DNA of 64,000 nt from Oscillospiraceae bacterium (GCA_017828975.1 JAGAJN010000038.1:18543-82542), one strand, 5' to 3'; shown: positions 1 through 64,000, counted from the first letter of the stretch. Notes: generated from the letters alone by a model not told the origin. Program-made: numbers and translations.

Positions 1-188
1 TTCATTCGCTTGAAGCAGTAGACAAGTGCCAGAAGCAAGCCGGTCATTATTATAAGCCCGTACCATTTTATTGCCAGATCACCGATGAAAAAAGCGTCCT
101 TGTCAACATTTAAACTGATACCAAGCCCCGGGAAAACAATGTTGGTGGGGTCAAGGGGCTGTACCTTTGCAAAAAGATAACTATTCAT
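1..188 (-). CDS. lgt: prolipoprotein diacylglyceryl transferase, N-terminal part (runs off the window)
   Basis: Hand translation from the ATG at 188-186 gives MNSYLFAKVQPLDPTNIVFPGLGISLNVDKDAFFIGDLAIKWYGLIIMTGLLLALVYCFKRM. This shows the FPxLGI...I.WYG.II..G pattern typical of clostridial Lgt N-termini. The ATG overlaps the stop of the upstream peptidase gene. Confidence 0.6.
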   Translation of the reverse strand, partial: MNSYLFAKVQPLDPTNIVFPGLGISLNVDKDAFFIGDLAIKWYGLIIMTGLLLALVYCFKRM

Positions 189-1485
189 CGGAAGCTTCCT
201 CCTCGGACTTAGGTTCGATAATTGAAAGTACCGCCTTTGATGTATCTATGGAGCAAAGCATTTTCTGAGCGTCCTCATAGGTCATATCGGCGATTATCTC
301 CATCTGGTCAAAGGGTGAAACGCCGTCCATATGGGAATTGAGCATAAGGGTCGCTGCGGCTTCCACATTGTCAAGCTCTCTGATAGCTGAACCGTAGAGA
401 GATTTTTTCAAAGCGTTGAAGCTCTCTCTATCAAGGCCTTCGGCTTTGCAGCGTTCGATCTCCTCGATAATTGCCGAGAATACTCTGTGCGGCTCTCTTG
501 ATTCTCCGCCGAAATAGGGACAGAAGAAGCCATCTCCCGAAAATACGTCGGTGTAGAAGGTGGAGTTGATAAGTCCCTCATCGTAATATCTGCGGTAGAA
601 TGATGAGCCTTCATATGCCAGCACGGCAAGGGTGATCTTCGCAGTAATATCTGCTCTCAGACCTTCAAGACCGCTTACGGGCGGCAGCTTGAAGCCGATG
701 TTGAACATTGGAACAGCGACCTCCAGCTTCTGTCTGACCTCAGGCTGTGCAACTGTGTCCGGTTCGTCGCCGAATGAGCAGATGGGGGACACAGGTCTGC
801 CGTCCTTCAGCAGCCTGTCGCATATCTCGATGATCCTGTCCTCGTCAACATTTCCCGCAATACTCAGCACCATATTGTCGAGATTGTAGAATGCGTTATA
901 GCACTGATAAAGCAGCTCCTTGGTTATCTCGCCGATGCTTTCCACAGTTCCGGGAATGTCTATTTTTACGGGGTGAGTATGGTACATTCCGCTCAGCATA
1001 TTGGAGAAAACACGCCAGTCGGGATTGTCCTCATACATCTTTATTTCCTGGGCAATAATGCCTCGTTCCTTTTCTACGTTTTCGTCGGTGAAATAGGGAT
1101 CCTGAACGAAGGAAAGCAGAATTTCCAGCGATTCATAGAAATTATCGGAGCAGGAGAACAGGTAACAGGTCTTGTCAATGCTTGTGTAGGCATTTCCCGA
1201 AGCACCTGTTTTTGCGTACTGTTCAAACACGGGGCAGTCCTCATTCTCGAAAAGCTTATGCTCCAGGTAATGAGCGATTCCATTGGGGACAACGGTGAAA
1301 TCCTTGTCCTCGGGGAGCTTAAAGGTGTTGTTTATAGAACCGTATTTTGTACCGAAAAGGGCGTGAACAGTGCTGTAATCGGGCATTTTCCAAATCATAA
1401 TGGTAAGTCCCGCAGAATGACGGAGCTTGACAAGCTGTTCGCCGCAGCGTTCATTTGAAATTATCTCTTTGTTTACAATGCTCAT
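181..1485 (-). CDS. M16 family zinc peptidase (insulinase-like, active-site subunit)
   Basis: 434-aa ORF with the inverted zinc motif HxxEH (GIAHYLEHKLFE). It overlaps the upstream M16-like gene by 4 bp. Confidence 0.85.
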   Translation of the reverse strand: MSIVNKEIISNERCGEQLVKLRHSAGLTIMIWKMPDYSTVHALFGTKYGSINNTFKLPEDKDFTVVPNGIAHYLEHKLFENEDCPVFEQYAKTGASGNAYTSIDKTCYLFSCSDNFYESLEILLSFVQDPYFTDENVEKERGIIAQEIKMYEDNPDWRVFSNMLSGMYHTHPVKIDIPGTVESIGEITKELLYQCYNAFYNLDNMVLSIAGNVDEDRIIEICDRLLKDGRPVSPICSFGDEPDTVAQPEVRQKLEVAVPMFNIGFKLPPVSGLEGLRADITAKITLAVLAYEGSSFYRRYYDEGLINSTFYTDVFSGDGFFCPYFGGESREPHRVFSAIIEEIERCKAEGLDRESFNALKKSLYGSAIRELDNVEAAATLMLNSHMDGVSPFDQMEIIADMTYEDAQKMLCSIDTSKAVLSIIEPKSEEEASDE

Positions 1486-2765
1486 TCGTCATCACCTGCA
1501 CTTTCATCAAGACCTCTGAGAAGATATTCGGTATCGGGGACAAGGCTTGCAGCAGCTTCCTTCAGCTCGTCCATAGTGACGGCACAGACCTTTGCTGCAA
1601 TTTCCTCGGGATCGTCGGAAATTCCTCTGATACTGTTATTGAAATACCAGCCTGCCAGAGCCTTCGGATAATCGTAATATGCCTTTGCGGAATTGGAGAT
1701 CGCCAGCTTTGCGGCAGACAGCTCGCTTTCGGTGACATTTCCCGCTTTTATCTCCTCAATCTGACGGTTTATCTCGGCTTTCGCAGCTTCTACCTTGTCA
1801 AGGCTTACTCCGCTGTCAACAAAAAGCGTCTTTTTCATCAGATTTACCGAGGACGAACAGTAGTAGCAAAGGCTCAGCTTCTCACGGACATTTGTGAACA
1901 GCTTGGAAACGGGAGTTGCGCCCAGCACCATATTCAGCAGCCTTACAGCGGGTTCATTTTCCGACCTGAACTTATAGGCTAGTATCATCTTGCACTGAAC
2001 AACGTCCAGCTCGTCCTCCGCAGATACAGACTGATGCTTGACGGGAGAGGGGGCTATGATAATATCAGACGGTACCTTTCTGTCGGCGGGCTTGAATGCG
2101 CCGATTATCTTTTCTTCTGCGCCCTCGGGATATTCTCCGCCTGCGAAAATGACCTCTATCTGTGCCTCGGAAATAAGTCTGCGGTACTGTTCGTAAACAG
2201 TCTTGGGAGTGAGTGATTTTGCGGTTTCAAGGGTACCGTTTACGGAATTTGCGGCAGGCTCGCCCTTGTAGACTATCTTTGATGTCTGCATAAAGGCATA
2301 GCTGCGCTTGTCGTTTATCTCGGTAAGTATGTCGTCGATAAGCTCACGGCGTTTCAGCTCAAATTCCTTTTCGGGGAACACGCCGTTTTCCAGAGCGGGT
2401 CTTGTGACACATTCTAAGATGATGTCAATAAGCTGTCCGCAGATATTTTCGCCTTCTAGGGCGTATCTGTCACCGATAGCGGTACCGTTTACCGACAGCG
2501 TCTGATAATCTCCCAGCTTGCCGCAACCGTCATAAACGGTTGAGCCGTAAAGGGCGGTGAGCATACGGTTAAATTCGGTCTGAGATGGGTGGGACTCGCA
2601 GCTTTTTGACAGTATGGACGGTATTATGGAGTTTGCCGAGGCTGTTTCGGGGGAAAGCTTTGTTATCAGCCTGACTGAGAAAAAGTTGGTTTTATATCTT
2701 TTGTCTAATATGACGGAAAAATGTATTCCTCCGCCAAGTTCTTTTCTTTCGTATTGTACGGACAA
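1482..2765 (-). CDS. M16 family peptidase-like protein lacking HxxEH (probable non-catalytic partner)
   Basis: 427-aa ORF with M16-like length and layout, but no HxxEH is visible. It is translationally coupled to the active M16 gene. Confidence 0.7.
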   Translation of the reverse strand: MSVQYERKELGGGIHFSVILDKRYKTNFFSVRLITKLSPETASANSIIPSILSKSCESHPSQTEFNRMLTALYGSTVYDGCGKLGDYQTLSVNGTAIGDRYALEGENICGQLIDIILECVTRPALENGVFPEKEFELKRRELIDDILTEINDKRSYAFMQTSKIVYKGEPAANSVNGTLETAKSLTPKTVYEQYRRLISEAQIEVIFAGGEYPEGAEEKIIGAFKPADRKVPSDIIIAPSPVKHQSVSAEDELDVVQCKMILAYKFRSENEPAVRLLNMVLGATPVSKLFTNVREKLSLCYYCSSSVNLMKKTLFVDSGVSLDKVEAAKAEINRQIEEIKAGNVTESELSAAKLAISNSAKAYYDYPKALAGWYFNNSIRGISDDPEEIAAKVCAVTMDELKEAAASLVPDTEYLLRGLDESAGDDE

Positions 2766-2936
2766 ATAATGCGCCTCATTTCTCTGAAATAATTATACGC
2801 CAAAAGGCATTACCTTTATATTATAACATATACCGAAGAAAATTTCTACTGTTTTCGGAAATTATTTTTTTGTAATATCCCGAAAAATCAAAAATCGTAA
2901 TAATATTTGTGGTTTTATTAAGTTTTTAAGAAAATA

Positions 2937-2963
2937 TTGACTTTTACTGCAAATTGGTATAAT
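2937..2963 (+). promoter_or_regulatory. candidate sigma-A promoter for alaS (extended -10)
   Basis: TTGACT at 2937-2942 and TGgTATAAT at 2955-2963. The spacer is only 15 nt, so the -35 assignment is uncertain. Confidence 0.45.
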
Positions 2964-3070
2964 ATATATTATGTATGGATTGCGGAGTATTTTGGGCGTG
3001 CAGCAAGCCTTTCTCCGCCTAAAAATTTATGCGGCAGGCTGCGTGCCGCAATTTGGAGAGTAAGATCAAT

Positions 3071-5704
3071 ATGAAATGGACCGGACTTAATGATTTAAGA
3101 GAAAAATATCTTTCGTTCTTTGAAAGCAAGGGACATACCCGTCTGCCCAGCTATTCTCTTATCCCTCACGGCGATAAGAGCCTTCTGCTGATAAACAGCG
3201 GTATGGCACCTATGAAGAAGTACTTCCTCGGACAGGAAACCCCTCCCAATGTAAGGGTAACTACCTGCCAGAAATGTATCAGAACGCCCGATATTGAGCG
3301 TGTCGGCATCACTGCACGTCATGGCACATATTTTGAAATGCTCGGAAACTTCTCCTTCGGCGACTATTTCAAGGAAGAAGCTATCGAATGGGCTTGGGAG
3401 TTCCTGACCAAAACTCTGGAGATACCCGCCGACAGACTTTGGATAACCATCTTCGAGAGTGACGACGAAGCAGAGCAGATCTGGGAAAATAAGATCGGTA
3501 TCCCTCATGACAGGATAGTTCGTCTTGGCAAGGCGGATAACTTCTGGGAGCACGGAAGCGGTCCCTGCGGACCCTGCTCGGAAATTCACTTCGACAGAGG
3601 AGAAAAGTACGGTCCCTTCGAGAGCTTTGAGCAGGCAAGCGACTGTGACAGAATTATCGAGATATGGAACCTTGTATTCTCTCAGTTCGACAGTGACGGA
3701 AACGGCAACTATGCTCTCATGGAGAAGAAGAATATCGACACGGGTATGGGTCTGGAAAGACTAGCTTGCGTAATGCAGGACGTTGATAATCTGTTTGAGG
3801 TCGATACCGTTCAGAATATAATGAAGCATATCGCAAAGATAGCAGGCGTTGAGTACAAGAAGAACGAAAAGACCGACATTTCCCTGAGAGTTATCACCGA
3901 CCATATCAGAAGCACAACATTTATGGTAGGCGACGGTGTTACTCCTTCCAACGGAGGCAGAGGCTACGTTCTCCGCAGACTGCTTAGAAGAGCAGCACGT
4001 CACGGCAGACTTTTGGGAATTACAAGACCTTTCCTTTGTGAGGTAGCAGATACCGTTATCAACGAAAATGCGTCTGCATATCCCGAGCTTGCTGAAAAGC
4101 GTGAGATGATAAAGAATGCTATCCGTGCCGAGGAGGAGTCCTTCGCAAAGACCATTGATAAGGGACTTGCTATCCTCAACGAAAAGCTTGACGCTGTTAA
4201 GAGTGCAGGCGGAAAGATTCTCAGCGGTGAGGACGTATTCCTGCTGAGCGATACCTACGGTTTCCCCTTTGACCTTACTCTTGAAATTGCCGCAGAAAAG
4301 GGCATTGAACTGGACGAAGCACGTTTCAGAGAGCTGCTTGCCGAGCAGAAGAAGAGAGCTAAGGACGACCACAATGCAAAATCCGGTTCTTCATGGGACG
4401 AAAACACTATTAAGGTTGACGCTCCCGCTACCGAGTTTGTCGGATATACCGATTATATGGAGCCTGTTTCCGCAAAGGTTATCGCTGCATTTGTAAACGG
4501 CGAAAGCGTAAATATGGTAAATGACGGCGATGATGCTGTTATCGTTCTTGACAAGACTCCTTTCTATGCTGAAAGCGGCGGACAGGTCGGCGATACGGGC
4601 GTGCTGAAGGCTGATACAAGAGCATTTGTTGTAAGCGACACCAAGAAGCTGGCTAGCGGTCATTATATGCACATCGGTACTGCCGAGGGTGCTATTTCCG
4701 TCGGAGATATCGTTTCCGCTCAGTTGGACACAGAGCGCAGACTTGCTGTTATGCGTAATCACACAGCTGCTCATCTGCTCCAGAATGCTCTCAGAAAGGT
4801 TCTGGGCGATCACGTTCATCAGGCAGGTCAGTTGGTTGACGGCGAAAAGGTTCGTTTTGACTTTACACATTTCAGCGGAGTTTCCCACGAGGAGCTTGCT
4901 AAGATAGAAAATCTCGTAAATGCCGATATTCTCGCAGCATTCCCCGTAACAATGACCGAAATGCCTATCGAGGAAGCTAAGAAGCTGGGCGCAATGGCTC
5001 TCTTCGGAGAAAAGTACGGCGATGTTGTAAGAGTTGTCAAGGCTCACGATTCCATCGAATTCTGCGGCGGTACTCATATTGACAGCACCGCAAAGCTGGG
5101 ACTTTTCAAGATAGTTTCCGAAGCCTCCGCAGCAGCAGGTGTAAGACGTATCGAAGCTGTTACCGGCACAGGCGTGCTCGATATGATCGCGGGCTACAAG
5201 TCTTGCCTTGAAAGCTCCGCAGCTGCTCTGAAGCTTGCAAATCCCTCCGAACTGCCCGTTAAGTGCGCTGCAGTTATGAACGAGATGAAGGGACTTGAAA
5301 AGGAGATCTCCGAGCTTAGCGGCACAATAGCATCCACAAGAACAGAAAGCCTTGTTTCTTCCGCTTCCGATGTAAACGGTGTTAAGGTGATGACAGGAAT
5401 TTTCGAGAACACCAAGACCGATGTCCTCAGAACAATGGGTGATAAGGTCAAGGACAAATATCCCGATGCGGTGGCTGTTCTTGCGGCTGTAAACGGCAAT
5501 TCCGCACAGTTCCTCTGCGTATGCGGCAAGGACGCTCTTTCCAAGGGTGCTCACGCAGGCAAGATCGTTCAGAAGGTTTCTGCTGTTACAGGCGGTAAGG
5601 GCGGCGGACGTCCCGACAGTGCTATGGCAGGTGCGGGAGATGTTTCCAAGGTTTCCGAAGCTGTAAATTCCGTTAAGAATATTGTTTCCGAATTTATCGG
5701 TTGA
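3071..5704 (+). CDS. alaS: alanine--tRNA ligase
   Basis: Start moved to MKWTGLNDLREKYLSFFESKGH, a typical AlaRS N-terminus. The editing-domain HxxxH motif is present (HTAAHLL), as are the C-terminal DHHA1-like GGKGGGRPD and the expected length. Confidence 0.95.
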   Translation: MKWTGLNDLREKYLSFFESKGHTRLPSYSLIPHGDKSLLLINSGMAPMKKYFLGQETPPNVRVTTCQKCIRTPDIERVGITARHGTYFEMLGNFSFGDYFKEEAIEWAWEFLTKTLEIPADRLWITIFESDDEAEQIWENKIGIPHDRIVRLGKADNFWEHGSGPCGPCSEIHFDRGEKYGPFESFEQASDCDRIIEIWNLVFSQFDSDGNGNYALMEKKNIDTGMGLERLACVMQDVDNLFEVDTVQNIMKHIAKIAGVEYKKNEKTDISLRVITDHIRSTTFMVGDGVTPSNGGRGYVLRRLLRRAARHGRLLGITRPFLCEVADTVINENASAYPELAEKREMIKNAIRAEEESFAKTIDKGLAILNEKLDAVKSAGGKILSGEDVFLLSDTYGFPFDLTLEIAAEKGIELDEARFRELLAEQKKRAKDDHNAKSGSSWDENTIKVDAPATEFVGYTDYMEPVSAKVIAAFVNGESVNMVNDGDDAVIVLDKTPFYAESGGQVGDTGVLKADTRAFVVSDTKKLASGHYMHIGTAEGAISVGDIVSAQLDTERRLAVMRNHTAAHLLQNALRKVLGDHVHQAGQLVDGEKVRFDFTHFSGVSHEELAKIENLVNADILAAFPVTMTEMPIEEAKKLGAMALFGEKYGDVVRVVKAHDSIEFCGGTHIDSTAKLGLFKIVSEASAAAGVRRIEAVTGTGVLDMIAGYKSCLESSAAALKLANPSELPVKCAAVMNEMKGLEKEISELSGTIASTRTESLVSSASDVNGVKVMTGIFENTKTDVLRTMGDKVKDKYPDAVAVLAAVNGNSAQFLCVCGKDALSKGAHAGKIVQKVSAVTGGKGGGRPDSAMAGAGDVSKVSEAVNSVKNIVSEFIG

Positions 5705-5722
5705 TTTGAAAGGGTGAATTGT

Positions 5723-6064
5723 ATGGAAGATTGTCTTTTCTGTAAAATTGCAGCAGGGGAGATACCCAGCAAGAAGATCTACGAGGACGATTTAGTGTAC
5801 GTTTTCGAGGATATTGCTCCCACCGCTCCTATCCATTATCTGCTTATTCCCAAGACACATATAAAGAGTGCTGCCGAGGTCGCAGCGGAAAATTCTGCGC
5901 TGGTCGGTCATATCTTTGAGGTCATTGCGAAGCTTGCGAAGGATTTGAAGCTTGATGACGGTTTCCGTGTTGTCACCAACTGCGGTGACAGCGCAGGTCA
6001 GACCGTTAAGCATCTGCATTTCCATCTGCTGGCAGGTCGTGAATTCGGCTGGCCCGCAGGCTGA
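5723..6064 (+). CDS. HIT family (histidine triad) protein
   Basis: HLHFHLLAG histidine triad near the C-terminus. Start set at the ATG downstream of AAAGGG. Confidence 0.85.
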   Translation: MEDCLFCKIAAGEIPSKKIYEDDLVYVFEDIAPTAPIHYLLIPKTHIKSAAEVAAENSALVGHIFEVIAKLAKDLKLDDGFRVVTNCGDSAGQTVKHLHFHLLAGREFGWPAG

Positions 6065-6079
6065 TGGGAGGTAGATAAA

Positions 6080-6619
6080 ATGGCTGAATTTTACGAGATG
6101 ACCATTGCAGGCTGCAAGCGTAAGCTGCCTATTTGTGCGGTAAATGACAAGCTTGATATTGCGGCGTTCATTATGTTTTCGGACGTTGAGATAACGGTAG
6201 CGTCCGCAAAGGAGCTTGCCGCAAAAGCTCCCGAATGTGATGTTATTGTGACAGCAGAGTGTAAAGGTATACCCCTTGCCTATGAAATGGCAAAGCAGAT
6301 GAATATCCCATATATTGTGGCTAGAAAGTCCACAAAGTTGTATATGAAGGATCCTGTATCTGTAAAGGTCAAATCCATTACAACTGAAAATGAGCAGACT
6401 CTCTACATAGGCGCAGATGAAGCTGAAATGCTTCACGGCAAACGTGTGCTTATCGCCGATGATGTTATCAGTACAGGTGAAAGCCTTGCCGCAGTAGAAA
6501 AGCTTGTTGAGCACGCAGGCGGCATTATTGCAGGAAAGTGCGCTGTTCTTGCCGAGGGAGATGCTGCCGACAGGACTGATATATTCTATCTGGAAAAGCT
6601 TCCGCTGTTTTTTAAATAA
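6080..6619 (+). CDS. phosphoribosyltransferase family protein (purine/adenine PRT-like)
   Basis: PRPP-binding motif VLIADDVISTGESL. GGGAGG Shine-Dalgarno upstream. Confidence 0.75.
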   Translation: MAEFYEMTIAGCKRKLPICAVNDKLDIAAFIMFSDVEITVASAKELAAKAPECDVIVTAECKGIPLAYEMAKQMNIPYIVARKSTKLYMKDPVSVKVKSITTENEQTLYIGADEAEMLHGKRVLIADDVISTGESLAAVEKLVEHAGGIIAGKCAVLAEGDAADRTDIFYLEKLPLFFK

Positions 6620-6640
6620 GGCGGATTTGGAGGAGTAAAA

Positions 6641-8779
6641 ATGGTGCGGAAAATGGCATATATCGGTTTTTCGTTTATTGCCGGTATGTTTTTCGCATCA
6701 TTTTTTTCGTTGTATGTTACTGTCGCGGTTTTTGGCAGCGCTGCAGCAATTTCGGCGGTGTTCTTTGCGGTCAAGCGTAGGAAACGTCCTCACAAGGCTG
6801 ACGGACAGTTAATAATGACGCTGACTGTTTGCATTATATCGGCTTCGGTCGGTGTTCTGCGGTACAGCATCTATAATACGTATGTGTACAATAAAACGGT
6901 CGCATTTGACGGGCAGCAGGTATGCTTTTCGGGGCAGATAACCGAATGTAAGCTGCTTTCTTCAGGAACTGCCATATATACTGCTAAGGGGAAGATCAAC
7001 GGAGAAGTCGGAGCGACAGTCAGCTTCTTTTCCGGTAATTCTACCTATGAGATTTCCGATCATGCCGATGTTACAGGGACTTGCCGCAGACTGGAGGACA
7101 GCTGGAAATTTCCCGAAAAAAGCTACTATAAGCCCAAAGGAATATATGTAAAGCTTACGGACATTACAGCCGAAAGCTTCACTTCCAACAATAAATTTTC
7201 CCTGAAAAAGACACTTTGCGGCTATCGGGATAAGATTTGCGGGAAAATCAAAAGCGCCCTTGCCGAACGTGAAGCAGCAGTTGTTCTTGCAATGGTTTTC
7301 GGCGAAAAATCCGGGCTGGACAGCTTTGACAAGCTTTGCTTTTACCGTTCGGGAATCGGTCATATAATGGCAGTTTCGGGTACTCATATGGTGCTGATTG
7401 CGGGATTTGCTATTGCCGTTCTGGGCTTTTTGCCGCTGGGACCCGCGGAACGGTTTGTTTTGCTTTTTTTCGTTATAACGCCCTTTGCTATCATGTCGGG
7501 ACTTACGCCGTCTGTTATACGCTCGGCGGTGATGATCTTCATCGTTTACAGCGGAACGGCGTTGGGACGGCAGAGTGACACTTTGAATTCACTTGGAATT
7601 GCGGCGTTAATTCTGGCGGGAATAAATCCTTTTTGTATTCGTGATCCGTCATTCCTGATGTCTTTTGCCGGGGTTATCGGGATTTCCGTGATCGCTCCCG
7701 CTATTTCAAAGGCGGTCGATGAATGCTTTAAGACGGAGAAAACGCTTGATTTTCTTATAGTCCCGCTTGGTGCGGCTATCGCTGTATATCCCGTGTCGGT
7801 TTTCTTTTTTGATGAACTTTCGGTCGTTTCGCCCATCGTTCAGATACTGCTGATGCCCATATGCACTCTGATACTGTTCTGCGGCTTTGCCTTTATGGTG
7901 ACGGGCGGGACGATAGGCGTTTTGCTGCTGCCTGCGGGCTCGGCGGCGCATATTGTTCTGAATGTCTGCCGATTTTTCGGAACAAAGCAGTGGTCGTATC
8001 TTCCGCTTCAGGGCGAACTTCCGAAGGTTATGGCAGCAGCTGTCATTATTGCGGCGGTTGCTGTGGGATTTATGAAGGGGAGATCTGCTGCGGCGTGGGC
8101 TTCGGCGGCAATGTTTGCTGTGATGATAACAACATTGTCTGTTGACCGAATGAATATAGGCGGCAGGGTTACGGCTGCCGTTATCGGTGATACGAAATCG
8201 TCGGTATGTATTGTTCATGACGGATATAAGGCGATAGTTATTGACCTGAATTACGGTGAGAAATGTGCTTCTGCAGCGGCGGATTATCTTTATGGTTACG
8301 GAATCAATACTGTTGATATGCTTGTTCTGCCGAGAGGTGCATATCCCCAAGACAAAGCATTTACCGAAAGCTTTGAGCATTTTGATCTGGGAATGGTTGC
8401 TGTACCGAAAGGACGGCTTGCAGATGAGGATACATTTAAAATTGTTCAGTCTGAGTTTTCTTATGGCAGTGCCGAGATCGACAATGATTTTGCGGCTGTT
8501 TTGCCTGTTTCAAAGACTGATATTGCTGTAAAGCTTAACGGCATTACATTACTTTTGACGGAAGATCCGCAGATTGCAGACAGATTTATGGCATATCCGG
8601 ATATATTGGTATGCTATGGCAAAAGTGACGCTGATTTGGGAAATGAACGGACAGTATATTCCGAAAACAGATTGTTTCTTTCAGATGAAAATACCTTGTA
8701 TGGTGTAAATGCAGAATACTTTACATATCCCGATGGAAGAATAAAAACGGAGGTGATAAGCTTTGGCGGCAGTTACTGA
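6641..8779 (+). CDS. comEC: ComEC/Rec2 family membrane protein with degenerate C-terminal metallo-beta-lactamase region
   Basis: 712 aa with a polytopic competence domain (GIGHIMAVSGTHM...). It sits in the conserved position just upstream of holA. The C-terminal region lacks HxHxDH. Confidence 0.8.
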   Translation: MVRKMAYIGFSFIAGMFFASFFSLYVTVAVFGSAAAISAVFFAVKRRKRPHKADGQLIMTLTVCIISASVGVLRYSIYNTYVYNKTVAFDGQQVCFSGQITECKLLSSGTAIYTAKGKINGEVGATVSFFSGNSTYEISDHADVTGTCRRLEDSWKFPEKSYYKPKGIYVKLTDITAESFTSNNKFSLKKTLCGYRDKICGKIKSALAEREAAVVLAMVFGEKSGLDSFDKLCFYRSGIGHIMAVSGTHMVLIAGFAIAVLGFLPLGPAERFVLLFFVITPFAIMSGLTPSVIRSAVMIFIVYSGTALGRQSDTLNSLGIAALILAGINPFCIRDPSFLMSFAGVIGISVIAPAISKAVDECFKTEKTLDFLIVPLGAAIAVYPVSVFFFDELSVVSPIVQILLMPICTLILFCGFAFMVTGGTIGVLLLPAGSAAHIVLNVCRFFGTKQWSYLPLQGELPKVMAAAVIIAAVAVGFMKGRSAAAWASAAMFAVMITTLSVDRMNIGGRVTAAVIGDTKSSVCIVHDGYKAIVIDLNYGEKCASAAADYLYGYGINTVDMLVLPRGAYPQDKAFTESFEHFDLGMVAVPKGRLADEDTFKIVQSEFSYGSAEIDNDFAAVLPVSKTDIAVKLNGITLLLTEDPQIADRFMAYPDILVCYGKSDADLGNERTVYSENRLFLSDENTLYGVNAEYFTYPDGRIKTEVISFGGSY

Positions 8780-9815
8780 CAAGGAACTGTTCTCTGCACT
8801 CAGAAGCGGAGATTATTCAAATGTTTATTGGTTTTACGGGCACGATTTTGATTCGGTGGAGAAATGCGCAAAGCAGCTTATGAAAAAAATCGTGGGCAAG
8901 GACGGCGAAGCTTATAATCTCCACAGCTTTCAGGGAGATGATCTTGATGTAGGCGAGCTTTTGGATTCCTGCGAAATGCTGCCGTTTTTTGCCGAACGAC
9001 AGTGTTGCACCGTCTGCGATATAAATGCGGAGCAGCTTCCTGCCGAGGACAATAAGGCGCTTCTCTCGTTGGTTGCCGACCTTCCGAAAGAAACTGTGCT
9101 TATTTTCTATAACACCTCTGTGGATATTTGCGGCGGAAAAAAAGTGCCGACGGCAAAGAACAAAAAGCTGCTTGACGCCGTTGCAAAATACGGAACTACA
9201 TGCTGTTTTGAGCTGAAAACGCCTGCGGAGCTTTCGAAAACTATCTGTTCCCGTGCCGCTAAGCTTGGCTGCAGCATATCGCCGCAGGATGCTGCATATC
9301 TGGCGGAGCTTTACAATTCAAATATGGTCATGCTTTCAAATGAGCTGGAAAAGCTGGCTTCTTATGCAAATGGCGGTGAGATAACACGGGAGATCATTGA
9401 TATGCTGTCGGCAGATCAGCTTTCGTCAACGATTTTTGACCTGTCCAAGGCAATTGCACTTTTTGACACCAAAAAGGCACTCAGACTGATGGACGAGCTG
9501 TTTTTGCAAAAGACCGAACCTATATCCCTGCTTTATGCGGTAACATCGTCGCTGCTGGATATGTATCGGGCAAGGGCTGCGCTTAATGCGGGAAAGTATA
9601 TCGATGATATTGTAAGGGATTTTGGATATCCGAAAAACAGGGAATTCCTTGTAAAAAATGCTGTACGTGATGTTCGCAGCATTCCTGCGGGACGGCTGAG
9701 AAGGTGCGTGATGATAGCTGCGGAAACCGACCGTATCATGAAATCTTCATCGGGAGATCAGCAGGTCATTTTACAGGAGGCTGTTGTGAAAATGTCAGCT
9801 GCCCCAAGAAATTAA
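8763..9815 (+). CDS. holA: DNA polymerase III delta subunit
   Basis: 350 aa with a TTG start overlapping the comEC end by 17 nt. Conserved comEC-holA synteny and a delta-like N-terminal region. Confidence 0.7.
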   Translation: MAAVTDKELFSALRSGDYSNVYWFYGHDFDSVEKCAKQLMKKIVGKDGEAYNLHSFQGDDLDVGELLDSCEMLPFFAERQCCTVCDINAEQLPAEDNKALLSLVADLPKETVLIFYNTSVDICGGKKVPTAKNKKLLDAVAKYGTTCCFELKTPAELSKTICSRAAKLGCSISPQDAAYLAELYNSNMVMLSNELEKLASYANGGEITREIIDMLSADQLSSTIFDLSKAIALFDTKKALRLMDELFLQKTEPISLLYAVTSSLLDMYRARAALNAGKYIDDIVRDFGYPKNREFLVKNAVRDVRSIPAGRLRRCVMIAAETDRIMKSSSGDQQVILQEAVVKMSAAPRN

Positions 9816-9829
9816 CGGGAGGAGATCTT

Positions 9830-10426
9830 GTGCTTCATACGAATATGGCAGTGATCGTCGAGGGAAAATATGATAAGATCAAGCTTTCCTCGGTAATTGA
9901 TGCTGTAATTATCCCCACAAATGGGTTTCGAGTTTTCAAGGACAAAGAAAAAATGGAACTCATACGATATTACGCTTCGGGAGCGGGCATAATAATTCTT
10001 ACCGACTCAGATTCGGCGGGATTCAAAATACGAAATTACATTAAAGGCTCTGTGGGAAATGCACGTATATTCAACGTTTATATTCCCGATATTTACGGAA
10101 AGGAACGGCGCAAGACCGAATATTCCAAGGAGGGCAAGCTGGGGGTCGAGGGTATGGACGAGGACGTTCTTATCGAAGCCTTCAAGAGATCGGGGATAGA
10201 TTTTTCCGATGAACCCCGCCGCCGCAGAGATATTACAAAGATGGACCTTTTCGAGGACGGACTTTCGGGCGGCGCAAACAGCTCGGAAAAACGGGCGGAG
10301 CTTCTGAAGCTCCTCGGTCTGCCCGAACTGCTCACCGCAAACGCTATGCTGGAGGTCCTGAACGCTATGCTCACAAGAGAGCAGTATAAGCAGGCTGTCA
10401 GCCAATTAGGGAAAACTGATGAATAA
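9830..10426 (+). CDS. Toprim domain protein (RNase M5-like / DUF4093-like)
   Basis: AVIVEGKYDKIKL ... IIILTDSDSAGFKIR are Toprim E and DxD motifs. Start set to the GTG at 9830, 6 nt after GGGAGGAG. The ORF-track extension from 9704 overlaps holA. Confidence 0.6.
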   Translation: MLHTNMAVIVEGKYDKIKLSSVIDAVIIPTNGFRVFKDKEKMELIRYYASGAGIIILTDSDSAGFKIRNYIKGSVGNARIFNVYIPDIYGKERRKTEYSKEGKLGVEGMDEDVLIEAFKRSGIDFSDEPRRRRDITKMDLFEDGLSGGANSSEKRAELLKLLGLPELLTANAMLEVLNAMLTREQYKQAVSQLGKTDE

Positions 10427-10435
10427 GGAGAAGCT

Positions 10436-11839
10436 ATGGTTTTTTCAAGTTTAGTCTTTCTGTTTTACTTTCTTCCCGTTGTAATGATACTGTATTTTTT
10501 CTCGCCGACTAAGGTGAGAAATGTTATTATTCTGATTTCGGGAATAATCTTTTACGCCTGGGGAGAGCCGTTCTATATTCTGATAATGCTGCTGTCTACC
10601 GCTATTGACTATACGGCAGGACGTATGCTCGACAAATTCGATGGCAATGAAAAGCTTCGCAGGCTGTTTCTGATAATCTCCGTATGTATGAACGTGGGAC
10701 TTCTCAGTGTTTTCAAATACGGCAGCTTTATTATCACCAATATCAACGGGCTGCTGGGAACGAATATTTTTGACCCGAAGCTGCCTTTGCCCATCGGAAT
10801 TTCCTTTTACACCTTCCAGTCAATGTCCTACACCATTGACCTGTATTTGCGGAATATAAAGGTACAGAAGAATTTTTTCAGCTTTGCGGCGTATGTTACG
10901 CTGTTCCCGCAGATAGTTGCAGGTCCTATTGTCCGTTATGAGGACGTTGCCAAGGAGATAGACGACCGCACGGTGAATATCGGCAAAGTCAGTCAGGGCA
11001 TAGGCACATTCCTGAAAGGTCTCGGAAAAAAGGTCATTCTTGCAAACAATATCGGACTTGTATGGTCTGAGGTCAAAGCTATGGATTATTCGCAGCTGCC
11101 TGTGCTTACTGCATGGATAGGAATTCTTGCATTTGCATTTCAGATATATTTCGATTTTTCGGGATATTCCGATATGGCTGTGGGTCTGGGAAAGATGCTT
11201 GGCTTCAATTTTCCGAAGAACTTCGATCACCCGTACATTTCCAAAAGCGTTTCGGAATTCTGGAGAAGGTGGCACATCACTCTCGGTTCATGGTTCCGTT
11301 CATATGTGTATATCCCCCTTGGCGGAAATCGCTGCGGAACGTTGAAAACTCTGCGAAATCTGCTGATAACGTGGGCGCTGACGGGCTTATGGCACGGTGC
11401 TGACTGGAACTTTATCATCTGGGGACTGTATTTCGGAATTCTGATAATAATCGAGCGTATCGGGTTCGGAAAGGTGCTGGAGAAGCTGCCATCGCCCATT
11501 AGTATGCTGTACACCTTTTTGATAGTTGTGATAGGCTGGGTTTTCTTTGATATTGAGGGATTTATGCCTGCTGTACGCTATCTGGGGGCAATGTTCGGCG
11601 CAAGCGGTATTGGCTTTGACAGTCATTCGCTTTATCTGCTCATTTCCAATGCGGCGATATTTGCCATATGTATTTTCGGTTCAACGGATCTGTTCGATTT
11701 TTACAGGGACAAGCTCAGGACGAAAAAGCCCGAAGCTGCGAAGGCTGTCACACCTGTTCTGCAGTTGGCAGTCCTTGTGCTTTGCACGGCGTATCTTACC
11801 GATGCAAGCTACAATCCGTTTCTTTACTTTAAATTCTAG
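10436..11839 (+). CDS. MBOAT family O-acyltransferase (AlgI/DltB-like)
   Basis: 467-aa polytopic protein with the RRWHITLGSWFRSYVYIPLGG motif carrying the conserved MBOAT His. Confidence 0.9.
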   Translation: MVFSSLVFLFYFLPVVMILYFFSPTKVRNVIILISGIIFYAWGEPFYILIMLLSTAIDYTAGRMLDKFDGNEKLRRLFLIISVCMNVGLLSVFKYGSFIITNINGLLGTNIFDPKLPLPIGISFYTFQSMSYTIDLYLRNIKVQKNFFSFAAYVTLFPQIVAGPIVRYEDVAKEIDDRTVNIGKVSQGIGTFLKGLGKKVILANNIGLVWSEVKAMDYSQLPVLTAWIGILAFAFQIYFDFSGYSDMAVGLGKMLGFNFPKNFDHPYISKSVSEFWRRWHITLGSWFRSYVYIPLGGNRCGTLKTLRNLLITWALTGLWHGADWNFIIWGLYFGILIIIERIGFGKVLEKLPSPISMLYTFLIVVIGWVFFDIEGFMPAVRYLGAMFGASGIGFDSHSLYLLISNAAIFAICIFGSTDLFDFYRDKLRTKKPEAAKAVTPVLQLAVLVLCTAYLTDASYNPFLYFKF

Positions 11840-11849
11840 GAGGTAGCGT

Positions 11850-13007
11850 ATGAAAGATAATAAAAAGAAACGTCCCCTTGACGTATATTCCATAGTTACC
11901 TCTGTACTGTTTTTCGGATTTATCGTTGTTTTTGCGCTGCTGACGATTTTCCTTCCCAAAGAGAAAAAATCTGAGCTGGAAAACAGAAATCTTGCATCAT
12001 TTCCCAAGGCAAATATTGATGACATCAAGAGTACGGAGTTTATGACAGACATTGAAACCTATATCTCCGACCATTTTGCCGCAAGAGTGCCGTTTCTGAA
12101 GCTTAAAGGCTTTTCCGAAAGACTTCTGGGAAGAAGCGAGCGCAACGATGTTTTCATCACCGAGAATATGCTTATGGAAAAGGTACCCGAGCCCGATTAT
12201 ACGTCAATTGACAAGTCTGTTGCTGCAATAAATAAGTTTGACGAGGGGATAGATGCGCAGGTATTTATGATGCTTGTTCCCACAGCGGCGGCGATATATC
12301 CCGACAAGCTGCCGAGCTATGCACCCTCTGCGGACCAGAAGCAGCTTATTGACTATGTTTACGGAAATCTCAGCAGCAGTATTATTCCCATAGATGCGTA
12401 TTCCGCTATGCAGAACAGTTCGTCGGAATATATCTATTATCGTACAGACCACCACTGGACAAGCCTTGGCGCATACTGTGCATATAATGCGGCGGGCAAA
12501 AAAATGGGCTATTCTCCGCTTCCGAGGGACAGCTTCGACATTCAGCACGCAAGCAGCGATTTCCTGGGAACGCTTTACTCAAAGACCTTGTACGACGGCT
12601 GCGAACCTGATGTTATCGACTACTGGTTCGGCGAAAACGGCGAAAATATCCTCTCTATGGAGGTCAACACGGGTATGGAGGTCAACACCTACAACAGCCT
12701 TTATATGCGTGAGTTTCTGTCTGTCAAGGACAAATATGCTTCATTTACGGGAACAAATCAGCCGCTTATCAAGATAAAGACAGGCTGCACAGACGGTCCT
12801 CGGCTGCTGGTCATCAAGGACTCCTATGCGCACTCCTTTGTGCCGTTTCTTGCAAACAATTACTCGGAGATAACGATGATAGATATGAGGTACATTCAGA
12901 CTTCCTATAAAAGCATTGTGAACCCCGAGGATTTTGACCAGGTGCTTATTCTTTACAATGTTTCCGGATTTATTACCGATGCGAATATTCCTAAGCTGAA
13001 ATATTAA
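11850..13007 (+). CDS. DHHW family protein (AlgJ/AlgX-like extracytoplasmic O-acyl transfer partner)
   Basis: N-terminal TM anchor and the literal DHHW motif (YYRTDHHWTSLGAY). It starts 10 nt after the MBOAT gene. Confidence 0.85.
   Translation: MKDNKKKRPLDVYSIVTSVLFFGFIVVFALLTIFLPKEKKSELENRNLASFPKANIDDIKSTEFMTDIETYISDHFAARVPFLKLKGFSERLLGRSERNDVFITENMLMEKVPEPDYTSIDKSVAAINKFDEGIDAQVFMMLVPTAAAIYPDKLPSYAPSADQKQLIDYVYGNLSSSIIPIDAYSAMQNSSSEYIYYRTDHHWTSLGAYCAYNAAGKKMGYSPLPRDSFDIQHASSDFLGTLYSKTLYDGCEPDVIDYWFGENGENILSMEVNTGMEVNTYNSLYMREFLSVKDKYASFTGTNQPLIKIKTGCTDGPRLLVIKDSYAHSFVPFLANNYSEITMIDMRYIQTSYKSIVNPEDFDQVLILYNVSGFITDANIPKLKY
12657..12692 (+). repeat. in-frame 18-bp tandem duplication inside the DHHW gene
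   Basis: ATGGAGGTCAACAC occurs at 12657-12670 and again at 12675-12688 (period 18 bp). It encodes MEVNTG-MEVNTY. Confidence 0.9.
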
Positions 13008-13020
13008 TTTGAAATTAAAC

Positions 13021-13075
13021 CCGCTCCGATTTACTTTGGAATATTGTTTCCAATGAAAAATCGGGGCGGTTTTGC
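13021..13075 (+). terminator. rho-independent terminator after the MBOAT-DHHW pair
   Basis: CCCGCTCCGATTT at 13021-13033 pairs with AAATCGGGGCGG at 13059-13070. There is an inner TTGGAA/TTCCAA stem, and TTTT follows. Confidence 0.6.
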
Positions 13076-13343
13076 GTTTCAATGAATTTATGTCGGAAAA
13101 TGTCGCTGTGTCGCAGCTTTGAGAAGCGGCATAAAATGTATTGTGCGGACGGCGGTGACGGGGATAATACCAAACATCCATTAATCACGGGAATCTCTCG
13201 GCGCCAAAAACCATATACGCAAGTTTTTTACGCCGATTTCTTCTCAGTGATTTAAATGGTGTTTATTATACGCGGAAAGTGGTTAATCAATACCCTCAGA
13301 ATAGCTTCTGCGGCGTTTTCGCTGTCCGATTTTTATAGATACT

Positions 13344-13398
13344 GCCGCAGTTTCGGTAAATTGTTCTTTTCAGGGTGCCGAACTGCGGCATTTTTTTG
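13344..13398 (+). terminator. orphan rho-independent terminator with no annotated gene upstream
   Basis: TGCCGCAGTTTCGG at 13344-13357 pairs with CCGAACTGCGGCA at 13379-13391, followed by TTTTTTT. The loop is 21 nt, which is large. Confidence 0.5.
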
Positions 13399-13427
13399 CA
13401 TAATGTCAAAAATTCTGCTATGTTTAT

Positions 13428-13456
13428 TGACGTTTTCGATAAAATGTATTATAATA
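13428..13456 (+). promoter_or_regulatory. sigma-A promoter for rpe
   Basis: TTGACG at 13428-13433, 17-nt spacer, TATAAT at 13451-13456. Confidence 0.6.
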
Positions 13457-13492
13457 GTAATTGTATAACTGATGAAAAAGAGGGCATTTGCT

Positions 13493-14143
13493 ATGAATAA
13501 AACTATCGTGTCTGCGTCAATACTCAGCGCCGATCTTACGGCACTTGGGGCTGACCTGAAAAAATGCGCCGAAAACGGTGTTGACTGGGTACATTTCGAT
13601 GTTATGGACGGCGTTTTTGTGGATAATATCAGCTACGGTATCCCCGTACTTGAGTCGGTGAATAAGGCAACGGATATGTTCCTTGATGTCCACCTGATGA
13701 TAACCGACCCTTACAAGTATGTGGACGCCTTTGCAAAGGCGGGCGCCGATATGATAACCTTCCATCTTGAAAGCAGCTCGGACGCTGATAAGACCATCGA
13801 GCTTATCCGCAGCAAGGGGCTGAAGGCGGGTATTGCCGTTCGTCCCAAAACACCGGTGGAGGAGCTGGTGCCGTTTTTCGGAAAGGTTGATATGTTCCTT
13901 GTAATGACCGTTGAGCCGGGCTTCGGCGGTCAGGGCTTTATCCCCGAAACGCTGGACAAGGTCGCACAGCTGAGAAAGCTGCTCAGCGAAAAGGGACTTG
14001 ATACCATTATCCAGACAGACGGCGGTATCAACGGAAAAACCGCTCCCGCCGTAAGAGAAGCCGGCTGTGACTGTCTTGTTTCGGGCTCATATCTGTTCAA
14101 GGCTGAAAATATGAGCGATGCTGTAAAGATAATCAGAGGGTGA
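13493..14143 (+). CDS. rpe: ribulose-phosphate 3-epimerase
   Basis: HFDVMDGVFV and MTVEPGFGGQ motifs. Start set at MNKTIVSASIL after AGAGGG. Confidence 0.92.
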   Translation: MNKTIVSASILSADLTALGADLKKCAENGVDWVHFDVMDGVFVDNISYGIPVLESVNKATDMFLDVHLMITDPYKYVDAFAKAGADMITFHLESSSDADKTIELIRSKGLKAGIAVRPKTPVEELVPFFGKVDMFLVMTVEPGFGGQGFIPETLDKVAQLRKLLSEKGLDTIIQTDGGINGKTAPAVREAGCDCLVSGSYLFKAENMSDAVKIIRG

Positions 14144-14678
14144 GCTCCGACAGCTTTTTTACGGCATCTCCCGAGGTTATCAGTTCAAAATGCTCGGCTG
14201 TTTGGGCGGAAAGTGCTTCCGATTTCCCGAGATAGCTGCCGAATTCCCCGAATATCATTCTTGCGGCGGACAGCTTTGATGACGGCAGCCTTGCGGTCAG
14301 CCTGATCTTTCCGCTGCCGCAGTAAAGGGTTGTTTCCGTATCTCCGAAGGCTTTTCTGAATATTGCCGACATTTTTATCAGGTCGGAGATGCTTTCCGTT
14401 TCATAGACGGGACAGGCAGGCTCGCTCAGCGAAATGAAGCCTTCATCAAGGTCGGGGGCGGAGAGGTACATTATACAGCCGCCGTCGGGGGTGTCAAAGG
14501 CTTCGGCGCAGAGCCTTTCCTCGGAAAGGTCTATCCCTGTTTCGGACATTATCCCCGAAATGACAAATTCCACGAAAACAGGGGAGTCAACGTCATAATT
14601 ATCAATACCCAGAAGTTCAAAATCCTGCGGCGGAACTGTTACCTTCAAGGTTACGGAGCTTAGAATTTCGGTTTTCAT
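14133..14678 (-). CDS. MecA-like adaptor protein (tentative)
   Basis: 181 aa. The N-terminus MKTEILSSVTLKVTV...FELLGI and the C-terminus LYCGSGKIRL...FGEFGSYLG...EHFELI resemble the layout of MecA N- and C-domains. This is based on similarity by eye only. Confidence 0.4.
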   Translation of the reverse strand: MKTEILSSVTLKVTVPPQDFELLGIDNYDVDSPVFVEFVISGIMSETGIDLSEERLCAEAFDTPDGGCIMYLSAPDLDEGFISLSEPACPVYETESISDLIKMSAIFRKAFGDTETTLYCGSGKIRLTARLPSSKLSAARMIFGEFGSYLGKSEALSAQTAEHFELITSGDAVKKLSELTL

Positions 14679-14745
14679 CGCTGCGAACTATTCCCGAGGG
14701 GAATTTCTCCTTTCTTTATTCTTGATCACGAAAGGTTTTGCGGAA

Positions 14746-15795
14746 ATGTCAGACAATGTAAGTATCAGAACGGAACGTGAAAATCGTCCCGATTATATAT
14801 TTGTTTTAATAATTCTTGCAGGAATGAGCGTTTATTATTACGGTGCGAGAGCCGCTGTTGTAATAGGCGTTTCTGTGCTGTCCTGCTGTCTGACGGACTT
14901 TGTCTGCTGCAAGCTGAGAGGGCGTTCATCAAGGGCAAGCCTTGCTGACCTTGGAGCAGTAACAACAGGGCTGACGCTTGCGATGATGATGCCTGCTTCC
15001 GTGAGATATACGGTGCTGGCGGGGGCTGCTGTACTGTCCATAGTTATCGGGCGGTACATTTTCACCTTTAAGGACGGCAGGATATTCAACTGCGCCGCTA
15101 TCGGCTTTCTGATGATGGCACTCTCGTTTCCCGATACGGTGCTGACATATCCGAAGCCCTTTGTTTTCCCCGAGCTTGCAAATGATGTGACCGTAAATCT
15201 GGGACAGTCGCTGTCAAAAACGCTTACTCTGACCGATGACCCGTCCCTGACGCCCCTTGACCTGCTGACGGGACAGTATTACGGTCCCATGGGCGCCTGT
15301 CATATGCTGATACTTCTGGTATGTGCGGTTATTCTGGTCGGCAGACGGTCTGTTTCGGGACTGACGCTGTTCAGCGCTTCGGCGGTTCTGCTGACATTTA
15401 CATATTTCTATCACCCTTACGGACGGACACCTATAAGCGGAGTTCTGCTGACATATTGCAGCGGTATGCTGCTTTTCGGTCTGATATTTCTTGTGTGCGA
15501 CAGTTCGGCTGTTCCGAAAACACGGCTTGCAAGGTTTATTTACGGCTTGCTGGCGGGACTGTTCATCGTTGCTTTCAGATTTTACGGAAAGGCTGAAAAT
15601 GCGGTGGTTTACGCTGCTCTGGCTGTGTCGCCCCTCAGCGGGGAGATAGATTGTATGACAGATAATGCTAGAGAGCTGTTTGCCAGACTGTTTAGGTCCA
15701 AGAAGAATATCCCGCAGCAAAATGCCGAAAAGCTGCTGGAGGATATGCCTGTTATGCAGTTTACCATAGACGGAGGCGATGAAAATGAGCGATAA
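14746..15795 (+). CDS. RnfD/NqrB family membrane protein, divergent
   Basis: ADLGAVTTGLTLAMMMPASV...IFNCAAIGFLMMALSFP aligns by eye with RnfD (GDLSAVVTG..LAFNLPPSVP...FNPAL.AR.FL.ISFP). The flavinylation motif region reads TDDPSLTPLD. Confidence 0.75.
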   Translation: MSDNVSIRTERENRPDYIFVLIILAGMSVYYYGARAAVVIGVSVLSCCLTDFVCCKLRGRSSRASLADLGAVTTGLTLAMMMPASVRYTVLAGAAVLSIVIGRYIFTFKDGRIFNCAAIGFLMMALSFPDTVLTYPKPFVFPELANDVTVNLGQSLSKTLTLTDDPSLTPLDLLTGQYYGPMGACHMLILLVCAVILVGRRSVSGLTLFSASAVLLTFTYFYHPYGRTPISGVLLTYCSGMLLFGLIFLVCDSSAVPKTRLARFIYGLLAGLFIVAFRFYGKAENAVVYAALAVSPLSGEIDCMTDNARELFARLFRSKKNIPQQNAEKLLEDMPVMQFTIDGGDENER

Positions 15796-16387
15796 GGACA
15801 GCACCCGATATGAGGGATTGACCACGAAAAATGCGCTGTTTATAAGCGGTCTGGTAATTGCGCCCGCCGTGACCTATGCCACAAGCCTGAGGCACGGATT
15901 TATGCTGGCGGCAATGTTTACGGCTGTGACCTTTCTTTCGCTGCTGATCGCTTCCTTTGTCCCGAGAAATATAGTTTATGCAGTCCGCATAATATTATAT
16001 ACTTTTATTGCGGCGTTGGTGTATGTACCTGTTTATATCATCGCAAATCAGCTGTTTCCGTCCGATCTGGCTCAGATGGGAGTATTTGCGCCGCTGCTCA
16101 TTACCAATTCGTTTATCATATCCAAGTCGGAGGTAAAATTTTTCAGAGAAAAGCGCAGCAAAATGTTTACGGATATTATCTTTTATATCCTCGGATATGA
16201 TGTTGCCGTTATCTTATATTCGGCGGTTAGGGAACTGCTTTCGGGCGGCTCGCTGATGGGTTCTATCTACGGAATACCGACGGTGATGCCCATGTTTTCC
16301 ACAACGGCGGGAGGTCTTATCCTGCTGGGCTTTTGTGCCGCACTGTTCAGAGCCGTAATTCACGCTGCAGGGAGAAAAAGAGAATGA
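15779..16387 (+). CDS. RnfE/NqrD-like membrane protein, divergent
   Basis: ISGLVIAPAVTYAT and APLLITNSFIISKSE correspond to RnfE LLGLCPLLAVT and IPLIVTNCIVVGRAE, with both Cys replaced. An alternative start is the ATG at 15785. Confidence 0.7.
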   Translation: MKMSDKDSTRYEGLTTKNALFISGLVIAPAVTYATSLRHGFMLAAMFTAVTFLSLLIASFVPRNIVYAVRIILYTFIAALVYVPVYIIANQLFPSDLAQMGVFAPLLITNSFIISKSEVKFFREKRSKMFTDIIFYILGYDVAVILYSAVRELLSGGSLMGSIYGIPTVMPMFSTTAGGLILLGFCAALFRAVIHAAGRKRE

Positions 16388-16983
16388 GTATATTTCTGAG
16401 ATTAGTTGAGATAGCTTTTATCTCTATGATTGCCGAAAATGCCGTTTTTACCCGCTCGATAGGTATGAGCACCGCCCTTATGGTCGCAAAAAAACGCAGC
16501 CGTTTGCTGGGCTTCGGCATCTGCATAACATATATGACGACCATAACGGGAATAATAGATTACTTCCTCTTTTACTATCTGCCAAAAGGGGAATATGAGC
16601 CGCTTTATATGCCAATAGTGTTCATTGCCGTGCTCAGTCTTATTTACATTATCACGCTGCTGATGCTTTGGAAATTCAAGTATGATACCTTTGACGGGCT
16701 GAAAAAATATGTCCATATCTCGGCGTTTAACTGTGCCGTTTTCGGGATATTGTTTTTAAGCGTTGACAAATGCACATCTCCCGCAGATTTCGCAGTTTTC
16801 GGACTGTTTTCGGGACTGGGCTTTATGGCGGCGGCTTATATGACGGCAATTGTTTACGACAAGCTGTATTCCGACGAAATGCCTGCCTTTTTCAGGGGAT
16901 TTCCTGCACTTCTGATATATAACGGTATTCTGGCAATGGCTTGCTACGGTCTGACGGGACATCAGCTGACCTATGGCATCTGA
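16384..16983 (+). CDS. RnfA/NqrE-like membrane protein, divergent
   Basis: Its ATGA overlaps the preceding gene. SIGMSTALMVAKK corresponds to RnfA FLGLCPFMGVSKK, AFNCAVFG to TTNCAVLG, and MPAFFRGFPALLIYNGILAMACYGLTG to [27 protein letters not shown]. Confidence 0.7.
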   Translation: MSIFLRLVEIAFISMIAENAVFTRSIGMSTALMVAKKRSRLLGFGICITYMTTITGIIDYFLFYYLPKGEYEPLYMPIVFIAVLSLIYIITLLMLWKFKYDTFDGLKKYVHISAFNCAVFGILFLSVDKCTSPADFAVFGLFSGLGFMAAAYMTAIVYDKLYSDEMPAFFRGFPALLIYNGILAMACYGLTGHQLTYGI

Positions 16984-17015
16984 TAATCTGCAGGAAGGTT
17001 TGAAAGGAAAGATAT

Positions 17016-18245
17016 ATGAACAGAAAAGGCGGAATAAAGGTCTATCGTTCAAATAAGCGGAAGCATTACCGCAAACCCAAAACAAAGGGTCAGAAAATAG
17101 CCTCGTGGATAGCTGTCATTCTGATAATGGCTGTTCTTGTGTTTGTGGGTTACAGTATCTGCGACCCTGTTGTGAATTTCATAAACAGCTGGAAAAACAG
17201 GGACAATCTCACCATAGAGGACATAATTCCCGTTGAATCTCAGCAGTCTGAACCGGCAGAAACGGAGCAATCCTCTGTGTCCGAATCGGAAACAACGACG
17301 GCTGTTACCGAGCCTGTTTCCAATGAAAGCTACTATGCTTTGGAATTCAAGGCAGGGGAGATACTCACTGCAAAAGAACTTGGCAGCGCTGCGCAAAAGG
17401 CTTCCGAACAGGGCTGTACAGCTGCTGTTATTGAGCTTAAAGCGGCGGGAGGTGCGTTCTATTATCAGACCTATTCGGAGATCGCCGCACTCAGCGAAGG
17501 AAGCATAAAGTCCACAATGCCCGCACAGCAGCTTGCAATGACACTGAAAAGCATGGGCATAACTCCTATTGCAAGGATAAATCTGCTGAACGATAACAAC
17601 CGCTACGATTATCCCGACGGAACGAGAATTTGCTCCTACAAATTTGCTTCGGACAATTCAAACTGGCTGGATAACCGTCCCACCAACGGCGGAAAGCCCT
17701 GGCTGTCGCCCTTTGACACGGACACTCAGGAATATATCAGGTTTCTGGCTGACGAGATTTATTCGGCTGGCTTTGAGCTGGTCATCTGTGACGGCGTTAT
17801 TTTCCCGCCGTTCCATAACTCCGACCTTAACTATATCGGTGACATTGTAAAATCCGCTGACAGGTACAAAATACTGATAAATTCGGTGGACATTGTCAAA
17901 AAATCTGCCGATAAAGCGGGCGGGAAAACGGCGCTCAGCGTTTCTGCAAAGGACATCATAAACGGTACGGCAGAGGTTTTCAAGCCCGATGAGCTTACGG
18001 CAGACCTTATCTGTGTGGAATACTATCCGACGGATTTCGGCGGAACTATCGTTGTGGAAAACAGCGAGATAGACCTTTCAACCCTGTCGGAGGCGGAGAA
18101 GGCTGTTACGGTCATGAATGCTGTACGTTTGAAAGCGGGCAGTCTTGGAATTATCCCCGTGCTTCACGGTTCGGAGCCTTCTTCGGAAACGGCTTCGGCT
18201 CTGAAAAATGACGGATTTAAGACGATATTCTTTTCGCAGAGCTGA
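17016..18245 (+). CDS. membrane-anchored hypothetical protein, possibly a glycoside-hydrolase-like TIM barrel (DUF4015-like)
   Basis: Basic N-terminus plus one TM segment, then a Ser/Glu/Thr-rich linker and an about 300-aa domain (GCTAAVIELKAAGGAFYYQT). The family assignment is from memory. Confidence 0.4.
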   Translation: MNRKGGIKVYRSNKRKHYRKPKTKGQKIASWIAVILIMAVLVFVGYSICDPVVNFINSWKNRDNLTIEDIIPVESQQSEPAETEQSSVSESETTTAVTEPVSNESYYALEFKAGEILTAKELGSAAQKASEQGCTAAVIELKAAGGAFYYQTYSEIAALSEGSIKSTMPAQQLAMTLKSMGITPIARINLLNDNNRYDYPDGTRICSYKFASDNSNWLDNRPTNGGKPWLSPFDTDTQEYIRFLADEIYSAGFELVICDGVIFPPFHNSDLNYIGDIVKSADRYKILINSVDIVKKSADKAGGKTALSVSAKDIINGTAEVFKPDELTADLICVEYYPTDFGGTIVVENSEIDLSTLSEAEKAVTVMNAVRLKAGSLGIIPVLHGSEPSSETASALKNDGFKTIFFSQS

Positions 18246-18396
18246 TACCGAATTGTAATTTGATGCTGTTTTTCGGATATTTCGCTTTTGAGCTCTGTTA
18301 TTATGCCGATTTACAGACGTGAATTTTATTTAATCTGCCAAAAATAATTACATTTCGGTTTTAATGCGGATATTTTCACCCAATTATCAGATTTTG

Positions 18397-18405
18397 TGGT
18401 ATAAT
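18397..18405 (+). promoter_or_regulatory. extended -10 element upstream of the PBP gene
   Basis: TGgTATAAT at 18397-18405. No good -35 element at 17-nt spacing. Confidence 0.4.
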
Positions 18406-18488
18406 ATATATCATGTTCGGTTTATTTTGTGATCTCAAGGTGCGGCATTTTGCAGGACGCCTTGAATAATTTCAGGGAGGTTTTTCCT

Positions 18489-20759
18489 ATGAGCAGTGCG
18501 GTCAAGAAGAAAAAAGCAAAGAGAATGCACCCCGTCAAACGTACCTTTATGGTTATCGGTGCAACCTTGCTTTCACTTATACTTATTATAGTTATAACAA
18601 TTTCCATAATTGCGGCGGCTCTGACGGTGTACATCTTTCAGTTTCAGGACCAGGCAAATGACGTTACACTTGACCTGTATTCATTGGAAATGGACTATAC
18701 TACCATTATTTACGCCTACGATAAAAACGGAAATCCCGTTGAGATACAGCAGATAACAAGGGGTGCTGACCGTAAGCCCGTTTCTATCGAGCAGGTTCCG
18801 CAGCACGTTCAGGATGCTTTCGTTTACATCGAGGACGAGCATTTCTATGACCATTCGGGCGTTGACTGGAAGCGTACATTTTCGGCGTTTGTCAATGTAA
18901 TTCTGGACAACATTTTCGGATATGAATTCGGCGGTTCGACCATCACTCAGCAGCTTATCAAAAACGTAACGGGTGATGATGACCAGAACTGGGACAGAAA
19001 GGTTCGTGAGATCTTTCGTGCCCAGAACATCGAGGAGACCTGTACCAAGGCGGACATTCTTCAGGCTTATCTGAACTATATCGGCTTCGGCGGAAACACT
19101 GCGGGTATTCAGGCGGCTGCAAACAAGTATTTCGGCAAGGACGTTTCCGAGCTTACAATTGCGGAAGCGGCGTGTCTTGCGGCGATACCAAAATCCCCGA
19201 ACACCCTCAATCCTTTCAGCAGCTATGTTGACAAGGACGGCTATACCGCTCTTGAAAGGAACGAAAAGCGCCGAATTCTCGTGCTTAATGCTATGCTGGA
19301 AAACGGTGCTATCTCTCAGGATCAGTATGAGGAGGCGTGCAACACAAAGCTTGTGTTCCGTGACCCCGATGCTCCCGTTGATGATGAAAATTCTCTCGTA
19401 AATGAGGGCGTTCAGAGCTATTTCGTGGATATGGTCATCAGAGATGTTACCTATGGTCTTATGGACGAGTACGGCATTGATTTTGATGAAGCGCAATCTC
19501 GTCTTTACAACGGCGGTTATAAGATTTACAGTACCGTTGATATTGAAATGCAGAAGGCTGTTGAGGCTAAGTTTGAGGATTATACCACGTTCTCTGCGGA
19601 GGTCCTTGCAAATCCTCCTCATGCTGCATTTGTGGCTATGGATTATATGGGAAATATCCTTGCTATTGTCGGTGACGTGGGCGAAAAGCCTATTGACAAC
19701 AGCTGGAACTATGCTACACGTGAGCCTCGTCAGCCGGGTTCTTGTATCAAGCCCATCACTTCTTACGGCTATGCTATTGAAAACGACCTTATCCATTGGT
19801 CAACTATTTTCACCGATAAGCCTATTACCATCAAGGACGCAAATGCTCCCGGCGGCGAAAGACAGTGGCCGCAGAACTATTCCAATCGCTGGAGCTACGG
19901 CGGATATTTCACCTTCCAGGCTCTCCAGCGTTCGCTGAATACCATTCCTGCGCAGCTTATCCAAATGGAAGGTCCCACAAACGTTTATAACTTCCTGCAG
20001 TCCAGGTTCCATATTACCACGCTGACACCTTATGACGCCGACCTTGCACCTTTGAGCGTTGGTGCGCTTAACGATGGTATTCTGCTGACTGAGCTGGTAG
20101 GAGCATATCAGGTTTTCGGTAATCTGGGAAAATTCTATGAGCCAACATCATATTCCATGGTCATTGACCCAACGGGAAATGCTATTCTGCAGAACACCTA
20201 CACACCCGTTCAGGCACTTGACAAGGATTCCGCTTATGTAATGAACAAGCTGCTGGAAACTGTCGTTGAAGATCAGGTGGTCGGTACAGGTCGTGCCGCT
20301 AAGCTGCCTACCAAGAAGCTTGTGGGTAAGACAGGTACATCTCAGAACTGGGGAGATATTGCATTCGTTGGCTGTACTCCCGACTATGTCAGCGGCGTTT
20401 GGTATGGTTATGATGACAGAAGTCAGTCTGTTCAGAACACCTATTACAGCTCCGCAAAACTGTGGAAGAATATTTTCGGAGATATTGCCGAGGCGGGACC
20501 TGTTACCAATTTCCCGTCAAACTCTAACGTCAAGGAGCTTTACTATTGCGCAAACACCGGAATGATAGCCAGCGGACTTTGTCCCACAGGTTCAAAGGGT
20601 TACTATAAGCCCTCCAACATTCCTCCTGTCTGCACAAGCTGTGGTGCTAAGCCATCTCAGACAGTTACCACACAGGCACAGACAGAAGCTCAGAACGCTG
20701 CTGCGGCTGCTGCTGCGGAAGGCGGTCAGAACGCAGCTGCACAGCTTGCTCAGGATTAA
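18489..20759 (+). CDS. class A penicillin-binding protein (PBP1A family: transglycosylase plus transpeptidase)
   Basis: GT51 motifs EDEHFYDHSGVD, GGSTITQQL and RKVRE. Transpeptidase motifs SCIKP (SxxK) and KTGT. Start at MSSAVKKKK after AGGGAGG. Ala/Gln-rich tail. Confidence 0.92.
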   Translation: MSSAVKKKKAKRMHPVKRTFMVIGATLLSLILIIVITISIIAAALTVYIFQFQDQANDVTLDLYSLEMDYTTIIYAYDKNGNPVEIQQITRGADRKPVSIEQVPQHVQDAFVYIEDEHFYDHSGVDWKRTFSAFVNVILDNIFGYEFGGSTITQQLIKNVTGDDDQNWDRKVREIFRAQNIEETCTKADILQAYLNYIGFGGNTAGIQAAANKYFGKDVSELTIAEAACLAAIPKSPNTLNPFSSYVDKDGYTALERNEKRRILVLNAMLENGAISQDQYEEACNTKLVFRDPDAPVDDENSLVNEGVQSYFVDMVIRDVTYGLMDEYGIDFDEAQSRLYNGGYKIYSTVDIEMQKAVEAKFEDYTTFSAEVLANPPHAAFVAMDYMGNILAIVGDVGEKPIDNSWNYATREPRQPGSCIKPITSYGYAIENDLIHWSTIFTDKPITIKDANAPGGERQWPQNYSNRWSYGGYFTFQALQRSLNTIPAQLIQMEGPTNVYNFLQSRFHITTLTPYDADLAPLSVGALNDGILLTELVGAYQVFGNLGKFYEPTSYSMVIDPTGNAILQNTYTPVQALDKDSAYVMNKLLETVVEDQVVGTGRAAKLPTKKLVGKTGTSQNWGDIAFVGCTPDYVSGVWYGYDDRSQSVQNTYYSSAKLWKNIFGDIAEAGPVTNFPSNSNVKELYYCANTGMIASGLCPTGSKGYYKPSNIPPVCTSCGAKPSQTVTTQAQTEAQNAAAAAAAEGGQNAAAQLAQD

Positions 20760-20766
20760 TAATTTT

Positions 20767-20801
20767 CGGTCTCCCTCTGCGATGGGGGAGATCGGCGTTT
20801 T
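20767..20801 (+). terminator. candidate terminator after the PBP gene
   Basis: CGGTCTCCC at 20767-20775 pairs with GGGAGATCG at 20786-20794 (one G-U pair). The following T-run is weak. Confidence 0.45.
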
Positions 20802-20828
20802 AACAATTGTAAGTAAAGGGGATATTAA

Positions 20829-21941
20829 ATGGACAAGCTTACCTACACCTGTCCGTGTCATTTTGGATTGGAAAGTGTGCTGAAATTCGAGGTTCAGAAG
20901 ATCGGCGGAGAAGATATTACCGTTACTGACGGAAAGGTGTCGTTTACGGGAGATCTATCCATACTTGCAAGGGCAAATCTCTGCCTTGCCACTGCCGAAC
21001 GAGTGCTGATAAAGCTTGCCGAGTTCAGGGCTATGACCTTTGAGGAACTGTTTCAGGGCGTTAAGAAAATAGACTGGCAGGAATTTGTGGGGAAGTATGA
21101 TGCGTTCCCCGTAAAAGGCAGCAGTCTTAATTCAAAGCTGTCAAGTGTTCCGACTTGTCAGTCTATCGTGAAAAAGGCTGCGGCGGAAAAGCTGGGTTCT
21201 GTTTACGGAATCGGTATGCTGGAGGAAACGGGAACTACCTATCAGATACAGTTTAACATAATGAATGACAACGCAGCGATCTACCTTGACACCTCGGGCA
21301 TGGGACTGCACAAGAGAGGGTACAGGCGCAATTCAAATGCCGCCCCTATCAAGGAAACACTTGCGGCGGGAATGATAGATTTGGCAAGAATAAGAAGCAA
21401 TACGACCTTCTGCGATCCGTTCTGCGGAAGCGGAACAATGCTTATCGAAGCGGCTTACAAGGCACTTAACATTGCTCCCGGACTTAAACGCACATTCTCG
21501 GCGGAAAGATGGGAGTGCATTGACCGAAAGATATGGGAAACGGAGCGTCAGAGGGCACTTGACAACATTAAGCGAAATGAGCCGTTCCATGCTTACGGTT
21601 CGGACATTGACCCCGATTGTGTGGAGCTTACCCTGAATAACTGCAAGAAGGCGGGAATTGCCAAATGCGTTACCGTCCAGCGGAAGAATGTCAAGGATTT
21701 TGTCAATTCGGAGGGTTCTGTTATCGTCTGCAATCCGCCTTACGGTGAGCGTTTGCTTGAGATAAAGGAAGCTGAGGAGCTTTACACCGAAATGGGCAAG
21801 GTTTTCTCTGCCGACAAGGAGCACCCCTGTTCGATAATTTCTCCCCACGATGAGTTTGAGAAATTCTTCGGCAAGAAGGCAAACCGCCGCAGAAAGCTTT
21901 ACAACGGCATGCTCAGATGCCAGATGTATATGTATTTCTGA
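20829..21941 (+). CDS. THUMP domain class I SAM-dependent RNA methyltransferase (RlmL/YpsC-like)
   Basis: N-terminal THUMP-like region, SAM motif DPFCGSGT and catalytic NPPYGERL. Confidence 0.85.
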   Translation: MDKLTYTCPCHFGLESVLKFEVQKIGGEDITVTDGKVSFTGDLSILARANLCLATAERVLIKLAEFRAMTFEELFQGVKKIDWQEFVGKYDAFPVKGSSLNSKLSSVPTCQSIVKKAAAEKLGSVYGIGMLEETGTTYQIQFNIMNDNAAIYLDTSGMGLHKRGYRRNSNAAPIKETLAAGMIDLARIRSNTTFCDPFCGSGTMLIEAAYKALNIAPGLKRTFSAERWECIDRKIWETERQRALDNIKRNEPFHAYGSDIDPDCVELTLNNCKKAGIAKCVTVQRKNVKDFVNSEGSVIVCNPPYGERLLEIKEAEELYTEMGKVFSADKEHPCSIISPHDEFEKFFGKKANRRRKLYNGMLRCQMYMYF

Positions 21942-21964
21942 CGTGATAAAACGAGGTGCGCGGA

Positions 21965-22498
21965 ATGATCTTATTGGTTGTGGATACACAAAAGGGCATA
22001 ACAGATGAACGGCTTTTTGCGTTTGAGAAGGTCGAGAAAAACATTAGGCTGCTTATAGAAACAGCCAGAAGCTCTCATGTAGAGGTCGTATTTGTACAGC
22101 ACGATGACGGACCGGGAACAGGCTTTTCAAAGGGCGATGAAGCCTATGAGATATACGATAAATTTGCGCCGGAGGTCAGCGAAAAGGTCTTTTGCAAGTC
22201 GGTAAACAGTTCATTTCACAGTTCGGCTGGTCTTCTTCAATATTTGCGGGAAAAGGGGGAAAAGCAGGTCATGATAGTCGGTCTGCAAACCGATTACTGC
22301 ATAGATGCGACCATAAAAAGCGGTTTTGAACACGGATTTGAGATGATCGTGCCTGCGTATGCGAACTCTACCTTTGACAACAAATTCTTTTCAGGAGAAA
22401 CTGCTTACCGCTACTATAATGAATTAATGTGGCACAAACGATATGCGAAGTGTGTTTCGATAGAAGAAGCAATAAGTCTAATGCAGTCCTGTAATTAA
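21965..22498 (+). CDS. cysteine hydrolase / isochorismatase family protein
   Basis: LLVVDTQKG ... VGLQTDYCIDAT, with the catalytic Cys in context. Confidence 0.8.
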   Translation: MILLVVDTQKGITDERLFAFEKVEKNIRLLIETARSSHVEVVFVQHDDGPGTGFSKGDEAYEIYDKFAPEVSEKVFCKSVNSSFHSSAGLLQYLREKGEKQVMIVGLQTDYCIDATIKSGFEHGFEMIVPAYANSTFDNKFFSGETAYRYYNELMWHKRYAKCVSIEEAISLMQSCN

Positions 22499-22521
22499 TA
22501 ATAGATTTTCAAAATTTACAA

Positions 22522-22556
22522 GCTGAAATTCTCCGAAAGGGGGATTTCGGCTTTTT
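22522..22556 (+). terminator. rho-independent terminator
   Basis: 13-bp stem GCTGAAATTCTCC / GGGGGATTTCGGC (3 G-U pairs) with a GAAA loop, followed by TTTTT. Confidence 0.7.
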
Positions 22557-22576
22557 GTTTGCCAAAAGTGATATGT

Positions 22577-22755
22577 ATGTTCTATGCAAAAAGCAATAAA
22601 ATTATCCCTGAAATTTGTTCTGTTCTACAAAATTGAGAAAAAACGTTCGATTTAAGCCCTAATGTACCCGAATTTGGACAATCAGGTCTTGACAAAAGTA
22701 AAAAGATGTTCTATAATATAAACAGAAACAATGTTCGGACAAATTGTTCTATGCA
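22577..22755 (+). promoter_or_regulatory. array of same-orientation TGTTC-containing repeats around a promoter (candidate operator sites)
   Basis: The exact 11-mer TGTTCTATGCA occurs at 22578-22588 and 22745-22755. TGTTCTGTTCTACA is at 22616-22629, TGTTCTATA at 22707-22715 (overlapping the -10) and TGTTCGG at 22732-22738. Confidence 0.5.
22689..22717 (+). promoter_or_regulatory. consensus sigma-A promoter
   Basis: TTGACA at 22689-22694, exactly 17-nt spacer, TATAAT at 22712-22717. Confidence 0.75.
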
Positions 22756-22879
22756 TTTGAAGAAAAGATGGAACAGTCATTCTAAAATGAATATGCGCAG
22801 TTCATTATTGGAATACAGCGAATCTACATCACAAAGCCCGACAGAAAAACAGGGCTGAAAAACAAAGGATAGGTGCATT

Positions 22880-23170
22880 ATGAAAGGTTTTAATTACACG
22901 GAAAGACTTATTATCAAGCTTGTGGCTCTGGTGTTTCTTGCTGCTGCGGCTTTTTCGGCTGAACTGCTCAGCGGGTTCGGACTGGCGGCGGTCATGGTTG
23001 TCCTGTTTTTGGGAATGAGAGCTGTTTCGGGGCAGCACATTGTTCTGGACAGGCGTTCGATAACCATTCTCAGGAAGCTTATCTCTATCTGCATGCAGGG
23101 CGGAAGCTTGAAGCGTTCCCGCAAGGCAGCTGAAAAGCCGATTACCCTTTACCGCAGGAACGCCTCGTGA
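22880..23170 (+). CDS. small membrane protein, unknown function
   Basis: 96 aa with two hydrophobic segments (LIIKLVALVFLAAAAF, GFGLAAVMVVLFLG) and a basic tail. AAGGA lies upstream. This is the only sizeable ORF downstream of the consensus promoter. Confidence 0.55.
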   Translation: MKGFNYTERLIIKLVALVFLAAAAFSAELLSGFGLAAVMVVLFLGMRAVSGQHIVLDRRSITILRKLISICMQGGSLKRSRKAAEKPITLYRRNAS

Positions 23171-23171
23171 A

Positions 23172-24239
23172 TCACGCTTTCCCCTTCAGAACGGAAATCA
23201 GTTTGTATGACAGGCGGTTTATTTCGTCAAAGCTTACGGAGTCTATATAGTAGCTTTCAAGCTTGTCGTGAATTTCTTTTGCCTTGGTCAGAGCCTCCGA
23301 CGCTTCTTCGGAAAGCTCGGCTGCAGCCTTCTTGTTAAAGTTCAGACGCTGTTTTTTGGCTGCAATTGCTGATTTTCCGTAAAATCTGGAGAAGTTTATA
23401 CGCAAGCCTTCAATGTCCCCCAGACCATTAAAGCTTGAAGCAGTTATAAATGCCAGCCTCAATTCGGGAACAAGCATATGCTCAAAGGCGTTAGTCTGGA
23501 GCATGAAGTATTCGCTGACGGTTATGTCATAGCCCCGCTCTATCAGCTTGTCGGACAGGCTTCTCAGCAGAAAATCACTGCCTGCACAGTAGGGGTCACG
23601 CAGTACGTAAACTGTGTAGCCGTCGGGGATAAGAGTCTTGTAGCCGTCCTTTGTCAGTGCGGACAGCTGCTTGTAGGACAGAGTGCCTTTGGAGTCGGTG
23701 TCCTTTTTGGGGAACAGCTTTTTCGTGAAACGGTTTGCAAAGCCTTCAAGCTTTTCAAGGTTCAGCGTCCGAGCGGCGATGGTGAAGCTGTCGCTGTTAA
23801 GTGAGGCTATTGCCGAAACAAAACGTCTGCATCTGCCGTGATACTGGGCGTTTTCCTCGGTTGCGGCAATTATCTCGGAACGTTTTGAGAACAGCTTCCC
23901 TGCGTCCCAATATTCTCCCATGTTGAGTATCTGAGCCGTTGCTCCGGGATAAACGGGGTCGAAGGTATGCGGTGCGGTGCCGTCCATAAATATCACCTTG
24001 AACCGCTTGAAAACTACGGCATCAAGGGAGTCTGTGTCCGACGAGCAGCGGTAGATCTCCTTTTCTTCTTCGGGAAATGCTGCGGCAAGCTTCTTCATCA
24101 GCGAGGATTTTCCCGTTCCCGGACCGCCCTTGATTATGTAGGTGAAATACTCGTTGTCAGCCAAAATATCGCCGAATCGAGTCCTGAATCCGTCGGGGGA
24201 CACGCCGCCGAGGAAAAATTCAATCGTTCCGTCTTTCAT
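23172..24239 (-). CDS. uncharacterised P-loop NTPase
   Basis: Walker A GGPGTGKS and a Walker B-like VIFMDG. 355 aa, and the C-terminal half is unassigned. Confidence 0.7.
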   Translation of the reverse strand: MKDGTIEFFLGGVSPDGFRTRFGDILADNEYFTYIIKGGPGTGKSSLMKKLAAAFPEEEKEIYRCSSDTDSLDAVVFKRFKVIFMDGTAPHTFDPVYPGATAQILNMGEYWDAGKLFSKRSEIIAATEENAQYHGRCRRFVSAIASLNSDSFTIAARTLNLEKLEGFANRFTKKLFPKKDTDSKGTLSYKQLSALTKDGYKTLIPDGYTVYVLRDPYCAGSDFLLRSLSDKLIERGYDITVSEYFMLQTNAFEHMLVPELRLAFITASSFNGLGDIEGLRINFSRFYGKSAIAAKKQRLNFNKKAAAELSEEASEALTKAKEIHDKLESYYIDSVSFDEINRLSYKLISVLKGKA

Positions 24240-24307
24240 AAAATCAGCTCCTTTAAAGGTTTTTATAGTATATTATGAAATTCGGCATATTTGGTTACAT
24301 AAGAGTA

Positions 24308-24336
24308 TTGAAATTTCCCCAAAAATGTGGTACAAT
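24308..24336 (+). promoter_or_regulatory. sigma-A promoter for the HD-domain gene
   Basis: TTGAAA at 24308-24313, 17-nt spacer, TGgTACAAT ending at 24336. Confidence 0.6.
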
Positions 24337-24367
24337 TTCATTGTATTCAGTTTTGGGAGTGATAGTT

Positions 24368-24862
24368 TTGCTTATCGAAAAGCTTATTGAAGCGGCAGTT
24401 GAGTATGACAGGGGAGATCCCAAGCGTATTCAGCATTTTATCAAGGTACACAGCTTTGCGGCGCTTATCGGGAAATCGGAGAAGCTTTCGGCTGATGAAC
24501 AGCTTGTTCTGGAGGCTGCTGCAGTTCTCCACGACATTGGCATAAAGAATGCCGAACGTATTCACGGCTCAGCTTCGGGAAAATATCAGGAGATAGAGGG
24601 CGTTCCCGTTGCGGAGGAGATGCTTCGGAAATTCGGGTGCAGCGGTGACTTTATCTCGGAAGTGTGCTATCTTGTGGGACATCATCACAGCTATGCCGAG
24701 GATATTTCTCACAGCCTGAGAATTCTTATGGAAGCGGATTTTCTTGTGAACGCTTATGAGGACAGTATGTCTGAAAATGCGATCATCAGTGTTAGAAATA
24801 AGCTTTTTAGGTCGGATTGCGGAACTATACTTTTGAACAAAATGTTTGATTTGGAGGAATGA
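24368..24862 (+). CDS. HD domain protein
   Basis: LHDIGIKN and GHHHSY motifs. Start set at the TTG at 24368, 8 nt after GGGAG. The ORF-track ATG at 24275 lies upstream of the predicted promoter. Confidence 0.7.
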   Translation: MLIEKLIEAAVEYDRGDPKRIQHFIKVHSFAALIGKSEKLSADEQLVLEAAAVLHDIGIKNAERIHGSASGKYQEIEGVPVAEEMLRKFGCSGDFISEVCYLVGHHHSYAEDISHSLRILMEADFLVNAYEDSMSENAIISVRNKLFRSDCGTILLNKMFDLEE

Positions 24863-24864
24863 TT

Positions 24865-25533
24865 ATGGACGGCAACAAGCTTGAAACCATCAGAAAGCGT
24901 ATCGCAAAAACAGGCGAGGCGCTCAAAAGAAACAATATGGAATTCTACACCGTGGAAAAGGCATCGGACGTTCCCGAGCTGGTAAAGTCGCTTATCCAAA
25001 AAGGCGACACTATCGGCACGGGCGGTTCTATGACCTTGAAGGAAACGGGCGTTATGGATCTGCTCAGAAACGGAGATTACAATTTTCTTGACAGGGAAGC
25101 TGTTCCCAAGGAGGAAATTCCGTCCATATACCGCAAATGCTTTTCTGCGGACGTCTATATGTGCAGCTCAAACGCCATCACCGAGAACGGCGAGCTTTAC
25201 AACGTGGACGGCAACAGCAACCGTGTTGCGGCTATTTGCTATGGTCCCGAATCGGTCATTATCGTTGCGGGATATAACAAGATCGTTACGGATATTGAGG
25301 AAGCTTCTGTCAGAGTGAAAAAGCTTGCCGCTCCCGCCAACACCATGCGTCTTGACTGTGACACATACTGCAAGGAAAAAGGCGAGTGCGCCGCATTTGT
25401 AGGCGGAAACAAGCATATCTGCGATGGCTGCGGCGGTAACGACAGAATCTGCTGCAATTTCGTAATTTCCGCAAAGCAGCGTCACAAGAACAGAATAAAG
25501 GTCATCATTGTTGAGGAAGAATTGGGATATTGA
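24865..25533 (+). CDS. LUD (lactate utilisation, DUF162) domain protein with a Cys-rich C-terminus
   Basis: LUD-like core plus CKEKGECAAFVGGNKHICDGCGGNDRICC. The start overlaps or abuts the HD gene stop. Confidence 0.6.
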   Translation: MDGNKLETIRKRIAKTGEALKRNNMEFYTVEKASDVPELVKSLIQKGDTIGTGGSMTLKETGVMDLLRNGDYNFLDREAVPKEEIPSIYRKCFSADVYMCSSNAITENGELYNVDGNSNRVAAICYGPESVIIVAGYNKIVTDIEEASVRVKKLAAPANTMRLDCDTYCKEKGECAAFVGGNKHICDGCGGNDRICCNFVISAKQRHKNRIKVIIVEEELGY

Positions 25534-25549
25534 TTTTTCGTCAGATACA

Positions 25550-25584
25550 AACAGCCCCGAGGTCGTTTTGACTTCGGGGCTGTT
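25550..25584. terminator. bidirectional stem-loop terminator between convergent genes
   Basis: 15-bp stem AACAGCCCCGAGGTC / GACTTCGGGGCTGTT, with A-rich sequence upstream and T-rich sequence downstream. Confidence 0.7.
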
Positions 25585-25586
25585 TC

Positions 25587-27422
25587 TTATTCGAGAATAA
25601 GGTCGTTCTCGTCAAATGTGGGATATTCTCCGTTTTCAGAAAATTCAGAGGTCGTAATACCGTTAATATCGGTTATTTCAATTGTCATTGGTGCTGAATT
25701 CATAAACAAAGTATTGACATCATTGCCGCATACGCCGCCTGAATATTGAATTGTCCCGCAATATGCCGAAATATTGTATTTTCCTGCAATAGGGCAATGC
25801 CATACAGCTTCTCCGTTTTTGTCCGTTGCACCGATAACATAGCCGCCCCAAGCACCGGAATATCTTTCGGCAAGATTGCTGCCGTCAAAGCCCTCAGGAC
25901 GGAGTATCACCCAATATCCGAACAGGGGACTGCCGTTTTCGTCCAGCAGACGGATAACGGTTTTTGACCTATCGACGGCGTTCAGCTCGTCGGGAGTAGG
26001 GAGGTCCCACGGCAGATCAAAGCTTATATTCCGAGGGGCGTCTGCATTTATCTCTATGGTAAACTGAATTTCGTTTCGTTTGCTTTCAACGCCGTCTGAA
26101 TTTACCATCATATCCGAGGCGGTCACAAGATATGCTCCCTCGGTAAGGGTGCGGACTGTTGGCTTATCGCCGCAGGTAAGGGCAGCACCGTCCATATATC
26201 CTCCGCGGTCGTTGTCAAAGTCATATCCGAGAACGCCGTTTGCATACTTGATCGCTTTGCAGGTCACACGCAGTCCGTTTACGGGGTCGCCGTTTTTATC
26301 GGAGAATATGAACGAGGCTTGGTATTGACGAGGTTCTTCAGCAGGCTGAGAATTTGGGTCGTATGCAGGAGAGGTGAACTCGCTGTCCTTTGCATCGGCG
26401 GTGTTTTGCAAATTTTCGTACTTCTCGGCATAATAACGTTCATCCTGTGCAACATTGTCCCTATACCGTGTTCCGAGAAATGTGTCGATAAAATCCTCGC
26501 TCATTTCATAATTCCGACAAAATGCCGAAATAACATTGCTTTCGGGAGATATTGGGAACGCCATGACCTCGCCGCCTGCATATTTTGCCACAAGATAATA
26601 GCGCTGCGGCTCTGCTATATGGACGGAAAGATCATCAACCGTGTAATCACGTCCGTACTCGAATTTACCGCCTTCGGAAAGCCCGCCGATAATATCTGTC
26701 AATTCGGTGTCAAGAAGATTTGTATTTTCCTCGACAGCTACGGTACAGTAAGACATACTTTCCCAGTCATCTTCATAGGCGCAGTTGAAGTTCATTACAT
26801 CAAAAGAATAAAGCATATCTCCCGAAGTTCTGAGCATTTCTTCCAGCATATTGCCTTCGCTTTTGACGGGGGAATGGTAGCGGTAGAAATGTATTTCGCC
26901 GTCAGACTCCAGCCCTAGAAGATTGGGATTTTTACTATCCGCAAAATAATGCAGCCCGCTTCCGCCCGGAACTTCATTTCCGAGAATGGGTTTGTCGGAA
27001 TAGCCCGAATAACCGTTGAAAAGTATGGTAAGCAGCTCCTCATCATTGTCGGCTCGCATATATATTTTTTCTCCGACAATTATTTTGAGGGGCACATCAG
27101 TCGCTTCTTCAACTGCCGTTTCGGGTATTGGGATTTCCGCCGAAGCGGTTTCTGCGGAAGAAGTTTCGGTATATACAGCAGCATTTGTCCCTGTTTCGGG
27201 TACGGATTCAATATCCCTGTCGCTGCCGTAACGTACGGAAGTTACCGCTATTACTGCTGTCAGAACGCAAAGGGACACAGCCGCAGCCGCTTGCAATATG
27301 GGACTTCTTCTTTTCGGAGCATCGACGGAAACGGGATTTTCCGCATTTGCAGCAATTCTCCGCTTCATATCCGAATTTGCATTAATGGAGCTGTAAATGC
27401 GGTCCAGATCGTTCTTATTCAT
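25587..27422 (-). CDS. single-pass membrane protein, probable anti-sigma factor with a large extracytoplasmic region
   Basis: Its start overlaps the stop of the ECF sigma gene by 8 nt. It has a short cytoplasmic N-terminus, one TM segment (ILQAAAAVSLCVLTAVIAVTSV) and an about 540-aa external part. Confidence 0.55.
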   Translation of the reverse strand: MNKNDLDRIYSSINANSDMKRRIAANAENPVSVDAPKRRSPILQAAAAVSLCVLTAVIAVTSVRYGSDRDIESVPETGTNAAVYTETSSAETASAEIPIPETAVEEATDVPLKIIVGEKIYMRADNDEELLTILFNGYSGYSDKPILGNEVPGGSGLHYFADSKNPNLLGLESDGEIHFYRYHSPVKSEGNMLEEMLRTSGDMLYSFDVMNFNCAYEDDWESMSYCTVAVEENTNLLDTELTDIIGGLSEGGKFEYGRDYTVDDLSVHIAEPQRYYLVAKYAGGEVMAFPISPESNVISAFCRNYEMSEDFIDTFLGTRYRDNVAQDERYYAEKYENLQNTADAKDSEFTSPAYDPNSQPAEEPRQYQASFIFSDKNGDPVNGLRVTCKAIKYANGVLGYDFDNDRGGYMDGAALTCGDKPTVRTLTEGAYLVTASDMMVNSDGVESKRNEIQFTIEINADAPRNISFDLPWDLPTPDELNAVDRSKTVIRLLDENGSPLFGYWVILRPEGFDGSNLAERYSGAWGGYVIGATDKNGEAVWHCPIAGKYNISAYCGTIQYSGGVCGNDVNTLFMNSAPMTIEITDINGITTSEFSENGEYPTFDENDLILE

Positions 27423-27909
27423 TTTTCAGCCCTCCTTCATTCAGTTCAAGACGCAGCTTTTTTCTTGCACGGTAAATATCGGAGCCTACCGTTTTTGCAT
27501 TTCTGCCCGTAATTTCGGATATTTCCTCCAAAGAATATCCTTCAAAGCAAAATAGATACAAGGCATTTCTCTGATGCTCGGGCAGGCTTCGGATAAGCTC
27601 GGCATATTCAATGCTTTCGAAATCATCGGCAAAGGATATGCAGCCGTAATCAGCAAGCGGCTGGTTTTTGCGGAACCATGCGGAACGTGCCCTGTCATGA
27701 CATAGATTGATAGCAACACGGATAAGCCACGCCTTTTTATGTTCGCAGCTGTCAAAACCCGACGTATTTTTCATCAGCCTTATAAATGTTTCCTGCACAA
27801 TATCCTCAGCATCGTGGCAATTTTTCGTATTCTGAACAGCAATTCGCAGAATGGTATCGGCGTAAGCTTCGACATCGGCTTCAAAGATCGTCTTTTCATC
27901 TGCGGTCAT
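27415..27909 (-). CDS. ECF-type sigma-70 family RNA polymerase sigma factor
   Basis: Region 2 (DAEDIVQETFIRL ... WLIRVAINLCHD) and region 4 (LYLFCFEGYSLEEISEITGRNAKTVGSDIYRARKKL). Start at MTADEK after GGGGTGG. Confidence 0.85.
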   Translation of the reverse strand: MTADEKTIFEADVEAYADTILRIAVQNTKNCHDAEDIVQETFIRLMKNTSGFDSCEHKKAWLIRVAINLCHDRARSAWFRKNQPLADYGCISFADDFESIEYAELIRSLPEHQRNALYLFCFEGYSLEEISEITGRNAKTVGSDIYRARKKLRLELNEGGLKNE

Positions 27910-27995
27910 CTGCACCACCCCTTTTATGTTTCTGTATATAATACGGTTCTCGAATGCTGTTTTTTGCAGCATATAAAAATTTCCCCGACAAAATA

Positions 27996-28027
27996 AGCGG
28001 TTTGCCGCAAGTGAAGGGCAAACCGCT
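27996..28027 (-). terminator. stem-loop downstream of the Rrf2 gene
   Basis: AGCGGTTTGCC at 27996-28006 pairs with GGCAAACCGCT at 28017-28027. The U-run on the minus strand is only partial. Confidence 0.45.
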
Positions 28028-28051
28028 AGATTATGTATCTCACAAAGAGAA

Positions 28052-28447
28052 TTACATCAGCTTATCAAATGTATACTCTGCAAGCTTTTCCCGAACAACG
28101 TCGGAGATCTCATTAAAAGCGTCCTGAACACGGCAGCTGCCCGAACGTCCTCTTGTGCAGACATAATCGTCGGCAAGGCAGCGGCTCAGCTTATATTCGC
28201 CTTCAACGGCTTCGATAACATCCTTCAGAGAAATTTCTTTTGCGGGACGGGTAAGCTCATAACCTCCCTGAGAGCCTTTATAGGATTTCACCAATCCTTC
28301 GGTAACGAGCTTTCTCAGTATTTTCAGCGAAAATCTGAGGGTAACACAGGTTTCCTCGGCAATGGTTTTTGCATCCATACGATTATTGGCGCAGGCAAGT
28401 ATCTGAACTATGCGTATTGCATAATCGGATTCCAGGGTAATGTGCAT
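28052..28447 (-). CDS. Rrf2 family transcriptional regulator
   Basis: N-terminal wHTH (DYAIRIVQILA...) and a three-Cys cluster (CLADDYVCTRGRSGSC). Confidence 0.85.
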   Translation of the reverse strand: MHITLESDYAIRIVQILACANNRMDAKTIAEETCVTLRFSLKILRKLVTEGLVKSYKGSQGGYELTRPAKEISLKDVIEAVEGEYKLSRCLADDYVCTRGRSGSCRVQDAFNEISDVVREKLAEYTFDKLM

Positions 28448-28477
28448 AAAATATCACCGTTTCCTATGAAATATTTA

Positions 28478-29554
28478 TCAGTCAAGGAAATCCTTGACCT
28501 TTTTGCTTCTGCTGGGGTGGCGCAGCTTTCTGAGCGCCTTTGCTTCTATCTGACGGATACGCTCGCGGGTAACATTGAACTGCTTGCCCACGTCCTCAAG
28601 TGTGCGGGAGCGTCCGTCCTCAAGACCGAATCTCAGACGAAGCACCTTTTCTTCACGTTCTGTAAGGGTAGACAGCACCTGAGAAAGCTGTTCTTTGAGT
28701 AGGATAAGAGAAGCTGCATCTGCGGGCTGCGGGGCATCGTCATCGGGAATGAAGTCACCGAGATGGCTGTCCTCCTCCTCACCGATGGGAGTTTCCAGAG
28801 AAACGGGGTCCTGAGCGATCCGCATGATCTCTCTAACCTTATCCACAGGCATATCCAGCTCTGCTGCGATCTCCTCGGGGGAAGGATCGTGGCCGTTCTT
28901 ATGAAGAAGCTGGCTGGAAACCTTCTTGACCTTGGTAATGGTTTCAACCATATGAACGGGGATTCGGATAGTTCTTGCCTGGTCTGCAATGGCTCTGGTA
29001 ATAGCCTGTCTTATCCACCATGTAGCGTATGTGGAGAACTTAAAGCCCTTGGTATGGTCAAACTTGTCAACCGCCTTGATAAGACCGAGATTTCCCTCCT
29101 GAATAAGGTCAAGGAACTGCATTCCTCTGCCCACATATCGTTTTGCAATGCTGACAACAAGACGGAGATTTGCTTCTGCCAGACGCTTTTTAGCCTTCTG
29201 GTCGCCCTGAGCCATTCGCTGAGCAAGCTCGATCTCTTCCTCGGCAGTCAGCAGGGGAACACGTCCGATCTCCTTCAGATATATCTTAACGGGGTCATCA
29301 ATGGCAATACCCTCGTTGGAGAGTGCCATTTCCAGGTCGTCCGTCAGGGTGTCCATAGAAAGTCCGAGATCGGTTTCGGCGTTGAAATCCTCGATGATCT
29401 CAATATTCAGATTTGCACAGTTATCATAAAAGCTGTCCATCTGGTCAACGTCAAAATCGAGATCCTCCAGAACATCTGTGATCTCCTTAGTGGTAAGCTT
29501 TCCGCTTGCCTTGCCCTGTTCCATCAAGCTGTCAATGGTTTTCTTATCAGCCAT
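28478..29554 (-). CDS. rpoD: primary RNA polymerase sigma factor
   Basis: Regions 1.2-4.2, including [24 protein letters not shown] and the C-terminal helix-turn-helix motif. Located downstream of dnaG. Start at MADKK, 9 nt after AAGGAAG. Confidence 0.95.
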
Positions 29555-29569
29555 ATAGCACATCTTCCT

Positions 29570-31327
29570 TTACTTGGATTTTTTTCTGAGATTCTGCTGG
29601 AGAAGGAGAAGATCGTCATCGGTCATTTCACTTCCTTTGACGGTCTGTCCGCCGTCGAAGGACAGCAGAATATTTATATATACGTCCAGCTCTTCGGCTG
29701 AAACGGTAATATCTTTGTATTTTGCAGATATTTCGGATATTTTGCCCATTTCGGCGGCACTAAATTCACCCGAAAGCGACATTAATGTAAATCTCTCGGA
29801 ATTTTTTATGCCCTCTGCCAAAGAAGCAAATACTTTTCTGTTGAATTCTGTCACAAATTTGTCGGGCGTTATCTTAGAAAGGATATAATTAAGCGTATCC
29901 GGATGCCTTTCAAGGAAGAGGATTATCCCTATCTCTGCCTTGTTCTGCTTGGGATATTTCGCAGCATCGGGGTTTACGCTGTTCTGTCTGACGGGAGCGG
30001 TGATCTCCTGCCATTGCTTCTTTTGGTAAACACGCTCACGTTTTTTCAGCGTTGAATTTATCTGAGAAGTAAGGACTTCCTTGCTGACATTCTGCTCCGA
30101 TGCGATCTTTGAAATATACACATCTCTCTCAATGGGAGATGATATATCCGCAAGGACGTTAATGCAGCGTTTTAGGTATTCGACCTTTCCCATATCCGTC
30201 TGAATGTCAATATCATTTTTGCATTTGTCAAGCTCAAAATTGATAGCGCCGTCGGAATTGTCCAGCAGATACTTGAACTTTGCCGCACCGAATTTTTTGA
30301 TATACTCATCGGGGTCCTTAGCGCCCTCCATTTTGATTATCTTGGTTTCAACACCGACCTCTCCCAACAGATTGATCGCTCGGTGCGCAGCTGCCTGTCC
30401 CGGTCCGTCGCTGTCGTATGCGATGATGACCTCCTTGGCATATCCTGAAATAATACGTGCCTGTTCGGAGGTGAGAGCCGTTCCCAGCGTTGCAATGACA
30501 TTTTCAAAGCCTGCTTGATTTACGGCGATAACGTCCATATACCCTTCGGCGAGGATAAGCCTGTCCGAATTATCCCGCTTGGCAAAATTCAGCGAGAACA
30601 GATTACGGCTTTTCTTGAAAACGGGTGTATCTGCGGAGTTGAGATATTTTGGTCCCTCACCGTCGATGATACGCCCTCCGAAGGCAATAACATTTCCCCT
30701 CAGGTCGATGATAGGGAAGATGACCCTGTCACGGAACTGGTCGAACAATCTGCCTGTTTTCTGGCTTCGTCCGCAGAGGTTTGCTGCAACAAGCTCGTCC
30801 TCGGTAAATCCCTTGGCGGTCAGATGGTCGCAGAGATTTTGCCAGCCTGACGGGGCATATCCCAGACCGTATTTTGTAACGGTTGCCTTGGTAAGACCTC
30901 GTCCTGCAAAATAACGCCTGCCCTTTTCGCCCAGCTGCTTATCATTGACAAGGACAGAATTGTAGTATTTCGCAGCGGCTCGGTTGGCTTCATAGATGCG
31001 CATTTTCAGTCTTGAAAAATCGGGGTTTCCCGAATTTTCAGGCATAGGTATCCCCGAACGTTCCGCAAGAAGCTTGACCGCTTCGTAATACTCAAGATTT
31101 TCTATGAGCATAGTGAAGGTGAAAACGTCACCTCCTGCGCCGCAGCCAAAGCAATAAAAGCTTTGTGTATCATTATATATCACACAGGATGGCGATTTTT
31201 CCGAATGAAAGGGGCAGAGGCAGGACATATTTCTGCCGCTTCGTTTCAGCACGGCATAAGAAGAAACAACGCTGTCAATAGGATTTGCAGAGCGAAGCTG
31301 TTCTATGAATTCGGGTGGAAAAGCCAA
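29570..31327 (-). CDS. dnaG: DNA primase
   Basis: CHC2 zinc finger (CLCPFHSEKSPSC...CFGCGAGGD) and Toprim motif (EGYMDVI ... DSDGPG). Confidence 0.95.
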   Translation of the reverse strand: MAFPPEFIEQLRSANPIDSVVSSYAVLKRSGRNMSCLCPFHSEKSPSCVIYNDTQSFYCFGCGAGGDVFTFTMLIENLEYYEAVKLLAERSGIPMPENSGNPDFSRLKMRIYEANRAAAKYYNSVLVNDKQLGEKGRRYFAGRGLTKATVTKYGLGYAPSGWQNLCDHLTAKGFTEDELVAANLCGRSQKTGRLFDQFRDRVIFPIIDLRGNVIAFGGRIIDGEGPKYLNSADTPVFKKSRNLFSLNFAKRDNSDRLILAEGYMDVIAVNQAGFENVIATLGTALTSEQARIISGYAKEVIIAYDSDGPGQAAAHRAINLLGEVGVETKIIKMEGAKDPDEYIKKFGAAKFKYLLDNSDGAINFELDKCKNDIDIQTDMGKVEYLKRCINVLADISSPIERDVYISKIASEQNVSKEVLTSQINSTLKKRERVYQKKQWQEITAPVRQNSVNPDAAKYPKQNKAEIGIILFLERHPDTLNYILSKITPDKFVTEFNRKVFASLAEGIKNSERFTLMSLSGEFSAAEMGKISEISAKYKDITVSAEELDVYINILLSFDGGQTVKGSEMTDDDLLLLQQNLRKKSK

Positions 31328-31345
31328 TTCAGGGCACTCCTTTCG

Positions 31346-32341
31346 TTACTTCGGCCAGCCCTTGGGAATGAAAATATCCTTATAAAGGTTCACGGCATAG
31401 CTGTCGGACATTCCTGCTATATAGTCGCAGACTGCCCTATCCTTATCAAATCTTCCCATAATAGCTTTGTATTCATCGGGAAGCTTATCGGGATTTTTCA
31501 GGAAATATCCGTAAAGCTTTTCTACAAGCAGCATTGCCTTTGATTCTTCGGATTTTGCAGCCATATTGTAGTACACCCGCTCAAAAAGGAAGCTTCTAAG
31601 CTCGTCATGGGCGGCTTTTATCTCGGGAGTCATTGAGATATTTTCTGCGCCGCACTCTACGACAGATGTCACAAGCGTGGTGATACGTTCGCTTTTGCTC
31701 TTTCCGAGGACCTGTATGCAGTGTTCGGGAAGGTCGCTGTCCTTGAGGACACCTGCTCTTATGGCATCGTCAATGTCGTGGTTGATATATGCGATCTTAT
31801 CGGCAAGACGGACGATATATCCTTCTCTTGTGGCAGCGACCGCATTGGTATGGCATGCGATACCGTTTTTCACTTCGTATGTAAGGTTCAGACCTTTGCC
31901 GTCCCTTTCAATGTAATCCACAACACGGACACTCTGAAGGTAATGCTTGAAGCCGTAGGGACATATCTCCGATAATATTCTCTCACCGCTGTGACCAAAG
32001 GGCGTATGTCCGAGGTCATGACCGAGAGCAATAGCTTCGGCGAGATCTTCGTTAAGCCGCAAGGCTCTTGTTATCGTCCTTGCAATTTGCGAAACCTCTA
32101 GGGTATGGGTAAGGCGTGTTCTGTAATGGTCACCGATGGGATCGAGAAAAACCTGAGTCTTATGCTTTAAGCGTCGGAATGATGTGGAGTGAAGTATCCT
32201 GTCTCTGTCCCGCTGGAAATCGGTCCGCATGGGACATTTTTCCTCTGGGATCTTGCGCTTTCCGCCTTCGTCCGAATAGCAGGCGTATTCACACAGGGCG
32301 GCATGCTCAATAGCTTCTGTCTGTTCTCTTGGAGTTAGCAT
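31346..32341 (-). CDS. dgt: dGTP triphosphohydrolase-like HD phosphohydrolase
   Basis: RTRLTHTLEVSQIAR and HDLGHTPFGH motifs. Start at MLTPREQ. Confidence 0.85.
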   Translation of the reverse strand: MLTPREQTEAIEHAALCEYACYSDEGGKRKIPEEKCPMRTDFQRDRDRILHSTSFRRLKHKTQVFLDPIGDHYRTRLTHTLEVSQIARTITRALRLNEDLAEAIALGHDLGHTPFGHSGERILSEICPYGFKHYLQSVRVVDYIERDGKGLNLTYEVKNGIACHTNAVAATREGYIVRLADKIAYINHDIDDAIRAGVLKDSDLPEHCIQVLGKSKSERITTLVTSVVECGAENISMTPEIKAAHDELRSFLFERVYYNMAAKSEESKAMLLVEKLYGYFLKNPDKLPDEYKAIMGRFDKDRAVCDYIAGMSDSYAVNLYKDIFIPKGWPK

Positions 32342-32456
32342 AAAATCATCTCCCAAATAATATTGGTCACGAAACTGCCTATTATTATATACAGCAGATG
32401 AACGCAAAACTCCTCTTTATTTCGGTAAAAAGTTTTAATTTTGTATATTTCGACAA

Positions 32457-33080
32457 TTATTCGGCAAAATTTCTGAATTCTTCGTCGCCTTTGCATAATT
32501 CTATTCTGCCGTTTGATGTGTCAATAAGCTTTTTTTCAAACGGATCGTAAAGTCCCGTCTGAACCAGCAAGTCAATATTAACATCTGCACCAAAGTCCGT
32601 ACCGATAATTTTAATCTGAAATTCGGGGAGAATATAGCTTATCTTGCCGTACAGGTCATAGCTGCACTTTATGGAAACAGGGAAGCAGCTGCGCATTTCA
32701 GCCCTTGCTGAAGCGTCTACGGCTATTTTTGCCGAGTGGGAATAGGCTCTGACAAGTCCGCCGCCGCCAAGAAGTATCCCGCCGAAATATCTGGTGACAA
32801 CACAGCAAATATCCGTCAGACCTTCCTTTCGCAGCACCTCAAGAACTGGAACTCCCGCAGTGCCTTGGGGCTCGCCGTCATCGGAATAACGGGAAGTATT
32901 ATCAGCTCTCAGTATGTACGCATAGACGTTGTGGGTGGCTTTTCGGTGTCGGGCTCTTATTTCATCTATAAATGCAACGGCTTCGTCGGGGGTTTCGGTA
33001 TGTCGGATATAGCCTATAAATTCCGACTTTTTTTCAATGAATGAAGCCTCCGCTTCGCCTTTTATAGTTGTATAATCCAT
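32457..33080 (-). CDS. yigZ: YigZ / IMPACT family protein
   Basis: DDGEPQGTAGVPVLEVL motif. Start at MDYTTIKGE after AGGAG. The longer ORF-track version would run through the rpmE terminator and into rpmE. Confidence 0.8.
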   Translation of the reverse strand: MDYTTIKGEAEASFIEKKSEFIGYIRHTETPDEAVAFIDEIRARHRKATHNVYAYILRADNTSRYSDDGEPQGTAGVPVLEVLRKEGLTDICCVVTRYFGGILLGGGGLVRAYSHSAKIAVDASARAEMRSCFPVSIKCSYDLYGKISYILPEFQIKIIGTDFGADVNIDLLVQTGLYDPFEKKLIDTSNGRIELCKGDEEFRNFAE

Positions 33081-33097
33081 AATAACTCCTGCTGATA

Positions 33098-33126
33098 CAA
33101 AAACAGCCTGCGGTTCACGCAGGCTG
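33098..33126 (-). terminator. rho-independent terminator of rpmE
   Basis: CAGCCTGCG at 33104-33112 pairs with CGCAGGCTG at 33118-33126. TTTTT follows on the minus strand. Confidence 0.75.
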
Positions 33127-33153
33127 CGATGGATATTCGTTCTTTTGCAATTA

Positions 33154-33354
33154 TCACTGCATATTGAAACGCTTCTTAAATCTGTCAACACGTCCGCCTG
33201 TATCAACAAGCTTCTGCTTGCCGGTATAGAAGGGGTGGCACTTAGAGCAGATTTCAACCTTGATATCCTTCTTAGTGGAGCGAGTGTTGATCACGTTGCC
33301 GCATGCGCAGGTAATAGTGGTTTCAACGTACTCGGGATGAATACCTTCTTTCAT
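33154..33354 (-). CDS. rpmE: 50S ribosomal protein L31 (Cys-containing type)
   Basis: [20 protein letters not shown]...[13 protein letters not shown], 66 aa. Confidence 0.95.
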
Positions 33355-33451
33355 TTTTACACCTCATTTCTGATATACTTATATGATTGCATAGCAGCCC
33401 ATCATACAAGCTCAGACAGTAGTGCTATATACAAATCACTTACGGTTTAAT

Positions 33452-33480
33452 ATTATATCACAGGTTCTTGCAAATTTCAA
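33452..33480 (-). promoter_or_regulatory. sigma-A promoter for rpmE
   Basis: On the minus strand: TTGAAA (33480-33475), 17-nt spacer, TGaTATAAT (-10 at 33457-33452). Confidence 0.6.
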
Positions 33481-33628
33481 GTAGTTTAACAGTTTTTTTA
33501 CAATTTAATTTGCAGACGGTCAGATGTACTATAATAATATGGTGAGTTGAGTAAGCAATTCTCGGTATTTGTTGAATATAGACAAAATATGCATTGCAAA
33601 TTTATATTATATTCTGTATAATATAGGA

Positions 33629-33657
33629 TTGACAAAAGCATATAGCGGTGTTATAAT
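33629..33657 (+). promoter_or_regulatory. sigma-A promoter for the zinc-ribbon/TM2 gene
   Basis: TTGACA at 33629-33634, 17-nt spacer, TGtTATAAT ending at 33657. Confidence 0.7.
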
Positions 33658-33714
33658 GTAGTTACAATATTATACAAGATATAATACTACGGAAGATAAA
33701 TGGAGGTAAACATT

Positions 33715-34242
33715 ATGTTTGTAAATTTAACTAAAGAACAACCCGCTATGAATACCCGGGCAGCCGAGGAACAGCCCAAGTACAGAGGAAATTACGAGTT
33801 CGACCATTCCAGAACTCAGATCTGCCCCCACTGCGGACAGTCCGTAACACGAGGTGCTTCCTTCTGCACACACTGCGGTTCATCAATGACCGAAAGCGCA
33901 TCAGCAGGTAACACCTCACAGGTACCCGTTTTCAGCGCACCCGCTGCTTCAAATTCGGGCGAAGGCATATGGAGCAAGATCAAAAAGGTAGTTACAGATA
34001 TTACAGGAGGTTTGTTGGATATGATAAGTGAGCTTAACAGAACTATAAGAGCAAGAGAGAAGAACAAGTGGATAAGCCTGCTGCTGTGCATCTTCACAGT
34101 ATTCGGTCATAAGCTGTATGAAGGCAAGATCGAGATGGCTGTTATTTATCTGCTGACAGGCGGTATTTTCGGGATAGGTCTGGTAATTGATGTTATTACT
34201 CTGCTGGGCAAGCCTGAGAATTACTACGTTACACAGAGCTGA
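33715..34242 (+). CDS. zinc-ribbon plus TM2 domain membrane protein
   Basis: CPHCGQ...CTHCGS zinc ribbon, and a C-terminal TM2-like pair of helices (NKWISLLLCIFTVFGHKLYEGK...IYLLTGGIFGIGLVIDVITLL). Confidence 0.7.
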   Translation: MFVNLTKEQPAMNTRAAEEQPKYRGNYEFDHSRTQICPHCGQSVTRGASFCTHCGSSMTESASAGNTSQVPVFSAPAASNSGEGIWSKIKKVVTDITGGLLDMISELNRTIRAREKNKWISLLLCIFTVFGHKLYEGKIEMAVIYLLTGGIFGIGLVIDVITLLGKPENYYVTQS

Positions 34243-34266
34243 CAAAACCGAACGGAGGACATTGTT

Positions 34267-34647
34267 ATGGCGAATATTTCAAAGCGGCTCACAGCAGGTT
34301 TTGCCGTTTCCGCAGCAATTGCAGGACTGGCGGCGTATCTTATTGTTCCGAAGAATGAATTCAGCATCATGGACGGCTGCGGCAGCGGCGAGGATATAAA
34401 CTATTCCATCATCAACAGTGATGTTATTTCCGAGGAAATGCCGATCGAATATTCGCTTGCGGGACAGAAGTGGAAGGGCTGGAAGTTCAGGACATCCGGT
34501 GAGGGAAGTGCGGACATCGTAGTCTGCCGTTACAGCGGCGATGGGATAAAAAGCACGGAAATATACACAGTCAAGGTGGACAAGTCGCTGCATATCTGCG
34601 ATTACAGAATAAAGTCTGCCGATGGTTTGGACGATATGATACCATAA
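34267..34647 (+). CDS. hypothetical small secreted or anchored protein
   Basis: 126 aa with an N-terminal hydrophobic segment. It starts 24 nt after the TM2 gene and is followed by a strong terminator. Confidence 0.5.
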   Translation: MANISKRLTAGFAVSAAIAGLAAYLIVPKNEFSIMDGCGSGEDINYSIINSDVISEEMPIEYSLAGQKWKGWKFRTSGEGSADIVVCRYSGDGIKSTEIYTVKVDKSLHICDYRIKSADGLDDMIP

Positions 34648-34651
34648 TAAA

Positions 34652-34690
34652 ACCGTCACATCGTTTTGTGCGATGTGACGGTCATTTTTT
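34652..34690. terminator. bidirectional rho-independent terminator
   Basis: 12-bp perfect stem ACCGTCACATCG / CGATGTGACGGT, flanked by an A-run upstream and TTTTTT downstream. Confidence 0.8.
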
Positions 34691-34697
34691 AGGGTTA

Positions 34698-35582
34698 TCA
34701 AACTCCCGCAATAATAACATTCACAGTTCCGAAGGGGAATGCCAGAGGGATACGGAATGCTTCGGCAAGATCATTCAGCTCGGCACCGACGGAGTTTTCC
34801 TGAGGTTCAAGCTGCAGCTCCATACCGGAATCATTGGATATGTTTACGGTAAACAGACCGTTCTGGAGGTTTAAAAACTCGCCGACAGAAGCATTTGTCA
34901 TTTCGTCAATGCAGTTGAGAGGTTCACCTGCATATCTGGCAGCAAAATCTATGTAAGCATTATCGTCAGCTTCAATTGCTGTAACAAACGAGATAGGACC
35001 GTTTATCTTCTGAACGGCAGCGTTCATACAGGAATAGGAAGTGATCTGCTCGGGGTCAAGGGGAGTGAAATCATCACCGATGAAGCGTATGATATTTTTA
35101 AAGAAAAGGGAGATGTAATCGGTGTAGGTCTTGGAATTTCTCAGAGCGTCAAGACCGTAGAATTTTCTGATTGCAGCGCATGCTTTATCGTTCTGAACAT
35201 CTGTGAAATCTGCATCGGTAATGCTGTTTTCGGCCTTGTAGCTGCGCATTGCCTGTTCAAACTGAGCGGTGGTCATATAGCCTCTGTCAACGAGGGCCTG
35301 TCCCATAAGAAGGTGACCGCTTTTCTGAGATGAAAGCAGTTCTTCGACCTGATCTTTTGTCAGGAAGCCCATTTCAACGGCAATATCGCCGATACGCTTG
35401 TCCATTCTCTGCTGAGCATTATGGACCTCTTCGACCTGCTCTGCGGTCATATATCCTGCATTTATCGCCAGAACGCCTAGCTTTAATCTGGTGGTTTTCT
35501 GCAGCTCCAATGCCTCGGTCAGCTGTTCGGGAGAAACAAGACGCTGATTGAGCAGATAATTTCCAAAAAATTGTGTAAACAT
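34698..35582 (-). CDS. protein with four MshEN-type (T2SSE_N-like) repeats and a C-terminal CheX/CheC-like phosphatase motif
   Basis: Residues 5-115 form four 24-aa motifs with 5-aa spacers fitting xLGxxhhxxGhhxxxxLxxxLxxQ. The C-terminal SVGEFLNLQNG...LEP resembles the CheC/CheX ExxN...P consensus. Confidence 0.55.
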   Translation of the reverse strand: MFTQFFGNYLLNQRLVSPEQLTEALELQKTTRLKLGVLAINAGYMTAEQVEEVHNAQQRMDKRIGDIAVEMGFLTKDQVEELLSSQKSGHLLMGQALVDRGYMTTAQFEQAMRSYKAENSITDADFTDVQNDKACAAIRKFYGLDALRNSKTYTDYISLFFKNIIRFIGDDFTPLDPEQITSYSCMNAAVQKINGPISFVTAIEADDNAYIDFAARYAGEPLNCIDEMTNASVGEFLNLQNGLFTVNISNDSGMELQLEPQENSVGAELNDLAEAFRIPLAFPFGTVNVIIAGV

Positions 35583-35637
35583 GATAAATAATCCTCCGAA
35601 AAAGTTTATATATTACTGTGTCAATGACGTGAATTTA

Positions 35638-36003
35638 TCATATCCTGTTCAGGATCTTTTCTACATCGCTGTCGGAAATAGGCTTCTGGAGAAAATCGTA
35701 TGCTCCTGCTTCGATAGCTTCCTTAAGATTTCCCTGAGTACCCACAGATGAAGCAACAACGACCTTTGCCTTGGGATTTACGGCAAGAATTTCTTTAAGT
35801 GCTTCAACGCCTGTCTTTTTGGGCATTACAATGTCCATAAAGGTAATGTCTGGAAGATTTGTCTTATACTGCTCAACCGCATTTTCACCGTCTGTTGCGG
35901 TATAGATCTCCTTGCAGCCGAGCTTAGTCATAAGGTCGGTCATTTTTTTGCGTACAAGGATAGAATCATCACATATCAATACTCTGATCTCAGAAAGAAT
36001 CAT
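35638..36003 (-). CDS. single-domain response regulator receiver (CheY-like)
   Basis: VLICDDS, FMDIVMP (phospho-Asp), VVVASS and LQKP conserved receiver residues. No output domain. Confidence 0.85.
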   Translation of the reverse strand: MILSEIRVLICDDSILVRKKMTDLMTKLGCKEIYTATDGENAVEQYKTNLPDITFMDIVMPKKTGVEALKEILAVNPKAKVVVASSVGTQGNLKEAIEAGAYDFLQKPISDSDVEKILNRI

Positions 36004-36173
36004 TTTAAAAACTCCAATCATATCCATTTAGTAAAAACTTTGACCGCGAATCACCGCGATAACTCTATACACTTAATATTATACTCCTATTTACAGGTAA
36101 TTTCAATATACTTTTTATGAATTAAGTGAAAAACGGTAGAAAAGAGGGTAACGCTTTTGTTAATATTGCACAA

Positions 36174-36842
36174 TTATTCCAGTCGCCAATCAATAGGTTC
36201 GATATTATGTGCCGTTAAGAACTCGTTTGCTTTTGAAAAGTGCCGGCAGCCGAAAAATCCGTTATATGCTGAAAGCGGGCTGGGGTGAGCACACTCCAGA
36301 ATACAATGCTTCCGTCTGTCGATAAGCTTTGCCTTTGCACGGGCGTTCCCACCCCAAAGCAGGAAAACCATCGGCTTTTCACGCTCATTGAGAAGCTCGA
36401 TAACATGGTCGGTGAATATCTCCCAGCCCATGCCCTTATGGCTGTTGGGCTGACCTTCTCTTACGGTGAGGACGGTGTTCATCAGCAGGACGCCGTTTTC
36501 TGCCCATTTTGTCAGGGTACCGTTTTGCGGAGGGGGATAGCCAAGGTCGTCCTGCAGCTCCTTGAAGATGTTTTTCAGGGACGGCGGCGGAACAACGCCT
36601 TCACGAACGGAAAAGCAAAGTCCATGTGCCTGACCCGCTCCGTGGTATGGGTCCTGTCCCAGAATGACCGCCTTAACATCGCTGTAAGAGGTGTATTTCA
36701 GGGAATTGAAAATATCATACATATTGGGGTATATTTTGGTGGAAAAATACTCCTTTTTCAGAAATTCTCTGAGCTTCAGATAATACTCCTTTTTGAATTC
36801 ATCGGCAAGAAGCTCGTCCCATTCATTATTAAACTGTACCAT
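36174..36842 (-). CDS. ung: uracil-DNA glycosylase
   Basis: VILGQDPYH and HPSPLS motifs. Confidence 0.95.
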
Positions 36843-36855
36843 TTCATTATTCCTT

Positions 36856-38220
36856 TCAGATTTTTTCGGAAAGTCTGTCGATAAGCTTTCCCAATGATGT
36901 AAAATCGGGGTTTTCGGAACTTTCGCCGTATCTTATGATGTCGTAGGCATCGGCTGTGGGGGAATACTCGGAAAAGTCGTTTTTTACCTGCTCCAGCTGA
37001 CCAATTTCGCCTGTGGTTCGGACGGGGGATATTTCTGTTCCCGTCAGCCTGAAACCGTCAAGCGCTGCTTTGAAGCCTTTTCGGTATTTTTCGGGAGATT
37101 CGGGCATTTTTTTGTAATCCTTCACAAGCCGTTTCCATTCGGAGATCTGTTTTCTTCTCGGCAGCTGCCTGAACGTTTCCGCTTCGTCTTCGGAGAGGAA
37201 TTCCTCGCTGTCGGTAAATCCACATTCCTCGTCGTTATCTTTTTTGGCAAATTTTAAGGAAACATCGGACAGAAGCTTCAGCAGCTTTCGGAAAGCGTTT
37301 TTCATGACCTTGACGGCACTTCCGAAGAATTTTATTATCAGCACTGCAATTATAATGAAGCCGACGATATAAAACAGCGCATTCCAGACTGGGTGGGGAG
37401 TTACCTCGGGGACATCTTCGAGGGGAACGTACTCAGGCAGTTTTGGAAGCTCTTCGAGAGGTTCGGCATCTCCTCCGGTGGTTTTGCTGAGCTGTCTTGC
37501 CAGCTCCATAGAAGCGGCTCCGACAATTTTTATAAGCTTGAACAGGGAGAGAAATATTGCTGAAATGCCGTCCTTGAACAGGAAAAGCAGGGCGGTAATG
37601 CTGGCAATTATCACGATAAGCCTGATGGTATAGGCACGCACCTTCGGCGGGAGATTTTGCTCGCTGTGCCGTCTGCGCTGCATCAGATAGTCAATATTTC
37701 CCTGACTTTTCCCGATAGCAAATATCAGAATTATGATGAAGTAGAAGAAAATCATCAGTTCGGGGCTGTATGGGTGCTCGGTAAGGAACAATATAAGTAT
37801 CACCAGGAGATTTCCAACTGCGGAAAATATTATGCCAAAGCCCTTCAGTATCATGGTATAATGGAAAAAATAGTATCGGCAGCCGAAAACGAACAGCATC
37901 AGACAAAGCGCCGTAAGCAGGACGACCGAGACGATACCTCTTTGCTGATTTGACGAGAAAACAAAGAACGCTCCCACCGCCGAAGCAATTGCAAACAATA
38001 CAAGCAGCAGCCGTCCCACAACGGGCTTTCTGTCCTCTAACAGACTGAATGTCATTCGGATAATATAGCCGAAAAATCCAAATCCTGCGGCAATTCCCAT
38101 ATCGGTCAGCCAGATGAACCCGCCGAGATCGTCAAAGCCGTCTATGAGCATTATCAGCGGAAAAAACAGCAAAAATGACGCCAGACAGGCAAGCAGCTTT
38201 ATGGCATCAAGAAGCTTCAT
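36856..38220 (-). CDS. polytopic membrane protein with a DUF4129-like cytoplasmic tail
   Basis: 454 aa with many TM segments. Its C-terminal part resembles tails found after MoxR-DUF58 pairs. It overlaps the DUF58 gene by 14 nt. Confidence 0.45.
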
Positions 38221-39361
38221 GGTGTTCCGCCTCCTTTTCGGGGATATTCAAGCCGAAGAAATTCCGTCCGACGGAAATTGCGTTGATGTGCGAGGGAATA
38301 TACTCGGGAATTTCGCCTGTGGTCAGGATAGTGACACCCTTTTGGGATTCCGCAAAGCTTACGGTATGTTCGTCTATGTAAGGCGTGATGACGTATATTT
38401 CCGTTCCGGGGGCAGCTTTGCAGGTGCCGTTCAGAAACGCTCCGAAGCTTTCGGCGGCGTCAAATTTGAGTTCCGCAAGAAGTCTTAGGCAGGAGAGAAG
38501 CTGTTCGCCGCCTGTGGCAGTTTCGGAGATGATATTTCCCGAATTTTCCGCGATCTGTCCGTTGGAAAGAAGCGTCATAGGCACTCCGCTTTCAGAACAG
38601 GATCTCAGCAGAGAGGCGGCAACCTTTATACATATTTCAAGAGCCATAACGTCCAGAGGGTCGCCGAAATCTATTTCCGAGGACTGACAATTTAAGATGA
38701 CGGCACAGCTTTTGTTCAGCGTGTAGTCGTTATTGTATATCATCAGTTCATCGGCAGCGGCGGTAGCCTTCCAGCATATTCTTCGGAGATTGTCGCCGTC
38801 AATATACTCGTGGATACCATTATAAAAGAACGGGTCTGAAATTATCTGACGCTTGGTAAAAACATTTCCGCAGATGTAGCTGACGCTGTCCCGTGAAATG
38901 CTGTCGGCAGGCAAGGGGGCGGGCAGGACACGCACTCTTGCATTCAGCTCCACGGGCATAGATGTGTTCATCGTACCGAAAAGGTCGCTGGAAACAAGAA
39001 TGGACTTTTCAATGGTATAAACGCCCCTTTTCAGGCACTTGACCTTCCAGCTTCGGCGTATTTTGTGATAGCTTTTGAGCATAAAGATGCTGGAGATAAA
39101 CCTCGTTTCTCCCGTGACTACCGATTCAAGCTCGCCCGCTTCAAGCCATTTTGACGTGGCAAGCTCGGATTTCAGCCAGCTTACGGGCAGCAGCTTTGCA
39201 TTGCTGATCTCCTCGATAAGTTCTATTTCGTCACCCTCAAAGGCTTCATCAACGCTGAAACAGCATTTATATTCAAGGTTTGAAAAAATTTTTCTGCAGT
39301 AAACAAGGTGCTCAACAGCAAGTACGAGCACAATGATAGCAAGTATTGCAAGAAAATCCAT
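38207..39361 (-). CDS. DUF58 domain protein
   Basis: N-terminal TM segment, the RRICWKATAAADELMIYN motif (DUF58 signature RRIxWKxSAR-like), and a position directly after MoxR. Confidence 0.75.
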   Translation of the reverse strand: MDFLAILAIIVLVLAVEHLVYCRKIFSNLEYKCCFSVDEAFEGDEIELIEEISNAKLLPVSWLKSELATSKWLEAGELESVVTGETRFISSIFMLKSYHKIRRSWKVKCLKRGVYTIEKSILVSSDLFGTMNTSMPVELNARVRVLPAPLPADSISRDSVSYICGNVFTKRQIISDPFFYNGIHEYIDGDNLRRICWKATAAADELMIYNNDYTLNKSCAVILNCQSSEIDFGDPLDVMALEICIKVAASLLRSCSESGVPMTLLSNGQIAENSGNIISETATGGEQLLSCLRLLAELKFDAAESFGAFLNGTCKAAPGTEIYVITPYIDEHTVSFAESQKGVTILTTGEIPEYIPSHINAISVGRNFFGLNIPEKEAEHHEAS

Positions 39362-39381
39362 AGCTTTACCGTCTTCCTGAG

Positions 39382-40326
39382 TTATTCGATAGGTACACGA
39401 ACGCTTTCTGTTGCCTTAACTGCCAATTCCCTCTGAGCTGCAGCTGCGCCCTCTCGGAGAACTGCGGAGGTTTTCGGGATAATTCGGTGAGCGATAACGT
39501 CGGGGGCTATCCGCTTTACGTCGTCGGGTGTCACGAAATCTCTGCCGCTGACAGCAGCCTGCGCCTTTGATGCTTTGAGCAGGGCAAGCGTTCCTCTTGG
39601 GCTTACTCCCAAACGAATGGACTGATCGTTCCTTGTTTCGGTGCAGATGTCGAGTATGTATTCCTTGACGGCTTCGGAAACTCTTATTGTTCCGATATAC
39701 TTTTGAGCTTCCACAAGCTCCTCGGCAGATGCTACCGCTTCAAGGCTGTCAATGGGCGATTTTGATGCGTGCTCGTCCATAACCGAAAGCTCGTTTTCAC
39801 GGCTGGGATAGCCCATTGAAAGGCGCATTAAAAATCTGTCCAGCTGTGCTTCGGGCAGGGGGAATGTGCCTTGCGTTTCAATGGGATTTTGAGTTGCAAT
39901 TACCATAAAGGGGGCTTTCAGGGGATATATCTTTCCGTCAATGGTCGCCTGACGCTCCTCCATACATTCCAGCAGACCGGACTGTGTACGGGGAGTTGCT
40001 CTGTTTATTTCGTCCGCAAGCAGTATATTTGTAAACACTGCGCCGGGACGGAATCTGAACTCATTTTCTCTGCGGTCGTAGATATTCAGTCCCGTAACAT
40101 CGGAGGGGAGCAGGTCGGGGGTGAACTGCACACGCTTGAAATCGCAGCTTACCGACTTTGCCAGTGCCTTTGCTGCGGTGGTCTTGCCCGTTCCCGGAAT
40201 ATCCTCCAGCAGGACGTGTCCCGAACAGAGTGCGGCGATTATGATCTTTTCTATAACATCGTCCTTGCCTATAATGACCTTTCCGATGTTTGCTTTCAGC
40301 TTGTCCGACAATGATTTTATATCCAT
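39382..40326 (-). CDS. MoxR family AAA+ ATPase
   Basis: Walker A GTGKTT and Walker B / sensor LLADEINRATPRTQSGLLECMEE. 314 aa. Confidence 0.92.
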   Translation of the reverse strand: MDIKSLSDKLKANIGKVIIGKDDVIEKIIIAALCSGHVLLEDIPGTGKTTAAKALAKSVSCDFKRVQFTPDLLPSDVTGLNIYDRRENEFRFRPGAVFTNILLADEINRATPRTQSGLLECMEERQATIDGKIYPLKAPFMVIATQNPIETQGTFPLPEAQLDRFLMRLSMGYPSRENELSVMDEHASKSPIDSLEAVASAEELVEAQKYIGTIRVSEAVKEYILDICTETRNDQSIRLGVSPRGTLALLKASKAQAAVSGRDFVTPDDVKRIAPDVIAHRIIPKTSAVLREGAAAAQRELAVKATESVRVPIE

Positions 40327-40439
40327 ATAAGCCTTCCTTTCAAGATATTAGTAAAAATATACAGCTTATCTTACATTATACTATATTTTTCTGGATATTA
40401 CAAGTATTATCGGCAGATTATTTTTGTTTATCAAACCTA

Positions 40440-40468
40440 TTGATAATATTTGAAAGCTGTGGTATCAT
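40440..40468 (+). promoter_or_regulatory. candidate sigma-A promoter for the solute-binding protein gene
   Basis: TTGATA at 40440-40445, 17-nt spacer, TGgTATCAT ending at 40468. Confidence 0.5.
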
Positions 40469-40506
40469 ATATAAAGAAGAAAAATTGATAATTCGGGTGA
40501 ATTATT

Positions 40507-42126
40507 ATGATAAAGCTTATTAAACGGATAATATGCCTTGCGGTCGTTATAATAATGAGTATGTCGCTTTTCGGCTGCGGTGAGGACGACGGTTCGGGGT
40601 ATATTTTCAGATACGACATTACGGGAAATCCCGCAAATCTTGACCCTCAGCTGGCTTCGGACAGCTCCTCACGTCTGGTCCTTGCGAATATCTGCGAGGG
40701 ACTTCTTAAAGCGGGTGACGGCGGAAAGATAGAAAACGGTGTTATCAACGGCTACACGCTTTCCGATGACGGACTTGTGTACACCTTTGACCTGAAAAGG
40801 GACGTTTACTGGACAGGTGAAGGTGGCTATGAGGCGAATATGACCTCGGCGGATTTTATCTTTGCATTTTACAGAATATTTGACCCCGACACTAAATCTC
40901 CATATGCCGACGACTTTTCCTGTATCAAAAACGGTTCTGCGGTAAACAGAGGACTTGCTCCCGCCGACAGTCTGGGCGTTTCCGCTCCCGACAAATACAC
41001 GCTGACCATTACGCTTGAAAAGCCTAACGCAAACTTTCTCTACCTGCTTACAACTACCGCAGCAATGCCCTGCAACGAGTATTTTTTCAAAAGCACCATG
41101 GGCAAATACGGACTTTCGGCGGAAACGACCTTTTCAAACGGCAGCTTCTTTCTTAAAGAATGGAACTACGACCCCTATTGGAACAATAACTACATTATCC
41201 TGCGGCGGAATAAGCTCAATTCCGAAAGGGACTATGTATATCCGTACAGTATCAATTTCTTTATAAAGTCGGATACTTCCGAATTTGAAAGCGATTATCT
41301 TGCCGGTGAAACGGATATTATCAAGTCAAACGGCAAAAATCAAAAGCTGTTTAAGAACGGTAAATTTATTGAAACTCAGATCTCGTCGGCAGGACTGCTG
41401 ATAAATACGGAAAATGAAGTGCTTGCAAATAAAAATATCCGTAAGGCACTCGCTGAGTCTATTGACCGAGATTCGCTGCCCGAATATTCAAACCTGACAC
41501 CCGCCTTTGGAATAGTTCCTCCGCAGGTGTCGCTGCTGAACAAAAGCTACCGTGAATTGGCGTCCGAGCGTTCTTTGGGTGAATTCAATGCAAAATATGC
41601 CCTGACCGACCTTTACAACGGTTATAATGAGCTGGACATTGCTTCCGCTGACGGTATTGCCATAATGGTTTCCGAGGACTTCTATAACCCCGAGGCGCTT
41701 CGGGATATTACCGCACAGTGGAGCGAAAAGCTGCAGCTTATGTGCGGTGTGGAGATAGTTTCCGCTAACGAATACAATACAAGGCTTGAAACTAAGGATT
41801 ATGAGATAGCCGTTATGGAAGCCGTCTGCGAATTCAACAGTCCCGCTGCTGTCCTTGACGGATTTTCTGCATCTGACGGTGACAGTATCTGCGGCTTTGC
41901 AGACTCTCAGCTGGATATTGCCCTGAACCGCTTCAAGAATTCCGCAAGTCTGTCCGACAGCGTTTCCGCTCTTACCGAGGCAGAAAAAGCAATTATTGCC
42001 GAGCATATTTATGTTCCGCTTTATTATCCGAAGAACTATCTGATTTTCAGCGATAAGGCTGACGGGATAGCATATAATCCTTTCTCCGATCAGATATATT
42101 TTGAGAAAGCAAAATATTTTGAATAG
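40507..42126 (+). CDS. ABC transporter substrate-binding lipoprotein, family 5 (peptide/nickel type), orphan
   Basis: Lipobox LFGCGE and a 539-aa SBP_bac_5-like sequence. No permease or ATPase gene is adjacent. Confidence 0.8.
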   Translation: MIKLIKRIICLAVVIIMSMSLFGCGEDDGSGYIFRYDITGNPANLDPQLASDSSSRLVLANICEGLLKAGDGGKIENGVINGYTLSDDGLVYTFDLKRDVYWTGEGGYEANMTSADFIFAFYRIFDPDTKSPYADDFSCIKNGSAVNRGLAPADSLGVSAPDKYTLTITLEKPNANFLYLLTTTAAMPCNEYFFKSTMGKYGLSAETTFSNGSFFLKEWNYDPYWNNNYIILRRNKLNSERDYVYPYSINFFIKSDTSEFESDYLAGETDIIKSNGKNQKLFKNGKFIETQISSAGLLINTENEVLANKNIRKALAESIDRDSLPEYSNLTPAFGIVPPQVSLLNKSYRELASERSLGEFNAKYALTDLYNGYNELDIASADGIAIMVSEDFYNPEALRDITAQWSEKLQLMCGVEIVSANEYNTRLETKDYEIAVMEAVCEFNSPAAVLDGFSASDGDSICGFADSQLDIALNRFKNSASLSDSVSALTEAEKAIIAEHIYVPLYYPKNYLIFSDKADGIAYNPFSDQIYFEKAKYFE

Positions 42127-42136
42127 TATGGTATTT

Positions 42137-42168
42137 TACCCGTCACTTAAACTGTGGCGGGTATTTTT
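42137..42168 (+). terminator. rho-independent terminator
   Basis: TACCCGTCAC pairs with GTGGCGGGTA (one G-U pair), followed by TTTTT. Confidence 0.7.
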
Positions 42169-42181
42169 ATGCTCTCTGAAA

Positions 42182-42214
42182 GTGACATTTTTTTCCTTTT
42201 GAATGATGTATAAT
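42182..42214 (+). promoter_or_regulatory. candidate spoIIGA promoter with an over-long spacer
   Basis: GTGACA at 42182-42187 and TATAAT at 42209-42214, separated by 21 nt. Confidence 0.3.
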
Positions 42215-42237
42215 AGTAACTGTACGGGGGGAAGAAA

Positions 42238-43071
42238 ATGAAAATTTACGCCGATATTCTTATAATAACCAACATTTATATGAACTATTTTATGCTAAAG
42301 GCAGTTGCGGTGCTTACGCATACTCCGATGAAAAACGGCAGGTGCATATTATCTGCTGTTTTCGGCGGGATGACTGCGCTGACTATCCTTATTCCCGAGA
42401 TGAATTTTGTCTGTATGACACTCATCAAGCTGTTGGGGGCGGCGGCAATTGTCGCTTTGGCGTTCGGTATCGGGGACAGGCGGCTGTTTCTTCGGCTGGC
42501 GGCGGTTTTCTGGCTGGTAAGTATGATTTTTTCGGGGACTGCCTATCTGTTTACGGAAATTTTCCGTCCGAAATATGCCTTCATTTGCAACGGAGTGGTC
42601 TATCTGGATATGTCTGTACTGACACTTGTGACGGCTACCATTACGGCGTACATGCTCATTTCATTGTTCAGATTTTTTATGGATAAAAGAGTGTGTGAAC
42701 CGAAGCACTTTCATGTAGTCATCTGCGGAAACGGAAATACTGCCGAAATTGAAGGTCTGTGCGATACGGGAAATTATCTTACCGACGCATTTACGGGAAA
42801 GCCTGTTATCGTCTGCGGCAAAAAATCGGCAGAGCAGGTCATTCCGCAAGCTGTGAGAGATTATTTCAGCGGCAGCGTTGAACACGTTAAGGGCGTAAGG
42901 CTGATACCATTCCGGACGGTGGGAGCAAGCGGTCTGATACCTGCTTTTGTGCCCGATGCGGTTTACATAAAGGAAACGGATGGCGGAAAAATAAGGGCGG
43001 TGGAAGCACTTATCGGTATTTCCGAAACGGGTGTTGATGCTGCAGTAGTCAATCCCGACATATTTTTTTGA
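42238..43071 (+). CDS. spoIIGA: sigma-E processing peptidase SpoIIGA
   Basis: Polytopic N-terminal half plus the aspartic protease motif CDTGN. It lies directly upstream of sigE. Confidence 0.9.
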
Positions 43072-43085
43072 AAGGAAGCTTTACA

Positions 43086-43817
43086 ATGGATTTGCTGAAC
43101 AGGATCGCAGTTTTTATCGCAAAACTCAGGGACAGGATTTTTTTCGGCAGGGAACGAAACGATATTTTTTACATAAACGGCTCGGATATGCTGCCGCCTC
43201 CGCTTTCAAAGGAGGAAGAAGCAAAAGCCTTTGAGGAGCTGGAAACCAACGGCGAAGCGGCAAGAGCAAAGCTTATCGAGCACAATCTGCGGCTTGTGGT
43301 ATATATAGCCAAAAAGTTTGAATCTACGGGAATCGGCATCGAAGACCTTATCTCTATCGGGACGGTGGGGCTTATCAAGGCTGTGCGGACATTTTCACCC
43401 GACAAGAGCATTAAGCTGGCTACCTATGCTTCACGCTGCATTGAAAATGAGATACTTATGTTTCTCAGAAAATCCTCTCAATATAAAAATGAGCTGTCCA
43501 TTGACGAACCGCTTAACATTGACTGGGACGGAAATGAACTGCTGCTTTCGGATATTCTCGGTACGGACGAGGATACGGTAAACAGGGGGATAGAAGCCGA
43601 AGCGGAAAAAAGTCTGCTGCTCTCGGCGGTCGACAGACTTCCGTCAAGAGAACGGGAGATAATGCAGATGCGTTTCGGTCTCATTGACGGCAAGGAGAAA
43701 ACGCAGAAGGAGGTTGCCGATATTATCGGAATTTCGCAATCCTACATATCACGTCTGGAAAAACGTATTATCAAAAAGCTGAAAAAGGACCTTGATGCTT
43801 CTCTGAATTCCCAATAA
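43086..43817 (+). CDS. sigE: sporulation sigma factor E (pro-sigma-E)
   Basis: Pro-sequence followed by [17 protein letters not shown], then sigma-70 regions 2-4. An alternative TTG start at 43068 overlaps spoIIGA. Confidence 0.92.
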
Positions 43818-43911
43818 ATAACATTAAAATATCTGAATATAGAAAACTGCTTCTGACAATAATTTCAACAGGACAGCTTGACGTTGTCCGTAAAACAAGG
43901 AGCAGTTTTTT

Positions 43912-44682
43912 ATGTATTATAATAAGGTCGATATAAGCGGCGTGAACACCTCAAAGCTTACGGTGCTCAAAGAAAGCGAAAAAATGGAGCTTTTAAAGCA
44001 ATACAAAGCAGGGGACAAGTCCGCAAGGGATAAGCTTATCAACGGAAATCTGCGGCTGGTGCTTAGCGTTATTCAGAGGTTTATCGGAAGGGGTGAAAAT
44101 CCGGATGATCTGTTTCAGGTAGGCTGCATCGGGCTGATGAAGGCAATTGACAATTTCAACACGGACCTTGATGTGCGGTTTTCGACCTATGCCGTCCCGA
44201 TGATAAGCGGAGAGCTGCGGCGTTTTCTCAGGGACAACACACCTATAAGAGTGAGCCGTTCACTCAGAGATACAGCATACAAGGCAATGCAGGCTAAGGA
44301 AGCGTTGACCAACAAGAACCAGCGTGAACCGACGATCGATGAAATAGCCGAAGAGATCGGTTGTCCCCGTTCCGATGTGGTCATTGCTCTGGAAAGCATA
44401 TCCGATCCCATTTCTCTGTATGAGCCTGTCTATTCCGATGCGGGAGATACGCTTTATGTTCTTGACCAGCTTGGCGACAAGAACAGCGACAGCAACTGGC
44501 TCGACGAAATTTCCCTGAAGCAAGCCATCAACAAGCTTGGTGAACGTGAAAAAAAGATACTCTACCTTCGCTTTTTTATCGGAAAAACTCAGGTAGAGGT
44601 GGCAAATGAGATAGGTATTTCTCAGGCGCAGGTATCCCGATTGGAAAAATGCACGCTGGAAAAGATCAAAAGTCAGATATAA
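43912..44682 (+). CDS. sigG: sporulation sigma factor G
   Basis: SigF/G-type sigma (GNLRLVLSVIQRF, ISQAQVSRLEK) in the conserved position after sigE. Confidence 0.88.
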   Translation: MYYNKVDISGVNTSKLTVLKESEKMELLKQYKAGDKSARDKLINGNLRLVLSVIQRFIGRGENPDDLFQVGCIGLMKAIDNFNTDLDVRFSTYAVPMISGELRRFLRDNTPIRVSRSLRDTAYKAMQAKEALTNKNQREPTIDEIAEEIGCPRSDVVIALESISDPISLYEPVYSDAGDTLYVLDQLGDKNSDSNWLDEISLKQAINKLGEREKKILYLRFFIGKTQVEVANEIGISQAQVSRLEKCTLEKIKSQI

Positions 44683-44687
44683 AAAAT

Positions 44688-44722
44688 AAAAGGCTTCCGG
44701 AATCATCTTCCGAAAGCCTTTT
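44688..44722. terminator. bidirectional terminator between sigG and rpmB
   Basis: AAAAGGCTTCCGGAA pairs with TTCCGAAAGCCTTTT (one mismatch). The arms carry A- and T-runs. Confidence 0.65.
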
Positions 44723-44746
44723 ATATAGTGTAAGCTTCTTTTCGTA

Positions 44747-44935
44747 TCAGACTGCGCGTGTTACCTTGTTGGAACGCAGACATCTGGAGCACACGTAGAT
44801 GTGCTTGGGAGTGCCGTCAACGATAGCCTTTACACGCTTTACGTTGGGCTTCCAAGTTCTGTTGGAACGATGATGCGAGTGAGATACCTTGATACCGAAA
44901 GTTACACCCTTTCCGCAAATATCACATTTTGCCAT
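44747..44935 (-). CDS. rpmB: 50S ribosomal protein L28
   Basis: MAKCDICGKGVTFGIKVSHSHHRSNRTWKPNVKRV... after AAAGGAGGTG. Confidence 0.95.
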   Translation of the reverse strand: MAKCDICGKGVTFGIKVSHSHHRSNRTWKPNVKRVKAIVDGTPKHIYVCSRCLRSNKVTRAV

Positions 44936-44974
44936 GGGGTCGCACCTCCTTTTACATTTACAAATCACTTTACT

Positions 44975-45003
44975 ATTCTATCATATATTTTCGACAAATG
45001 CAA
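44975..45003 (-). promoter_or_regulatory. sigma-A promoter for rpmB
   Basis: On the minus strand: TTGCAT (45003-44998), 17-nt spacer, TGaTAGAAT (-10 at 44980-44975). Confidence 0.6.
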
Positions 45004-45061
45004 GTCTTTTTTGAAAAAAAATAAAAAATTGCAAAAATGACAAAATATCTGAATTTTTCTA

Positions 45062-45090
45062 TTGAAATCTAGTGTATTTTATAGTATAAT
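45062..45090 (+). promoter_or_regulatory. sigma-A promoter for the M50 peptidase-scpAB operon
   Basis: TTGAAA at 45062-45067, 17-nt spacer, TATAAT at 45085-45090. Confidence 0.6.
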
Positions 45091-45154
45091 AGAAAATGTA
45101 TATCGCAAAAGTTCCCGTTTTTGGAACTAAATCCATCTGTGAGAGGATAATTTT

Positions 45155-45811
45155 ATGATCGATGCAAGGTCCGAGCTTATCGGAATACTGATAAATGCGT
45201 TTATTTTGTTCACCTGCTTTCCCGTGCACGAATTTGCCCATGCAGCGGTGGCAAAGCTTCTGGGAGATGACACTGCCGAACGTGAGGGACGGCTTACCCT
45301 TAATCCAATAGTCCACCTTGACATATGGGGTACTATTGCCATGCTGGTCATGGGCTTCGGCTGGACAAATCCCGCACCTGTCAACTCAAGCAATTTCAAG
45401 AACCGCAAGGTGGGAAATCTGCTTACTGCGCTTGCAGGACCTGCGGCGAATCTGATATTGTCGTACATATTTATGATACTGTACAGAATAATGAAATATA
45501 TGAGCGGAGTTTCCGATAATACAGGATACGGATATTTTGCAACGATTTTCGTTACGGCTGTTACGGCAAACATCGGGCTGGCGCTTTTTAATCTCTTGCC
45601 TATTCCTCCGCTGGACGGCGCACGGCTTATCTCCGCCCGTACATATTACAAATTCAGTCAGAAGGAAAACGTTATTGCGGTCGTGCTGATACTCTTGTGG
45701 ATCTCCGGAATACTTACAATTCCTGTTATGATTTTTGAGAGTGCTGCTATCAGCCTAATGACAGTTCTTTCCGATTGGGTCGAGCCTGTTATGGCGTCGC
45801 TTATACATTGA
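45155..45811 (+). CDS. site-2 protease family (M50) membrane metallopeptidase
   Basis: HEFAHA zinc motif in a TM segment, plus LLPIPPLDG. Confidence 0.85.
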   Translation: MIDARSELIGILINAFILFTCFPVHEFAHAAVAKLLGDDTAEREGRLTLNPIVHLDIWGTIAMLVMGFGWTNPAPVNSSNFKNRKVGNLLTALAGPAANLILSYIFMILYRIMKYMSGVSDNTGYGYFATIFVTAVTANIGLALFNLLPIPPLDGARLISARTYYKFSQKENVIAVVLILLWISGILTIPVMIFESAAISLMTVLSDWVEPVMASLIH

Positions 45812-45827
45812 TTTGGAGATGATTTGA

Positions 45828-46580
45828 ATAGAACAGATTACATATAAGCTTCCCGTTTTTGAAGGGCCACTCGATCTGCTGCTTCATCTTATCGCCAAGC
45901 ATAAGCTGAATATAAATGATATTCCCATTACCGAGCTGTTGGAGCAATATCTCGATTATATCAACAAAATGGCTGTTACGGATATGGAGATTGCAGGCGA
46001 GTTCCTTGAAATGGCGGCTAAGCTTATCTACATTAAGACGGTTTCTCTGCTGCCGAAGCACAAGGAAGCCGAGGAGATGAAAAAAGAGCTGGAGGGAAGG
46101 CTTATTGAGCTGTCCCTCTGCAAAAAGACCGCAGAGCTTATGCGGCAAAGATATATCGGTGATGCCGTTACCGTCAGGAAGCCTATGAAGCTGGAGATAG
46201 ACTGCACCTATCGGATCGTTCATAATGCGGAGGAGCTTGTGGACGCATACATCGGAATGTCGATAAAGCGCGAAGAGGACAAGCCTGTATCTCCCAACGC
46301 ATTTACAAAGATAGTTTCCAAAAAGGTAGTTTCGGTCACATCTCAGATAATACATATTTTAAAGAAGCTTTACGAATTTGGCAGCTGTGAAATGGCGGGG
46401 CTTTTTGATGCAATGACCGACCGTTCGGAGCGGGTCGCGGCGTTTCTTGCCGTTCTGGAGCTTACAAAATCGGGACGAATACTGTTAAATGAAGATAACT
46501 CAATGATCACGTTTAACAAGGAAAATTACCGTGAGGATGCTATGGGAGATATTGAAAATATGGAGATCACGTCTGAGTGA
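45828..46580 (+). CDS. scpA: segregation and condensation protein A (start codon unresolved)
   Basis: The conserved ScpA N-terminus KLPVFEGPLDLLLHLIAKHKLNINDIPITELLEQYL is in frame from 45828. The first canonical start (TTG) is only at 45939. ATA at 45828 lies 9 nt after GGAG. Confidence 0.8.
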   Translation: MEQITYKLPVFEGPLDLLLHLIAKHKLNINDIPITELLEQYLDYINKMAVTDMEIAGEFLEMAAKLIYIKTVSLLPKHKEAEEMKKELEGRLIELSLCKKTAELMRQRYIGDAVTVRKPMKLEIDCTYRIVHNAEELVDAYIGMSIKREEDKPVSPNAFTKIVSKKVVSVTSQIIHILKKLYEFGSCEMAGLFDAMTDRSERVAAFLAVLELTKSGRILLNEDNSMITFNKENYREDAMGDIENMEITSE

Positions 46581-46598
46581 TTGGGAGGAAACTGCAAA

Positions 46599-47189
46599 AT
46601 GAAGCTACAAGAAAAAATCTCAGTCATAGAAGCTATACTGTTTGCAAGCGGTGACCCTATTGAAGCAGATAAGCTTGCGGACGCTTCGGGTGTAACACAG
46701 AGCGAAGCTGTAAAGCTGGTAAAGCTGCTTTCCGACAGATATGATGAAGCGCACAGCGCACTTTGCGTTCTGAAGCTTGGCACGGCGTATCAGCTGGCTG
46801 TTCGCAGGGAATATGATGACTACATTAAAGCCGCTTTGGAACAAAGAAGGGCAGTTCCGCTTTCGCAGGCGGCTATGGAGGTCCTGACGATCATTGCGTA
46901 CAATCAGCCTGTTACAAAGGGCTTTGTTGAGCACGTCAGGGGGATAGACAGTTCAAGCGTTGTGAATTCTCTGCTTGAGAAAAATCTGCTTGAAGAAGCG
47001 GGAAGGCTTGATGTTCCGGGAAGGCCTATTGCATACAAAACTACCGATGCTTTTCTCAGAGCGTTTCAGCTTTCGTCTTTGGACGAGCTTCCTGCTTTGC
47101 CGAATGCGGACGGACAGGTCAGCTTTGATGAGATACTCATCAATGAAACCGAGCTTTCCGATGAAGCGGATACGGAGTCTGAGGAATGA
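46599..47189 (+). CDS. scpB: segregation and condensation protein B
   Basis: IEAILFASGDPI and AYNQPVTKGFVEHVRGIDSS motifs. The ATG lies 10 nt after GGGAGG. Confidence 0.92.
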   Translation: MKLQEKISVIEAILFASGDPIEADKLADASGVTQSEAVKLVKLLSDRYDEAHSALCVLKLGTAYQLAVRREYDDYIKAALEQRRAVPLSQAAMEVLTIIAYNQPVTKGFVEHVRGIDSSSVVNSLLEKNLLEEAGRLDVPGRPIAYKTTDAFLRAFQLSSLDELPALPNADGQVSFDEILINETELSDEADTESEE

Positions 47190-47902
47190 CGGCGTTATAT
47201 ATAATATCGGGGATAATCCTGTTTTTTGCGGTCATTCTGAATATTCCCATAAAAGCGTTTCTCTCATATGACGGAAAAAATTTCATCATTTCCGTAAAGT
47301 ACGCATTTATAACAATATTTCCGATAAAACCGAAAAAAGAAAAACGCAAACGGGTAAAAAAGAAAGCTGCCGCCGATAACACCAAACCGTCCGCCGATGA
47401 CAAAAAGGCAGCCGAGCTGTCCGAAGCCGATGATGACGACGATATTGACGATACCTCCGAGGAGCTTTTTGATCCCGACGCCGACAAGAAAAAAGAGAAG
47501 AAAGAAGGAAAAAACAGTCTGTCCGAAAAGCTGGAAACGCTGAAAAGCTATATCCCGCTTGTGGAGGACTGCAAAACGCCGCTCTTAAAGCTTTTGAAAA
47601 CTCTGAAAATAACGGGGCTTGACCTGAATATTATTGCGGCAGATGAGGACGCATTGAATGCGGCACTGCTTTACGGCAGCCTGAACGCCGCAGTTTACAA
47701 TCTGCTGGCAGTTATTATGCAGGCGTTCATAGTTAAAGTCAAAAGCGTAAATATCGGCTGTCGTTTCAACTATCCCGATACGGTGTTTAAAATAAGTTTC
47801 GCTGCGGAGCTTACGCCTGCGAGGATCATTGCTTGTGCGTTCGTTCTGCTTACAGCATACATTAAGTTTAAAAACAATGATAAAAACCAAAAAGGAGAAT
47901 AA
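47186..47902 (+). CDS. DUF2953 / YtfI-like sporulation-associated membrane protein
   Basis: N-terminal TM segment and a Lys/Asp-rich middle region. It lies directly upstream of a ytfJ homologue, as in the Bacillus ytfI-ytfJ pair. Confidence 0.5.
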   Translation: MTALYIISGIILFFAVILNIPIKAFLSYDGKNFIISVKYAFITIFPIKPKKEKRKRVKKKAAADNTKPSADDKKAAELSEADDDDDIDDTSEELFDPDADKKKEKKEGKNSLSEKLETLKSYIPLVEDCKTPLLKLLKTLKITGLDLNIIAADEDALNAALLYGSLNAAVYNLLAVIMQAFIVKVKSVNIGCRFNYPDTVFKISFAAELTPARIIACAFVLLTAYIKFKNNDKNQKGE

Positions 47903-47904
47903 TT

Positions 47905-48306
47905 ATGGATATCAAGGTAAAGGAACTTGTAAACTCAGCACTTTCAAACATTCAGAATATGGTAGACGCAAACACTGTAACGGGGACACCCATTGTTCTT
48001 GACAGTGGTGTTACCATAATTCCCGTGTCAAAGGTATCCTGCGGATTTGCAGCCGGCGGTTCAGACCTGCCCAACAAGACTGAAAAGGAGTGCTTCGGCG
48101 GCGGCACAGGCGGCGGAATAACCGTATCTCCACTGGCATTCATCTGCATTTCTCCCGCAGGCGAGGTGCAGCTGCTTCAGCTTTCAATGAACGCTTCTGC
48201 TTCAAACGCTGTTATCAATATGGTCCCAGAAGTTTTTGACAAGATCTCTGCGCTTTTCAAGAAGGACGAAAAGGCTGCCGAAGCTGTTATCGAAGAAAGC
48301 AAATAA
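47905..48306 (+). CDS. ytfJ: GerW/YtfJ family sporulation protein
   Basis: GTPIVLDSGVTIIPVSKVSCGFAAGGSD ... FGGGTGGGITVSPLAFICI. Confidence 0.85.
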   Translation: MDIKVKELVNSALSNIQNMVDANTVTGTPIVLDSGVTIIPVSKVSCGFAAGGSDLPNKTEKECFGGGTGGGITVSPLAFICISPAGEVQLLQLSMNASASNAVINMVPEVFDKISALFKKDEKAAEAVIEESK

Positions 48307-48357
48307 TTTTTGATTTGCCGTCATAGAATTAAATATATTTATTATGGCGGTGATGAA

Positions 48358-49500
48358 ATGAAATTTGCAAAAATTGCGTGGGCAGCTGTTTTTTCGGTTT
48401 TTATCGGGACATTTTCGGCATTTCGGGCAGAAGCGGCTGCTGTTGATGTGTCGGCAAAGGGCTGCGTGCTTATGGAGGCTGAAACAGGCGAGGTCATATA
48501 CGGTAAAAACGAAAATCTAAAGCTGCCCATGGCAAGCACGACAAAAATTATGACAACTCTCCTTGTGCTTGAAAGCGGAGGTCTTGACGAGGAATTTACC
48601 GTTGACAGCTCTGCAATAATGGTCGAAGGTTCGTCTATGGGACTTACCGAGGGTGATATTGTCAGCAAACGTGCATTATGCTACGGAATGATGCTCCCGT
48701 CGGGAAATGACGCTGCAAATGCTTCCGCAGCTAAGCTTGCGGGAAATTATGAGGATTTTGCCAAGCTGATGAATCGTCGGGCAAGGCTTATCGGAATGGA
48801 AAATACATCATTTGTTACGCCGTCCGGTCTGCATGATGATAACCATTATTCAACAGCTTATGATATGGCTCTGCTGACCTCGGAAGCTTTGGATAACGAT
48901 GATTTCCGAAGCATCTGCGGCTGTCGGAATGCTCAGCTGAAATTCGGTAATCCTCCCTATAACAGATGGCTGCGGAACACCAACAAGCTTCTGACATTTT
49001 ACAGCGATTGTATCGGTGTGAAAACAGGCTTTACCGATGAAGCGGGGCGATGCCTTGTGTCTGCGGCAGAACGGGACGGCGTTACGCTTATCTGCGTTAC
49101 CCTCAACGACCCGTCCGATTGGAGCGACCATATCAAGCTGTTTGATTACGGTTTTGACAGGGTGACAAAATATCCGCTGAATATGGACAATATTCCCAAA
49201 CAAGTTGATGTTGTAGGCGGGAATAAGGACAGCTGCGCATTATCCCTTGAAGATGTTCCGTACTGTGCATTTACGGCGGATAAACGAAGCGAGATCACCG
49301 TAAAGACGGACATTTCGGGATTTATCTATGCTCCCGTGAAAAAGGGCGACAAGGTGGGGACTGCCCGTTACTATTATAAAGGCAGGGAAGTTGCTTCTGT
49401 CGATATTTGCGCAAATGAGGACATAGATGCAGTCGTTATTGAAAGAAAAAAGGGTATATACGAACAAATTATAGATTTTGTAAAAATATTGCTGAAATGA
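48358..49500 (+). CDS. D-alanyl-D-alanine carboxypeptidase (S11, DacB/DacF-like)
   Basis: Signal peptide, SxxK (ASTTKIMT), SGN (LPSGNDAA) and KTG (VKTGFT). Confidence 0.9.
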   Translation: MKFAKIAWAAVFSVFIGTFSAFRAEAAAVDVSAKGCVLMEAETGEVIYGKNENLKLPMASTTKIMTTLLVLESGGLDEEFTVDSSAIMVEGSSMGLTEGDIVSKRALCYGMMLPSGNDAANASAAKLAGNYEDFAKLMNRRARLIGMENTSFVTPSGLHDDNHYSTAYDMALLTSEALDNDDFRSICGCRNAQLKFGNPPYNRWLRNTNKLLTFYSDCIGVKTGFTDEAGRCLVSAAERDGVTLICVTLNDPSDWSDHIKLFDYGFDRVTKYPLNMDNIPKQVDVVGGNKDSCALSLEDVPYCAFTADKRSEITVKTDISGFIYAPVKKGDKVGTARYYYKGREVASVDICANEDIDAVVIERKKGIYEQIIDFVKILLK

Positions 49501-49510
49501 GGATTTATTA

Positions 49511-50242
49511 GTGGAAAAAGTTAGATTGCAGAAAATAATCGCCGAGAGCGGCTATTGTTCAAGAAGAAAAGCAGAAGAGCTTATCAGCGGCGGACACGTT
49601 CAGGTGAACGGCAGACCCGTTAAACTTGGAGATAAGGCGGATATTAGGGACATTATCACCATTGACGGAGAGAAATTATTCCGTCCCAAAAAGAGGGAGC
49701 TTTACTACATCATGCTCAACAAGCCGAGAGGTTATGTCACCACAATGTCGGACGAACTGGAAAGAAAGTGCGTTACCGAGCTGCTGGAGGGTGTCCCCGA
49801 GAGAGTTTATCCCATCGGCCGTCTGGACAGAAATTCCGAAGGTCTGCTTCTGTTTACCAATGACGGAAAATTCGCCAATGAGATAATGCACCCCAGCAAG
49901 CACGTTTCAAAGACATATCGTGTAACTGTCCGCCCCGAGATAACAGATGAACAGCTTGTTCGCCTTACGGAAGGCGTTGAGATAGACGGAAGAAAAACGC
50001 TGCCCGCTTCCGTCAGCGTACTCACCGATGAACCGGGCAGGGTAGTGCTTCAAATGGTCATCAGAGAGGGAAGAAACCGTCAGATCAGAAAAATGTGCGA
50101 GGCTGTCGGTTTGGAGGTCGCACGTCTGCGCAGAACTGCCATCGGTCCCGTAAAACTCGGTATGCTAAAGCCCGGAACATGGAGAGAACTTAATTCCGAG
50201 GAGCTTCGTGCGCTCAGAAACGCTATCGGCAAAGAAAATTGA
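49511..50242 (+). CDS. rluB: pseudouridine synthase, RsuA/RluB family
   Basis: S4 domain N-terminus (RLQKIIAESGYCSRRKAEELI) and catalytic RLDRNSEGLLLFTNDG. Confidence 0.88.
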   Translation: MEKVRLQKIIAESGYCSRRKAEELISGGHVQVNGRPVKLGDKADIRDIITIDGEKLFRPKKRELYYIMLNKPRGYVTTMSDELERKCVTELLEGVPERVYPIGRLDRNSEGLLLFTNDGKFANEIMHPSKHVSKTYRVTVRPEITDEQLVRLTEGVEIDGRKTLPASVSVLTDEPGRVVLQMVIREGRNRQIRKMCEAVGLEVARLRRTAIGPVKLGMLKPGTWRELNSEELRALRNAIGKEN

Positions 50243-50316
50243 TTTTCCTTTAAATGTTAATTTGATTTTATCAAATGTAAATTTTTTTATGTGCTGTAAA
50301 ATATTTGTTTTTCTGT

Positions 50317-50345
50317 CTTGCATTGAACGAAGTTTTGTTGTATAA
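50317..50345 (+). promoter_or_regulatory. sigma-A promoter for the carboxyltransferase cluster
   Basis: TTGCAT at 50317-50322, 17-nt spacer, TATAAT at 50340-50345. Confidence 0.55.
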
Positions 50346-50468
50346 TAATTATAGTTGTATTTTTCTGCCGATTTTTCGGAATTAGCATTAGTTCTTTCAT
50401 TTTACGACAATCATTTTGTGCGGAGCTTTGGCAGAAATTATTACAGTATTTCGATTGGAGGAAAATCT

Positions 50469-51851
50469 ATGTTATCAGAAAATCAGAAAGCAAGCTTTTC
50501 GGAGCTTAGCGCAAAGAATGCTGCTTCTGTTTCTCAGGCTGCGGGAAAGAGGCTTGCTTTGCTGTTTGACGACGGCGTATATACTCAGCTTGATACATTT
50601 GCAGGCGCAGGTGTTCTGACTGCTTACGGCTATGTTGACGGCAATCCCGTTTATGCTTTTGCTCAGGACCCCTCTGCTGACGGCGGCGCTGTCGGAAAGG
50701 CTCATGCTGACAAGGTTTGCAGACTTCTTGAGCTTGCATCCAGAAGCGGTGCGCCTGTGGTCGGCATTTACGATTCCATTGGCGGATATATTGAAGAAGG
50801 TACCGATCTGCTTAACGCTTACGGTGAAATGCTCATGCACATTTCAAACCTTTCGGGCGTTGTACCGCAGATCTCCGTGATCTCAGGCGTTTGCGCAGGT
50901 ACATCAGCTATGCTTGCAGCTTCCGCCGATTTTGTTGTTATGACAGAAAATGCGGAGCTGTATCTCAACCCGCCCTCAATGTCACAGAAGGGCAAGGGCA
51001 CTGCCGAGGACGCTGCTAAGAGCGGACTTGCTTCTGTCGTTGCCGAAAATGACGAAAAGGCTATGGAGGCTGCAAGAAAAATTCTCGGTATGCTTCCTTC
51101 CAATAATCTTTCTCCTGCTCCCGAGTTCGATTTTGCGAATCCCGCTAATGCTGCAAACGGCACGGCCTCCGAAATTGCCGAAGCTATTGCGGACGTTGGA
51201 AGTGTGCTCGAACTTTCCGATAAATTCGGCAAGGCTTCCTACACAGCGTTGGCAACTGTCGGCGGATATTCCGTTGGTATTGCTGCAACAAACAAGACTG
51301 CGGACAAGCTCAGTTCCGATGACTGTGCTAAGATCGCAAGATTTGTAAGTGTCTGCGATTCCTATTCGATACCCATTATAACAATTGTTGACACCGAAGG
51401 CTTTGATTCCGCGGAGCCTGCTGCTGCTGTGAGAAATGCGGCTCGTCTTGCAAATTCCTACGCGGAGGCTTCCTGCCTTAAGCTGTCGATTATCACTGGC
51501 AAGGCTTACGGTGCTGCATACATTGCTATGGCAGGTGCGAATGCAAATGCCGATGTTGTATATGCTTACGAGAAGGCTGTAATTTCTCCGCTTGCTCCCG
51601 AAACTGCAGTTGAGTTTATGTATCATGACAAGCTTTCGGGCACTTCCGATGTTAACGCTGACAGAGCAAAGCTTGCTGCCGAGTATGCTGCCGAGAACTG
51701 CTCTGCTTGCTGTGCTGCCGTAAATGGTGCGGTATGCGAAGTAGTTGCACCTTCCGATGTAAGGGCAAAGCTTATCGGAGCAATAGAAGCAATGGGCGGA
51801 AAGCGCCTTACCAAGCGTCTTCCCAAGAAGCACGGCAATATGCCTTTCTAA
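50469..51851 (+). CDS. acyl-CoA carboxyltransferase (12S / methylmalonyl-CoA carboxyltransferase-like)
   Basis: Two-domain carboxyl transferase pattern (GGAVGKAHADKVCRLLELASRSGAPVVGIYDSIGG...). ATG after TGGAGGA. Confidence 0.8.
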   Translation: MLSENQKASFSELSAKNAASVSQAAGKRLALLFDDGVYTQLDTFAGAGVLTAYGYVDGNPVYAFAQDPSADGGAVGKAHADKVCRLLELASRSGAPVVGIYDSIGGYIEEGTDLLNAYGEMLMHISNLSGVVPQISVISGVCAGTSAMLAASADFVVMTENAELYLNPPSMSQKGKGTAEDAAKSGLASVVAENDEKAMEAARKILGMLPSNNLSPAPEFDFANPANAANGTASEIAEAIADVGSVLELSDKFGKASYTALATVGGYSVGIAATNKTADKLSSDDCAKIARFVSVCDSYSIPIITIVDTEGFDSAEPAAAVRNAARLANSYAEASCLKLSIITGKAYGAAYIAMAGANANADVVYAYEKAVISPLAPETAVEFMYHDKLSGTSDVNADRAKLAAEYAAENCSACCAAVNGAVCEVVAPSDVRAKLIGAIEAMGGKRLTKRLPKKHGNMPF

Positions 51852-51906
51852 GAACCGTCTAACACGCATTTCCATATAAAAATTCTTTTGAATGGTGGTA
51901 CGAATT

Positions 51907-52275
51907 ATGAAGAGATTTAATATAACCGTAAACGGCAAGGCTTACGATGTTACTGTTGAGGAAGTAGGCGGAGCAGTACCCGCAGCAGCTCCCGTTAAGG
52001 CTGCAGCACCCACTCCTGCACCCGCAGCAGCACCCGCCGCTCCCGCAGCACCCGCAGGCGAGGGAACACCCGTAACCGCTCCTATGACAGGAAATATCCT
52101 CGATGTTAAGGTAAATGTCGGAGATACTGTTTCCGAAGGTCAGCCCGTTATCGTTCTTGAAGCTATGAAGATGGAAAATGACGTTCCTGCTTCAAAGTCC
52201 GGTAAGGTTACCTCTATTACAGTCAAAAAGGGTGATACCGTTAACACAGGCGACGTTCTGCTGACTATCCAGTAA
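51907..52275 (+). CDS. biotin carboxyl carrier (1.3S-like biotinyl domain protein)
   Basis: Pro/Ala linker and the biotinylation motif EAMKMEN. Confidence 0.88.
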   Translation: MKRFNITVNGKAYDVTVEEVGGAVPAAAPVKAAAPTPAPAAAPAAPAAPAGEGTPVTAPMTGNILDVKVNVGDTVSEGQPVIVLEAMKMENDVPASKSGKVTSITVKKGDTVNTGDVLLTIQ

Positions 52276-52293
52276 TTGAAAGGCGGTTTAGAA

Positions 52294-53691
52294 ATGGCTA
52301 AGATTGGAATTACCGAAACCGTCCTTCGTGACGCACATCAGTCGCTGTTGGCTACACGTATGTCCATTGATGAAATGTTGCCTATTTTGCAGACTATGGA
52401 CAAGGTCGGTTACTATTCTGCCGAGGTATGGGGCGGAGCAACCTTTGACTCCTGTATCCGTTTCCTCGATGAAGATCCCTGGGAAAGACTGAGAATTATC
52501 AGAAAAAATATGCCCAACACTAAGCTGCAGATGCTGTTCAGAGGTCAAAATATGCTGGGCTATCGTCACTATGCCGATGACGTTCTGGAATATTTCGTTC
52601 AGAAAACCTGCGCAAACGGTATGGATATTATCCGTATTTTCGACGCTCTCAACGACATCAGAAACCTTGAAACTGCTATCAAGGCGGCTAAAAAGGAAGG
52701 CGCACATGCTCAGGTCGCAATGTCATATACTACGGGCGATGTTTTCACTACCGAGTATTACGTAAATTACGCTAAGCAGATCGAAGAAGCAGGCGCTGAC
52801 TCCATATGCTTGAAGGATATGGCTGCGCTGCTTACTCCTTATAGGACCGCTGAGCTTGTCAAGGCTATCAAGGCAGCTGTTAAGCTTCCTGTTCAGATTC
52901 ACACACACTATACCTCCGGTCTTGCTTCAATGTGTCTGTTAAAGGGCATTGAAAGCGGTGCGGATATGATAGATACTGCAATGTCACCTCTGGCACTGGG
53001 TACATCTCATGCTCCTACCGAGTCGCTGGTTGCTGCTCTGCAGGGTACCGAATTTGACACAGGACTTGATCTTATGCTTCTCAATGAGATCAGAGATTAC
53101 TTCATGACACTCAGAAAGAAGTATCTTGATAATGGTTTGATTGACCCCAAGATGCTGGCTGTTGACCCCAATGCGCTTATCTATCAGGTTCCCGGCGGAA
53201 TGTTGTCCAACCTGCTGTCACAGCTCAAGCAGGCAGGCAAGGAGGACAAGCTTACCGAGGTTCTTATGGAAGTTCCCAATGTTCGTAAGGACGCAGGAAA
53301 CGTTCCTCTGGTTACTCCCACATCTCAGATCGTTGGCTCTCAGGCCGTGTTCAACGTTATTATGGGCGAACGCTACAAGACCGTTACCAAGGAATTCAAG
53401 GACATTATCAAGGGCGCATACGGAAGAACTCCCACACCTATTGACCCCGAATTCAGAAAGTTCATTCTTAAGGGTGAAGAGCCTATCGACTGCCGTCCCG
53501 CAGACCTTATCGCTCCCGAGCTTGATTCTCTTCGCAAGGAATGTGCCGAGTGGACAATGCAGGACGAGGACGTTCTTACCTATGCAATGTTCCCCAAGGT
53601 TGCACCTAAATTCTTTGAAAAGCGCAGAAACTCTCAGTTTGGTATCGACGGAAAGAACGCCGATCCCGAAAAGAAGATACACGCTATTTGA
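52294..53691 (+). CDS. oxaloacetate decarboxylase alpha / pyruvate carboxyltransferase (5S-like), without its own biotinyl domain
   Basis: ITETVLRDAHQSL TIM-barrel carboxyltransferase N-terminus. At 465 aa it ends before any biotinyl domain. Confidence 0.85.
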   Translation: MAKIGITETVLRDAHQSLLATRMSIDEMLPILQTMDKVGYYSAEVWGGATFDSCIRFLDEDPWERLRIIRKNMPNTKLQMLFRGQNMLGYRHYADDVLEYFVQKTCANGMDIIRIFDALNDIRNLETAIKAAKKEGAHAQVAMSYTTGDVFTTEYYVNYAKQIEEAGADSICLKDMAALLTPYRTAELVKAIKAAVKLPVQIHTHYTSGLASMCLLKGIESGADMIDTAMSPLALGTSHAPTESLVAALQGTEFDTGLDLMLLNEIRDYFMTLRKKYLDNGLIDPKMLAVDPNALIYQVPGGMLSNLLSQLKQAGKEDKLTEVLMEVPNVRKDAGNVPLVTPTSQIVGSQAVFNVIMGERYKTVTKEFKDIIKGAYGRTPTPIDPEFRKFILKGEEPIDCRPADLIAPELDSLRKECAEWTMQDEDVLTYAMFPKVAPKFFEKRRNSQFGIDGKNADPEKKIHAI

Positions 53692-53704
53692 TTTAAATAA
53701 TGTT

Positions 53705-53742
53705 AGCCGCTTTTGGATACGCAATTCCGAGGGCGGCTTTTT
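53705..53742 (+). terminator. rho-independent terminator
   Basis: AGCCGC...GCGGCT outer stem with G-U-rich inner pairing, followed by TTTTT. Confidence 0.55.
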
Positions 53743-53817
53743 GTTATATTATTGAATAAATCCACGTTTATTCAGCAGATTTTTGGCGTATCGGCTATAT
53801 TTTTTTGTAAAATTCAC

Positions 53818-53846
53818 TTGCATTTATACGTGAAAAATGTTATAAT
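53818..53846 (+). promoter_or_regulatory. sigma-A promoter for the yicC-remA-gmk-rpoZ block
   Basis: TTGCAT at 53818-53823, 17-nt spacer, TGtTATAAT ending at 53846. Confidence 0.65.
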
Positions 53847-53899
53847 AAATATTGATTATGATTGCTGCAGTATGCGGTAATGCGGAATGAGGGATAATA

Positions 53900-54778
53900 T
53901 TGATTAGAAGTATGACCGGTTACGGGAGATGTCAGAGCGTTATCGGCGGATATGACATTCTGCTGGAGATTCGCTCGGTAAATCATCGCTTTTTTGATTT
54001 TACTGCGAAAATTCCCCGTTCTTACGGTTATCTTGAGGATAAGCTGAAAAGCTTCTTTCAGGGAAGTATCTCCAGAGGCAAGGTGGAGGTTAGTCTTTCA
54101 ATTTACAGCGTAGGCGGTGCAGATGCTGTTATCGAGGTAAATGAAAGCATTGCCGAAGGATATGTGAACGCTCTCAGGAATGCCAATAAAAAGCTGATGC
54201 TGAATGATGATCTGAGTCTGTCAAACCTTATGCGTCTGCCCGATGTTTTTAATATCAGAAAGGCTATTGACGACGAAGAGACCGTCTGGGAATGTGTCCG
54301 CACAGCTGCACAGACAGCTCTCAACGATTTCATCGCAATGCGTGAAAATGAAGGCAGACGAATGGCTGCAGATGTTTGCGAAAAGCTTGACAATATCGAA
54401 AAAATGGTTGCAATGGTTGAAACCGAATCTCCTAAGATAACCGAAGCATACCGTACACGCCTTACGGAAAGAATGAAGGAAATTCTCGGAAATACTTCCG
54501 TTGATGAACAGAGAATAGTTTCCGAAGCAGCAATTTTTTCCGAAAAGACTGCGGTAGATGAAGAAACTGTCCGCCTGAAAAGCCACATATCTCAGTGCAG
54601 AGAAATGCTTTCGGGGGATAATGCCATCGGAAGAAAGCTGGATTTTCTCATTCAGGAATTCAACCGGGAGGCAAATACCATAGGTTCCAAATGTCAGGGG
54701 CTGGAGATAACCAAAACCGTTATCGAAATGAAGTCCGAAATCGAAAAGATACGTGAACAAATACAGAATATAGAGTAA
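53900..54778 (+). CDS. yicC: YicC/YloC family endoribonuclease
   Basis: [10 protein letters not shown]-terminus (TTG start) and the C-terminal DUF1732-like [12 protein letters not shown]. Confidence 0.88.
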
Positions 54779-54789
54779 GGAGCGCTGAA

Positions 54790-55047
54790 ATGAAACTGAT
54801 CAACATTGGCTTCGGAAATATGATCTCCGCTTCAAGGCTTATAGCGATCGTCAGCCCTGAATCCGCTCCAATAAAGCGAATCATTCAGGAGGCAAAGGAT
54901 AAAAGCGTTCTGATCGACGCCACCTACGGAAGAAGAACTAGGGCTGTTATCATTATGGACAGTGACCACGTTATTCTCTCAGCTATCCAGCCGGAAACGG
55001 TTGCGGGACGTCTTGATAATAATGAGGAGGGTGAGGACGATGAATAA
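54790..55047 (+). CDS. remA: RemA/YlzA (DUF370) regulator
   Basis: [36 protein letters not shown]...[10 protein letters not shown]. Confidence 0.9.
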
Positions 55048-55645
55048 AGGTCTGCTTATTGTTGTTTCGGGTCCGTCAGGCTGCGGAAAGGGAACAATCC
55101 TTGCAGAGGTGCTGAAAAATGACAACTTTTATTATTCGGTTTCCGCAACGACACGTCAGCCAAGACCCGGTGAAGTTGACGGAGTGAATTATAGTTTCCT
55201 TACGAAGGAAAAATTTGAGGAACTCATAAACAATGACGGTATGCTGGAACACGCTTGTTACTGCGGGAACTATTACGGTACTCCGAAAGAGCAGGTAATG
55301 AAAAATCTTGAAAACGGCAAGGACGTTATCTTGGAAATTGAAGTTCAGGGTGCCTTGAAGGTTATGGAAACCTGCCCCGAAGCGGTGTTTGTGTTCATTA
55401 TGCCGCCATCTGTCAAGGAGCTTAGACGCCGTCTTAACAAGAGAGGCACTGAGTCTGAGGACGTAATAGAAAAACGTATTACACAGGCAATTTCCGAGAT
55501 AAAGCTTGCAAACAGATACAATTACATAATGGTAAACGGTGAGCTTGAAAAGGCCATCGCTGACCTTATTTCAATCATTAACGCAGAAAAAATGGCCAGC
55601 AAAAGGGCTGAATATTTAATTAATGAGGTGCTTGAAAATGCTTAG
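55040..55645 (+). CDS. gmk: guanylate kinase
   Basis: [10 protein letters not shown]-loop and [19 protein letters not shown]. Confidence 0.95.
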
Positions 55646-55856
55646 ACCCGCAATTTCTCAGATCACAACTAAAAATGAAAGCAGCTATTCCGTAGTTATC
55701 GGCGTTGCAAAAAGAGCAAGACAGATAACCGAGGAACTGTACGAAAATGGTATGGTACTCGAACAGAAGCCCGTAAAAACAGCAGTTGAGGAATTCGCAG
55801 CAAGAAAATATTTCATTGTTGAAGACCCCTCTCTCAAGGGCGGAAAGACGGAATAA
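55638..55856 (+). CDS. rpoZ: DNA-directed RNA polymerase subunit omega
   Basis: SYSVVIGVAKRARQI motif. Conserved position after gmk. Confidence 0.85.
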   Translation: MLRPAISQITTKNESSYSVVIGVAKRARQITEELYENGMVLEQKPVKTAVEEFAARKYFIVEDPSLKGGKTE

Positions 55857-55887
55857 ACCATAATTATCGGAAAGTGGGCTTCATGCT

Positions 55888-58359
55888 GTGAGTGCAAAAA
55901 GAATGATCGCTGCCGCAGCTGTCAGCGGCGCTTCATACGGCTATGACAAGCTTTATAGCTATGCAGTGCCGCAGGATATGGAGCAGTATGTGCAGAAAGG
56001 TGTCAGAATAACTGTCCCGTTTGGGCGCGGAAATCAGAAGAAGATAGCGCTTGTAATGGACGTATCCTATTCCGAAGATGCAGATGCACTTTGCAAGTTC
56101 AAGCCTGTCATTTCTGTTGAGGACAAGGAACCCGTTCTTGACGGGGAAATGTTTGAACTGCTCTGCTGGCTGAGGTCAGCTACCCTTTGCACATATTTTG
56201 AAGCATTTCACACGATAATCCCCTCCGGTATGTCGCTGCGCATTTCGCAGAAGTATTCCGTGGTGCCTCCGTCGAAGGCTCCAAAATCGGTTCAGCTTGA
56301 TGACAGGGAGGATGAGATATACAAAATTCTCTGTTCCTCAAAGCTGAAAAGAGATGTTGACGGTATGCTTGAAAGCTTCCTCGGCACTTCCGATAAACAG
56401 TACATCAAATCGCTTATTGACAAGGGATTTATCACAGAAATAAATCAGGTCAAGCAGAAGGTCAAAAATGAGACCGTCCGCATGGTCAGACTTTCAGATG
56501 GATTTCTTGCAGATGAACAGGCATACAACATTACCCGAAAGCAAGATATTGCCGTAAAATTCCTTAAAGAAAATAACTCAGCTTCGATAAAGGAGCTGTG
56601 TTACATCTGCGGATTTACTTCGGCTGCTGTTTCGGGTATGATAAAAAAAGGTGTACTCACCGATTACGAATATGAGAATATCACCGTTCCCAAAGCTGAG
56701 GTAAAAGCCAATGTAGCGGATATTGTGCTTTCGGAAGAACAGCAGACCGCATACGACGGTATCTCCGAGCTTATCGACAGCGGAAAACCCAGTGCTTCGC
56801 TGCTTTACGGCGTTACGGGAAGCGGAAAAACTCTCGTATTTGTCAAGCTTATTCAGCATACAATAGAAAACGGGAAGAATGCTATTCTCCTTATCCCCGA
56901 GATCTCACTTACACCGCAGATACAGCAGCGATTTATCTCTCTGTTCGGGAATATAGTTTCTGTTGTTCACAGCGGGCTGTCGCTGTCGCAGCGGCTGAAT
57001 GAATATAAGCGTATCAAATCCGGAGATGTAAGGATAGTCATCGGCACGAGAAGTGCGATTTTTTCCCCGATTTCCGATATTGGCTTGATAATTATGGACG
57101 AGGAGGGTGAACGCACCTACAAATCCGAGTCATCGCCCAAATATCACGCAAGAGAGATCGCAAAGAAAAGGTGTGTTACCCATAATGCGGCACTTCTTAT
57201 GGCCTCGGCAACACCGTCCATCGAGAGTATGCGAGCCGCCGAAACAGGGAAATATCATCTTTTTACATTGAAAAACAGATACTCCCAAAACCCGCTGCCC
57301 GATGTGGAGATCATTGATCTGAATCAGGAGCTCCGAAACGGAAACAACAGTGTTTTCAGCGAAAAGCTGGCAAGGGAGATGCAATATAATCTGGAGCACG
57401 ATCAGCAGTCTATCCTTCTGCTGAACAGACGTGGATTTGATACCGTGCTGACCTGCTGCGATTGTCATGAAACCGAAAGCTGTCCCGAATGCAGTATCCC
57501 GCTGACATATCACAAGGCAAATAACCGTGTTATGTGCCATTACTGCGGATATTCCAGGGATTTCACAGGAGTTTGCAGCAAATGCGGCAGCAAGATACTC
57601 AAACATTCCGGTTATGGTACTCAGAAGGTTGAGGACGAACTCTCACTGCTATTTCCGCAGGCAAGGATTCTCCGTATGGATGCCGATACGACAGCCTCCA
57701 GATATGCCTATGATAAAAACTTTAAAGCCTTTGAGAATGGCGAATATGACATTATGATAGGAACGCAGATGATCTCAAAGGGGCTGGATTTTCCGAAAGT
57801 AACGCTTGTGGGCGTTCTGTCGGTCGACAAGGCACTTTATGCGGGAGATTTCAGAAGCTATGAGCGTACATTTTCGCTGATAACGCAGGTAGTCGGACGC
57901 TGCGGACGGGGAGAAATGAGAGGAAGGGCGTACCTTCAGACCTATTCTCCTGAGCATTATGTGTTAAATCTTGCAGCTTTACAGGATTACGACAGCTTTT
58001 ACAGTGAGGAAACTGCACTCAGAAAGGCTCTGATCTATCCGCCGTTCTGTGATATTTGCACAGTTACATTTTCCTCCATAATAGATTCCCGGGCAGATGA
58101 AGCATCAAAATTCTTTCTGACTCTTATGCAGGAAAAATTTGACGCGCTTGAAACTAAGATGCCTATAAGGGTGATCGGACCGTCAAGATGTGTCCTTGAA
58201 AAAATAAAAGGTAAGTACAGGTACAGAATTATCATAAAATGCAAAAACAATGCGGCTTTCCGCAGTTACATAGAAAGCGTATGGTTAGAAACCTTTACAC
58301 TTAAAGAATTTGCCAGAGTAATAACATCGCTGGATATTAACGGCGAAATCGGACTTTAA
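55888..58359 (+). CDS. priA: primosomal protein N-prime (replication restart helicase)
   Basis: Walker A GVTGSGKT, MDEE box and the Cys-rich zinc module CCDCHETESCPECS...CHYCGY...CSKCGS. Confidence 0.95.
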   Translation: MSAKRMIAAAAVSGASYGYDKLYSYAVPQDMEQYVQKGVRITVPFGRGNQKKIALVMDVSYSEDADALCKFKPVISVEDKEPVLDGEMFELLCWLRSATLCTYFEAFHTIIPSGMSLRISQKYSVVPPSKAPKSVQLDDREDEIYKILCSSKLKRDVDGMLESFLGTSDKQYIKSLIDKGFITEINQVKQKVKNETVRMVRLSDGFLADEQAYNITRKQDIAVKFLKENNSASIKELCYICGFTSAAVSGMIKKGVLTDYEYENITVPKAEVKANVADIVLSEEQQTAYDGISELIDSGKPSASLLYGVTGSGKTLVFVKLIQHTIENGKNAILLIPEISLTPQIQQRFISLFGNIVSVVHSGLSLSQRLNEYKRIKSGDVRIVIGTRSAIFSPISDIGLIIMDEEGERTYKSESSPKYHAREIAKKRCVTHNAALLMASATPSIESMRAAETGKYHLFTLKNRYSQNPLPDVEIIDLNQELRNGNNSVFSEKLAREMQYNLEHDQQSILLLNRRGFDTVLTCCDCHETESCPECSIPLTYHKANNRVMCHYCGYSRDFTGVCSKCGSKILKHSGYGTQKVEDELSLLFPQARILRMDADTTASRYAYDKNFKAFENGEYDIMIGTQMISKGLDFPKVTLVGVLSVDKALYAGDFRSYERTFSLITQVVGRCGRGEMRGRAYLQTYSPEHYVLNLAALQDYDSFYSEETALRKALIYPPFCDICTVTFSSIIDSRADEASKFFLTLMQEKFDALETKMPIRVIGPSRCVLEKIKGKYRYRIIIKCKNNAAFRSYIESVWLETFTLKEFARVITSLDINGEIGL

Positions 58360-58374
58360 ACGGAGGTTTTACAA

Positions 58375-58839
58375 ATGGCACTTAGAAATATTGTTAAAAA
58401 AGGCGATCCTATTCTGAATAAGGTCTGCCGCCCTGTTGAAAAATTTGATGACAGACTTGCTCAGCTGATCGACGATATGGCAGAGACTTTGAAGAAATCA
58501 GGCGGAGTCGGTCTGGCAGCGCCGCAGGTCGGAATGCTCAGGAGAGTCGTTGTTATCGATGTCGGAGAGGGACTTATCGAGCTTGTAAATCCAAAGATCA
58601 AATCAAAATCAGGCAGGCAGTATACTGTTGAGGGCTGTCTATCCTGTCCCGATGATTGGGGATATACAACTCGTCCCAAGGTAGTTACCGTTGAAGCATA
58701 TAACCGTAACGGCGAGCTTAAAACCTATAAAGGCAAGGACCTGCTGGCAAAGGCGTTCTGTCATGAGCTTGACCATCTGGACGGACATCTGTTTACCGAA
58801 ATAATCGAAGAACGTGTCGATCCAAAGGATCTGAAGTAA
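58375..58839 (+). CDS. def: peptide deformylase
   Basis: GLAAPQVG, EGCLS and HELDHL motifs. Confidence 0.95.
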   Translation: MALRNIVKKGDPILNKVCRPVEKFDDRLAQLIDDMAETLKKSGGVGLAAPQVGMLRRVVVIDVGEGLIELVNPKIKSKSGRQYTVEGCLSCPDDWGYTTRPKVVTVEAYNRNGELKTYKGKDLLAKAFCHELDHLDGHLFTEIIEERVDPKDLK

Positions 58840-58852
58840 AGGAGCGGTACCG

Positions 58853-59803
58853 TTGAATATAATCTACATGGGAACTCCGGATTTTGCAGTTCCGCCCTTA
58901 AATGCCATAATCAGCAGCGGTGAAAATGTTCAGGCGGTTTTTACACAGCCCGATAAGCCCAAGGGAAGGGGCTTCAAGCTGCTGCCTACGCCTGTAAAGG
59001 AATGTGCCTTGTCACACAATATTCCCGTATATCAGCCGCTCAGTCTGAGAAAAGGCGAGGAAGGTGCAGCTGCTGAAGCATTGATAAAGGAGCTGGCTCC
59101 CGACCTTATAGTTGTTGCAGCTTACGGGCAGATACTTCCTCAGTCAATATTGGACATTCCTAAATTCGGCTGTGTGAATATTCACGCTTCACTTCTACCA
59201 AAATACAGAGGTGCCGCACCTATTCAGCGTGTTATCCTTGACGGGGAAACAGAAACAGGCGTTACGGCTATGCGAATGGCTGATGGCATCGACACGGGCG
59301 ATATGATTATGAAGCTTTCTGTTAAGATAGGCGAAAATGAAACTGCTTCGGAGCTTCATGACAGGCTTTCCGAGCTTGGTGCCGATCTGATAATCAAAAC
59401 CATTGAGGCATTGAAAAACGGTACTGCGATTTATGAGAAGCAGGACGACAGTAAGTCGTGCCACGCAGCCAAAATTGACAAGTCTATGAGCTTTACAGAT
59501 TTTTCGCTGCCCGCAGAACAGGTCCATAACCATATTAGAGGACTGTCCGCATCACCCTGTGCAGCTGCATATTTGTGCGGAAAACGGTTGAAAATATTCC
59601 ATTCGGAGCTTGTAAAGGGCGTAAGCGGAGCACCCGGAGAAATTGTAAATGCAGATAACTTTACAGTAGCTTGTGGCGACGGAAACGGTGTAAAGCTTAC
59701 AGAAGTTCAGGGCGAAGGAGGAAAGCGTCTTAAAACCGATGACTTCCTGCGCGGCTGCAATATTGAAAAGGGTATGATACTCAGATCATCTCAGAATGAA
59801 TAA
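58853..59803 (+). CDS. fmt: methionyl-tRNA formyltransferase
   Basis: IIYMGTPDFAV and NIHASLLPKYRGAAPIQ motifs. TTG start. Confidence 0.95.
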   Translation: MNIIYMGTPDFAVPPLNAIISSGENVQAVFTQPDKPKGRGFKLLPTPVKECALSHNIPVYQPLSLRKGEEGAAAEALIKELAPDLIVVAAYGQILPQSILDIPKFGCVNIHASLLPKYRGAAPIQRVILDGETETGVTAMRMADGIDTGDMIMKLSVKIGENETASELHDRLSELGADLIIKTIEALKNGTAIYEKQDDSKSCHAAKIDKSMSFTDFSLPAEQVHNHIRGLSASPCAAAYLCGKRLKIFHSELVKGVSGAPGEIVNADNFTVACGDGNGVKLTEVQGEGGKRLKTDDFLRGCNIEKGMILRSSQNE

Positions 59804-59823
59804 TTTTAAAAGGAGTGCTGCTA

Positions 59824-60504
59824 ATGCTGTGGTATGATCCCACCTACCTTATAATGATACCAGCGATCATTTTCGCACTTATCGCTGACAGTATGGTAAA
59901 AAGTAATTTTTCAAAATACAGCAAAGAAGAAAGCGCAAAGGGCGTAACAGGTGCTGATGCAGCAAGAGCTATACTCAACGAAAACGGACTTTATAACGTG
60001 GGCATTGAAGCTATTTCGGGTGAACTGACAGACCATTATGATCCGACCGCCAATGTTATCAGGCTTTCGCAGTCGGTGTACGGAAGCACGTCTATCGCAG
60101 CTATCGGCGTTGCTGCCCATGAGGCGGGACACGCTGTTCAGCATTCCGAGCAGTATGTTCCCATAAAAATCAGAACTGCGGTCATCCCGGTTTCAAAAAT
60201 AGGCTCATCACTTTCTATGCCGTTGGTGCTGCTGGGACTTTTTTTCTCCTTCAAGCCACTTATTACGGCGGGAATTTTCGCATTTACTGCTGTTGTTCTG
60301 CTCCAGCTGATCACCCTTCCCGTGGAATTCAACGCAAGCTCCCGTGCTCTGAAGGCATTGGACAATCAGGGTATTCTATTTCCCGAGGAACTGGGTAAGG
60401 CTAAAAAGGTGCTTTCCGCTGCGGCGATGACCTATGTTGCTGCAATGCTCTCCTCACTGCTTACGCTTCTGCGTCTGATACTTCTGTCAAGGAGAAGAAA
60501 ATAA
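59824..60504 (+). CDS. membrane zinc metallopeptidase (Zn_peptidase_2 family)
   Basis: HEAGHAVQH motif. The ATG lies 8 nt after AGGAG. Confidence 0.8.
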   Translation: MLWYDPTYLIMIPAIIFALIADSMVKSNFSKYSKEESAKGVTGADAARAILNENGLYNVGIEAISGELTDHYDPTANVIRLSQSVYGSTSIAAIGVAAHEAGHAVQHSEQYVPIKIRTAVIPVSKIGSSLSMPLVLLGLFFSFKPLITAGIFAFTAVVLLQLITLPVEFNASSRALKALDNQGILFPEELGKAKKVLSAAAMTYVAAMLSSLLTLLRLILLSRRRK

Positions 60505-61811
60505 TGAGTGCTTTACAGGTGGTTTATGACCTTCTCGTGAAGATGGAAAAAAGCGCATATTCAAATATTGCTCTCTCTTCGGCACTGAATTCCTCGGCAT
60601 TTTCTCCGCAGGATAAGCGTCTGGTATCAAGGCTGTTTTACGGTGTTATCGAGCGGAAGCTGACACTTGATCACATTGTTTCTAAATATAGCAAAAAGTC
60701 CCCCGGTAAGCTTGATATTGAAGTGCTTATTGTCCTCAGAATGGGACTTTATCAGCTTTTATATATGGATAAGATCCCCGACAATGCGGCAGTAAACGGT
60801 TCTGTTGAGCTTGTGAAGGCTAACAGGAAATCAAGTGCCTCGGGTTTTGTCAATGCCATTCTCAGAAGCTTTATTCGGGACGGCAAAAAGATAGAATATC
60901 CAAGTGACAGGATCGAAAGGCTTTCCGTTGAGCATTCCTGTCCCGTTTGGCTGGTGAATAAGCTTATCTCGGAATATGGCGAAGAAAATGCTGTATCGCT
61001 TATCAGGATTGACAGCGGACCTCCGCCTATCGCAGTCAGGGTAAACACAACTCTCACCAACTCAGATAAGCTTGTCAAGCGTCTGGCAGATGAAGGCGTT
61101 TCGGCAGATATTTGTGATATTCTGCCAAATTGCCTTTTAATTCACGGAACAGGAAGTGTTGAGGAGCTTTCGGCATTTAAAGAAGGCTTATTTCACGTCC
61201 AAGACCTTTCTTCACAGCTTTGTGCGGAAGCTCTGGGGGCTGTTTCGGGAGATGTTGTGCTGGATATGTGCTCGGCTCCCGGGGGCAAAAGCTTTACCAT
61301 TGCGGAGATAATGGGGAATAAGGGCAGCTTATTTGCCTATGAGCTTCATAAAAAGCGCACTGACCTGGTGGCAGAGGGTGCAGCAAGACTTAAATTGGAC
61401 ATAATAACAGCTGCTGAGAACAACGCTTCGGTTTACTCCGACAATATTCCGTCAGCTGACAAAATTCTTTGTGATGTTCCATGCTCCGGTCTGGGCGTTA
61501 TAAGACGCAAGCCTGAGATCAAATACAAAAATGAGTGCGAACTTCAAAGGCTGCCTGAGATACAGCTGAGTATTCTTGAAACCTCGGCAAAATATCTCAG
61601 GGACGGCGGTGAACTGATATACTCAACCTGTTCGGTAAGCCGCAGCGAGAATGACGAAGTTGTTAACAGATTTCTGGAACGCAATCCGCGGTTTAAGGAA
61701 ATAGCATTTCTTGAAAATATCGGCGGACCGTTCGGGAAGGGCAGGGCAACTGTGTTTCCCAAGGATTTCGGAAGTGATGGGTTCTTCATCTGCAAGCTCC
61801 GAAAAGAATAA
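60504..61811 (+). CDS. rsmB: 16S rRNA (cytosine967-C5)-methyltransferase
   Basis: NusB-like N-terminus, DMCSAPGGKS SAM motif and PCSGLGVIRRKPE. Confidence 0.9.
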   Translation: MSALQVVYDLLVKMEKSAYSNIALSSALNSSAFSPQDKRLVSRLFYGVIERKLTLDHIVSKYSKKSPGKLDIEVLIVLRMGLYQLLYMDKIPDNAAVNGSVELVKANRKSSASGFVNAILRSFIRDGKKIEYPSDRIERLSVEHSCPVWLVNKLISEYGEENAVSLIRIDSGPPPIAVRVNTTLTNSDKLVKRLADEGVSADICDILPNCLLIHGTGSVEELSAFKEGLFHVQDLSSQLCAEALGAVSGDVVLDMCSAPGGKSFTIAEIMGNKGSLFAYELHKKRTDLVAEGAARLKLDIITAAENNASVYSDNIPSADKILCDVPCSGLGVIRRKPEIKYKNECELQRLPEIQLSILETSAKYLRDGGELIYSTCSVSRSENDEVVNRFLERNPRFKEIAFLENIGGPFGKGRATVFPKDFGSDGFFICKLRKE

Positions 61812-61829
61812 GTATATGGAGGTGAAATA

Positions 61830-62858
61830 ATGGACAGAATAGATATTTTATCGCTGACCCTTGATGAATTAACGGAAGAAATTCTGAAAATGGGCGAGAA
61901 AAAATTCAGAGCAAAACAGATCTTTGACTGGCTTCACTGCAAGCAGGCGGTTAGTTTTAGTGAAATGTCCAATATTTCATCGTCATTTTCTATAAAATTA
62001 GAAGAAAAATTTTGTATAAAAAGTCTAAATGTTGTCAGAAAGCTTGAATCTTTAATAGATAATACTGTAAAATATCTATATGAGCTGGACGATGGCAATC
62101 ACATTGAATCCGTGCTGATGGATTACAAGCACGGCAACAGCCTTTGCATCTCCACACAGGTGGGCTGCAAAATGGGCTGCCGGTTCTGCGCTTCGACTAT
62201 TGCGGGCTTTAAAAGAAATCTTCTGCCTTCGGAAATGCTGGGACAGGTTTATGCTGCGGAGGGAAATTCAGGCAGACATGTTGACAGCATCGTACTTATG
62301 GGCATTGGCGAGCCGCTGGATAACTTTGACAATGTGGTGAGATTTTTGCAGCTTCTCTCCTGTGAGGAGGGCAGGAATATGAGTCTCAGACATGTTTCGC
62401 TTTCTACCTGCGGTCTTGTTGACAGGATATATGACCTTGCCGAGCTTCGTATGGGACTTACGCTTTCGGTGTCACTACACGCTTCCACCGATGAAAAGAG
62501 AAGTGAGATAATGCCCGTAAACAAGCGTTATTCCATAGGCGAGCTTATGTCCGCCTGCCGTGATTATATGGATAAGACGGGACGCCGCATCTCCTTTGAA
62601 TATGCAGTTATCAAGGGAGTGAACGACCAAAAGCAGGACGCAGACGGTCTGATAAGACTTCTCAAGGGTATGAACTGTCATCTGAATCTCATTCCGGTAA
62701 ATGAGATCAAGGAACGTGATTTCAGGGCTGACAGAAATTCTCTATTCGCATTTTCGGATTATCTTTCTCAAAAAGGGCTAAATGTTACTGTAAGGCGGAC
62801 CCTCGGTGCTGATATTAATGCCGCCTGCGGTCAGCTTAGACGAGAATATGAAATATAA
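61830..62858 (+). CDS. rlmN: 23S rRNA (adenine2503-C2)-methyltransferase, radical SAM
   Basis: CKMGCRFC radical-SAM motif and C-terminal ACGQL. Confidence 0.93.
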   Translation: MDRIDILSLTLDELTEEILKMGEKKFRAKQIFDWLHCKQAVSFSEMSNISSSFSIKLEEKFCIKSLNVVRKLESLIDNTVKYLYELDDGNHIESVLMDYKHGNSLCISTQVGCKMGCRFCASTIAGFKRNLLPSEMLGQVYAAEGNSGRHVDSIVLMGIGEPLDNFDNVVRFLQLLSCEEGRNMSLRHVSLSTCGLVDRIYDLAELRMGLTLSVSLHASTDEKRSEIMPVNKRYSIGELMSACRDYMDKTGRRISFEYAVIKGVNDQKQDADGLIRLLKGMNCHLNLIPVNEIKERDFRADRNSLFAFSDYLSQKGLNVTVRRTLGADINAACGQLRREYEI

Positions 62859-62864
62859 AGTGAG

Positions 62865-63614
62865 GTGATTGCTGTGAATTGTTTTTCTAAAACCGACATC
62901 GGATATATCCGTGCCGAAAATCAGGACAGAGTTTGTATCTTAGACCTTGGCGAGGGAGCATTTGCGGCAATTGTCTGTGATGGTATGGGAGGAGAAAATG
63001 CGGGCAGTGTAGCAAGCAGCAATGCTGTACGTGTTTTGTCCGATATTATAACCAGAGGTTACAGGAGCGGTGCTGATGAAAATTCCATCAGAAATCTGCT
63101 TATTTCCGCTGTAAACACTGCAAATGCTGTTATCTATGACCTTGCCAGCTCCAATGAAGAGATGAGCGGAATGGGAACTACCTGCGTTGCAGCAATTTTC
63201 TGCGAAAACAATGCCCATATTATAAACGTGGGCGATTCAAGGGCGTATTTTATCGCCGACAATGAGATAACTCAAATAACCGTTGACCATACAGTTGTCA
63301 TGGATATGTACATCAATGGTGAGATCAGCAAGGAAGAGCTTAAAACCCACCCGAAACGCAATTATCTTACCAAGGCTCTTGGAGTCAGCAGTTCGGTGGG
63401 ACCTGACTATTTTGAAATTAAAGGCATCGAAAATTCTATATTCCTGCTCTGCACAGACGGGCTTACCGGTGTGTGCGAGGATTCGGATATTTTACATAAA
63501 TTAAATCAGATAACCGAACGGCAGACTTCCGCCGATGAATTGGTGCAGTTTGCTTTGGATTCGGGAAGCCGTGATAATGTGTCCACAGTAGTAGTATACT
63601 GCGATAACACTTAA
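62865..63614 (+). CDS. stp: PP2C-family Ser/Thr phosphatase (Stp/PrpC)
   Basis: RAENQD, VCDGMGG and DGLT motifs. Lies upstream of prkC. Confidence 0.9.
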   Translation: MIAVNCFSKTDIGYIRAENQDRVCILDLGEGAFAAIVCDGMGGENAGSVASSNAVRVLSDIITRGYRSGADENSIRNLLISAVNTANAVIYDLASSNEEMSGMGTTCVAAIFCENNAHIINVGDSRAYFIADNEITQITVDHTVVMDMYINGEISKEELKTHPKRNYLTKALGVSSSVGPDYFEIKGIENSIFLLCTDGLTGVCEDSDILHKLNQITERQTSADELVQFALDSGSRDNVSTVVVYCDNT

Positions 63615-63658
63615 CCCGCCCGAGCATTTCAGGATATATATATACAGGAGTGAATTTG

Positions 63659-64000
63659 ATGGATAAAAATATTGGCAAGAAGCTTGACGGACGTTATGAG
63701 ATCACCGAGCTTATCGGTATTGGAGGAATGGCGGACGTTTACAAGGCCAACGATATTATTGAGGACAGAGTTGTTGCCGTAAAGATACTCAAAAATGAGT
63801 TTTCCGACAACGATGAGTTTATCAGAAGATTCAGAAATGAGTCTAAGGCGATAGCTGTTCTCTCACATCCAAATATCGTTAAAATATATGACGTAAGCTT
63901 CTCGGACAAGATGCAGTATATCGTCATGGAATATATTGACGGCATTACTCTGAAGGAATTTATTGAACAGCAGGGTGTGCTGAAATGGAAGGATACTATC
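63659..64000 (+). CDS. prkC: Ser/Thr protein kinase PrkC/PknB, N-terminal part (runs off the window)
   Basis: GIGGMADVYKA glycine loop and VAVKIL lysine. Confidence 0.9.
   Translation, partial: MDKNIGKKLDGRYEITELIGIGGMADVYKANDIIEDRVVAVKILKNEFSDNDEFIRRFRNESKAIAVLSHPNIVKIYDVSFSDKMQYIVMEYIDGITLKEFIEQQGVLKWKDTI

Follow-up and report, generated by a model that had tools for sequence, protein, structure and literature searches.

A proposed, probably redox-inactive, Rnf-derived membrane complex of gut Clostridia with a predicted action on the cell envelope

Introduction

The membrane subunits of the Rnf complex (RnfCDGEAB; PDB 7zc6, 9eri, 8ahx) and of the Na+-NQR (NqrABCDEF; PDB 7xk3) have been held to be strictly cofactor-bearing, and the cofactors of both systems were called "strictly conserved" in a review from 2025 (PMC12174285). 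RnfD carries FMN covalently bound to a threonine residue, which is Thr153 in C. tetanomorphum (Vitt 2022, PMC9588780), and an intramembrane [2Fe-2S] cluster is ligated by four cysteines, C25 and C113 of RnfA together with C25 and C108 of RnfE (Kumar 2025, PMC11889175). Mutation of the cofactor ligands abolishes Rnf activity in A. woodii, and the Arg67-Glu115 pair of RnfE is needed for Na+-dependent function in this organism (PMC11889175). It is disputed whether RnfA/E or RnfD/NqrB represents the Na+-conducting subunit (PMC11889175, PMC12174285). The half-helix core of RnfA/E is reminiscent of H+/Na+-solute symporters (PMC12174285), and the transmembrane (TM) helices of RnfG and RnfB form a bundle with the helices of RnfA/E (Vitt 2022, PMC9588780).

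A reduced derivative of Rnf/Nqr has also been described, a two-subunit complex in which the NqrB/RnfD-like subunit does not have the flavinylated Thr (Huang, Meheust, Barquera and Light 2024, PMC11334425). In this complex the NqrB-like domain is fused to the NAD-binding domain PF00175, the other subunit is a flavinylated, NqrC/RnfG-like extracytosolic protein, RnfA/E homologues are missing, and a role as outward electron carrier has been proposed (PMC11334425). It was the only "RnfD-like" system that we found in the literature, and it differs from the gene cassette reported here, which probably encodes a redox-dead, Rnf-derived complex that still handles cations and is predicted to act on the envelope.

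Gene content and arrangement of the locus

The window, i.e. the whole stretch of 64 kb that was analysed, contains three genes coding for proteins named D', E' and A', which are surrounded as follows:

13472..14143, plus strand, rpe, ribulose-phosphate 3-epimerase (PF00834, E=2e-72, 243 bits)
14133..14678, minus strand, MecA-like gene, C-terminal domain only (PF05389, 23.4 bits, cutoff 22.5)
14746..15795, plus strand, D', RnfD/NqrB-like polytopic membrane protein of 349 aa (PF03116, E=1e-43, 150 bits)
15779..16387, plus strand, E', RnfE/NqrD-like six-helix membrane protein of 202 aa (PF02508, E=2e-24, 87 bits)
16384..16983, plus strand, A', RnfA/NqrE-like six-helix membrane protein of 199 aa (PF02508, E=2e-25, 90 bits)
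17016..18245, plus strand, DUF4015 protein of 409 aa with N-terminal TM helix (PF13200, 40.8 bits, cutoff 27)

A preliminary description of this DNA had recognised three overlapping RnfD-, RnfE- and RnfA-like genes at 14746-16983, and this was confirmed by Pfam and by the coordinates. The genes are co-directional, with an overlap of 17 nt between D' and E' and of 4 nt between E' and A', and all three proteins score above the Pfam cutoffs of 24-28 bits for PF03116 and PF02508. Their top sequence matches in the PDB are RnfD, RnfE and RnfA as well as NqrD and NqrE chains. The NCBIfam models gave much lower relative scores, since D' reached 90.9 bits with TIGR01946 (rnfD, cutoff 207) and 38.7 bits with the nqrB equivalog (cutoff 350), E' 47.4 bits with TIGR01948 (cutoff 213) and 51.5 bits with nqrD (cutoff 245), and A' 62.0 bits with TIGR01943 (cutoff 229) and 57.8 bits with nqrE (cutoff 248). 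The Rnf scores thus range from roughly one quarter to one half of the cutoffs. D' is a homologue of RnfD and NqrB, E' of RnfE and NqrD, and A' of RnfA and NqrE. The genes are arranged in the same D..E-A order as in rnf operons, and the Nqr models are matched with 38-58 bits against cutoffs of 235-350.

The two flanking genes had been described correctly as a divergent mecA-like gene and a gene for a membrane-anchored DUF4015-like protein, with matches to PF05389 and PF13200, respectively. The mecA-like gene is separated from the D' start by 67 nt; the match of its product is just above the Pfam cutoff and confined to the C-terminal region of the model (residues 136-221 of 221), and no NCBIfam model was matched. 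In the lineage of the window, PBP1A lies directly 3' of the cassette and an MBOAT-DHHW pair 5' of it. Moreover, spoIIGA-sigE-sigG at 42238-44682 identifies the organism as a spore-former.

The absence of RnfC, RnfG and RnfB from the window, also claimed before, was borne out by motif scanning and by a Pfam sweep of 49 of the larger ORFs (five 3' ORFs at 58375-58839 and 59815-63614 lie outside this sweep), in which ApbE and NqrA/C/F-type domains were not matched either. Six-frame scans of the 64 kb detected no CxxCxxCxxxCP (4Fe-4S) motif and no Dxx[ST]GA[ST] flavinylation motif, the latter being absent from D' as well, and neither tblastn nor the six-frame motif scan found a second copy of D, E or A. 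Rfam gave no RNA element in 12500-19000, and the promoter and terminator scan returned signals at background level.

Cofactor and ion sites

In the alignment, the column of the FMN-bearing Thr153 is occupied by Leu in D' of the window, as in 29 of 35 D'-like proteins. The flavinylation site had been called degenerate before, and this holds true for the loss of Thr, but the register had to be corrected, because the Leu belongs to "...ANDVTVN-L...", and the "TDDPSLT" originally assigned to the site lies about 20 residues further downstream. Further FMN contacts are replaced (Arg130 by Phe, Glu185 by Ala). Asn123 and Asp249, which ligate riboflavin in RnfD, are both present in D' of the window and occur in about 70-77% of the family. 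D' variants with 500-800 aa exist in the family, and the protein of the window consists of PF03116 alone; the idea that the long variants are fusion proteins was rejected, since their tails are without any Pfam domain.

The [2Fe-2S] ligands are affected to a similar extent. In E', Cys25 is changed to Ala, which occurs in 31 of 33 family members, and Cys108 to Ser, with no family member having Cys at this place. The loss of both sites had been noticed, and the change of "VNC" to "TNS" was read correctly, but the RnfE "GMCP" aligns to "VIAP" rather than to "GLVI"; the single Cys of E' is found near the C-terminus, as stated. For A', the alignment agrees with the earlier reading that RnfA "GICP" became "GMST" and "TNCA" became "FNCA" with the Cys retained. 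Hence, Cys25 of A' is Ser in the window (S, T, N or D across the family, Cys in 1 of 35), and Cys113 is present (Cys in 19 of 35, S, T or A in the others). Only one of the four cysteines is left in the window trio, and family-wide three are essentially always lost with the fourth, C113 of A', being variable. The former Fe-S cavity is lined with Ser, Thr, Asn and Ala, sometimes Glu.

The trio is therefore without the flavinylated Thr and, judged by its residues, unable to ligate the intramembrane [2Fe-2S] cluster. The missing ligands predict that it has no ferredoxin:NAD+ oxidoreductase activity, and without the cluster and the FMN of RnfD the electron path from RnfB to RnfC would be broken at two obligatory stations.

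A different picture emerged for residues linked to ions. The Arg67-Glu115 pair, at which Na+ enters RnfE, is present in E' of the window and almost invariant in the family (Arg67 in 32 of 33, Glu115 in 31 of 33 proteins). Asn112 is invariant and kept in A', and the half-helix motifs retain their small residues. Close to the Na+ site of A. woodii, A' of the window shows the changes Pro107 to His (His in 24 of 30 family members), Thr110 to Ala and Thr111 to Phe, so that ion handling is possibly altered or lost.

A conserved gene cassette

An exhaustive search assigned about 539 clusters at 50% identity (E<=1e-30) to the D' family, all of them with scores well above canonical RnfD; cassette members reach at least 205 bits with a profile that gives 95-100 bits for canonical RnfD, and a third search with a 47-sequence D' alignment as query added nothing new. 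The order rpe-(mecA-like)-D'-E'-A'-DUF4015 was found in every locus retrieved, except that in the Gemmiger locus L024 no DUF4015 gene adjoins D'E'A', and it persists down to about 25% identity. The DUF4015 gene comes after A' in 31 of 32 loci whose sequence is long enough, which supports the partnership with the downstream exported protein suggested in the preliminary description. By this survey rpe was newly recognised as part of the cassette: it is located directly 5' of D', or of the mecA-like gene and D', in 37 of 37 loci, and the outer flanks vary, with general housekeeping genes as neighbours in other loci. By tblastn, a mecA-like gene was detected at the corresponding site in about 13 of 31 loci, among them the distant L025, so that it occurs in only part of the family. 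Collectively, the cassette family is large and clostridial, mainly from Oscillospirales; gut Clostridia of the Oscillospirales type, some of them very abundant, carry the cassette near-universally and in synteny, and in a contig collection one DUF4015 orthologue has index entries in 464 blocks.

The loss of cofactor ligands and partner subunits would also be a feature of a functionless remnant of a decaying Rnf operon. However, the cassette genes are under purifying selection with dN/dS values of 0.06-0.10, equal to those of rpe and PBP1 (0.075-0.087 for D'), their reading frames are intact, and in metatranscriptomes RNA contigs cross the D'/E' and E'/A' junctions, i.e. the trio is transcribed. 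With the fixed order and the (near-)invariant R67, E115 and N112 in such a widespread family, the probability of a remnant or pseudogene appears negligible, and this reading was rejected in practice. The ligand loss typical of this large, deeply diverged family and the purifying selection rather support the earlier assumption of a paralogous core that is probably redox-incompetent and repurposed, and none of the findings named beforehand as contrary to this assumption turned up.

It was also considered whether the trio might still work in electron transfer, with RnfC, RnfG and RnfB supplied by a canonical operon elsewhere or by means of riboflavin or cofactors with non-Cys ligands. The retention of Asn123 and Asp249 makes a non-covalently bound flavin and some redox role of D' possible. 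Moreover, the trio is not "C/G/B-less" in all cases, as had been proposed; this applies to most of the family, but the distant loci L025 and L032 harbour a degenerate RnfC-like gene with two 4Fe-4S motifs, and in their trios the residue aligned with Thr153 is Thr, with two of the four Cys ligands persisting. On the other hand, these RnfC-like proteins do not have the GxGGAGFP-type NADH/FMN motif, and their matches to Complex1_51K and SLBB stay below the cutoffs. NqrA represents an RnfC-type subunit that persists without cofactors. In 33 of the 35 cassette loci scanned RnfC and any Fer4 motif are missing, an RnfG, RnfB or FMN_bind partner was absent from every family locus examined, and the ligand losses are ancient and stable throughout the family. 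In view of the inactive ligand mutants of A. woodii (PMC11889175), a redox function is regarded as very improbable.

The cassette thus resembles Rnf in its homologous membrane subunits, in Arg67-Glu115 of E', Asn112 of A' and the riboflavin ligands of D' in the window, but it differs by the missing partner subunits, by Leu in place of Thr153, by the loss of at least three of the four Cys ligands of the [2Fe-2S] cluster, and by partners of its own, the glycosidase-like DUF4015 protein and the invariant rpe neighbour. From the Na+-NQR it is distinguished by the absence of NqrA/C/F, of the covalent FMN site and of the Fe-S ligands. It shares the loss of the flavinylated Thr with the two-subunit complex (PMC11334425), but has RnfA/E homologues and neither an RnfG-like subunit nor an NAD-binding domain or flavinylation motif. 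Searches of curated subfamily models and of the literature on Rnf paralogues, incomplete Rnf and DUF4015 yielded no subfamily model and no paper that assigns a function or describes the cassette.

The DUF4015 protein

The DUF4015 protein is predicted to consist of a basic cytoplasmic N-terminal tail, one TM helix, a disordered linker rich in Ser, Glu and Thr, and an extracytoplasmic (beta/alpha)8 domain. Its AF2 model (pLDDT 75) was compared with known structures by Foldseek, giving PgaB GH153, Cthe_0052, GH191, Cwp19, GH20 and PelA as best hits (probability 1.0, TM 0.48-0.67), that is, folds of PNAG, peptidoglycan, Pel and GalNAc hydrolases. A profile match to Cthe_0052 (4s1a) was obtained with E=1e-7, and the motifs D193, W217-x-D219, W229-x-x-P232 and E247 could be aligned to this structure. 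According to the model, the protein is best read as a putative extracytoplasmic glycosidase-type protein similar to PgaB and Cwp19. It has the barrel fold in common with the DUF4015/GHL-type glycosidases (Cthe_0052, 4s1a; C-terminal GH153 domain of PgaB, 6au1; Cwp19, 5oq3; PelA, GH166; GH191), but the cassette subfamily is set apart by strong conservation of the N-terminal tail and of the TM helix, the latter being the best-conserved segment, ahead of the catalytic barrel. No tethering to an Rnf-like complex in the membrane is known for any of these relatives. The sole paper found on DUF4015/PF13200 characterises no member and reports a fusion of the domain to a YkyA domain, like that of cell-wall and sporulation deacetylases (PMC12700454).

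This fusion, the spore-forming organism with spoIIGA-sigE-sigG in the window, the action of Cwp19-like and PgaB-like folds on wall polymers, and the position of PBP1A and the MBOAT-DHHW pair next to the cassette are consistent with a channel/hydrolase module specific for sporulation or division, engaged in engulfment, in cortex synthesis or remodelling, or in septation. However, the general housekeeping neighbours at other loci argue against such a specialised role, and D'E'A' is retained in a Gemmiger MAG; we know of no spore formation in Gemmiger and its relatives. Furthermore, RNA contigs from gut metatranscriptomes indicate expression of the cassette roughly equal to that of the neighbouring PBP1, which suggests vegetative expression, and no evidence of a sigma-E/F/G/K promoter emerged. 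Hence, a sporulation- or division-specific role seems improbable.

Discussion

How a core without redox cofactors could be used can be approached from its constant partner. We tentatively favour the explanation, while giving it somewhat less than an even chance, that the trio is an Rnf-type membrane core which lost electron transfer and forms with the DUF4015 protein one ion-linked, envelope-acting complex. D', E' and A' would provide the membrane body of this four-protein complex, and the single TM helix of the DUF4015 protein could dock in the helix bundle where the anchors of RnfG and RnfB sit in Rnf. The DUF4015 protein would thereby take the topology of RnfG, with the N-terminus inside and the globular domain outside. 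The E'/A' heterodimer is expected to keep the discontinuous-helix, alternating-access architecture, and since the Arg67-Glu115 cation-entry pair is kept as well, we infer that Na+ or H+ may still be bound and moved without an electron drive. An ion-linked conformational cycle might then gate, position or energise the extracytoplasmic glycosidase-like domain, whose target would be an envelope polymer with hexosamine units, be it peptidoglycan or a secondary glycan of the wall. In another variant, the substrate or product of this domain might be carried across the membrane by the cycle.

The link between rpe and the cassette is operonic, and an envelope role gives no reason for the invariant rpe neighbour. 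In this regard an ion-coupled solute transporter has to be weighed, in which D'E'A' takes up a sugar or oligosaccharide set free outside by the DUF4015 protein, or releases a precursor to the outside, with the product entering pentose/hexose metabolism via Rpe as in a small uptake-catabolism operon. The operon brings together a membrane module, a glycosidase-like protein that faces outward and a sugar-phosphate epimerase, and at L033 rpe even extends 4 nt into the D' gene; a symporter-like half-helix core (PMC12174285) and the present lining of the former Fe-S cavity would also suit a transporter. On the other side, none of the loci examined has a kinase, isomerase, regulator or binding protein together with the cassette, and rpe resembles the housekeeping copy, with 243 bits for PF00834 and no second rpe among the window ORFs scanned. 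We are not aware of any Rnf/Nqr-family protein that carries sugars, and the strongly conserved TM helix points to the DUF4015 protein being a fixed subunit and not a free exo-enzyme. Taken together, a solute transporter is considered unlikely. Transport of divalent metals for the metalloenzyme Rpe was another idea, which was set aside as it leaves the DUF4015 protein unaccounted for.

Returning to the envelope-acting complex, a more far-reaching version can be formulated, namely an ion-gradient-driven envelope machine, in which Na+ or H+ flux via the cofactor-free RnfA/E-type dimer moves the glycosidase subunit at the place of the mobile RnfG switch and thereby cuts or remodels the wall. The proposed mechanism, in either version, has an analogy without homology in FtsEX-CwlO/PcsB/EnvC, where a polytopic membrane module passes a conformational cycle to an outward-facing envelope enzyme, and likewise in Tol, Ton and the Mot stators, which harness ion gradients for envelope work; in contrast to these, the energy source proposed here would be an ion gradient through an alternating-access dimer of the RnfA/E type. 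We regard this version as rather speculative and decidedly unlikely as formulated, but if true, the ion-translocating, conformational core of Rnf/Nqr could work without electron transfer, and the ion path would be attributed to RnfA/E rather than to RnfD.

The existence of a large, selected, cofactor-less family indicates a second, non-redox use of the Rnf/Nqr scaffold. Moreover, the cassette represents a natural experiment on the disputed Na+ path, since the redox drive is gone and Arg67-Glu115 is almost invariant, and the uncharacterised DUF4015 family gains a testable cellular context. The finding is also relevant for genome annotation, because automatic pipelines label the trio genes as "RnfABCDGE subunit D/E/A" and metabolic reconstructions may therefore wrongly credit an organism with Rnf energy conservation. 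Finally, a ZIP gene adjoins the L033 cassette, which, like the conserved His in A' and the Glu in some E' proteins, might be seen as a hint toward metal transport.

An Rnf-like membrane trio without the other Rnf subunits

The co-directional genes at 14746-16983 encode RnfD-, RnfE- and RnfA-like proteins, here called D', E' and A', with the following neighbours.

Genes of the trio and its surroundings in the window
13472-14143: rpe, upstream of the MecA-like gene
14133-14678: MecA-like gene, divergent, upstream of D'
14746-15795: D', 349 aa, NQR2_RnfD_RnfE (Pfam PF03116, E=1e-43)
15779-16387: E', 202 aa, Rnf-Nqr (Pfam PF02508, E=2e-24), 17-nt overlap with D'
16384-16983: A', 199 aa, Rnf-Nqr (Pfam PF02508, E=2e-25), 4-nt overlap with E'
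17016-18245: DUF4015 protein, 409 aa, 32 nt downstream of A'
18429-20759: class A PBP, next after the DUF4015 gene

The top-ranking NCBIfam models were rnfD for D', rnfE/nqrD for E' and rnfA/nqrE for A', with bit scores of 91 vs a curated cutoff of 207, 47 vs 213 and 62 vs 229, respectively. The closest solved chains by sequence, RnfD, RnfE and RnfA of Clostridium tetanomorphum, Acetobacterium woodii and Azotobacter vinelandii as well as NqrD and NqrE of Vibrio cholerae, were matched with E-values of only 1e-9 to 1e-13. A second D/E/A homologue was not found in the 64-kb window. RnfC, RnfG, RnfB and ApbE were not detected with Pfam among 49 of its larger ORFs, a set that leaves out five 3' ORFs (58375-58839 and 59815-63614), and neither the ferredoxin motif CxxCxxCxxxCP nor the flavinylation motif Dxx[ST]GA[ST] occurs in any of the six frames. 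The Pfam searches and the six-frame scan thus confirm the stand-alone trio without RnfC, RnfG or RnfB that had been noted in the preliminary description.

The rpe gene is preceded by a non-coding gap of about 460 nt (13008-13471) with a near-consensus sigma-70-type promoter match (13427-13455, 11/12); no Rfam family was matched in this region. A perfect TTGACA-16-TATAAT at 14470-14497 (minus strand) lies within the mecA-like coding sequence, on the same strand as that gene, and could be either an internal promoter or a coincidence. Just 5' of rpe, a pair of glycan O-acyltransferase type (MBOAT and DHHW/AlgX-like, 10436-13007) keeps its position in the closer relatives (loci L001-L010, L015 and L036) and not in distant ones.

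Cofactor and ion sites

The FMN of C. tetanomorphum RnfD is attached to Thr153 through a phosphoester bond (PMC9588780). In A. woodii, C25 and C113 of RnfA together with C25 and C108 of RnfE ligand the membrane [2Fe-2S] cluster, riboflavin is bound by N123 and D249 of RnfD, and Na+ enters via the R67-E115 pair of RnfE; mutation of cluster, riboflavin and Na+-entry residues impaired or abolished function (PMC11889175). The window proteins and the recovered relatives were aligned to the canonical Rnf chains.

Rnf cofactor sites in the window proteins and in the family
RnfD Thr153: window Leu; family Leu in 29/35
RnfD Arg130 (FMN contact): window Phe; family mostly Phe or Tyr
RnfD Glu185 (FMN contact): window Ala; family Thr, Ala, Cys or Ser
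RnfE C25: window Ala; family Ala in 31/33, a conserved Pro always next
RnfE C108: window Ser; family Ser, Glu, Pro, Gln or Ala, never Cys
RnfA C25: window Ser; family Ser, Thr, Asn or Asp, Cys in 1/35
RnfA C113: window Cys; family Cys in only 19/35

The loss of cofactor ligands claimed earlier proved right in this alignment. Two of the positions first assigned were out of register: the RnfE GMCP site corresponds to VIAP and not to GLVI, and the true flavinyl Thr column lies about 20 residues upstream of TDDPSLT. With no ligands for the [2Fe-2S] cluster or the RnfD FMN, two obligatory stations, the trio is shown to be unable to run the Rnf electron path.

At the ion sites, R67 is retained in 32 of 33 E' proteins, E115 in 31 of 33, and Asn112 of RnfA in all 35 A' proteins. 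Residues lining the former cluster cavity of E'/A' are Ser, Thr, Asn, Ala and sometimes Glu. The window D' has both riboflavin ligands, N123 and D249, which occur in 24/35 and 27/35 family members, respectively. A residual redox function, using riboflavin or partners in trans, would find these two ligands in place and would have to proceed without those of FMN and cluster; we regard it as very improbable.

Between rpe/mecA and D', the distant loci L025 and L032 contain one additional gene (L025:1704-3032, 442 aa; L032:6800-8020, 406 aa). Its product is considered RnfC-like because of two CxxCxxCxxxCP (4Fe-4S) motifs and SLBB and Complex1_51K matches below cutoff; what we take to be the glycine-rich NADH/FMN motif of RnfC is degenerate in both proteins. 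In these loci the Thr153 column still reads Thr and two of the four Fe-S cysteines are kept, and the R67-E115 pair is lost only there, an anticorrelation that, with two loci and long insertions in one E', is only a lead. The pattern fits a stepwise descent from complete Rnf, in which G and B would have been lost and DUF4015 gained before C and the remaining ligands disappeared; an ancestral pre-redox form fits less well.

Conservation of the cassette

A D' profile, run exhaustively with HMMER against 1.84 billion representative proteins, returned 539 clusters (50% identity) at E<=1e-30; the top 150 of these all reached at least 206 bits. Canonical clostridial RnfD scored 95-100 bits with this profile, compared to at least 205 bits for every cassette D'; from this gap and the number of clusters, the D' family is therefore large and clearly separate from Rnf proper.

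The order rpe-(mecA-like)-D'-E'-A'-DUF4015 recurs in 29 loci from a scan of GTDB species representatives, all Clostridia MAGs (labelled Ruminococcus, Oscillospiraceae, Huintestinicola, Gemmiger, Ca. Fimenecus and similar), in two more found via close homologues, four via distant representatives and two via an abundant DUF4015 orthologue, and the outer flanks are wholly different between loci (alaS-comEC-holA, proBA, obg-L27-L21, ftsH-tilS, pth-mfd, chemotaxis genes). Everywhere rpe lies 5' of the trio, in locus L033 even overlapping the D' start by 4 nt. Of the 32 loci whose sequence reaches far enough downstream, 31 have DUF4015 after A'. The sole exception is a Gemmiger MAG (L024:9902-13798), where rpe-D'-E'-A' is followed by an unrelated 426-aa protein instead. 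RnfG and RnfB are shown not to exist in the cassette.

In comparisons with relatives of 96% and 87% identity, dN/dS was 0.06-0.10 for D', E', A' and DUF4015, and rpe and PBP1 gave equal values. A decaying remnant, to which the lost ligands might have pointed, is effectively refuted by these selection data. Contigs of one public RNA-seq run lie on D', across the D'/E' and E'/A' junctions and over DUF4015, with a depth similar to that of the neighbouring PBP gene. As DNA may be present among metatranscriptome contigs, this speaks only weakly for expression. Collectively, the cassette genes are shown to be functional and tied to DUF4015 and rpe. The earlier idea of a redox-incompetent, repurposed core is supported and extended by the family-wide ligand loss, the recurrent DUF4015 gene after the trio and the purifying-level dN/dS.

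Some family members carry long tails without a Pfam domain (L026:11085-12131; P0237, P0194, P0185 and others): in L026-L029, E' ends in about 150 aa rich in Lys and Glu, in L024 and L025 it is extended N-terminally by 100-130 aa, and certain D' variants are extended C-terminally to 500-800 aa. In the distant locus L033, rubrerythrin and a ZIP-family metal transporter lie directly 5' of rpe and the cassette (L033:111-2459); together with a conserved His in A', these neighbours gave rise to the idea of a metal-related role.

The DUF4015 partner and a possible mechanism

In the DUF4015 product, a basic N-terminal tail and one TM helix are followed by a Ser/Glu/Thr-rich linker modelled with low confidence and by a (beta/alpha)8 domain (AF2 mean pLDDT 75). 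The globular domain is predicted by the positive-inside rule to be extracellular, the topology of RnfG. Foldseek against the PDB ranked the PgaB GH153 domain, Cthe_0052, TM1410/GH191, C. difficile Cwp19, GH20 hexosaminidases, PelA and Ega3 (probability 1.0, TM 0.48-0.67), which are enzymes of hexosamine-containing envelope or matrix polymers. The only solved sequence relative is the Cthe_0052 fragment 4s1a (E=1e-7), itself uncharacterised, and the sole paper found to mention DUF4015 describes a fusion to a YkyA domain, parallel to polysaccharide deacetylases. Among 18 diverse orthologues, mean column identity was 0.52 in the TM helix (...ALVFVGYS..P), the best-conserved segment, 0.44 in the barrel and 0.27 in the linker. 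Such conservation is unusual for a plain anchor and points to a putative specific contact within the membrane; in Rnf, RnfG and RnfB each contribute their one TM helix to a bundle with helices of RnfA and RnfE (PMC9588780).

We tentatively favour, as a plausible but far from secure reading, a four-protein complex of D', E', A' and the DUF4015 product, the latter in an RnfG-like position. E'/A' would remain a cation-binding, alternating-access dimer, because the R67-E115 pair, Asn112 and the half-helix motifs are retained, and its conformational cycle could be coupled to the outward glycosidase-like domain acting on the wall or, alternatively, to transport of a substrate or product of the DUF4015 enzyme. 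The invariant rpe neighbour is unexplained by any envelope model and is to be taken seriously. A solute transporter feeding metabolism through Rpe appears unlikely. The rest of the probability lies with functions other than those named here.

Comparison with known systems

The trio is homologous to Rnf/Nqr, yet it fails the curated scores, has neither the covalent FMN site nor the Fe-S ligands and is without the partner subunits; classing it as an Rnf or Nqr complex should be avoided. A two-subunit 'Nqr/Rnf-like' complex also misses the RnfD Thr, but it combines a flavinylated RnfG-like protein with an RnfD-like domain fused to a NAD-binding domain, is without RnfA/E homologues and is a different system. 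NCBIfam holds no model for the D'/E'/A' subfamily, whose members carry the pipeline name 'RnfABCDGE type electron transport complex subunit D'; Rnf is thus probably mis-annotated systematically in abundant gut Clostridia. No description of the cassette was found in the literature searched, the coverage of which was incomplete, so that an earlier mention is possible. The cassette contradicts the view of strictly conserved Rnf/Nqr membrane cofactors and offers a redox-free test bed for the Rnf/Nqr ion path.

Other features of the window

In Bacillus, the priA-...-rsgA-rpe cluster is closed by rpe. At 55888-63614, the arrangement of priA, fmt and three ORFs sized like rsmB, rlmN and prpC follows that of the conserved Firmicute cluster priA-def-fmt-rsmB-rlmN-prpC-prkC-rsgA-rpe; Pfam confirms priA and fmt only. 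The window rpe heads the Rnf-like cassette 40 kb from there; the window stops short of the cluster end, so a second rpe copy may exist.

At 50355-53691, a gap of 420 nt with room for small subunits separates a carboxyltransferase (PF01039) from an OadA/PYC-like carboxylase subunit (PF00682 and PF02436). Together they may represent a Na+-translocating decarboxylase and would then be relevant to the organism's Na+ cycling.

A spoIIGA-sigE-sigG sporulation cluster is located at 42238-44682 (PF03419, then two sigma-70-family genes), and the window also has an M50 peptidase (45155-45811) and a D-Ala-D-Ala carboxypeptidase (48310-49500). The bacterium is a Clostridium-type spore former. A role of the cassette specific to sporulation or division is rated as improbable.

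At 36856-40326, a MoxR-type AAA ATPase (39382-40326) is followed by two large same-strand ORFs of 384 and 454 aa without a Pfam match at E<=1e-5. Finally, an ECF-type sigma factor (27415-27972) within 25587-27972 overlaps a 611-aa ORF without a Pfam match, which is possibly its anti-sigma factor.
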